From Anolis carolinensis (Eukaryota): a stretch of DNA of 64,000 nucleotides. Shown piece by piece: positions 1-64,000 of the stretch (positions are counted from its first letter, which is position 1; every line of letters begins with the position of its first letter). A program made the position numbers and the translations under genes. The stretch covers positions 196,308,107-196,372,106 of the forward strand of contig NC_085844.1 of the NCBI RefSeq assembly GCF_035594765.1, read 5' to 3'. The notes beneath the pieces are model-generated. The model worked only from the letters and a program-made list of their open reading frames with translations, did no database searches and was not told the DNA's origin.

Positions 1-13661: not shown

Positions 13662-13779
13662 CTAGCAAAAGAACAGAGAAGGGAAATATCAGATCCAAAA
13701 CATCATATTTATTTGAATAATTATTATGATTTCTTAAACTGGTAATGCAATTTTGTATTTTTTTCAAATCCAGGTTTAT

Positions 13780-14465
13780 TTTATTTTTTTCGATGTCAGG
13801 AGTGACTTGAGAAACTGCAAGTCGTTTCTGGTGTGAAAGAATTGGCCATCTGCAAGGACATTGCCCAGATGGCCAGATTCGAACCACTGACCTTTTGATC
13901 AGCAGTCCTGCTGCCACAAAGATTTAATCCATTGCGCCACCGGGGGCCCCTGGTTTAATTTATTTTTCATGTCAGAAGCAAATTGAGCATACAGTTATAA
14001 TGTATAAAAAACTACAAAGTTAAAAACTTGGCATTATGCTAAATTTCCTTTGACCAGACGCTGGCCACTTGGAGTGCCTCTGATATGGCTGTAAGAAGGT
14101 CCTCCATTGTGCATGTGGCAGGGCTCAGACTGTATAGTAGTAAGTGGTCTGCGGTTTGCTCTTCTCCGCACTCGCATGTCATGGACTCCACTTTGTAGCC
14201 CCATTTCTTAAGATTGGCTCTGCATCTCGTGGTGGAGCCCCCGGTAGCGCAATAGGTTAAACACTTGTGCCGGCAGGACTGCTGACTGACAGGTCAGTGG
14301 TTCGAAGCTGGGGAAAGCAGTGTGAGCTCCCTCTGTCAGCTCCAGCTGCCCGTGCAGGGGCATGAGAGAAGCCTCCCACAAGGAGGCAACGTCCTTGCAG
14401 ACGGTCAATTCTCTCACACTGGAAGTGACTTGCAGTTTCTCAAGTTGCTCCTAACATGGAAATAA
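13780..14465. mobile_element. Cluster of tRNA-derived SINEs (minus 13780-13950, plus 14233-14465) and a Vingi/Ingi-like LINE 3' end (minus, about 13960-14215)
   Basis: GGAGCCCCCGGT(A/G)GCGCAAT..GTTAAA head and cttgcagtttctcaagt tail. The LINE family call is from recall. Confidence 0.7.
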
Positions 14466-15419
14466 ACTTCGTGGTTTATTATATCAAGTGGACTAATTTA
14501 AAGCAGATAAATTAATCTCTGGATTAAATTTATGGGTTGTCAAAAGCAATCAAATGACTTAATATTTTTAAAAATTTAAAAGCGATAACCTTTTATTCTG
14601 TGTCCTTTAATGCCATGGGTTGGCACTGCTGCAAAGTAAAGCTCAGTTGTGTTGCTGCTTATTGAAATGACTATCAAAATGTCAATATAATTAAAAGGAG
14701 GAGGAGAAGGACAAGATTCATAATGTGTTTCTGTTCCCCTCTCGTCCATCCTCATTGGAGTGATTAATTTTCAAAATTCCCTTCAACTTTGCTGGTCATT
14801 ATTGTATAGAGAGATGAACATGTACAGGAATTTAGACCTTTGAATACATGATTATATGTGATGAGAAAACAATGGTTTTAGGCAACTATGGGATTTATGT
14901 ATACCAAATTTATGGGAGCCCATAAAAGCCTTGGGAACTTTTACTTGTTAATGAGACTCTTCACACATGGAAAGCAAGCATTTCTTTTGTATACCCTCCA
15001 ACATTTCACTAATAAAAACAAGGACATATGTCACCAAACAAAATCAGAAAGTAGCCAAGGCCAAGTTGTCAAAACGTATAAATGAGAACGAACGCACAAT
15101 CTAAGAGATGCTGCAGCAATTTGCTGTTGGCTGAGTCTGCAGGAAAGGGCAAGATTTCTTCTGCTACTCTTTTCTCTTATGTTGTGTTGAGCGCATATGA
15201 CTTTTTGCACTTTGAACTAAGTTCACAGCTTTTGAAGCAAGTTGAGGATAATGGAGGAATATTGCATATTTTAATATAGCTGCAAAAGCAGGGAGGCAGA
15301 GGATTATTTAGGACTATCTCTGTGGGACAATGATCAGCTATGTGTCCTGGAGGTAGGTGAAGGTCCAATACTCTTCCTCTCAAGCTAGCTACTGTGTGCA
15401 GAGAAGATGTGTTTATATA

Positions 15420-15752
15420 AAGTAAAGGTAAAGGTTTTCCCCTGACGTTAAGTCCAGTCGCGACCGACTCTGGGGGTTGGTGCTCATCTCCATTTCTAAG
15501 CTGAAGAGCCAGCATTGTCCGTAGACATCTCCAAGGTCATGTGGCCGGCATGACTGCATGGAGCGCCGTTACCTTCCCGCCAGAGCGGTACCTATTGATC
15601 TACTCACATTTGCATGTTTTTGAACTGCTAGGTTGGCAGGAGCTGGGGCTAACAGCGGGTGCTCGTTCCGCTCCCGGGATTTGAACCTGGGACCTTTTGG
15701 TCCGCAAGTTCAGCAGCTTAGCGTTTTAACACACTGTGCCACTAGAGACCCA
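15420..15752 (-). mobile_element. Full-length Sauria SINE
   Basis: (ACCTTT)n tail, tRNA-like head, TSD gtgtttatata. Confidence 0.9.
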
Positions 15753-16707
15753 GTGTTTATATAGGGGAACCATATAATTTCCCTGTCTGCAATTGTCCTA
15801 AATGTTAAAGTCTAGAAGGACACTTCCAAGTACTCTTATCTTTTTGCATATTTGAATTGTTTGTAAATACCTTTGGTGTGAAGGTGTCCTTTTGATCAAT
15901 TGTTTCCAAGATCAGGACCTGTATATACACCCATTAAGATAAAGTAAGATTGAAATGCCAACATTTGTGCAGTGTGTTAATTTAACCAGATATTTGTTCT
16001 CAGTCTCTCTCCCTTTTGTCTCCAGCTATTGGCCTTTACCTTTGGGTATCATTGGGATATTTGTCCATGCAGAGTGGCAGGTGCTGAGCTCTGCATGGGA
16101 TAAGTTCACTGAAATATTAGAAGTAGAGTCCTCTACTAGGTCTATGAGCTGTCTGTACTCTGTGATTTATTGTTTTTTCTGCATTATTTTTATTGCCAGG
16201 ATACATAGCAATAAGTGTGTTCTTTCATAATCAAGGGATTTAGACAGAAGTCCTTTGTTAGGGAGCTGGACATATGAACATATGGAATAGATTGGATCCA
16301 CAGTAGTGTTATTTCTGTTTGTGATGAAATTCCCTTTCTTTAGAGTTTCCTGGTCCACCTCAAAAAGTCCCTTGGAGGGCTGAAATGCCCTTTGGAGCAG
16401 TGTAAGAGGTAAGATATAGTGGTGCACAGCAAGGAGAGAATGACAAAGAACACAGATGGTCTGTTTACTTTCATTCTTCTGTGGAAATTCTCCCAGTGCT
16501 TTCTATAAACAGAGAAAGCGCCTGCATTCATGGAATGACATTTTTAAAAAGTCCATGGCTTGGTCTGCTCAGAACTTTGTCACCCCAGGTTTAGGATGGA
16601 CAGGAATAGGTAAGGCATTTGTGTGCAAAGCAAAAACAAAACCTCCACAGTGTTAATCCAATACTATGCCAGATCATGATGTATTTAATAAACAAAACTA
16701 CTTTTAG

Positions 16708-17028
16708 GAGCCTCCGGTGGCGCAGCGGGTTAAACCATTGAGCTGCTGAACTTGCTGACCAAAAGGTCAGCGGTTTGAATCCTGGGAGTGGAGTGAGCTC
16801 CCGCTGTTAGCCCTAGCTTCTGCCAACCTAACAGTTCGAAAACATGCAAATGTGAGCAGATCAATAGGTACCGCTCAGGTGGAAAGGTAATGGCGCTCCA
16901 TGCAGTCATACCAGCCACATGATCTACAGACAACTGGCTCTTCGGCTTAGAAATGAAGGTGAGTACCAACCCCCAGAGTCGGATACGACTAGACTTAATG
17001 TCGGGAAAACCTTTGCCTTTATCTTTAC
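16708..17028 (+). mobile_element. Sauria SINE
   Basis: gagcctccggtggcgcagcgggttaaa head, accttt-like tail, TSD ctacttttag. Confidence 0.9.
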
Positions 17029-17599
17029 CTACTTTTAGAAAGTACCAGAAAGTTGGAGTGGGGAGTTGTTCAGCATCTGAAGTGGTGATAGAAATGGAGA
17101 GATGCCTAATTATTTTCCTAGGTAGAGACTTATGAGTTCTCTTGTCTCAAAAATGAAATGAGTGAGATGAAAAGTTCAGCACAAAATAGTCCCTGGTTGC
17201 ATAAGTACCATTTTCAACCTATCCTAAATGCAAGAATATGGTGCTGTCATTGATACAGCTATGTGTAACGTGACTCTTACGAGCAGCTCATAGCAGTTCT
17301 CTTCATCACAGTGTCTCCCATATCATTCTACTAGAGAATAAATATATCAGAAACATCAGTAAGTGGAGATGCAAACCAACAAGGTCCAGATTATCAGTGG
17401 CTTGGTTGATGCCACTGGCTTCTCTCTTGCTACTAGTTGAAGGGAAATGGTGTAACTTGCTTCTTCTTTCTTTCCAGTCTTTTATCTGTTTCTACATAGT
17501 ATGTGTTATATGTGTCAGCCAGTAAACACATGTTGCATCAGGGTGTTAATGTCACTGAAGCCGGACAACTGGAAGTGTGATTGCACATGAACATTTTCT

Positions 17600-18130
17600 A
17601 TATGTTGTTGACTATTGTACAGAACATTTTATTTTTTCTTATTCGTTTCTGTATTTAATTTCTCTACCACCATTCTTTGAACAGCTCCCACATGTGCACC
17701 AGGAGGGTATTTTGGAAATTGCTTTGGGACCCCAGCTTCTTAATCTGAATTTGGGCCAGCCTTTCTGTTTGTCTAAGCAAGGTGGTGGCTCTCTCTTCCC
17801 TCAGCTTTCTGGTGACGTAGAAAGGCAGCAGATGGTTAGCTGTCAATGTATTATTCTTCACTTTTTAGGCCTGATGAGGGGCAACAGGGCTTGTGGGATT
17901 TTCTGCCTCAGGTGCTAACATATTATATTCTGGGATTATGCATCTTGAATCGGAAAGGACTGGGTCCAGTATTTTGGGTAAAGGACTAAGGATGTGGTCA
18001 GTTCTAATATTTGAGTGCCTATTTCATTTTCCTGTTTCTATTTTTGTTCTACTAGGGAAAAATTTAATGTCTTTTAAAATGTGCCAGCAGACACATACTG
18101 TATATGTGCTGGAGTTCTTCCTGTCCCCTT
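17600..18130 (-). mobile_element. Possible degraded L1-clade ORF2 3' remnant
   Basis: LVHMWELFKEWW-like motif; heavily decayed. Confidence 0.3.
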
Positions 18131-19184
18131 CCAGAAAATAGTGGTTTCTCAATGAGCTTGAGTTGCACAACTCTTTATAAATAAAAGTCAATCAATTCTG
18201 AGATTAAACTTCCACTGAAATTATTTTTTCCCTATTTTTAAAAAATGGTTATAGCAAGTTTACCAATATGCTGTGACTCAGAAAAACAAGTACTGAATGC
18301 AAAACCTACTGGCTGTGATGGAGAAAATGAATGCAGTGCTTCCTTGACATGACTTTGACTCCATGGCTCAGAAAAAGTCATGAATAGCTCTTCTGTGAAT
18401 AGTAATAAAGGCTTCTCTGGATGTTCACTTCAGTGCCAGTAATTGGGTGTGTGTGTTTCCTCCAGTGTGTAGGATGCAGCTTGCAGTAAACTACATAAAC
18501 ACATAAATACTTACCTGAGTCTCTCCTTCCCCCTCCATCCCCAGCCCATTTAGTATTTTTAGGATTCTTTTAAATTAGCCTATCCAATGAATTGCTGTCT
18601 TTGGTCTCAATAATAGAGGCTAAGCAGAGAACAGAAGAAATTAGGAAACCACTGTCAAGACCTCCAAGCCAAACAGATATCTTTTAGCAGAAGCCTGATT
18701 TTAAAGGTTTACTTTTTTGGGCTATGGATTAATGCCAGTTGTTGCAATGGCAAGAAGCATAAACAAGACACAGAGCTACAGCACAGAGGTAGCAGTGGTG
18801 GTAGCAGCTTTGTAATCTCTCAGTCATAGAAGAAAGTAGAAGAGAATATTGCAGTGATGGCTATGGCTCAAGCACTCCCTATTTGACAACGAAAGAAGAG
18901 GCAGAAGTAGTAAGTAAGGCAGGTGATCCTCAGTGGCTGTTAGTTGAGGAGGAAAGACCTCTCTAGCTTTCTCCTCCTCATTCTAAATTCTGTCTTCAAA
19001 CCCAATTGTAGTGGCTCCAGGTCACTAATAAAAACATGTTTCCCTTTGACCATCTCCTCATTACCACAAGGGCCAAAAGATGAAATGTTCAACAGAACTA
19101 TCTGGATAACATGTTTTGGGCTGTCTTGATAAATGATCTTCAATAGCTACCAAAGCACTTTGAGACTATGTATTGTCGAAGGCT

Positions 19185-19460
19185 TTCCCTCACTGGAGGG
19201 AAGGATATTAGAGGCAAAGATGAAGTATTTTGGCCACATCATGAGAAGACAGGAAAGCTTGGAAAAGATCATGATGCTAGGGAAAGTGGAAGGAAAAAGG
19301 AAGAGAGGCCGACCAAGGGCGAGATGGATGGATGGTATCTTTGAAGTGACTGGCTTGACCTTGAAGGAACTAGGGGCAGTGATGGCCTACAGGGAGCTCT
19401 GGCGTGGACTGGTCCATGAGGTCACGAAGAGTCAGAAACGACTGAACGAATAAAGAAGAA
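19185..19460 (+). mobile_element. RTE/BovB LINE 3' fragment
   Basis: SLEGRILEAKMKYFGHIMRRQESLEKIMMLGKVEGKRKRGRPRARWMDGI...WRGLVHEVTKSQKRLN. Confidence 0.9.
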
Positions 19461-20224
19461 TTCATGTGTGTGCATACATAGTCCAGCGCATAGTGGAGTG
19501 TTTTTTTTTAAAAAAAACACCTTCTGACAGATGTTCCCCATCCATTCTCCATCTTGTTCCGATACAGAGGAAGTATGTTAGGATCGTGGGGGAACAAATC
19601 CCAGGATACACAGGTTTGTGTGGGGATGTTTTCAGGTCCAGGTTTTTTTTTTTGTCTTCCATTTAAAACCCATATTTTCATGCTGTCTAGAAGCGCCCTT
19701 TGAGGTGGTTTTACCAGTTCCTTTCTTTGAAATATAGTCCACAGTGCCTAGTATTCATTAGCTGTTTTCCATCCAAATACCTACCAGGCCTGACCCTTCT
19801 TAGCTTCCAAGATAAAAAAAACCCTGGTGCCTTTAGGGTTGTTAGGCATTTAGATAGAGAGATAGACAGATTCATAGATGTGGCACTGCTTCAATCAAGA
19901 TGGCAGCACTTCTAAGGTGTCACATTAAATCTAGATGATATAAAACGTAATGCAAATTAGCACTGAGACCACTGTGATCAAGACCACTGTGCGTCTGGGT
20001 CCTCTAGAAAAATGAAAATTACTACAAGTATCAGATCAATAGGCCTCTTGTTATAAAGGCTTATGTATCTCATCTGGGTTTTGATATGGCACTTACATGT
20101 ATTAAAGACCGTGGGACATTGCCTTCTGTGAGCTGCGTTCTCACTCATATGTTTCTTGTTCCCTAAGCGCCCCGAGTATACACTATGCTGTCCCTCTCCA
20201 TGAAGCAAATTATCTTAAGAATTT

Positions 20225-20710
20225 GACTGCCTATTCTACAGGGCAAGGTGCAATGTGTTCCCATCTGAAGTGCTCCAAAGAAGATTTGCAGGAGACCTAT
20301 ACAATGCAAGATTTTGCCCATGTAATAACCAGAATGTTGAATGTATGTATCACATCTTACTGTCCTGCAGTTTTTATAAGCAGGCTCAGCTACATATTAT
20401 TAACCCACGACTGATAAACTTACTTACTAGATCAGCCCAGTTCCATGTAAAGTTTTTACTAGGTGACAATTTTCCCCATGTTGCCAAATTTCTCTCTGAG
20501 GTAGTGGGATAAGACAACTTCCTGTATTAGACTTAAGTTGAAACTTATCTTACATATGTTTGCAGTGTTCTTACCCTTGTTCATATGCATCTTGTATTGC
20601 ATGTTGTCCTGCTTTTAATTGGTCTTATCAGTTTATGAATCTGTTTGCAGTTGTGCACCTTTTACCACTGAGCAAATTGGGTCTTTTGACTGTAATAAAG
20701 TTTGATTCAT
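20225..20710 (+). mobile_element. Non-LTR retrotransposon 3' end with CCHC zinc knuckle
   Basis: CPCNNQNVECMYHILLSCSFY motif; tail gactgtaataaagttt, also seen at about 39262-39280. Confidence 0.5.
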
Positions 20711-21350
20711 TGTCAAAGGTTTTCATGGCCAGAATCACAGGGTTGTTGTGGGGTTTCCAGGCTGTATGGCCATGTTCCAGAAGCATTCTCTCCTGATGTT
20801 TCACCCGCATCTGTGACAGGTATCCTCATAGGTTGTGAGGTATATTGGAAAAACTAAGCAAGGAAGATTTATATATCTGTGGCAGGTCCAGGATGGCAGA
20901 AAGAACTCTTGTCTGTTAGAGGCCAGTGTGAATGTTGTAATTAATCACCTTGATTAGCATTAATGGTCTTGTGAGCTTCATGTCCTGGCTTCTTCTTGCC
21001 TGGGGGAATCCTTTGTTCAGAGGTGTTAGCTGCCCCTGATTGTTTACTGTCTGGAATTCCTCTGTTTTCAGAGTGTTGTTCCTTATTTACTGTCCTGATT
21101 TTAGAGTTTTTAAAATACTGGTAGCCAGATTTTGTTCATTTTCATGGTTTTCTCCTTTCTGTTGAAATTGTCCACATGCTTGTGGATTTCAATGGCTTCT
21201 CATCAGAGCACTTGATGAACCAACCTGGGCACAGTATATTATTTGGGAACACAAAAATGCTGGACCACTCTAACAACTATCATGTCAGACTACACAGAGA
21301 GAATGCTTTGGATCATGGCCATACAGCCCGGAAAACCCACAACAACCCAA
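20710..21350. mobile_element. Penelope-like element (minus 20710-21200, inverted plus segment 21200-21350)
   Basis: EHLMNQPGHSILF.NTKMLDHSNNYHVRLHRE (GIY-YIG C-terminal remnant); inverted terminal segment catggccatacagccc...cacaacaaccc. Confidence 0.85.
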
Positions 21351-21746
21351 AGTTTTGATTGATTGAAAAAGACTTATGTCACACTAAGATTTTTAGGATC
21401 CTATCAAAGTCCTGCTTTATACTGATATAGGATCAATGTCCATAGGTCTGGCCACACTGGGGTTACATCAGGGCTTGAGAGCATAGAATTCCTGGAAGCG
21501 ACGTAACCAGTGAGGTGGCAGACATGGAGCATCATGGTGATATTGTATGTGGCAGCACAACACAGGGCACAGTTGCAGAACAAACAAATAAATGAACATA
21601 AAAGCAAATAAATCCTATCTAAAAATGCACAGGGCGCATTTGCATATTGCTTCAATGAGGCCTGCTATAGGTGTAGATCAATATTGCAGAATAATCTAAG
21701 TTAAATAGATGAGTTGACATAGAGGAAAAATGTATTTTTGCTAAAT

Positions 21747-21752
21747 TTTATT
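21747..21752 (-). terminator. Polyadenylation signal of gene B
   Basis: AATAAA on the minus strand about 72 nt after the stop codon. Confidence 0.65.
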
Positions 21753-21824
21753 TCAATTGGAAAGCAGTTTGGAATGTTGAGTCAGATTAGGAAAGAGTAG
21801 ATAGTGAATTTAATCCTGATCTTT

Positions 21825-23883
21825 TCATGCCCAGTTGCAACACTGACAGCTGGAGTCAAAAACAAGACCGCTCTGGCAATTCTGCAGGAAGGTTCTTCCA
21901 TTCACACAGTGGTAGAAGCTGTTCTTGTTGGTTGGGTCTGGATAAAGGCCTCCGGCTTTTCCAGCACAGAACCCACTACCGCCAGAGCTGCTGGGGCTTC
22001 CGCCAGAGCTGCTGGGGCTTCCACCAGAGCTGCTGGGGCTACCTCCAGAGCTGCTGGGGCTACCTCCAGAGCTGCTGGGGCTGCCACCAGAACTTCCACT
22101 GCCACTACCAGATGATGGCTGGGAAGGAGCTTTGCAGCCTAGAGAAAAAGACAACAGTTATGATTCCTCTCTTGGATAATCACTGCTATTTTTAATTTTT
22201 TTTAAAAAAATGTGTACTTTATGCCATTCTGGGCTTGACACAGACAATTAGTCCATGCTATAGAGAAGGTCAACCATGAGTCTCTTAATTTTGCTTTCCC
22301 CCTTTTCATAAAGTATATTTCACCTTAATTCACCTTCATGTCAGCAGAGATGAGTCTGAGCTGCTAATCATTTTAATCTCAGGTATGCACAAAATTGGCA
22401 TTTTCTAACTTTGTTGACTGCAAAATCTCATAATCGGTCATTCTATTCCATCCTTCCACTATTTGGGATCTACCAAATCAAATATAGTTTATCAGCAGCC
22501 ATAACAATTCAGTGTTGGCTAGTGGCTGGCTAGAATAATAGAATCATAGAATAAGAGAGTTGGAAGAGACCTCATGGGCCATCCAGTCCAACCCCCTGCC
22601 AAGAAGCAGGAAATCACATTCAAAGCACCCCCGACAGATGGCCATTCAGCCTCTGCTTAAAAGCCTCCAAAGAAGGAGCCTCCACCACAGTCCGGGGCAA
22701 AGAGTTCCACTGCCAAACAGCCCTCACAGTGAGGAAGTTCTTCCTGATGTTCAGGTAGAATCTCCTTTCCTATAGTTTAAAGCCATTGTTCCGTTTCCTA
22801 GTCTCCAGGGCAGCAGAAAACAAGCTTGCTCCCTCCTCCCTATGACTTCCCCTCATATATTTATACTGTATTAGATGGGTAAAAAATCCACTCCGGGGGT
22901 TAGTTTGATTTTTAAAGAAGCTTTCCAAGATATTGAACTGAACTCTGTCTTAAAAATACATTCAATACCTTCAATTGTTATTTTAAGGGGAAGACTAAAA
23001 CAAACACTAAATCCACTCTCCTACTGACAGGGTAGTGACCTACCATAAACGCTCAATGGAATCATTTAAATGTATGGATTATATGTTTTATGACTCTGCA
23101 TTAATCCTTCCAGAATTCAAATACCATCTGATTGGAAGGTTAACAATAAATTATGAACTTTGTTCTGAACTGTTTCAGTCCTTTCCTTCCAATTCCTGTG
23201 TTATTGTCTCTGTAGCAGTGGTGAAGCCTGTTTGAGTCTTTAATACTCATTCCAGTTTCATATTGAACATAAATATGCCCTTGTACTACCGTGTTTCCCC
23301 GAAAATAAGACCTCCCCAAAGAATAAGACCTAGCAGGGGTTTGGGGGGATTGCCAAATATAAGGCCTCCCCTGAAAGTAAGACCTAGCAACTAAGGCTGC
23401 AGCAGAGTTCCATTGGGAAGCATGGCTGCAGGGCAGAAGCAGCACTCATACACACACCGGAGGGAGGGAGGGAGGGAGGGAAAGTGCTTGCTTTCTGTGC
23501 CTCCCTCCCTGCCTTGCCTTGCCTTGCCTTGCCTGTCCCCCAGCCTCCGTGGCTGCTGCTGCGCTGCCGTTTCTTCCTTCCGAGAGAAGGCTCCGTTCCT
23601 GGCCATGCTCCCTTGCTTCCCAGAGGCTTCTGATTGGCTCATGGAGCCAGGGCAAGGAAGGGTGGGAGGGAGGGAGGGAAGAGGGCTTTCGTCCTGCTGC
23701 TTTTGCTCCTTAAAGGTACAGGACGCATTGGGATTCTCCTCTCATCATTCCTATCCTATGCCATGAAACTGATTATTTTATACTATTATTCTATTGCCAT
23801 GTTATTATCATCATATTCTGTTACTATTATTATATCCCATTATTATATTATCCTAATAATATATTTTAAATCATTATATTTTC

Positions 23884-23915
<32 letters not shown>

Positions 23916-26900
23916 CATTATATTATTCTATTATTATTCTATTATATTTTCATATTATTATATTATTCTGTTATTATTAAATTCCATTTTATATTACCCT
24001 ATTAATATATTTTATATCATTATATTCTATACTATTATTATATTATATTATCATATTATTTTATTATTAGCATATTCTGTTATTATTATATTCCATTTTA
24101 TATTATCCTATTAATATATTTTATATCATTCTATTCCATTCTATTATTCTATTATATTATCCTATTATTATTATATTATTATGCTATTCTGTTATTATAT
24201 CCCATTATTATATTATCCTATTAATGCCATATTATTATCATATTCTGTTATTATTATATCCTATATTATATTATCTCATTAATATATTGTATATCATTAT
24301 ATTATCATTATATTATCATATTATTATTATAGTTTATTATATTATTCATCATTCATGACTACATTGAAACTAGAATAGAGAGAAATCAGCGTGGAAACCT
24401 TGTGAAACCTAAATTGCAAGAGGTACCATAGATTGTTGTACATGTAAATAATGGTAGTAACAATAAATTCTTGATAGGATTCATAGTTTGTCTGGTTATG
24501 CTGGTTTGTGATGACAACTACTTTACAGTATATAATAAATGTTCATTTTGTTGTTCAACAATAAATGTGAGCTCTTCTTCATGGAAAAATAAGACATCCC
24601 CTGAAAATAAGACCTAGTGCATCTTTGGGAGCAAAAATTAATATAAGACCCTGTCTTATTTTCGGGGAAACAGGGTAGCAAAGTCTTTTGACTTTGAGAA
24701 TTTAAAAGCAGCCAGATCCAGTATCTCCTATTTCCTAATGTTTGCCTCCTTCATGCTACAACTGTATCAAAATGTGCTGACAGTACACAGTCTATTCTAT
24801 ATTTCTCTGTCCAATCTACATCTCGAATTGATATGAATATATTATATCCAGCCACAAACCCTTCCCTAAAACGTTGGTCTTCGCATTCACATTGTGGTCT
24901 CCTGCTGCTGCAGCCACCACCACCACTTCTATTTGTACTTCTACCACTACTACCGGTACTACTTACTTGCACTCTGCAGTCCAAGAGCATTCTTCAAGGT
25001 GGTGATCAAGGGGTATTTGCCCTGGTTGCAGAAAGTGCCAGTGAAGTCATCCAAGTCAAGGGACCAAACCATGGCACCTGCAAAGTTGTTCTTCTTCAGC
25101 CACTCAGCCTGTTTGATGTAAAGAAAGAAGCTAGGAGGGGTCAGTCCATGTTGCATGAAGAATAGAAACAGTATTTCATGTTGGATAATTAAGGATCACT
25201 CTCATACCTTGATGTTAAAACTCTTGATGTTGTCATACCCAAGCCATTCATTCCCTTTGTAGGCATAGGGCACATCTTGAGGACCATCCCAGGCTTGTGT
25301 AGCTCCATTTTTCAAGAAGGTGCAGATCTGAAACAAGAAAAATACTATTTTGTAAATCATGTAAGATTTTTTGTCATGGTTAGTTTCTCATAATGCAGTT
25401 TGCATAATCTGGAGAAATGCATTGAAAGTATAAAAGTGCAGGTCTGTGCTATATGTTGTGCTAAAGGCTGGGTTCATAATAAAGCAAGTCCTTGCTAATG
25501 TAGACACCTTAAATTTTCTAAAATTCCTGATCATTCCAAACCACCATGCATTAGGCATATCGTTCTATGTTAATATCATCTGTCATAAGAAGGTAGAGTA
25601 ACAGCTGTTTGCCTGTGGCAGCCAGAAAGCAAACTTCATTAATTGCCAACGTCTAAAAAAATCACTAGTTGCTGTATTTCAAAAATATTTTTCTACCACT
25701 GGTCTTGACTAAACAGCATTCCTAAAAAAATCAAAATATTATTGACATCATCCATGACATTAGATTATTCTAATGGGGAAATACTTCTCTGAATACAGAG
25801 CTATACATTAGAAATGCATTCATTTGTACAGAATCATTTCTGAACTAAGCAAAGAACTGCCTTCATGCTGGTATGTGTACAACACTCTAATGTATGTCAC
25901 GTCCATTGTTCCATGTATGATGCTCATGATATGAACGGGATATATTCATTACAAAACTCTTTGCCACTGATGGTTTGTGTCAAACCAACTTTATATCTTT
26001 TGTTTCATAATCTATCAGTGCTGAGGAATTTGTTAGTCATTCCTATTGATCAAAAATAAGTAAGATGTTTTTGAAGGATCTTCTTCAATAAAATAAGTTG
26101 ACTGCTAGTTGCCTGAATATATTGAATTCAGTTCTGTGTTATCAATACAAATGTACAAACCTCATAGTAAGCCCAGAAGCCAGCTTGTCTTGAGTAAGGT
26201 CCAGCAGGCCCAGCTCCAGATGTGGGAGCGCCAATGGCAGTATTGGATGGATCACTGAGGATGAAGGTGTGTCCATAAGTTGGGAATCCAACAATGAGTT
26301 TCTCAGCTGGAGCACCGTGATCTTTCCAGTAGTTCATGGCATAGTCCTATAAAAGTAATACTTGTGTTTTGAGTTTTGCATGCTTGCAGTTTTTCAAGCC
26401 TGATTTCATTGCTGGCTTTGAGGAGTCCTGGTGCATCCTTTCATCCTATACTTACAATGTTGAAGTAGATGTTGCTGCCAGTATCAGCAGGACCTCTGTA
26501 CAGAGGGCTGTTCTCTCCAGTGTACCCTTCCCAGGATCCATGGAAGTCATAAGTCATTACATGGAAATAGTCCAGGTACCTGTGGAATAATAAAATGCAT
26601 ATGTGTCTAACATACCATTTAGTAGGCAGTATGAAGACTCAGTTACTTAGGCCTCACATTGCTAAAGTTGGTTCCAGATGAGGCCTGATTATACAATAAA
26701 TATTTTGCAACCCCCCTGTTTTATCCACGGAACTGTTTGGGGATTCAGGTATCACAAGCAAAAGAATGAGGATTTTTCTTCTTCCGTTTTCCCATTATAT
26801 CTTATAAAAAAACTGGAATCTGATGCAACAGAATCACCATCAATGTCTTTTGATTCTAGCAATTCATGTTATCATTTAGGCTGATCTTCACTAAACTTGT

Positions 26901-29900
26901 TGTGAAACCATTTCTTCTAGTATATGGATGTTGTTGTCTGGGATAAGGAGGTTTCCTCACTTTTATCCACATCCTCTCCAATTATGCAATAGCAGCTGAA
27001 AGGGTGCTAGATATGTGAGTGTGCCTAGGCAATTTCTGATTGTTTTTGCACACTGAAGAGGGAGGAAAAGTGTTTGCCTCCAGTATAAGGCTGCTCTTTC
27101 TTTCCCATGTGCAGCAAGGCAGCTGGAATATGCCTGATGCACCACTGCATGCAGTCAGTGTTTGGAGATGAAGATGCATATTTTCAGATCTCTGGCTGAT
27201 ATTATGCACTCAGGTTGAGAACACTGCATATGCCAGCACAGAATCAGTGCCCATAGCACTATTAATATTTATCTATGCTTTAAAGCCAGTGGGGAATAGT
27301 ATTTATGCCTATAAGCTCTGCTTCAGTGTCCCTGGGCTCAAGCACATGTTACAAAGCACACTGTAACTGGCAATACATTTTCTAGCTACATGGAAATGCT
27401 CTCTTTAGTGTTTCATCAAGGAGAAATTGACATTAACCAGGTTGGTTTTACATTGTTGCTCATGTACTGTACAACTGAACGCCATTATGGTGCACATTGT
27501 GTGGTCTTATAGTACATTAGCTCACAGTGTAATGAGATCTTCATCTGTACAGATAACAAAAGGCAGATGTTACTTTTAAAATCTGAAATTTGAAATCACT
27601 CTACTTACTGGCCAAGCTCTGGTATTTCGTAACCTGACTCAATATTGGAAAGTCCAGCAGCAACAGCAGCAGTGACCATCAGCCTGGGTCTGTTTGTTTT
27701 CTGGGCCTCCTGCTCAAAGGCTGCCAGCATTTCCTACAAGATAATAAAACTGAACTAAAAACCCTTATTAAGGTAGACATTCAGAATAAGCTGATTTCAC
27801 AGGACCAGTAACCTTTATTGATGATCTCCCTATCAGTTGTTGGCAAAAGAAAAGTGTCGTCATACTCGGGATATTCCTGCTTGTTTGAGAAATGTTGACA
27901 AGTTTGACATAGACTGTACTGATTAGGTAAGAAATGTTTACTTATGTGCTGTATTCATTGCTCCAATGTTATGATAATACATAACAACTAATGCAGTTGG
28001 GCTTCTTTCCTTCCTTTCTTCTCCTTTGTGGGCCTCCATGTCATCTCCTCCAGAGAGCTGCCCAACCCTCCAGAGCAAAGTTTTTGGTGCATGAGGCACT
28101 CCAAACAAAGGGTAGGGTTATCCCCTCTTTAATCCCACTGGTGGAAGTAGTTTTCTTACTAGCATCACTCAATGCAATCATTGCTTTTGTTTTTCTCTTC
28201 TTTCAGAAAACAAGGAAGCAGAAATCTCATCTAAACCAGAAGTTTCAATATAATGTCATTTATTCATTGAAAACTTGAAAAAAACAAAACAAAAGCTGGA
28301 GTGCATCTAATTCAAATCTCAGAGGGAGGGGAAGAAGAAATATCTAAAGATACTGAAGAATCAGAGTTTATGATTAAAAGCCCAAATGTGATTCTGTTTA
28401 TGGGTATTTTAAGACCTTGATCAAGGGGCTGTACAAAGAATATACATACAAATATAAATGTATATATTTCCTCCTCCACCTCCATGATCTGAGCGAGCAG
28501 CTCTCTTAACTCTGCTAACTCCTGTGCCCAGGAGACCAGCTCCTGAACTGGATACACAGATGGGCCTATGGAGGGGCACATGGCATGGGAAGGAGCAACC
28601 TTGGGTGGTGGGTCAAAGAATGACATCAGGTAGATATTTGTGGGAGTGCTGGTTATGGCTGGCAAAGCAATTGTGGTCCATGATTTTTCAAATAGTGCTT
28701 AAACACATTCTGTGTAGCCCTGTAGCCCTGGCCCTGAGTGGAAAGAAGAAATATACAAACAGTGACTTTACCTTAACCAGGACAGTAAAGAGGGACTTAT
28801 CCTGAGGAGTGCTGCCTCTAGAGCCAGGATACTCCCAGTCAAAGTCCAGTCCATCAAAATCATATTGGCGCAAGAATGTGATGACAGAATTGATGAAGGT
28901 CTGGCGGTTTGCAGGAGTGGAAACCATAGCAGTGAATCTGAAAGGTGGTTGTAAGGGGTATGTTTTAGAGAGTTGCCTACTTCTTGCATGCATTCTTGCT
29001 AGTAATGGTGGGATGCTTCAAACTTACGGTGCTGTTCCAAAGTTCCAGCCTCCAATTGCCAGGAGAGTCTTCAGTTCTCCGTTCCTGCAATAGGAAAGAT
29101 TACAGATATGAATTCTAGACTCTCTGACACAACAAATCACAAATCAGTGACACCTGGCTGTCCCCATATTAGGTCTGTTTTTTAATTGTGAGTCATGTCC
29201 CAATACCAATTTATTCAGTATTCAAGAATAAATCACTTTTCATTCTTGGTTTTCGGGGCCAATAGATAACCCCATTTTGGATAACTAGTGTCTTAAGTTT
29301 CATGGATATTTGAAAGGATCTTACTCCTCTGGTCAAAACAGCATTGAATTTGGATATGTTTCATTTGTGATTTTTTTTAAATGACACATTTTCTAGACCA
29401 CCTCACATGTGATTTCACCTCACATGTGTATTGTAAAGACTAGCTGGTACACTAACAAGATAACCTATTATTTTATCATCCTCCTACTGTTAAGTGGATA
29501 GGCCAAAGTGGATAATTTTGGCTTGTGATGCATTATATCTAGACAGTAAGGTAGGCATCTAGCAGAAAAGGTAATAGAGAAAAAACAGAGAGGTGCTATA
29601 TATTCCTTCAGAAAATGTCTTGAACTAAAGCTGGCAAATGTCCTGTCTGAGCATTGTTTTGTTTGAATGTTTGTTTTGACTTAATAGCATGTTTTGTTTT
29701 GTTTTTAAAAAAGAGAGAGGGGAAAGGAGAATCAGTTATTCATGGGTACTTACTGGTTTTTCAAGCCATTGAAAGATTTGTAGAGGGTGACATCATTCCA
29801 TTCAATGGTTGCAATCTCATTGTTGGTCATCCCAGCAAAGGCATAGATCAGGTGAGTACACAGGCAAGGGTCAATGTTGTCAGGCTTGTAGCGCCCAAGG

Positions 29901-32900
29901 CCTGGTCTGTATTGGCCCCAGTTGGTGAAGTAGCATGATAGCACATAGGCAGAACCTATTTTATAAAAAGAAAAGAGAAGGGAGACCTGACAATGAATCT
30001 TGAAACAGAACAGGGTCAATACAGAGGGTAGGAAGAAGATAGCTTGGCATGTATTTTATTTACTGTAGCTATTTTAAAAGTTTTAGTGCATTTAGTCGGC
30101 ACTCCATGTTTGGAGGATTGACTTTTATGGATGTAATTTCCAGTAATCACCGATTTTAATTAAAATTTCTCTCTAGGAATGTTTTATAACAATTATACAT
30201 TGATTAATAAATGGCACATTAAAAGTCTACCATTTTCATTTAGACCTGGTTGACTTTGGATTAGTCCCTCAGTCTTAGAGGAAGACAAATGCAAATCTCC
30301 TCTGAAAAATCTTGCAGAGCTGATTTTAATAGTTTCTTCCATATTGTTAGGAATGAATTGAAGGCACACAGCAACAATAAAAGTTATTAAAGTCCTGCTT
30401 GAATAATCTTTATTTAAGCAGGACTTTAATAACTTTTGTTGTTGCTGTTTTACCTTAGGCAGCAAAGTATGTTGGACCAATTTTGCTTATTAGGTTTGGT
30501 AAACAATAGCAATGGACTATGGTTGCGATTTCTATAAACATAATTCTTTCTGTTTTGAACAAGCTTGTATTACAATACTGAAAGAATGAGCCCATTTCAT
30601 TTATAAATATGTGAATTAATTATCTCAGTATATTTGCATCACATTAACAATTTTGTTGGCCTGCTGTTACAACCTCCTGTTAAAAATAAATTTAAAGGTT
30701 GTCTTTTATCAAAGATATAAACTCATTCTGAATTGCAGAAAGATGCAATGTAACTATATTGATGGCTATTGGCTATTATAGTAATAATTATCCAGTCCAC
30801 TGAAAATCACTCGTAGCTTTCTAAGCCCAATATTATATACTCTACCCTGTAGTTTTACAAGGACTTTAAACTTTTCTGCCAAAGAATGCTGGTGTTTCAC
30901 CAAAATACAAATCCCATGACCACATAGCATTAAGTTCTGGCAGTTAAAATGGTATTAAACTAAATTAATTCTACAGTGTAGGTGCACCCAAAGTCCTAAG
31001 ATGGTATTGTTTCCATTGCTACTTAAAGTTTTAATACTAGGTATTAAGTTAGATGGAGACCTTCTGTATACAAAATATCTGCTGTATCCCTGAATTATGA
31101 TGCCATGCTCTTCTTACAGAGAAAAGGCAGTAACACCTAGAATATTTAATTGGTATTTTTTCCCCATAAAGCATGGTCCAGAGATACATATATTCCCAGA
31201 ACCGGACTTCATACCTATTTGTGCATTCAGCAGGAGTACCAGACCTGTCAAGAGAAAGGATATCGTTAGTAAATTGGATTAACAATGTTACTCTCTGTTG
31301 ACAGCATGATGTAGGTCTAAATTCAATAGTTAGTCCCAACTAAAGTCTGTTCATTTCCTTAATGACTTTAAAAAATTCAACAATTGATTCATTTGTGTCT
31401 GCTCTTGTGAGAAGCCAGTCACCTGCACGTAATCTGTAATTTATATGCATGCATTTTAATTTATATGCATGCATGCACAAACCTGTATCTCGTAGTTAGT
31501 TTTGACTTGAGTAGACCTATTCAGTCAATTGGATTATATGTTTCACAACAATTGATCCAACTCTAGTTGTGAACTAGTCAACAGGACATCAACTATAATG
31601 TACATGTCAAGATAGAATGAGTATAAATATTATGTATTTATTTATTTATTTATTTATGAACTTTATTTCTACCCTGCCTTTTTCCCTGTGGGGAGCTAAG
31701 GCAGCTTACGATAACATGATACAATCCAATAAATTAAAAAATGTGGCAAATACAAGTTATTTTTTTAAAAAAAACAATTAAATGTTTGTGTCATGTATTC
31801 AAAATATAGTTAAGATTCAATAAAAAATACTTGTGCAATTAAAATTACATTTAGCTAAATATCCTCTCCAACTCCCACCCACTATCTCCCCGCCCTCTTT
31901 TTGCAAGGGGACTCAAGGCGGCATGCCCTTCATCCTTCCCAAAATGCCTGATGGCAAAGAAATGTCTTCATTTGTTTGCAAAGGGCAAGCAGGGATGGGC
32001 CATCTGATCTCTGGGAGGGAGTTTCAAAGTTCTGGAGCAGCCACTGAAAAGGCCTCTCCCTTGTTCCTACAAAAAGGCATTTGAGCGGGTGGTGGGACAG
32101 AGAGATGGACCTCCCCAGAGAATTGAAGATTTCTAACAGATTCATAGAGGGAGATAGGGTCCTTCAAGTAACTTGGACCCAAGCCACATAAAGAAGTGCA
32201 CCTAAAATTGGCCCACTGAATGATCCACTAAAATTGGCCCACTGAATGATTTATGTCTGATATTAGCTGAAATGAAATATGATGTTCCTAATAGTAAGGT
32301 AGATCTCTTTTCCCCTGTGGTTTTCCATGGTACTGACAATATGTTGACCTCTGCCTGTTCCAATGGCAAAAGTGTGCCATGGTGAACTTCCTATAATTTT
32401 GGATCAATGCATATGAACAGCCTGAATAGCTTTTTTTTAAAAAAAGGGAAGTAGTTACCTGGATTTTATTTAATCTAAATGCAATGGACCTTATTAATAG
32501 AAATGCATTGTGGGGAGGAGCTAGAGAGAGGAGTTGTTCAGTACAAGGAGATACAAATCTACAGGTTCATCCAAATAGCAGAAGTAATCTGTTCTTCAAA
32601 AGAACCCAAAGATCAAACAGTTTCTTATCACAAGGCTGCAAATTATACAGTAAGCAAGATCCTTTCCAGAAAATAGGAATAACTGTAATTCTTTTTAGTA
32701 AAATGCCAGCAAATGAGGTTGACCATATAGTAAACTTTTTGGGATGTTGGTGGAGTTACTCAATTGAATTAAGTAAGACTAATTATCTTTTAAATACTAA
32801 ACTATTTATGAAATAGCAGTGACTACATTGCATAATGAACCAACAGAAGAAATAAGAGTCAATTATATGAGAGTTATATTACTACTTACCCGTAAGCAAG

Positions 32901-32914
32901 ATCAACTTGGCCAT
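21825..32914 (-). CDS. CHIA: Gene B: complete acidic chitinase (CHIA-like), 496 aa: GH18 domain, Gly/Ser repeat linker, CBM14 chitin-binding domain
   Basis: Exons 32914-32890, 31244-31215, 29955-29754, 29084-29028, 28937-28772, 27733-27609, 26579-26456, 26346-26161, 25327-25208, 25108-24967, 22138-21825; total 1491 nt, in frame, [16 protein letters not shown] intact; ends FCAGK...YHCVNG...[17 protein letters not shown]. Confidence 0.95.
21982..22086 (-). repeat. Coding 21-nt tandem repeat x5 (GGSPSSS) in the gene B linker
   Basis: ccagagctgctggggct starts at 21982, 22003, 22024, 22045 and 22066. Confidence 0.95.
22532..22865 (-). mobile_element. CR1 LINE 3' fragment
   Basis: Reverse complement of the 575-848 family, with an atagaatc tail. 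Confidence 0.9.
23289..24675. mobile_element. Tc1/mariner-pogo (Tigger-like) non-autonomous element with internal AT-rich low-complexity tract
   Basis: TA|CCGTGTTTCCCCGAAAATAAGAC...GTCTTATTTTCGGGGAAACAGGG|TA; (ATT)-rich tract at 23770-24350. Confidence 0.85.
30368..30448. repeat. 81-nt near-perfect palindrome in gene B intron 2
   Basis: 39-bp arms with 2 mismatches and a 3-nt loop. Confidence 0.9.
31635..32190 (-). mobile_element. L2-type LINE 3' remnant
   Basis: (TTTA)n tail followed by ...ggggagctaaggcagcttac and gagtttcaaagttctggagcagccactgaaaaggcc; related tails at about 55690-55800, 60990-61070 and 62610-62682. Confidence 0.55.
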
Positions 32915-32953
32915 CTTTGCCTCTGTACTGATTTGACACTGTTCCTTGCTTCC

Positions 32954-32960
32954 TTTTATA
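32954..32960 (-). promoter_or_regulatory. TATA box of gene B
   Basis: TATAAAA about 40 nt upstream of the ATG, followed by GGAAGCAAGGAA, which is shared with gene C. Confidence 0.72.
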
Positions 32961-34507
32961 CCCCACATTTGCCCTTTTAACACTTTGGGGCTTTCGTAAC
33001 CAAAGGCATTTCATGGCTGTTACATTCATCTAAAATTAGCAGCACAGAATACATTCCAGTACAGGTACAGAGTTATGGAAAACGTGGACTTAAGAAAACA
33101 TAGTTATCAATACTTTTGTTTTACCAGTGCATTAAGACTCCTGGCAGAACAGATTGTGATCATAGAATATAATGCTATCATTCTTTTAATTAAATAATTA
33201 CATATGGCAATCAGAGCTTTTAGATGAAGAGTAAATAGTCTGTTATATAACCCATACGGACAAGGGGTCAGATATTTGCCCCCAGTAATCTGCCCTTTCT
33301 CAAAGACTAAAATGTACAGAAAGGAGAGAAAATAATGTCTCCTTCTAGACTTGACATGAAGGGAGTATAACTGAGCTGGAGCTATTGTTGGACTACAAAC
33401 CCCAGCAGTTCTAGCCATGATAGCTAGTGGTAAAAAATGAAGGAAACCACAACTTGTCAAAATCATAAGTAACTGGCATCTGTTCCAAATGAATAGCTAA
33501 CTTCTGTTTTGGTTCACAAAGAACAAAACATAGTAGAATTGGAAATGCATAAGTACTTAATTTGTAGTTTGATTTTTTTTTTTTACATATGGATCTGCCT
33601 TTAGTCTAAACTTAGTAAATAGCATTTAGACACGTGGGTCTCAATTATTGTTTGGCTTCAGGTTCTTCTAGCTAAAACACTTCAAATTGTAAATAAATCA
33701 TCTGGATGAGAGAGTGTATTAGTCAGTTTACAACATTGCTTTTTAAAAAATTCTACAAGTCAATTTCTAGGTTTAGTTCAGTTTCCTGTTTTTTACCTAC
33801 AAAAATCTAAATAATTTAGGATCAGGTTGCCTGAAGGATTGCCTTCTTCCATATCTAACAACAGCTTCAGGAGTGGGAACCATGCAGATTTGGACCTCTG
33901 ACTTTTGAGATGTCATTCAAGTGTCATAAAATTGGTTTGAGAAAAAAAGATTGAAAAAAATGACTCTTCTGTTTGGGGGAATCTCCAAAGTACTGTTCTG
34001 GGACCTGAAATTGATTTTTGGTTTGCCTGAAATGCCACTTGTGTATCACTCCGGCCTACCAGAGGATTGGCAGAGTGGAAACTTGCTCCCTGACTCCTGG
34101 AACTGGTCAATATGAATCTATCTGTATGCTAAACTTCAGAAGAGCTTCTCAAGGTGTCTTTGTGAAATGGCATTCAGTAGAGTGTGCCAGATGCGGAGTG
34201 ACCTTCCATGGAGACTTACCTGGCATCTACTGTGGTCCTTTGAATCCACTTTTCTGTTTGCTAAGTCCCCCCCACCCCCAGTCATTTGAAGGTTGTCTAA
34301 AGATCGTTCAAAGATTGCTTTTAAGATCCCCTGAGATCATGAATGTGAGAGTTCTTTCTGTAGTTATTTCTGTGCTGCTGTTGCTTGTTTTATTTTGTAT
34401 TTATTTGCTTAGTTTATACTATGCAGGCTATGAATTTAATCTGATATGCACATTTTCTGTTTTTAATTAAAATGTCACCAGTAATGGAGAAGATTATTTT
34501 GTCATAA

Positions 34508-34626
34508 GGTAAAGGTTTAAAGGTAAAGGTTTTCCCCTGATGTTAAGTCCAGTCATGTCTGACTCTGAGGGTTGGTGCTCATCTCCATTTTTAAGCCGAA
34601 GAGCTGCCGTTGTCCGTAGACACCTC
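34508..34626 (-). mobile_element. Sauria SINE 3' fragment
   Basis: aaaggtaaaggttttcccctgatgttaagtccagtc, matching the copy at 15420. Confidence 0.85.
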
Positions 34627-35244
34627 ATTTCAAAGGTTGTGACAAGGAGCATTAAATATATCCAGAACATTCAACATAAAAAGTACAAGAAATGGTAACT
34701 ACGTCATTACCAAGCTTGTATAAAGGGTAAAAAACATTTTAAGTTATAGATAAGTTTCTAAATTGTCAACATGGAAAACAAGTTAATTCTTGGAGTCTCT
34801 TATAGCAACTTCATATAGCTTTGTCTTCCTGGTCTTTTTTGCAGCCCAAGCAAAAAGGAACACTTTGTGTGTTGCATAATTATTGGAATAGCTCAAAAAT
34901 AAAATGAATTAGTTCTATTGGAGCGTGACTGATTCTATTTGTGAGGGTTTCAGAAATCTTTCTTTAGGGTCACTATATAGAGAACAGGTTAGAATGCAAT
35001 GCACAATGTTTTTCACCTGACATTGATTACAAACACATACCTATTTTCAAATGACACCTTATTATACCATCCATCTCAAACTGCAATAGGCATTACTTGA
35101 AATCACAGTTCAATAAAAGAAGATGGTTTGGTTTAATCAAATATCTGGTTTTAAAATGTTTAATTTTCAAAAAGGAGAGGCATGGAAGTAATTTTGAGAT
35201 CATAAGTGATTACAGATCCCTTCTTGAATCTATCCAAAATACCT

Positions 35245-35366
35245 AGGCTGGATCTACACTGCCATATATCCCTGGATCCGATCCCAGATTATCTACTTTG
35301 AACTGGATTATATGTCTCCACTGCCAGATAATCTGGGATCAGATCCTGGGATATAGGACAGTGTAG
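35245..35366. mobile_element. Short palindromic MITE (Harbinger-like)
   Basis: ctacactgccatatatccctggatc...gatcctgggatataggacagtgtag inverted arms. Confidence 0.55.
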
Positions 35367-36247
35367 TCTCTTAACTGCCTCTTATTCATACCTAAGGCAG
35401 AATTGAATTTTGGCAAATAGTAACAATGTAGGAGATTTTGTGTATGTTTCCAATGTGTTGACTGTTATTCATTGTCTTGTTAATACAGCTGTGTTTTGAT
35501 ACTGAATGCCAGCTGAGATCTCACATGGGACACGTGAAGAACAACCATTCCATGTAGGGTTGCTAAAATGAAAATTGGAGACAGATCCTGTACCTTTAAT
35601 GGTTATACAAAAGAAGGAATTTCAACAGATATTGCTTGTCACAAAACCAGGTAAAAACAAGCAAAATTGACATTTCCCCTTTTCAAGAACTAGCCTGCTG
35701 CAGTTTTCATTCTGGTATTCCTATCTCTATTGATTTAGCTCTGTGCTTATTTCTACCTTCTCCTTATAGCAGCCATGAAGTACAAAGGAGGAGAAGGGAG
35801 GTGATTGAGCAGCAGGCTGCAGTCTACTTGACCAGACATCAGCTGCATGGAGAAAGGAAAGTCTGTTGTGCTGACTGGGGTCGGGGCAGGTGATTGTTCC
35901 ACTCCTTTTGCCAGTGAGTGAGGATGTAACATAGCTTTGGGGTGCATTTATGATCATGGTGATAGTGCCATGATCATGAATATGTTGTTGTTGTTTTGTG
36001 TCTTTAAGTTGTTTCCCCAAGACAGAGATTTCCGGGCAAAATTTGTTTAAAGGGGCGTGCCACTGCTTTCCTCTAAGGTTGAAAGAGTGTGACTCACCAA
36101 AGCAGCAGTGAGTTTCAACCCTGCTCTTCTTGCCCAACACTCAAATCATTACACTACCCCCCCCACCCATAAATCAAGGTGATACATTCATAACCGCAGT
36201 CATGATTTTCCTCATCTAGATATGTTTTCCCACAACAAGATGTTAAT

Positions 36248-37595
36248 TACTGAGGAACAGTTCTTAACATAATTCCAGTTGGGTTCGATTTTAGACTTAA
36301 ATAGGCATGTTGATTTCAAAACTGCAATTAGTTTTCTTCTATCATGTCAAGTTTTTTTCTCTGCAGCTTATCTCAATGCAACCACTCTAGGCTGGATTAA
36401 GAGAAGCACCAGTGCTCTCCTATTGACTGAGAGCAAACCGCCCTCAAGTGGGGAGGGGTGGGGGACGATTTGGAGACAAGCAAAAGGTTCATATTTGTCT
36501 TGGCTATTCAGTTATACACCAGACAGTGTGGTTAGAGGTTGTGTGCCGCTCTATATAGTGAATCATATTCCGAAGGTTAGTCCAAGTCCTTGTCTGTATA
36601 CAAGGAGTTAACAGAATTTGTTTTTAAATTTACATACGTACTTATTTCCTTTCCTTCAGATTCTGTTTACCTCTGCTATTTCTTGTTGTAAGTGCATAAA
36701 CAACCCTGATTCATTTTGTTTTCTCTGTGGCAGTTTCACCATTCCCAGTCAAAGGACAAACATCAGCGCATTTGTCAGGCAAGCCTATTTTGCATATTTT
36801 AAAGTAAAACTTGGTGATCAAGATAAGTCTTGGGCCCCTCACAAGGTGTGCAAATGGTGTATCGAGAGTTTGCGGATGTGGACGAAGGGAACACATGATT
36901 AATTGCCATTTTGCATACCTATGCCATGAGCCCAGAGACCATTCAAGTGACTGTTAATTTTGTGTAGTGAAAATGTCAGGATATAACAAGAAAAATAAAT
37001 ATGAAATAGAATATCCTAGTCTACCATCATACACCTAGTGCCTCATTCAGCTGAAATCCCAGTGCCAGTTTACATTGAACTACCTTCTTTCGAAAAACAG
37101 GAGTATCGTGAAGAACTGACAGCAACAATGAAGGTGTTGAAATTGAAGATGACTCAGTTCGTAAGGGATTTGATCAGTGTGAGTGGAATGAATTGCACGA
37201 GATATGGGATGATCCTAAAGGGCTTCAGAACTACTAGCATCAAGACTGCATGAGAAAAACTTGCTTGAAAGAAGAGCATTTCAGGAAAAACTATAAGCAT
37301 AATTTTTACCTTAATGTTTGGTAGCAGAACTTAACTACTTGTACACAGTTTGGCTTATAGTAACAATATATAGTTTTGGTATGAATAAAATAACTCTAAA
37401 TATATGATATATTCAGGCAATTTTTCTTTATTTTCCTTTATATGTACATTTTATATAAATTTTGGTACAAAGGGAGGGTATACTGTACCTTAGAAAATGG
37501 TCATGATAGAAAAAACTGGGGTCATTTTTGGATTCAAAAGTTAGTAAAAAAAACAAGTGTCAGATCTAACTCAATGAAAATTGTGTTTCTCACTT
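36248..37595 (+). mobile_element. Chapaev3 (CMC) DNA transposon, internally deleted transposase pseudogene
   Basis: CINNPDSFCFLCG...YFAYFKVKLGDQDKSWAPHKVCKWC..LRMWTKG then frameshifted IPM..EP.DH..DC.FC; degenerate TIRs tactgaggaaca/tgtttctcactt. Confidence 0.8.
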
Positions 37596-38029
37596 AGTTC
37601 TACCTAAGCTTGTAGCAAATCTACTTCCCATGTTGAGAACGGATTTTGTGGAAACTAATGTCTTTGAATTATAGATATAATTTTGATATATATCAATCAC
37701 CTCCCACAAACATCTTCCATATTTATGCTGTTCTCGTATATTTCTAATTTGTTTTGATCATGCTTTTTAAAAAATCTGAGCTGTTCTTATTGCTTGATAA
37801 TAATGGATTATGTTTGGAAGTCTGCGTTTAGCCTACCATTTGATGTTTTCTGGTAAAAGCTGTTTTCAGTTATTCTATGAGGCTTATTACCTGATATACA
37901 TTTCATAATTTTCAATCTGACAAATTTTGTTCTGATTTTTCAGAATTGCATGGGGGAATGTCATGAACAGAAACATTCCTCCTTGTAGGATCATCATGTG
38001 CCAAACAGGTAGTAGTTGTGCAAGTCAGC

Positions 38030-38275
38030 CTAGAATAATAGAATAATAGAATTGGAAGAGACCTCATGGGCGATCCAGTCCAACCCCCTGCCAAGAAGCA
38101 GGAAATCACATTCAAAGCACCCCCCCCCCCCAACAGATGGCCATCCAGCCTCTGTTTAAAAGCCTCCAAAGAAGGAGCCTCCACCACAATCTGGGGGAGA
38201 GAGTTCTACTGCCAAACAGCTCTTGCAGTGAGGAAGTTCTTCCTAATGTTCAGGTGAAATCTCCTTTCCTGTAGT
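38030..38275 (-). mobile_element. CR1 LINE 3' fragment
   Basis: Same family as 22532-22865. Confidence 0.88.
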
Positions 38276-38664
38276 AATTTGTTCGTGAGAGAGACGCTGA
38301 CAGAGGATTCCTCAAGACAACAGCAGTGGCACCATAACTGACACTTGTTAGTAATTTGCTTTCCAGTATTAATCCTAATTAACAAGGAGCATGAAGACCT
38401 CTAGGCTGAAACTTTGGACATTGTCAGGGAGGAATGCAAAAAGGAATCATTTGCAGTCAAAAAGAAAGAGAAGCCTCTATGGATTCTTCCTCACTGAAGA
38501 AAGAAGCTGGATTAAGAATCTTATTACATGAGGCAGAAGGTTGCAATTACAGTTGGATAATGGAGGAACTTATCACATGCCATTGTTCTTGTTATGTTTT
38601 TATCCAAGTGGGAGACTGTTGGAAAGCATTTATTTTTCAAAAGCATGTAAATAGTGGATTTGTG

Positions 38665-39472
38665 TTGTCAAAGGCTTTCATGGCTGGAATCATTGGGTTG
38701 TTGTGCAATGGCTGTATGGCCATGTTCCAGAAGCATTCTCTCCTGACGTTTCACCCACATCTGTGACAGGCATCCTCAGAGGTTGTGAGGTATATTGGAA
38801 AAACTAAGCAAGGAAAGTTTATATATCTGTGGAAGATCCAAGGTGGGAGAAAGAACTCTTGTCTGTTGGAGGCCAGTGTGAATGTTGTAATTAATCACAT
38901 TGATTAGCATTAATGGTCTTGCCAGCTTCATGTCCTGGCTTCTTCTTGTCTGGGGGAATCCTTTGTGAGTTGAGTTGGGTCTTAATGGTACTGGTATATG
39001 ATCTTCAGCCTAGATTTTAAATTTTGTCAAGGATTCAATTTTATAATGGTTTTTATTAATGTTGAAGTTTTTAGCCTAGATTTTAAATTCTGTCAATGAT
39101 TCAATTTTATAAGGGTTTTTATTAATATTGAAGTTTTTAGCATAGATTTAAATTTTGTCAATGATTTAGTTTTATAGGAGTTATATTAATTGTGAAGTAT
39201 ATAACCTCTCGGATTTTATATGGATGTACGGGACTGGGTGCCCTTGATATGAGCTGGTCATTGACCGTAATAAAAGTTTACACTTACACACATTGATTAG
39301 CATTAATGGCCTTGCTAGCTTCATGGCTGGCTTCTTCCTGCCTAGGAAAATCCTTTGTTCGGAGGTGTTAGCTGCCCCTGATGGATTCATGTCTGCAGTT
39401 CTTCTGTTTTCAGAGTGTTGTTCTTTATTTACTGTCCTGATTTTAGAGTTTTTAACACTGGTAGCCAGATTT
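38665..39472 (-). mobile_element. Penelope-like element interrupted by a LINE tail containing a 65-bp tandem repeat
   Basis: Closely similar to 20710-21130; insertion at about 38967-39287, flanked by a roughly 70-bp duplicated Penelope segment. Confidence 0.82.
38741..38785 (-). ncRNA. Minimal hammerhead ribozyme motif within Penelope
   Basis: Minus strand reads caacct-CTGAGGA-tgcctgtcacagatgtgggt-GAAAC-GTC-agga: core boxes, stem II and NUH site present. Confidence 0.6.
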
Positions 39473-39965
39473 AAATATTGGATTATTATTTGTGTTTGCA
39501 AAAGAAATATTTTCCAGGCTGTCTTTTACTGAAAGAGTGGAGTCATGTCCCAAAGACATGCTGTCTTGCTGTAATTGCTGTTTGCCACTCTTGTGCGATA
39601 AACTCCCAACTAATCTTCAGACAAATTGCCAACTAAATAAAAATGCTTCTACTCAATTTCTTTTCCTTTATTTAAGTAACTATATGCTGTAAGGTGAGTT
39701 TTGCATATCACTATTAAATTGTAATCAGCATTATGTTTGGTTAACACCACCCGTTTTGCATCAATTTTCACAGTTTTATTGCTTTTTCTGATCTAGATGT
39801 TTTCAGTATAAATGAAGAAATAAAATAAAGCAAACACACAATCCTGTGTGTAATCCTGAAAAGGTAACTGAAGTATTAAATATAACATAAAGGTTATTGA
39901 ATGCAATTTGAACACATTTTTCTCAAGGATAAAAAGCAGAGAGACTGTGGTTAAATGCAACCAAT

Positions 39966-39971
39966 TTTATT
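39966..39971 (-). terminator. Polyadenylation signal of gene C
   Basis: AATAAA on the minus strand about 68 nt after the stop codon; a second AATAAA at 39775-39780. Confidence 0.65.
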
Positions 39972-40039
39972 TATGATGCTGAAAATTGTCTTCCTCCTCT
40001 ACTCCAGTGGAGTGCATGTGTATATGATTGCTGTTCTGT

Positions 40040-42270
40040 TCAAGCCCAATTGCAACAGGAACAACTGGAGTCGAATACAAGGCCACTCTGACAATATTGC
40101 AGGTATGTCTCTCCATTCACGCAGTGGTAGAAGGCATTCTTGTTGGTAGGATCTGCATAGAGGCCACTGGACTTCCCGTTGCAGAAGGCCCCACCACTGC
40201 TACCTCCACTACCTCCACTTCCCCCAGAGCTTCCACTGCCACCTGAAGATGGAGCTGCTGTGGGAGGCTGGGCAGGTTGACCATTGGCATTGGTCCCAAG
40301 GGTGGTGGTTGGCACCTTGCAGTCTGAAAGAAAGAGGAAAAATACAGTTTGTCCTTCCATATCCATGGATTCTGCACCCATAGACTGAACTATCCATGGC
40401 TTGAAAATACTAAAGTGTCAGCCCCACCAATAAAAGCCTCCAGTGTGGACTTTGTGCTGTTTTTATAAGTGACAGTGTTTACTATTCTATGCTATATAAT
40501 GGGACTTTGGTTATCCATGGGTGTCCTGGAACCAAACACCAGTAGATACCAAGGGCTCCCTATATAGTTAGAAAACTTTTCTGTTAATGTTTTTCTTAAA
40601 GGACCCAGGGATCATCACCTGACATAACTTGAAATCAGGGCTTGGAGCAGTAATTCATTGGAACAGAAAGGCCCGCACTAATGAGAATGTAGGAAAGTGA
40701 TGAAATAGATAGTGGGTGTTCTCATTCTTGGCAAAAGAAGTTGTAAACTCAGGGTCCGGGGGGAGGAATGGCAACAAAAGATTAAGCAAATGCAGGAGGA
40801 CAAACATTGGTTATGTTTATTTTGCTTGAAAAAATAAAATTAGTGGGATTTTTCATAGGGCCAAGTGAACGGAACACTGAATGCACGTTTAACATGCAGG
40901 ATTTCTAAAATTCAAATACTGAAATATGAAAATTGTTAGGATTGTAGCAGATAGTGATGACGAAATGAATTATTTCATTTTGCACTACAATTATGAGGAA
41001 AGTCTCCCATCTGAAAGTAATCATTGCACTGGGGCAAATTACCCCTTGATGCCAAATGGTTTTAAAAGAAATGCTTCTGAAAGTGTAAACATGGGTACAA
41101 GGAAATAGTGGATGCATTTCACTTATGTTATGAAGGATCAGGAACAGGTACACCAGATGATTATTTAGCCATCTGCAATATGTTACTTACTTGGTGTGGT
41201 CACTCCCAATGCAGATTTCAAGGAATTCATTAGTGGGTATTTGCCTTCCCCACAGAATGCACCAGTGAAGTCATCCAGATCAATAGCCCATACCATGGCT
41301 CCACCAAAGTTATTCTCCAGCAGCCACTTAGCCTGAAAGTTAAATAGTGAAGTAGACAATTGTAAAAGGTTCCCGACAATATATTTCTCACCACCTCATT
41401 ATAGCTTCTTCCACAGTGATTACACCCAGTCATGAATCCAATCCAGACATGAATGGGTTGGAATGACTAGTAGACAATTGATGGTTATTTCATGTGTGTC
41501 TATATCTTCAAATCCACTGCCAAATTGTGGCAATCCCATGAATTTTGTAGGGTTTTTAGGTAAGGAATACTCAGAAGTAGTTTAACCATAACCATAAGCT
41601 GACAAGTGATTTGAAGGTGCACACACACAATTAACTCAGTCCTGAAAGGAATTCTGCCTTCATAGGTAGGATCCAGCATTAGGTATCTCTTTGTTGGGAA
41701 CATGGAAGTGAGAGGTGACCTCTTCTTTCAGATCTTCCATGAACACCATAAATCTACTCAGGAGGGCTGGGAAATCACCTGGAGCTAGTTTTTGGACAGC
41801 TCCAAGGATTGTATAAAAGGAAAAGGAAAGGCAGAGGAAGTTTTATTGTGCTGGTGCTATAGCTGAAGTACAATATTGAATTTTGGCTCTTGTCCTCTTG
41901 GAGAGTGTTTCAAAAATCCACAAGTAAGGGCACAAAAGAGGCAAGAAGCTTACCTTGATGGCAAAACTTTTGGGGTTATCATAACCAATCCACTGGTTTC
42001 CTTTATAGGCATAAGGCACTTCCTGGGGAGCATTCCATACAACAGTGGCACCGCTCTTCAAGAAGGTACAGACCTGGGGTGGGGGTGGGGTGGGGGATAT
42101 CTCTTGCTTAGCCAATGAAGGTAGAATATCTGGCTACATAAAACTTGATATACATTATTAGATGATTGCTTCAAACTTTGCTATGTTGAAAATAGTATGA
42201 CATCCTTACTATGCATAGCAAAGGACAGTCAAATCACAGAGAATCAAACCAATGTATTAGAGAAAAGAGG

Positions 42271-42317
<47 letters not shown>

Positions 42318-45300
42318 GCACACAAAATATTCTGTCCAACCACCAGCTAAAAGCATCTTATATCAGCCTATTTAAAAGAGGCCATTTTTGTTTCCTAGAA
42401 AAGAATGAAAATGAATTTGTTTTAAATCAATACTAAATACTCATCTCTCCAAAACAGAAAAGGCCTCAAACTAAAGAAAAGAATTTGGAACTAAAAATAA
42501 TTGCTAGGTTGAAACATAACACATGGAAAGTGGGTGTCAGTATATTGCAACAACTATTTTCTATATGTATGGGATTTCAGTATGAACAAGCACATATTTG
42601 GGATCTCATTGACAAGGAAACTGGAGTTTTACCTCAAAGTATGCCAGTGTCCCAGCTGCTTGAGTGTAGGCACCACCTTTACCTGGCCCAGCAGTTGGCG
42701 CATCCAGGCCATGGTTAGAGGGGTTGGAGAGGGTGAAAGTGCGGGCATAGGCTCCAAATCCCACCATCAGCTTTTCAGCCGGTGCACCATTTTTCTTCCA
42801 GTAGTTCATGGCATAGTCCTGGTGGAAGGAACATTGATCAGAAAGAAGTTCTAAAATGCTTATTCACCAATTGAACAAAAGCATATGACTGAAGGTGAAA
42901 AGAACCTGAAATGCTTAGCTCTTCACAGTTACTCACCACATTGAAATAAATGTAGGAGCCTTGGTCTTCAGGCCCTGCATACAGAGGGCTGTTTTCACCA
43001 GTGAAACCTTCCCAGGATCCTCTGAGATCATAGGTCATCACATTAATCAGGTCCATGTACCTGAGGAGGTAGAGGAAGAAAGCAATCTAATATATTGTCC
43101 TGGCAAATTCTTTTAAAACTATTTATTCAATAGAAGAAGTTTGGGATTCACTCTAGTATTTGAGTATTTAGCATTCTCTTGGAGGGGAAATAGTTTTTTG
43201 TTTCTCATTTCCATATAGCAATACATTTAAATTTATCGAATTGCATATTAGCAATTTATGGCAGATAGGTGCTGAATTTGATAAAAACATACATCCATTT
43301 AAAGCTAATTAGGATTTTTAGGAAGGATATGTGATCTTTTATAGATCCATTAAGGGAAAGAAGCAGAGTTATAAATACATGCATATATACATACAATTCA
43401 TAAATATTTCTAAAATAGCAAAATAGTTATATTTAAGAAGGCAAACTAAACTGTCTTCAGTGGCTCACCAAGCATCATATTCTGGCGGAGCAGTTTTTAT
43501 AGATTGGAAAAGAAAGTAGGCAACTTATACTCTCAAAACAAAGGAGCACTCAGTTCATTTGAAATCACAGTGGGGAGAACTGAGGCAAACGTTCTAAAGT
43601 GCAATTGCCACAAAAAGAAATCTTGTTCTATTTTTACCAAGGGTTGAAGTATTGATGTGCAACTTACTTGGACATCTGTGGGATCTGGTATGCAGTTTCA
43701 ATGGTGCCCACACCAGCAGACACAGCTGCAGAAATCAACAGTCTGGGCTTGTTGGTTTGAGATGCCTCCTGTTCAAAGGCTTCATACATCTCCTGTTATT
43801 GGAAGCAGTGAATAGTTATAAAACACTCCTTTAAGAAGAAAGAGCAGTGATTTCTAAACAATGGATAGATGGAAGACTTTTAAACTGATATTGTGTTCTA
43901 TAGCTTTTGCTCCCATTTCTCCAAACCCATAAACCTCACCATATAATGGCATTTTTGGAGGAGAAGATTAAGAGTATTGGGAATAGGGGTGACCAAAGGA
44001 AAAAAAACAATATCTTTGGACTTCAACTCCCACAATTCCTAACAGCCTCAAGCTTAAGCGGCTGAGGGGGAAAAGGAAAGGGCCTGAGGCCAGGAATTGT
44101 GGGAGTTGAAGTCCAAAACACCTGGAGGGCTCAAGTTTGCTCATGCCTCGGTTAGAATAATTACATCTTGCTCTCAAATTCCTGGAATCCTCATGTCAGC
44201 ACTGCTACTGGCCAATGCTAGCTGAGATATTCTGCAAATTGTTCCTCAAACAGAATTTTTCCAAAGGCTGGAAATAATCTGGAGCACAGCTTGTTCCACT
44301 GCTTGGAGTCTGCACCCATAATCTAGAGAATATATTGTCAAAACCAACCTGGAGCAAGACAGTGAAAAGTTGTTGGGTATCAGCAGGGCTGCCACGATTG
44401 CCAGGGTACTCCCAGTCAATGTCCAACCCATCAAAGTCGTACTTGCGTAAGAAGGAAATAGCAGACTGAATGAATGCCTGGCGATTTTGAGCAGATGAAA
44501 CCATGTCAGAAAACCTATGCGATAAACCAAAGTGGAGACTCAGAAACGATGAAATGAATGTTTTACCAATTTGCAGCATTCCATATCTTGTTGGATTCCG
44601 TCTCCCACGATTCCTCATCATTGGCTATATTGTCTAGGATTGATGGGAGCAGATGTCTGACAACATCTGGAGGGCTATATATATGACTACTTATAAATGA
44701 AATAAAAGATCTATATCTATATATAGATGTATAGACATATTTTAAGTATGATCTACTCAGTTAACGGTATAAAAACTTTTAAAACAGGCTTTAGTGGATG
44801 CACATAATTATAAGCCATTCAAAGAGAAAAAGTTGCTAATATGTTAAGTGAGAAGCTGTTCAAAATGCTTGCAAAACAAGGCCTTACTTCTGGGTACCAA
44901 AGTTCCAGCCTCCAACAGAGAGCAAGGTTTTCAGATCAGGATTGCTGTAGAGGAAAAAGAAAAATAGAAAGGCCATTAGACAATCTGAATCATCTACAAA
45001 CTATCATGTGATTGATCTTCTTTTTTTAAATAACAGAAATGTCAGTCTTATATGTAGGATTGACAGATCCTAAAAGAGCTCCCATACTATTTCAAGGTTG
45101 CATGGTCAGGGCAGAGGTGAGAGCAGCAACAATATTTATTGCGAATTCTTTATAATTTTATCAAAGATGTTGTTTCAGAGATGAAACTACTTAAGCAATG
45201 CTACTCATAATGACTTTGATTTTGTATACCTCTTGCATAACATATATTTCAGGGCTCTTAATGTGGAATGGAAACCAAAAGATATTCAAACAGGATGGAA

Positions 45301-46541
45301 CATCTACAGAAAAATGAGATGGACTGAAGTCCCATAAAAGCCATTGTGATTTGAAGATGTTAAGAGATGTTCAATATTCTCTAGACTTTGTCATTGTTTT
45401 CAGTATCCCATGTAAATACACAAGAAGTATTCTTACTAGCTTTTGAGTCCATTGATGCCACCATAGAGAGCAACATCATTCGGATCAATGGTCTGGACCT
45501 GGTAGTTGTTAGTCATGCCCGCAAATGCATAGATGACATGAGTACATAGGCATGGGTCAAGATCTTCAGGCATGTAACGTGCAATGCCAGGTCTGTACTG
45601 GCACCAGTTGGTGAAGTAACAGACAATATTGGTAGATGCACCTGCATGGGAGGAGGCATAGAGTCAATCAACGCAAGATTGTAATTAACTAGGGTTGAGA
45701 GAAAAAAAAAGTTTGGAATATTGCTTTTTATGGAATATAATAAAAACGGGGAGTAGACTAGAACTTACCCAGCTGCAATTGCAGCAGGAAAGCCAGACCT
45801 ATGAAAGAAAAGTTCCTATTGTGAGTAAAGCATAAAAATAAGAATTCTTTATTCACTCAAACTATAAATGGTGGATTCACTTTGACACAGAAGTACATTG
45901 TTCCTTTAGGCAAAATAATTCTTAGTAACACTGATTGTTTTAGGTCACTTCAGTGTTTGAAACTATCCATGGATTGCCCTAATCTTGCATAATAATTATG
46001 ATTGTGATGAACTGATGAACTGATCACTTACAGATGACAGCTTTCATGAAACTGCCTGATAGAATCTATCATATGATCTCTTTCAATGTCCTAAACAATA
46101 TAGTGTGAAATGAGCACAAAATAGTATATTTGTTTGTGTAAAGTCAATATATAGCTAATCCATTGATTGAAGAACTATTAATTAAGAAGGATTTTGAAAC
46201 TATTCCATATCTTATCCTAAACAGGCTTGATGCCGCAAGAACTAAAAATGGAAAAAGGATAAGTAAGCATGGGCAGGTTCTCAACAAAAGATAACATAAC
46301 TTGGGTCCCATGAACAAAGTAGGAACTAAAACTTTGTTTGGAAGCACCAACAACATTTAGAGCATTCTCATCAAATATTGTAATCAAGTAATATACAAAG
46401 GTACTTTTAAAGAAAGGATCTGAACTCGTAAGAGAGGAGATAGGACACAAATGGACAGGTGGAAGTCCTAGAGCTTGTCTTTTTTGCTGCTGCATAGATG
46501 AACTCTTAATACTCACCAGTGAGAAGGAGTAGTTTGCCCAT
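40040..46541 (-). CDS. Gene C: divergent CHIA-family chitinase paralog, 487 aa, GH18 + linker + CBM14
   Basis: Exons 46541-46517, 45798-45769, 45641-45437 (205 nt), 44944-44888, 44514-44349, 43792-43668, 43060-42937, 42818-42633, 42073-41954, 41332-41191, 40323-40040; total 1464 nt, in frame, [16 protein letters not shown] intact; DPCLC and C-terminal CSCCNWA* are CHIA-type. Confidence 0.93.
42265..42314. repeat. (CA)n microsatellite in gene C intron 8
   Basis: Read directly from the sequence. Confidence 0.97.
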
Positions 46542-46582
46542 TTTGATACCTGTGTACTAATTTGGTTTATTCCTTGCTTCCT

Positions 46583-46589
46583 TTTTATA
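46583..46589 (-). promoter_or_regulatory. TATA box of gene C
   Basis: TATAAAA about 41 nt upstream of the ATG, same spacing as in genes A and B. Confidence 0.72.
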
Positions 46590-47404
46590 TGTTTCCTTCT
46601 GTGCCCACCCCCTGCTGAAAAAGTATGACTTCAAATGCCCTCATTCCAAAAGTTAAACAAAAAGTTAATATGTAGACAAAATTATCATAGGCATCTCCTC
46701 TAGCAGCCATCTTCACCTTGTCTTTTGAAGTTTGGGTCTAGCAGGCACATACACCCCCCTTCTTGATTTTGGCACCCCAGCCCCAAATCAATGGTATAAT
46801 CCCACTTGAAATTTACCAAAGATATAAAGCATTAGATAAGAAAGTCAAACATAAGAGATTTACTTATATAATTATACTAGAAAAATGACATTGGAAGCAA
46901 ATCCATGTGTGAGCCAATAAGGGGAAATGTCAGATAGCAGCTATTTGGAAAAGATATTGATAATTTCTTCAGGTCAATTTGCTTTCCCGTTTTCCCTTTT
47001 AATGTGCTATTTAACTTGATGTGCATTTGTGGCAATCAATTTAAGGACTTAATAGCATAACTTTGAGGCAACCGTGGTGCTGAACTGTCACTGGCAATTA
47101 AGTTTAAGCTCCCATAGTTGCACACAGTTAACATACAAACAAAAATAATTACGCTGAGCGAATCTACTTCTTTGTTTAATCCCCCCCCCCCCCTTATTCT
47201 TGGTAGAACTTACATTAAAAATATTACTAGAACTTTAAATAGAACTTGGGAGATATTCAAATAAAGGAAAATGTAGATACAATATCTGATTGTTTCTACA
47301 GAAATACATACTATTTTAATGAAAATACTTTTATACCAATTTTCTATTTTAAAGGATGTCCTTAAAACAATACATTTTAAAGTGGAATACTGAATTGTGT
47401 CAGA

Positions 47405-48640
47405 TTTCTTTTATCATGTCAGAAGCAAATTGAGGCAATTGTGATTGCTTCTGGTGTGAGAGAATCAGCTGTTTTCAAAGACGTTGCTCAAGGGACGCCC
47501 GGATGTGTTACCATCCAGTGGGGGGCTTCTCTCATGTCCCTGCATGGGAAGCTAAAGCTGACAGGCAAGAGCTCACCCCGTCTCATGGATTTGAACTCCT
47601 AACCTTTAGGTCAGCTGTTCAGTGGGCACAAGGGTTTAACCCAGGTATGGGCCAGCCCAGGGCAGATGCTGCACCTTGGACTCTTTTCTCAGGCTCTCCT
47701 CTCTCACACCATCCTATCCTTTCTCTCTTTCCTTCTTCCTTCCTCCCTTGCCTCCCTCCCTTCTTCCCTCCCTCTTTCTCCCTCCCCCTCTTCCACCCAT
47801 CCTTCCTCCCCCTTTNNNNNNNNNNNNNNNNNNNNNNNNNNNNNNNNNNNNNNNNNNNNNNNNNNNNNNNNNNNNNNNNNNNNNNNNNNNNNNNNNNNNN
47901 NNNNNNNNNNNNNNNNNNNNNNNNNNNNNNNNNNNNNNNNNNNNNNNNNNNNNNNNNNNNNNNNNNNNNNNNNNNNNNNNNNTCCATCCTTCTCTTCCTC
48001 CCTTTCTTTCTCCCTTCCTTCTCTTTTTCCTCCTTCCTTTCCTCCTGGGGGATGTTTAGCTGGGAGGAGAGAAGGTAGAGAGGAAATATGAGAACCTTGT
48101 TTCAAGATTTACAAGGGTGTCCTACTGAGGAGGAGGAAGGAGGGAGGGGGAAAGCTGACTTTCTGCTGCTCTAGAGACCAGGGCACAAGGGAGCAGTGGG
48201 TTCAAATGGCAGGGAAAGGGATTTGACTAAAAAGATTAGGAAGAACTTCCTGAGAGCAAGAGCTGTTGGAGAGTGGCCTGGGCTGCCTGGGAGTGTGGCA
48301 TCGCCGCCATTTTTGGAGGCTTTTCCGCAGAGGCTGTCTATTGGGAGTGTTTTGATTGTGCCTTCTTACATGGAAGGGGGTTGGACTGGATGATTCTGGG
48401 GAATCTCTTCCAGCTTTGGGATTCTAGGATTCTATATCAGGAGTAGGCAATACAGGGTCTAATGCATACACATTTTCTCTCTCATCCACCATCTCATCCT
48501 GATGAAGGCCAACCCTTTTGGGATCCAAATGTTTCCCGTCTTTCCCGGCCCACCCACCCCGCTCTGACCCGCCATGCGTCTCCCAAATTAGAAAGCTTGC
48601 CAGTGCCTGGTTTAACCCATTGTGCCACTGTGGCTCCCTA
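47405..48640 (-). mobile_element. tRNA-derived SINE split by a hAT-type insertion (47642-48609) that itself contains a CR1 3' end
   Basis: The SINE resumes after the insertion (gtttaacc|cattgtgccactg); 8-bp TSD gtttaacc; TIR caggtatgggc/gccagtgcctg; CR1 3' piece at about 48090-48432. Confidence 0.8.
47816..47982. other. Assembly gap (167 N) in a pyrimidine-rich low-complexity tract
   Basis: Run of N flanked by CT-rich sequence. Confidence 0.99.
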
Positions 48641-49513
48641 TTGTGTTTGATGGTAACCAGAAATTCAATTACAGCTCAAGAATAAGGAGAGTTACAAATA
48701 TGAATGCACAAATATGAATACATTTTTATAAAAAAAATAAACACAGTATCCTCCTTACTACATCAAATAACATTAGCCCTGTAAAGCCTCCAAGTTAAGA
48801 AAGCTGATTTTGAATCACAATCCAGAAATGCCTTTGTACTATGGTTATTCATGTACTATGGGACATTCATGTTATGCCTTACATGGGAAGTGCCTGTTTA
48901 GTTGGCATTGATTCTGCTGATTAAGTTGTTTTGCTAGTCCTGTTGTCTTACCTCTTTGAGGTGCCCATGCGTTTTGATTCTGTTCTGTTCTGTGACCTTC
49001 ATCTGTATATTTTTATTTAAGATCACTAGCAAAGTTTCTTTCTGTTCCCAATCGGTTTGGCTAAACTACACATTACCTTGGCACAGCATGGCAGCTTTGC
49101 TGTGTTAGTCTTGAGGTTAAATGTAGAAATTTTACAGCAGAGTGATTTTTTGTGGAGGTGTTTGTAAGGTATATTTTAGCTGTCTGACTTTTTCATTCCA
49201 AGGCTGGTTATTAAATTATTAATGATGCCTTTTTACTGTCATTTTGGCATTGATTTCTCCAGTTCCGAATCACACAGCATTTTCATATTAAAAAATTGGA
49301 TGGAAACCTGGTGAAATGAAAAACTCTTACAGGTTCTTCCCATGAATGGGAAATATGTGATAAAATAATTAATAATATGCCTAGTGTTCCATGTGATAAA
49401 GTTGGCACATGTGCCTGTATGATCCCTTCAAACATTATTCCAACATGTATTCTTCAAATGCCTGAATAAAGCTTAGGTTTAAAACTAGTTAGAGGAGTAA
49501 AGTATGGTTAAAT

Positions 49514-49833
49514 TTGGGGCCTCTGGTGGTGCAGTGGGTTAAACTGCTGAGCTGCTGAACTTGCTGACCGAATCCGGGGAGTGGGGTAAGCTCCCACTGT
49601 TAGCCCCAGCTTCTGCCAACCTAGCAGTCCGAAAACATGCAAATACGAGTAGATCAATAGGTGCTGCACCAGCGGGAAGGTAACGGTGCTCCATACAGTC
49701 ATTCCAGTCACATGACCTTGGAGGCGTCTATGGACAACACCGGCTCTTCGGCTTAGATATGAAGATGAGCACCAACCCACAGAGTCAGACACGACTAGAC
49801 TTAATGTCAGGGGAAAACCTTTACTTTTACTAT
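49514..49833 (+). mobile_element. Sauria SINE
   Basis: Head and tail match 16708-17028; TSD tatggttaaat. Confidence 0.9.
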
Positions 49834-49958
49834 TATGGTTAAATCCTACTTAAGACGTCAAAGAACAGGAGATACATTAAAGAGGGAATGTGTCCACTTG
49901 CACCAATTTGGCTTCCATTTCTACAGCTGTGTTGGATCCAGTTTGAGACTTCCCATAC

Positions 49959-50092
49959 CAGTGGTTCTCAGTCTGGGGTCCCCAGATGTTTTTGGCCTTC
50001 AACTCCCAGAAATCCTAACAGCTGGTAACTGGCTGGGATTTCTGGGAGTTGTAGACCAAAAACATCTGGGGACCCCAGGTTGAGAACCACTT
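49959..50092. mobile_element. Palindromic hAT-type MITE (same family as 2959-3093, opposite orientation)
   Basis: cagtggttctca...tgagaaccact; approximate TSD tcccatac/tcttatac. Confidence 0.85.
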
Positions 50093-51219
50093 TCTTATAC
50101 AATGACTATGGGGAAAAACCTGAGGGACAGTTCTTTGTGCATTCTGGGGAACCTGCTTGGATTCTTCCACATATCAGCCCTTGGATTTTGCTCCGAATAT
50201 TGAAGGGGCTATCCAAGCTATTGATCCTTATTTATAAAGTAATCCCCACTGACAGAAAGAACTAGAAACTTGACCAATGCTTCCATTGATGGGACATGTT
50301 CTGATCCTCCTTGTTCCATTTTGGGAAGGTTGTAGTTGAAATCGGAGAGAATGGAGATGTTAAGGACATCCTTTCAGGCAAAAGTTGCCTGCAATCTTCT
50401 CCACAAAAAGCCATTTCCTCCTAGAACTGAATTCATTTTGTCAGAGACGGGCTGCTTGCCTGTGAATCTTATGCTTTCTTTATTCTCTAATCTCTAGCTA
50501 TACTGTGGTCAATGTCTTATGAATAAGCAACACATGCATTGTAAGTTTCATGCATTTCTCTCAAACCTCCCAATTCAAGCTCTTGCTGAAGGTTCCTGAA
50601 TTAAGGTAAATTTCATATTTAAGTGTAACTGAATCTTTGATCTATGAATGGGCTAAACTGAATACAAAGAAGTTTTCTCCCAATAATGAAGTTGAAATGA
50701 AAGATTAATGGAATACATTCTGTTTGCTACTCAGTACCACACCACAAAACATACATGCACAAATGTAATTTTGTAAATTAAGAATACCATTTCCCAGTCA
50801 AGAAAAGAAAACCTACTTGAAAGGAATTAAAACTGTTTAATTGAAATCATTAGACATATGTTTAAAACCAATATATTTAGCCCAATTTCTAGTATAAATT
50901 ACTTTTTTTCAGACAGTGAGGCTGGAATCAAACATATTTTATAATCTTCTAAAACAGAAACACAAACAAAAAAATGCTGCAGTGCAGAAATTTGAATTAA
51001 TGACTTCAGTCCATTAAAGCACACAAGTTAGGACAGAACTACATTAACCACAGAACCCCACAAAACTAATCATAGTGATCTATAATATAGCCTTTTTTAA
51101 AAAGTGTAAATCATGCCACCATGTTTTGCATATGGCAATTTGGTCATTTGTATTCCTCCCTAGAATAAAAGCACAAAGCATCCTTGCATCTTCAAGGTTC
51201 ACTTGATATTCAAGATCAT

Positions 51220-54200
51220 TCATTCTGCAGAACGGGTTGTTCTTTTATCCAGCTCTTTTTTAGCAGCTCCAAGCAGTGGATATTTTCCTTCATTGCAGAA
51301 AGAACCTGAGAAATCATCTAGGTCAAGTGCCCAAATCATGATGCCTCCCAAATTGTTTTGTTTCATATACTGAACCTAAAGGAAAAAGCAAAGAATTAGG
51401 TAAATCTAGAAGCACAATAAGTTTTTCAAGCTGATTATATAATGTACTTATATGCTGTCCTGTGGGTCCAATGCATTAACATTTGTCCACATATGGCCCA
51501 TGGAAGACCAATATACACAAATGCAATATTGGCAAATAAAGCTGCTAGCTCCAATGTGACTAGACAATTCTAAATATACAATGCATACTATAATCATATC
51601 TCTTTATATTATTCTCTTCACTCATTTGCACAACATGTTGGATGACAAGACAAGAGCCTAAGGAGAGTTTACTCAAGTCTAATGCACCATCGAATCTAAT
51701 GCACTTCTCAGTTTTTGAAGCCCTGAAACCAAAAAAAGTATATGCTGCCAAATGTTATGTGCAGCAGCAAAAAGTGCACTCTTTGTAATTTGTTCAAACA
51801 AGGTGCACATTACAGTGGCTGCTTGCTCATAATTCCTTCTTTAAAAACAAAAATGTTAAAATACTAAAACTTTTAGCAATGGAAAAGAAAATCATGGGAG
51901 CATCTATGCTGTAGAATGAATCCACCTTAACTGCCCTGGTTCAATGCTATGGGGTCATGGGGGCTGTAGTTTGGGATCATGGGGACTGACAAAGAATGCT
52001 GATGCCTCATGAAACTACAAATCCCAGCATTGCATAGCATTGAGCCATGGCAATTAAATTAGTGATTACATCCCTCAAATAGGAGCTCCAGTTGCTCATG
52101 AAGTAGCTTCTCCTTTTGCTTATCATAATAAGATTATAGTATTACACAAATCTAATATGCACCCTTAATTTGGGAAGGTAATTTAGCCTTAAAAAGGTGA
52201 CCATTAGATTCAAGTAAATACAGTAGTTCCATTTTCCTCTGTGGACTGCATCATAAAAGCATAGTGGCAATTTTGGCGGTGCCCATCAGAGGGTGTGGGG
52301 AACCCGTCGCTCCATGCCCCACATTGCCCAACTCACCAAACTGAGCTTCCCATGGGGGAAGTTGACCAATATGCTCTTCAAGTTGTGAGGTGCCTTGGGC
52401 CAAGAAGTTGCGACAGGACCTCACAACTTTCCCTTTCGCAAGACACCCTTCAATCAGGAGAGTGTTACAGACATCATTTTCTAGCAGTCCGCTATCCAGT
52501 GACTCAGAAAGGCTTTAGTTAGAGTGTCACCTTGTTGTGAAGGTAGCTTTGGGGAGGTAGTGAGGCATCATCTAGATCAATACAGTTTTCTGAATTTATG
52601 GCCTTTTCCTTGTGTTATGAAAGGGACTGTCACATTGGGGACCCGTGCTTCCAAAACTAGCAATATATGACTAGAACTAATTCTCACATTATTATACAAT
52701 CTTTGTAAGCCACTCACTAGCACCCCTAGGTGACATTATTTAATGAAAACAGGGAGTGAAACTTTTGACAATACTTGCCTTAAGCGCAACACTTTGCACA
52801 TCTTCATATCCTACCCATTGGTTTCCTTTGTAAGAGTATGGAACTGCTTGCTCCTCAATCTGTACTTTCCTGGCACCATGATTGAAACTGCAGATCTGGC
52901 AGAAACAAGTTGTAAGAGATACATATTACATAAACAGGTTAATAAAAAGTAGTTCTAGACTTCAATTTAAATTTCTGGGTTTAACCTTTAAACCTCTAGA
53001 TGACTTGGACCTTAAATACCTGCTTATGGATATTTTGTCTTTACATGAAATACATATAAATGTGTGGATGTACACAAAGCAGACCCATATAGTCCATTAC
53101 ACAGGGGCAATCCCCACCACACAATATCTGATCATTGGCATCAGTGAGGGTTTCTTCTGTATCAGTAGGCTTGTCAGTTTGGGATCTTATGGCCCTTGTC
53201 CAGAGATGCTTTTTGTTCTCACAGCAAAATATCTTGCAGCAGCCTAATCTTCATAGGAAGCCTCCAGATATGAAAAATTCCTCATTCACTGTAGACGTTC
53301 ATGGTCAAAACATGGTGTTGGAGGCCTGGAGGGAACCCCACATCTTAGGCAGTGGGACTGAACATTGTAACCTCCCACATGAAGTAAACTTTGGAGTTAG
53401 ATGAATGCTTCTTGTATGTGAGCTATACATGAAGCATTTATCTTTTTGCACAATCACTCCCATAATCTCCCAGCCACCATGACCTGTGGCTGTGGGCTGG
53501 TCATATCGACTGGGAATTGGGCTTCTAGGAACCCAATCCGGCATGACCATCCCACAACCAATGGTCATGCTGGCTGGGGATTGAGCTTCTAAGAGTGCTC
53601 ATTCAAAAAAAGGGTAACATTTTCAAGAAATTATGTATGTGTGTGTATAATTACATACTATTTGCTATGGTAGTGGTTGTTATATCCTTCAAGTCAACTC
53701 AAATGTGTGGCAAATCTATACTACATATACTACAAGGTTTTACATTGCTTTTCTTGAGGGCTGAGAGAATATAACTTTATTATACAATAAGTTTGCATTG
53801 CTGAGTGGGCGTTCAAACCTGACTCAGCTCCTGGGGTCCAAGTTCAATACACAGACCACCACACCATGCTGTTTGTCTGCCTTTCTGCTTTTCTGTCTAT
53901 CTGTCTGTCTCACTCTCTAAAGTTGTAGAACTTCATGCTGGGATTCCATATCTGAATCAGGAATTCATGTCCTTGACTGTGGTTTAGAAAACAGAATGAT
54001 GCTGTGATTTCCATGGGTTTAATGGGAAGACGAACATGCATGAAAACATTGCTACCTCATAATAGGCCAGCATTCCCGCTTTTTTTGTGAAAGCACCAGG
54101 ATTTCCTGGGCCGGAAGCCACAGCCCCAACTCCAGTCTGGCTGGAAGAAAGAGTGAAAGTCTGCCCGTACGCAGGGATTCCCATGATGATCTTCTCAGCT

Positions 54201-57200
54201 TGAGCACCCCTCCTTATTAAGTATTTTATTGCAAAATCCTGCAAAAAGAAGGAGGAATCGATTAGTAAATGTGCATATCTGATGGGACACTGAGCATATT
54301 CCAGTTCTGCTATATTACATGATGGGTTGCTATTTCTTCAACAGTCATGTGAAACCCAATTATTCAAATAAACTTAATAACATTTATATTCAAAGACATC
54401 GCTGTTTGTGTGGAATATTAGCATGTCTCTTGTAGCACTTTAAAGACTGGTAACATAAGCTTTCATAGACTGTTTTCCCAGATGCATGGAACAAAGTGCC
54501 TTGGAGCAGACCTTTATAGGCACACTGTGTATATGAATATCTAGTGATAGAAATTTAAAACATTTTTGTATGGTGATGACATGAAAAGTGCAGATTTAAC
54601 AATTTCCATGGGAGAAGGTGTTGCCTAAAGTTAAAAGCAGAGAACTGTTTGACTGGTGGAGTGAGTTATTAGAAGGTACTGACAACATACCACATTATAA
54701 GACGACGCAGTTCCACTGTCAGCTGTGCCCTTCTTAAGGGGACTGATATGCCCTGTGTAGTTGTGACTGTTATCTTCCCAGTAACCATGGAAATCATAGG
54801 TCAAGAAATTAAGGAAATCTACAGAACTGTAGGAGGAGAACAAACAGTAAATCACGCCCCATTTTGTAAGTGTGATGATGCTTACATTTCAAGCCTGCAA
54901 GATTAAAATAAAGTACCCATTTAGCTACCTGCACCAGATTTCCCACTGGGAAATCTGAAGGCATGACAGTTAGGTTAAACCCTACTTTTAATCTCTTAAT
55001 CTCAACTAGAATAGAGTAATTGAATCAGTGAAATGGTTAGGTTTATCTAAATGTTAGTCTCCTTTATTTGGGACTAAAAGAGGATCCCAGCTTCATCTTT
55101 TATTGCAGCATAAGAGGACAGGGATAGGATGTTGTAAAATTCTATGGCTGAATTCTCATTTTAAACCAGATATTAATTCTCCCTTTAGGAGGGAAGTTTC
55201 ACAAATGAGCCCCAAATCCTCATAGCATTTACCTGCACCATTTAAATGACTAGCAATATGAAATGCCTATGAACACTACAGTTTTCTAGTCAGCATGCTT
55301 TCCATTCTAAGTACCTTTTGCCTTGTCTTTGTTTGTAACAAATATAGCTGAAAAGATTTACCTTGAGATACTCTTGATATCATAGCCTTTATCAATGAAT
55401 TCCTTTCCAGCAGGTACTGAAACACTCAGAATGAGTTTATTCATATTTGGATTGTCCTTAGCCTCCTTCTCAAATGCGATAGATAGTTCCTAAAGGGTAG
55501 ATATCATTGTGATTTAAGGAACAGTTAGCTATTGTTATTCTATGAAGTACTTAGGCTGTTCCGAACAAGAATAATCAATTTGTATCAAAGTTCCTTCCTG
55601 CCACAATCAGTTCATTCCCTAACAGAGTGGGTGCTCTAATTAGTTGGGAAATTGATTTTTGGGTTTTAATATATATCTTTACTTTATTTGTATGTATGTT
55701 TGTACGGCATCCAATTGTTGCCTATTGTAAGCTGCTTTGAGTCCCCTTTGGGATGAGTAGGGCAGAGTATAAATAGTAAACAAATAATAAATAAATAAAT
55801 TTTGTTGGACTCTAATTTAAGATAGCCATATTGGCTGGTAAATTCTGGGAGAAGAGTCCACAAAGTAACTTTTCCGAGCTTTGATAAATTCTACAACTCA
55901 GGGTCAGATCTTAAAACTCCTTTATATTTCTGAAAAATTCACTTCTAAATTATTCATTTAAAAACTAATGACTCAATGCTGAGACATTGAGTAGCCTTGA
56001 GACATCCTTTGTCAGTTTGTCCAATTGCCTCTTCAATCAATATCTTGGTTAAATCCTGTTAACATGTGCTTTAACGTACCTTAACCAGGTAAGCCAAACG
56101 TCTTTTATCATTCCGTTCTGGATATTGCCAAGAAAGATCCAAGCCATCAAAATTGTTTTCCCGAAGAAACAGAATCACGGACATCACAAATTCTGAGCGT
56201 GTGGCAGGAGATCTTGTTATGAGTCTAAAGCTGTAACAGATGGAAAACATGGAATTAGGGGATTTAAAAATATATTTCATTTTTCATAGAAATATCATTG
56301 ATTTTTTTTGTATTAGCGTAAAAGCCACTGTGGCATCTATTTTGTTTTTTAGGCACAGCTTTGCTATTATTCTTTTTCTTCAAAAGCAACTGCTGTTTTG
56401 TGGGTATACATTACTGAAGAATGCTGTATTCCCTTTGTTTATAACGTGATCAGGTGACATATCTATCTTGTCCTTGAAGGCAGAAGGAAGAACATACAAT
56501 GAGCATAGAGGAGGAGGAGGAGGAGGAAGGGGGGGATAAACTACCTAAACAGCTTCTACCCTCCCTCAGTTTGCCCTGGCATTGACTAGGATGAAGCCTT
56601 GGCAAAGAAAGAGGAGGAGGAGAAATAATGAACCCGGTCACTCAGTGGTGCCTTGGCCAAATACAAGAGTCGAATGAAAAGTAATGCCTCCACCTTCGTA
56701 ACTCCTCAACAGATGACAGTACTGTTATGTGGCAGGTACTGGCTTGTTCAGCAGACTTTCCTCTACGGTTCCATTTGGTGGAAATTCTAGCATTGAACGG
56801 TTGTGTTGTTAAAGTGCAAAGTATGGAACCCTGTGCAGACGGTCAGTCAATGCAACTTAAGCAACGTGCAGTCATTGAATTCTTGACAGCAGAAGGTGTC
56901 ACCCCAAAGGAGATTCATCAGAGAATGCAAGCTGTTTATGGTGATTGTGTTGATATGAGTACTGTGCATCATTGGGTGAGTAAGTTTAAAGATGTTGAGG
57001 TGGGAACATCTGACTTGCGTGACAAACAAAGAGTTGGACGTCCTGTGGCAGCAACCACCGAGTTTCACAAGCAAAAGGTTGACAGATTGATTCAAGGCAA
57101 TTGTCGTATCACTCAGAGAGAAATTTCAAGCATAATTGGCATTTCACAAGAACGTGTGGGCCACATTACTGCTTTGCTTGGCTATTGGAAGATCTGAGCA

Positions 57201-60200
57201 CGATGGGTACCCAGGATGCTGACGTCTGAAATGAAAGCGCACAGATTTGAAATTTGCCAGGAACTCCTCTTGTGTTATAATTATGAAAGTGACGCCTTTC
57301 TCATTTGGGGTGACACCTTCTGCTGTTAAGAATTCAATGACTGCACGTTGCTTAAGGCGCATTGACTGACTGTCTGGTCAGGGTTCCATACTTCGCACTT
57401 TAACAACACAACCGTTCAATGCCAAGGCTTCCTGCCAAATGGAACTGTAGACGACAGTCTACTGAACAAGCCAGTACCTGCCGCATACTAGTACTGCAAT
57501 CTGTTGAGGAATTATGACGGTGGAGGCATTACTTTTCCTTCAACCCTCGTAGCTTCCAGTCTCTGGGAGAGAACAAAGCATTGTCAACACCCTGCAGTTC
57601 CACTGGATACATTATTTTCCCCTGTTCTGTGGGAAAGCATAAGGGCTTTAATGCAGGAATTCCTCAAGTGTCCTTCCTCCTTCTACAGTCAATGAAGGAG
57701 ACATTCCTCAGACACAAGTCACACCATAACACCACTCCTCAGAACAAGACACTGTGTACACATTGAACGTTGAAAATATTCCAGCACCACACTTGTCAGA
57801 TAGATGATACTACTTAACAATCTATCGTACCCCACAACTAAATCTCACCCTAATTCCACTCTAATACCAAGGATATATGTTGCAAAAACAATAACAAACA
57901 ATCAGAAAATATGTTCTCTTGACAACTATATAGTAAAAAAAAGTGTTTTAAAACAATTACATTAAATGTGTTGTTGACGGCTTTCATGGGCGGAATCACT
58001 GGGTTGTTGTGTATCTTCCAGGCTGTATGGCGATGTTCCATAAGTATTATCTCCTAGATGTGGGCAAAACGTCAGGAGAGAATGCTTCTGGAACATGGCC
58101 ATACAGCCCGGAAAATGCACCACAACCAAATTCCTTGCACATTAAAGCTGCAAGGAAACAATTTCACAGTGAAAACAGTTGTAATTTATTTGTTCCATGA
58201 ACGCCATCGCCAGGGCAAACTGAGGGAGGGTAGAAGCTGTTTAGGCAGTTTATCCCCCCCGCCCCTCCACTCCTCCTCCTCCTCTAGGAAGATTAGAATC
58301 AAGGTAGATATGGATGTTTTTGCTAGGGATTGACAAGGCCTTGATGGCAGAAAGAAACTCCTCTGCTAGGGGAGAAAGAAAAAATAGTGGAGGAGGAACT
58401 TGCATTTTTAAAGTTCTTTCCATCACTTGATTTTTTTAAAGAGCTGGGGATAGGATCAATACAAATTAAATTGGGTAAAGGGAACCTTCATGACACTTAA
58501 AGATATGTTGAATATGTATTTTGTTATGATAGTGTAGATTTTTCATTTTAAATGGCAAACCCTTTCTTATAGAGCTTTTATTTCAATGACTATTATATCT
58601 GTGGAACTATATATTGATATTGCATCTCAGAACTACAGACCAACTGATTGGCAAAGCAGTTTTAACTCACATATCTCTTTGAAGATTTATGACCATAGTC
58701 ACAACTTGTATCTCTGTGTCTGCTACTACATTGCAATCTCACACTTGCCTGTGGCCATACTTCCAATTTCAGCCGTGCATCTGAAGATGTGGCTTGATCA
58801 CCTTAAAAGCTCATACTGAAGTCTCAGAGGAACTTTTGGTATCTTTGATTTTGGCTACAAAAGGCAGAAATTGAATAAATTGATAGTTTTGGACTTACGG
58901 AGCAGATCCTGCTGAATATCCACCAACAGAGAGAAGAGTCTTCAGTGTGGGATTTCTAAATAAATAAATCAGTGGATGTAAAGCAAGTAAAAATTAAGTG
59001 TATACTTTTTTAACCCAAAGTAATCAAAGCCTGCTTGCAAGAAACTGGTGCTTTTGGGCAGAATAACAAGTGGTTCCCCTTCCCAAAAATCAGTGGGGGT
59101 GGCATCTTTCAAATGGCCAGGGAGGAAAAGCAGTTCCATTTCTCCTCCGTTTCCCAAGTTGGGAGACTGGGGAGAAATGGCCAGGAAAGGAAAGGGGTGC
59201 AATTTCTTCTCCGTCCCCAACTTGGGGGATGAAGGAGAAATGGCTTGGGGAGGGAAATGAGACCATTTCTCCTCTTCTCTGAGCTGGGAAAGGATCAGCT
59301 GTGAAGTGAAGGAGAAATGCTTGGGGAGGGAAGCCCCTGCTCCACTATCAGGTGGAGGCTGGTGAGTTTGCTAGTCTCACCCTGATGGAGGGGCAAAGGC
59401 ACCTTTCGGTATGCGATCAGATCTAACGCACACCTCAATTTTGGCAAAGCAATTAAGCTAAAAAAGATGCACATTAGATTTGAGTAAATATGGTAATTTC
59501 AAAGAAACAAAGAAGATATTTCCATGTAAAGAGACCCATCCTGAAAGACTGTTAATTTCAGAGTCTAATCTTTACACAACTGAATTAATGATTTTATCAG
59601 CATGGGACAGTGAAAATGACTCTGACCTTAATTCTGTTTCAATGGGACTTGCTTCAGAGGTATCTTGAATACTACAGCTTTCAAGAATTCCCAGTAAGCA
59701 CAGCCAATGGAAATGGTGGCTGAGAGATTCTGGGAATTGTAGTCCAAAAAGTAATTTCCCCCACCTTAGCATTAACTATCCTATCTCAGTATGAGAGGCT
59801 ACTATTGAAATGATCTCTCCTTTGTGAACCAAACTCTGTAAGTGCTTCATTACTATACTTACCTGGTTTTTAGTTGGTGGATATTGTCATATGTGCTCAA
59901 ATCATTCCACTCAGTGGCTGCAATCATGTTGTCTTTTATGCTGGCAAAAGCATAAATGATGTGGGTGCAGAGGCCTGGATCAATGTCGTCCGTGATAAAG
60001 CGTCCCGATCCGTCCCGATACTGAGACCAGTTGGTGAAGTAGCAAACCAACTTAAAGGTTGAAACTTTTATGGTGATTCAAAAAGATAACATGAAAAGAT
60101 AGTCAATGAACATGAAACAAAATGGAGTTAGGTATGAGCAGTGAGGTATGCCAATTTCATTAATGACAAACAAAATAGTTTAGTGAAGTCACAGCAAAAC

Positions 60201-61778
60201 TGGACATCAAAGTTTGTGTAATGCAGACACAGTGTAGGACAGCTCTGAAGATGCTGAACTTACATTGGGTTAGCATTCAGCACATTGGATAATAAGACCT
60301 AGAGAAGATTCACGCCCCAAAGACATGGGAGCTGCAAGCCACTGCGGTTCAAGAAGATCTCTTCAACTTGGTGAATGAACATCAAAATGGCAAACATAAA
60401 GTAAAGTATATTCGAGGAAAAAAAACACAATTCCCCACAGACACTAATGGGAAGTGAGCTAGGAACTACAAGCTGCTAGACATCTGAAATAACTTATATA
60501 GTTCTAATTATTACAGGATATTCTACAGCTTCAGAGGGTGCCAAAAAGATCAAGCAAAGCAATAAAGAATAACTCTCACAAGAAGAGAGGTAGCAAAATC
60601 TGGTCCCCGAGTTACAAAAATTTGACTTACAAATGACATATAGTTAAGAATGGGGGTGAGACAACAGGAAGTGAGAGACATCTACTCATCAGAAGGGAAA
60701 TTCACTCCTGAAAGAGTTATTATGGGAAAAAGTGTCTCCACCAAAGCTTTATCACCAATCTCTGTTTCCACAAGCCAATAATCACAGGACCAGAAAATGA
60801 AGTGAGATCTTCTGAACAGGGGCACAGACAGCAAAACAAACACCACAGGGATGTTAACCGTTCCCTGTGCTATCCAAAGTTAAAATTATATGTTTGTATA
60901 TGTATATGTATGTGTGTGTCTGGAGTTACACTTAAAAATGTACTTGTTCCAACTTACATACAAATTCAAATTAAGAATAAACCTATGTAATAATGATAAT
61001 ATTAATAAACTTTATTTAGACCTCTTCCCACCTCCCCAAGGGGACTTGGAGCGGCTTACAACAAGAGGCAATATACAACAAATACGCACATAGCAAACAA
61101 CAGAAGTAAACATATCAATTACATAGGAAATAATTAACAGCAAACAAATTAAGTATAACTCACAAATATTACTCATAACTATACAAAACTAAAAATACTA
61201 CAGAACATATCTTGATCATAACTTGGGGACTGCCTGTATTTCCATAAATGATACACTACAGATCCAGAATTTACTTTGGTGGGAAGAGAATTAGGTGACC
61301 CTTTAGAAAAATTTGACTCTTAGAAGAAGAAAAGAAAAAAACTAAGACATAAAGAAACAGTGACATACCTTGCTGTAGACATATCAATGCCACTATACCT
61401 AATGGAAAAAGAGAGAGAGATTATGCTAGGACAAAGCTATAAACACCAAAAATAATCATCTGAATAGTTTTCCCTTTAAGGTTGTTCTTTTGAATAATAA
61501 AGGAACTGAAATGAATGCAGGACATATTCTTAGCTGAGGCAGAAAGCATACTTGCTTAGCTGGCAAGGTTTATGGGATTTTCCCACGCACTGATACTGGA
61601 TTTTCTGGAGGGTCCTGTGGAGTGTTAAAGGCTTCTAGCCACAAGCATTCAAAATATGTTTTACCAACCCTCCCCATATGTTGTTGAAGTATTGAGAGCT
61701 CTATTTGAAGTAGTGTTCCCAAGCAGGACTTTACATTTCATCAAAAGCCTTACCAGTCCATATGATTGCTCTGCTCAT
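51220..61778 (-). CDS. CHI3L2: Gene D: chitinase-like lectin (CHI3L2/YKL-39-like), 394 aa, predicted non-catalytic, no CBM14
   Basis: Exons 61778-61754, 61398-61369, 60064-59863, 58955-58899, 56230-56080, 55489-55362, 54826-54691, 54238-54056, 52895-52779, 51375-51220; total 1185 nt, in frame (intron 9 is GC-AG). N-terminus [33 protein letters not shown]; GGY in place of GGW; [16 protein letters not shown]; stop directly after the GH18 domain. The symbol is assigned from diagnostic residues and position, not from a search. Confidence 0.88.
56664..57549 (+). mobile_element. Mariner derivative with two inverted left ends (about 250-bp arms) and truncated transposase
   Basis: TA-flanked; [35 protein letters not shown]...GRP...RITQREI (mariner HTH region); 57300-57549 is the reverse complement of 56664-56912. 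Confidence 0.9.
57968..58130. mobile_element. Short Penelope terminal remnant, two inverted halves
   Basis: ggctttcatgg...gggttgttg...ggctgtatggc facing catggccatacagcccggaaa. Confidence 0.75.
60596..61238. mobile_element. Tigger-like MITE interrupted by an L2-type tail, in gene D intron 2
   Basis: gtccccgagttac...aacttggggactgcctg|ta inverted ends. Confidence 0.6.
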
Positions 61779-61862
61779 TGTTGGGTGCTCTGCTCTTCTA
61801 TATCCCACGAGCACTTCTGCTTCCTTTCCTGTGATGTACCTGTAGCATTGCTCTGAAACAGC

Positions 61863-61929
61863 TTTATAAGACTTGGGCAGGGTGGAAGTGAAAGACTGTG
61901 GTGAAACACTTCTGGGAATTATTGTGCAA
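61863..61929 (-). promoter_or_regulatory. Gene D proximal promoter: TATA plus ETS-IRF, RUNX, STAT and C/EBP-like sites
   Basis: TATAAA 61868-61863; GGAAGTGAAA 61884-61893; TGTGGT 61897-61902; TTCTGGGAA 61910-61918; TTGTGCAA 61922-61929. Confidence 0.6.
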
Positions 61930-62843
61930 CTGTCTAGGAGAAAAAATGTTGAAATTGGTATTGTGCCGGAGGGATTAATTAATTAATTGCACCCAGCTGT
62001 TTGAAACTGACCAGTGCCAAAAGTGATGAAAAATCCTCCTTGATCACTTGATTTTGACCTGGATAATAAATCTAGTTGAGCTGGGGTTTAGCCTTCAACC
62101 AAAGGAAAATTGGAGTGTAAGGTGGGGTTGGTTACTCCTGCCCTCTCCATCATTCACTGCATCTCCCCTGCTCTTAATACTTGTGGGATAGTTGGAAAAA
62201 TATGCCTTTGTGTCAGTCACTATATACACAAAGGTTTCAATGTAATTTGGATACTTCAACTGTGCAGAATCCTGATCAATTGTGATCATGTGTAACACGA
62301 AAACTTGCCTTGTACAGCTGCTGGGAAAGCAAGACCTAGCAAGGTACACAACGATTTAATGTGGATCTTTGCAGTCCATCACTCTAACTACTGCACTGCA
62401 CACACTCTCTCTCAGAACTTGGAAAAGTTCTTTGTTTTTTGACCTACAACTTTTAGAACCTGTCAACGAGAATGGACATTGGCACTAAAAGCCTAACTGG
62501 CAAACAGCTCAGAAAACTTAACCAAAGCAGTTCACTAAACTTAATAGAGAACTTTGCAGCTTCTTCTCTGCTCAGGTCTGGTCAGAGCAGGGAAAAGTTA
62601 CTTCTGGGGAATATTGTAAGCTGCCCTGAGTCCCCTATGGGTGAGAAGGGCGGGATATAAGTATTGTAATAAATAAATAAATATCCCCATATCTCCCAGT
62701 CATGATGGCCATAGTAACCATACTTGCTGGGGAATTCTTAAACTTATAGTCCCATGGGTAACTTTTTAATCATTGTTCTCTCTTCATATTCCAGTTTTAG
62801 CTCTAGTAAGGAATAAACAGAACTGTGCATAAACCTAGTGACA

Positions 62844-63041
62844 GTGACATGCCTTTCAGACCAAGCCTTCATCAACAGCCTAAAGGCAAAAGATAGAGCA
62901 GATGAGCTTTGCAGCAACATGTCCAGTAGGGAGACTTTTGGTCTGAAAGGCGGTGACATGCCTTTCAGACCAAGTTTTCATCAACAGTCTAAAGGTAAAA
63001 GATAGAGCAGATAAGCTTTGCAGCAACATGTCGGTAGGGAG
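62844..63041. repeat. About 90-bp direct duplication with an inverted junction hairpin
   Basis: gtgacatgcctttcagaccaag...tagggaga at 62844 and 62953. Confidence 0.88.
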
Positions 63042-63092
63042 AATTTGGAACTTTTCACAAGCATCACTTTTTGTGCTTGACACTGTTCAGAT

Positions 63093-63483
63093 CAGGAGTC
63101 CCCAAACGAAGGCCTGTGGGCCAGATACGGCCCTCCAAGGTCACTTCCCTGGTCACCGGCCTAAAATTTAGACTTAGGATCTCCTCAAGTCTGAAACGAC
63201 TTGAAGGCATACAACAATAAGAATCCTAATTAGCTTTAGTATCTCATCAGCCAAAAGCAAACTCACACTTCCCATTGAAATACAGGTAAGTTTATGTTTG
63301 TTAAACATTTTCTTCATTTTCAGTGTTGAATTGTTCTTTCATGGTTTTTTTTTTTGCATTGCAAATAAGGTATGTGCAGTGTGCACAAGAATTCGTTCAT
63401 TTTTTTTATAACTATAGTCCGAACTTCCAACAGTCTGAGGAACCGTGAACTGGCCCTCTGTTTAAAAAGTTTGAGGATCCCTG
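63093..63483. mobile_element. Non-autonomous hAT element (relative of 8912-9659)
   Basis: caggagtccccaaac...aagtttgaggatccctg; TSD gttcagat/gtttagat. Confidence 0.82.
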
Positions 63484-63639
63484 GTTTAGATGCTACTTTG
63501 TTGTTTTCATTTCCAGTTGTTGGGTGTTACATTTGTCTGCTATAATTGTTTCTTCTATATGAATGGTTTAGGAAGAATCTACCGTGAAATACTTTTTTAG
63601 CTGTTCATGATAAGACTATCTGTTCTGGGGTTACACTTT

Positions 63640-63830
63640 CTAATAGAATCAGAGAATCATAGAGTTGGAAGAGACCATAAAGGCCATCTAATCCAATCCC
63701 TTTACCATGCAGGAAAACATAACTAAAGCACCCCTGATAGATAGCCAACCAGCCTCGGCTTAAAGACCACCAGAGAAGGAGCCTCCGCCACCCTGCAAGG
63801 CAGCATATTTCCATTGCCGAACGGTTCTTA
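63640..63830 (-). mobile_element. CR1 LINE 3' fragment
   Basis: agaatcatagagttggaagagacc...atccaatccc. Confidence 0.8.
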
Positions 63831-64000
63831 CCATACCACCCCCCCCTCCATGTTCCAAGCTGAATACAGCTCAGGAGTTGAGTTCAGTAGCCAATTAGGC
63901 ACTCAATAAACTTGTTTCAGTCCTTGTTTTGGGACTTTTATGCCTCACCATTGAACATGAAATGTTATTGTATTGATAACATGAATATTTGAGGATAGGT

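What the first reader, a model, noticed from the sequence alone, without database searches (positions are those of the whole stretch)
56080..56230. Gene D is a reptilian chi-lectin with an unusual inactivation signature ([10 protein letters not shown])
Seen: DxxDxDxE reads D-G-L-D-L-S-W-Q (56148-56125); the exon is 15 nt shorter than in A-C (YPERNDK versus [12 protein letters not shown]); GGY replaces GGW; DPCLC becomes DPGLC; stop follows the barrel. Known: human YKL-39 has Ser at the third Asp, Ile at the catalytic Glu, GGY and the same loop deletion; rodent Ym1 has Gln at the Glu. Inference: D is a CHI3L2 ortholog, so chi-lectins would predate the mammal-reptile split. Its CAA codon is one substitution from GAA and may preserve the first inactivating step.
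Basis: partly seen in the sequence, partly recalled or inferred. Interest (0 to 1): 0.75.

Follow-up and report, generated by a model that had tools for sequence, protein, structure and literature searches.

The report
Expressed lizard chi-lectin beside chitinase genes
This is an intact, spliced lizard gene for a chitinase look-alike that lacks the two key catalytic residues and so likely binds chitin sugars without cutting them; it likely shares one origin with the mammalian inflammation proteins YKL-40 and YKL-39, and databases already name it chitinase-3-like.

Summary
In detail: DGLDLSWQ at 56148-56125, a 151-nt exon against 166 nt in genes A-C, GGY, no chitin-binding domain. Gene D is an intact 10-exon gene whose product is identical to Anolis carolinensis XP_003220422.1, already named chitinase-3-like protein 1. 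Contigs from four studies are spliced (three span all ten exons). It belongs to a squamate-wide clade of Glu-less proteins that falls in the chitotriosidase lineage with mammalian CHI3L1 and CHI3L2 (96.6/97). Placement inside CHIA is rejected. So chi-lectins likely predate the mammal-reptile split, although a separate reptile origin is not formally rejected. One-to-one CHI3L2 orthology is unresolved: the best tree weakly prefers CHI3L1, and fused gene models show both mammalian neighbourhoods. The CAA codon is not a relic of the first inactivating step: Gln occurs only in Anolis and phrynosomatids, is one step from the His of most squamates, and keeping it from the ancestor costs 4-7 extra steps. 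Ser and DPGLC are not shared-origin marks. Loss of activity and chito-oligomer binding are inferred, not tested. Modest interest.

The parts
61754..61778 (-). Gene D exon 1, coding part (ATG; start of predicted signal peptide); transcript contigs reach up to 61866
61369..61398 (-). Gene D exon 2 (rest of predicted signal peptide)
59863..60064 (-). Gene D exon 3 ([16 protein letters not shown]31, Y34, W71)
58899..58955 (-). Gene D exon 4 (GGY; Tyr at the W99 position)
56080..56230 (-). Gene D exon 5, 151 nt: DGLDLSWQ at 56148-56125 (Ser138, Gln140) and loop 5 residues shorter than in active chitinases
55362..55489 (-). Gene D exon 6
54691..54826 (-). Gene D exon 7 (LTYDFHG; Tyr/Asp equivalents of CHIT1 Y212/D213 kept; 4-residue insert)
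54056..54238 (-). Gene D exon 8 (YGQ: Gln at the R269 position)
52779..52895 (-). Gene D exon 9, followed by a 1403-nt GC-AG intron
50817..51375 (-). Gene D exon 10: W358, stop at 51222-51220, 3' UTR to about 50817; no CBM14
40040..45663 (-). Gene C (barrel and CBM14 exons): divergent CHIA-side chitinase with intact DxxDxDxE, directly downstream of D
21825..29962 (-). Gene B (barrel and CBM14 exons): CHIA-type chitinase, intact motif
1635..6951 (-). Gene A (exons inside the window): CHIA, matches P0148, intact motif

Best explanation
Gene D is an intact, spliced GH18 gene with Ser and Gln in place of the catalytic Asp and Glu and no chitin-binding domain, and it likely encodes a secreted chi-lectin that would bind chito-oligosaccharides without cutting them and that likely shares one amniote origin with mammalian YKL-40 and YKL-39. 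Mechanism: Glu140 is the acid that protonates the glycosidic oxygen and Asp138 supports it (established for GH18; Glu140 as proton donor also in PMC11789784). Gln cannot donate that proton, so hydrolysis should be lost (inferred). The groove residues W31, Y34, W71, Y141, Y212, D213, W218, Y267 and W358 (CHIT1 numbering) are kept (shown), so binding is likely retained; W99 is Tyr as in YKL-39 and R269 is Gln. By analogy with YKL-40 it likely acts as an extracellular inflammation and tissue-repair signal (inferred). History: a chitotriosidase-side duplicate likely lost Glu140 (probably to Ile or Leu), five loop residues and the CBM14 before the mammal-reptile split; non-gecko squamates then reached His, and Gln arose from His in iguanian lizards. 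D cannot be assigned one-to-one to CHI3L1 or CHI3L2; my single most likely reading is a counterpart of both (about 0.4 of the total).
For: Motif, exon structure and splicing. AlphaFold model pLDDT 91.4, pTM 0.90, superposing on CHIT1, YKL-39 and YKL-40 at rmsd about 1.1-1.7 A. Squamate clade 100/100; with CHI3L1+CHI3L2 96.6/97 under LG+F+G4, 47 rows and SH-aLRT 97 under C20 PMSF, 71 rows, quick search. With a second turtle chi-lectin added, all chi-lectins form one clade at 93.1/95, 38 rows; summed RELL weight 0.87 over 115 topologies. Five-residue deletion in 46 of 46 chi-lectin rows and 0 of 38 others. Ile or Val at 140 in 3 of 3 turtle, 13 of 13 CHI3L2, 3 of 3 gecko and 2 of 9 CHI3L1 rows. 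Fused gene models give matching neighbourhoods: CHIT1-like then chi-lectin (king cobra P0015), chi-lectin then gene-C relative (turtle P0116), CHI3L2 then C-like remnant then CHIA (reindeer P0126). A 497-kb gecko scaffold carries CHIT1-like and two CHIA proteins with near-consecutive accessions. An Anolis gene labelled chi3l1 is over 10-fold up in the regenerating tail tip (PMC4139331 Table S8; not tied to D rather than its paralogue).
Against: AU tests do not reject a separate reptile origin from the reptile CHIT1-like gene (p 0.28 and 0.054 under LG; 0.15 and 0.054 under C20; up to 0.325). All chi-lectin stems are long, so attraction is possible. A same-length loop deletion with loss of Glu also occurs in two teleost proteins that sit inside the fish clade (Dallia P0273, Labrus P0392), so the deletion can recur. 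Few sites support any grouping (4 clean site patterns). Reptile CHIT1-like proteins group with chi-lectins rather than with mammalian CHIT1 (94.4/98), which is not the expected species pattern. No activity or binding data exist here; Ym1 with Gln140 is reported to have lost chitin binding (PMC11190707 passage), and CHI3L2 has a reported glycosidase activity on CD36 (PMC13236995 abstract). Gene order rests on fused predictions and equal contig lengths, not on DNA I read.
Confidence: 0.7

Rival explanations
1. D is the one-to-one ortholog of CHI3L2 (YKL-39): the amniote ancestor already had two chi-lectins, and squamates kept the CHI3L2 copy (first reader; a special case of the single origin).
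For: D sits directly upstream of gene C, as reindeer CHI3L2 sits upstream of a C-like remnant and CHIA. W99 is lost in 21 of 21 squamate and 13 of 13 CHI3L2 rows but kept in 9 of 9 CHI3L1 rows. Turtles have two chi-lectins, in tandem in a Caretta fused model. SQ+L2 is not rejected (p 0.45 and 0.56).
Against: SQ+L2 is in none of the best trees; summed RELL weight 0.018 against 0.58 for SQ+L1 and 0.32 for L1+L2. W99 is also lost in the turtle protein. The cobra model shows the CHI3L1-type neighbour (CHIT1) as well. The two trees pairing turtle-1 with CHI3L1 and squamates with CHI3L2 under a monophyletic CHIT1 gave p 0.02-0.03, though a similar pairing with the best backbone was kept at p 0.35.
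Confidence: 0.22
2. D is the ortholog of CHI3L1 (YKL-40), as its RefSeq name implies (also a special case of the single origin).
For: SQ+L1 is in the best tree; RELL weight 0.58; cobra model places the chi-lectin after CHIT1-like; best PDB sequence hits include CHI3L1 marginally above CHI3L2 (429 vs 428 bits).
Against: Support is only 51/71 and 42/69; these are the two longest stems, so attraction is likely; D lacks W69 and W99, which 8 of 9 and 9 of 9 CHI3L1 rows keep.
Confidence: 0.2
3. Reptile chi-lectins arose separately from the reptile chitotriosidase-like gene and converged on the mammalian ones.
For: Not rejected by AU; the loop deletion plus Glu loss recurs in teleosts; reptile CHIT1-like is the nearest active clade.
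Against: 18-26 log-likelihood units worse than the best tree, with RELL weight 0.05 or less per topology; it needs the same deletion, Ile/Val at 140 and the same cluster position to arise twice.
Confidence: 0.13
4. D keeps an enzymatic role (weak chitinase or N-glycan glycosidase) despite Gln140.
For: D133, D136, Y212 and D213 equivalents are kept; CHI3L2 and CHIL3 are reported to remove N-glycans from CD36 (PMC13236995 abstract only).
Against: Glu140 is present in 37 of 37 active-type rows and 0 of 46 chi-lectin rows; the position varies freely in squamates (Q, H, N, P, V), as expected for a site released from catalysis.
Confidence: 0.1
5. D is a dead copy of a neighbouring CHIA gene (A, B or C), like rodent Ym1.
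For: It lies in tandem with three CHIA-side genes and has Gln140 like the Ym-type row.
Against: Rejected: AU p 1e-59 (LG, fast constrained tree) and 3e-4 (C20); D is 47-52% identical to A-C but 58% to reptile CHIT1-like; the Ym row keeps the long loop and Cys49.
Confidence: 0.01

Closest known systems
CHI3L2 / YKL-39 (PDB 4p8u, 4ay1)
   Same: GH18 fold (TM 0.90, rmsd 1.1 A); Ser at 138, GGY, short loop, no CBM14; position upstream of a gene-C-like gene.
   Different: Gln rather than Ile at 140; keeps Tyr212 and W71 where eutherian CHI3L2 has Phe and Lys; about 50-55% identity; sister relation not recovered.
CHI3L1 / YKL-40 (PDB 1hjx, 8r41)
   Same: Fold, short loop, no CBM14, 52-54% identity; best trees place it weakly as sister; CHIT1 as upstream neighbour in a cobra model.
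   Different: YKL-40 keeps W99 and has W69 and Leu140; D has Tyr99, Thr69, Gln140.
Chitotriosidase CHIT1 and reptile chitotriosidase-like proteins
   Same: Nearest active lineage; 58% identity to the A. sagrei protein.
   Different: They keep DxxDxDxE, W99, the long loop and mostly CBM14.
Rodent Ym1/Ym2 (Chil3/Chil4)
   Same: Gln at the catalytic Glu position, no hydrolysis expected.
   Different: CHIA-derived (PMC9366555 passage); keeps the long loop and Cys49. The Gln is convergent.
Turtle chi-lectins (Caretta P0034, Emydura P0035; Chrysemys P0365)
   Same: Glu-less, same short loop, same place upstream of the gene-C relative.
   Different: Ala/Ile motif (or Tyr/Ile); turtles carry two copies, the second apparently truncated.

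Membership tests
GH18 chitinase-like protein (chi-lectin) | GH18 barrel fold | tested here: met
   Pfam PF00704 E 1e-95; model pLDDT 91.4, Foldseek TM 0.89-0.90 to CHIT1/YKL-39
GH18 chitinase-like protein (chi-lectin) | Catalytic Glu of DxxDxDxE replaced | tested here: met
   Gln140 and Ser138 in genome and spliced contigs
GH18 chitinase-like protein (chi-lectin) | No chitinase activity | not testable with these tools
   Inferred from Gln140 only
GH18 chitinase-like protein (chi-lectin) | Binds chito-oligosaccharides | not testable with these tools
   Groove residues mostly kept; binding not measured
CHI3L subfamily (CHI3L1 + CHI3L2, CHIT1-derived) | Groups with CHI3L1/CHI3L2 inside the CHIT1 lineage | tested here: met
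   96.6/97, SH-aLRT 97, 93.1/95 with turtles; separate origin not rejected by AU
CHI3L subfamily (CHI3L1 + CHI3L2, CHIT1-derived) | Five-residue loop deletion after the motif and no CBM14 | tested here: met
   the deletion also recurs in two fish proteins
CHI3L2 one-to-one ortholog | Sister to CHI3L2 to the exclusion of CHI3L1 | tested here: inconclusive
   Not in any best tree; not rejected (p 0.45, 0.56, 0.056 for the direct pairing)
CHI3L2 one-to-one ortholog | Position at the head of the CHIA cluster | tested here: met
   D precedes C, B, A on one strand; reindeer model; but not diagnostic, since reptile CHIT1-like lies in the same cluster
CHI3L2 one-to-one ortholog | DENND2D as upstream neighbour rather than CHIT1 | not testable with these tools
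   The window ends 2.2 kb upstream of the ATG and no genome is held
CHIA-derived chi-lectin (Ym1 type) | Nested within CHIA | tested here: not met
   AU p 1e-59 and 3e-4

The most novel reading that the evidence does not exclude
Reptiles preserve the ancestral amniote cluster CHIT1, chi-lectin(s), gene-C type, CHIA in one run, and the mammalian split into the CHIT1-CHI3L1 and CHI3L2-CHIA loci fell between two chi-lectin copies. The squamate gene is then the living single-copy counterpart of both YKL-40 and YKL-39, with a freely evolving former acid site (Val, His, Gln, Asn, Pro), and a candidate wound and tail-regeneration factor in lizards.
Probability: 0.35. Interest if true: 0.5.

Novelty: new member of a known kind. 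Interest (0 to 1): 0.3.

Why it matters
YKL-40 and YKL-39 are widely used inflammation markers whose original function is unclear. The papers I could read treat them in mammals only and place the cluster's expansion after the bird-mammal split (PMC1945033 passages; PMC11789784 passages). A squamate-wide, expressed relative would push their origin to the amniote ancestor and give a natural series of active-site states for testing how an enzyme became a lectin, plus a regenerating animal in which to test function. The gain is limited: databases already name the gene chitinase-3-like, a 2014 paper already lists an Anolis chi3l1, and Hussain and Wilson 2013, which I could not read, may already report a reptile chi-lectin (my recall, unverified).

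Tried and rejected
Whole genome not held, so the upstream neighbours were not read. Single-sequence AlphaFold failed (pLDDT 32.9); the 65-row alignment worked. The careful C20 bootstrap tree on 71 rows did not finish in three calls; only its quick tree is used. Support labels printed were shifted by re-rooting; the apparent 100% for squamate+CHI3L1 there is an artefact, and one search gives the correct values. Fast constrained searches were under-optimised and replaced by fixed-subclade topology tests; the first such run gave no answer after 172 of 215 trees and was repeated on 68 trees. The 55-row tree timed out and has no support values. Turtle P0116 looked like a chi-lectin that kept CBM14 but is a chimera with the next gene and was dropped from trees. 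P0415 has a mis-predicted N-terminus (used, replaced by P0365). No run is on record as RNA ('no RNA holder listed'); I rely on the spliced joints only, and tissue and level are unknown. No earlier scan finding matched. Papers not held: Hussain and Wilson 2013, Schimpl 2012, Bussink 2007. Ten literature searches listed no paper on reptile chi-lectin evolution; the library lacks most subscription papers. Rejected: CAA as a relic, Ser138 as shared with YKL-39 by descent, DPGLC as an inactivation mark, origin inside CHIA.

Full report
Observation. The minus strand holds four tandem GH18 genes. The finding lies in exon 5 of the most upstream one, D. The motif reads [11 protein letters not shown] from 56151, with TCT and CAA where genes A, B and C have GAC and GAG. 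The exon is 151 nt against 166 nt in A-C. GGY, DPGLC and the early stop are as described, and no CBM14 exon lies between D and C. All stated observations hold.

The gene is real and transcribed. Ten exons (61778-51220) translate exactly to P0001, 394 aa, which is Anolis carolinensis XP_003220422.1 / UniProt G1KBZ0, named chitinase-3-like protein 1. Of 24 listed runs I laid 4, one from each of four studies. Three gave one contig crossing all nine introns, with no other letter in the catalytic exon; the fourth covered exons 7-10. The last intron is GC-AG and is spliced. The runs are only guessed to be RNA, but the joints match the introns. Tissue and level are unknown.

Fold and groove. With a 65-row alignment the model has pLDDT 91.4 and superposes on CHIT1, YKL-39 and YKL-40 at TM about 0.89. 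In CHIT1 numbering (from the alignment), D keeps W31, Y34, W71, D133, D136, Y141, Y212, D213, W218, Y267 and W358, and has Tyr99, Ser138, Gln140 and Gln269. A hydrophobic N-terminus before FKL suggests a signal peptide (inference). Loss of the acid Glu predicts loss of hydrolysis (established GH18 mechanism; recalled, and stated for Glu140 in PMC11789784, passages). Binding is likely but untested; Ym1, also Gln140, is reported to have lost binding (PMC11190707, part 1 of 6 and passages).

Relatives. A search with P0001 found 1919 proteins at E 1e-40 or less, of which 120 were listed; a search with a gene B exon added CHIA sequences. I hand-picked 81 of these 238 proteins, dropping fragments, fused models and near-duplicates, and added genes B, C and one Ym-type domain (84 rows). 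The set has 21 squamate rows from 19 species. All 46 chi-lectin rows (21 squamate, 3 turtle, 13 CHI3L2, 9 CHI3L1) lack Glu140 and share the five-residue deletion; none of 37 active-type rows nor the Ym row has the deletion. Anolis has a second copy, P0006 (Asn138, Gln140, 68% identical to D), which pairs with D inside iguanians.

Trees. Under LG+F+G4 on 47 rows, squamates form a clade (100/100) that joins CHI3L1 and CHI3L2 (96.6/97); squamate+CHI3L1 has only 51/71, and adding turtles 57/84. A C20 PMSF quick tree on 71 rows gives the same trio at SH-aLRT 97, unresolved within. AU tests reject a CHIA origin (p 1e-59; 3e-4). They keep all three arrangements of squamate, CHI3L1 and CHI3L2 (0.87, 0.45, 0.69; 0.85, 0.56, 0.50). 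They also keep a separate reptile origin (0.28 and 0.054; 0.15 and 0.054), 18-25 log-likelihood units worse. A profile search of 50%-identity representatives (best 150 of 4181 at 1e-30) turned up a second turtle chi-lectin (Chrysemys). With it, all chi-lectins form one clade at 93.1/95 (38 rows); 58 of 115 topologies remain, the single-clade ones carrying 0.87 of the RELL weight, with squamate+CHI3L1 0.58, CHI3L1+CHI3L2 0.32 and squamate+CHI3L2 0.018. Against my reading: two teleost proteins show Glu loss with a same-length deletion inside the fish clade (tree without support values), so that character can recur; and reptile CHIT1-like proteins side with the chi-lectins rather than with mammalian CHIT1 (94.4/98), which I cannot explain (hidden paralogy, conversion or artefact).

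Gene order. No genome is held. Fused gene predictions give indirect order: king cobra P0015 runs from a CHIT1-like half into a chi-lectin; turtle P0116 runs from a chi-lectin into a gene-C relative (81-94% to C); reindeer P0126 runs CHI3L2, C-like remnant, CHIA. A gecko scaffold of 497,192 bases carries CHIT1-like and two CHIA proteins (XP_015280379, 380, 386). In humans CHIT1 and CHI3L1 lie at 1q32, CHI3L2 and CHIA at 1p13 (PMC1945033, passages). So the reptile chi-lectin likely has both mammalian neighbourhoods, and position cannot choose between CHI3L1 and CHI3L2. It does support common origin.

The CAA codon. Position 140 is Gln in 5 of 21 squamate rows (four Anolis, Phrynosoma; also Sceloporus), His in 10, Val in 3 geckos, Pro in 2 lacertids, Asn in 1. 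Gln, Asn and Pro are each one base from His. On a recalled species tree, codon-step parsimony gives His for non-gecko squamates (3 steps against 5 for Gln) and Ile or Leu for all amniote chi-lectins. Keeping Gln from the ancestor to D costs 4-7 extra steps in six settings. A brief ancestral Gln is not excluded (13 against 12 steps), but D's codon is not that relic. Ser138 is likewise not shared by descent: Asp is kept in geckos, all five marsupial CHI3L2 rows and pika.

What is known. The family is well known and the gene is already named. An Anolis chi3l1 (GeneID 100559528) is listed as up in the regenerating tail tip (PMC4139331, passages and Table S8); I could not tie it to D rather than P0006. 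Reviews and studies read by passage (PMC4373397, PMC11719014, PMC11742494, PMC9366555, PMC12329362, PMC11789784) contain no mention of reptiles for the terms searched. Ten searches listed no paper on reptile chi-lectins. Hussain and Wilson 2013 was not available; I recall, without verification, that it extends chi-lectins beyond mammals, so prior report is likely. PMC13236995 (abstract only) reports glycosidase activity for CHI3L2, which keeps a residual-enzyme rival open.

Verdict. A real, expressed member of a known family. A pre-mammalian origin of the YKL-type chi-lectins is well supported though not proven; CHI3L2-specific orthology is unresolved; the relic-codon idea is not supported. 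Interest 0.3.

Noticed in passing
window 52778-51376 (- strand): The last intron of gene D is a GC-AG intron, spliced in all four runs laid; the matching donors of B and C are GT.
   Followed up: yes
window 45663-40040 (gene C): Gene C is a divergent active-type chitinase (about 60% to A/B by exon, R269 where A and B have His) with a close turtle relative and a remnant after reindeer CHI3L2; possibly the CHIA3 type (recalled label, untested).
   Followed up: partly
P0006, P0014: A second Anolis chi-lectin paralogue outside the window has Asn138/Gln140, Glu at the D213 position, Glu at Y267 and a gap at W71, on a long branch: likely an altered binding groove.
   Followed up: partly
window 54826-54691 (exon 7) and homologues: A 4-residue insert after the W218 position is present in iguanians, snakes and Elgaria (shorter in Varanus) but not in geckos, skink, cordylid, tegu, amphisbaenian or lacertids; mammalian CHI3L2 has a separate 2-residue insert there.
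   Followed up: no
P0365, P0415, P0264: Turtles carry a second, apparently truncated chi-lectin directly after the first (Caretta fused model, 79.5% to the Chrysemys protein).
   Followed up: partly
P0273 (Dallia), P0392 (Labrus): Teleost chitinase copies with Val or Arg at the catalytic Glu and a loop deletion of the same length as in amniote chi-lectins; the Dallia one is close to its intact tandem copy, suggesting recurrent loss of this loop. Could be a gene-model error.
   Followed up: partly
P0313, P0333, P0405: Shark, ray and bichir GH18 proteins with Lys, Gln or Met at the catalytic Glu but the long loop: further, probably separate, inactivations.
   Followed up: no
reptile chitotriosidase-like proteins (P0032-P0088): They group with the chi-lectins rather than with mammalian CHIT1 (94.4/98), though CHIT1 monophyly is not rejected (p 0.14, 0.29).
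   Followed up: partly
window about 22200-21970 (gene B): Low-complexity Gly/Ser-type linker repeat before the CBM14 exon of gene B; RefSeq model of B is marked partial.
   Followed up: no
window 47816-47982; 56460-58380; 60300-61070: A 167-base assembly gap between D and C, and high-copy repeats in introns 4 and 2 of D that attract many transcript contigs.
   Followed up: no
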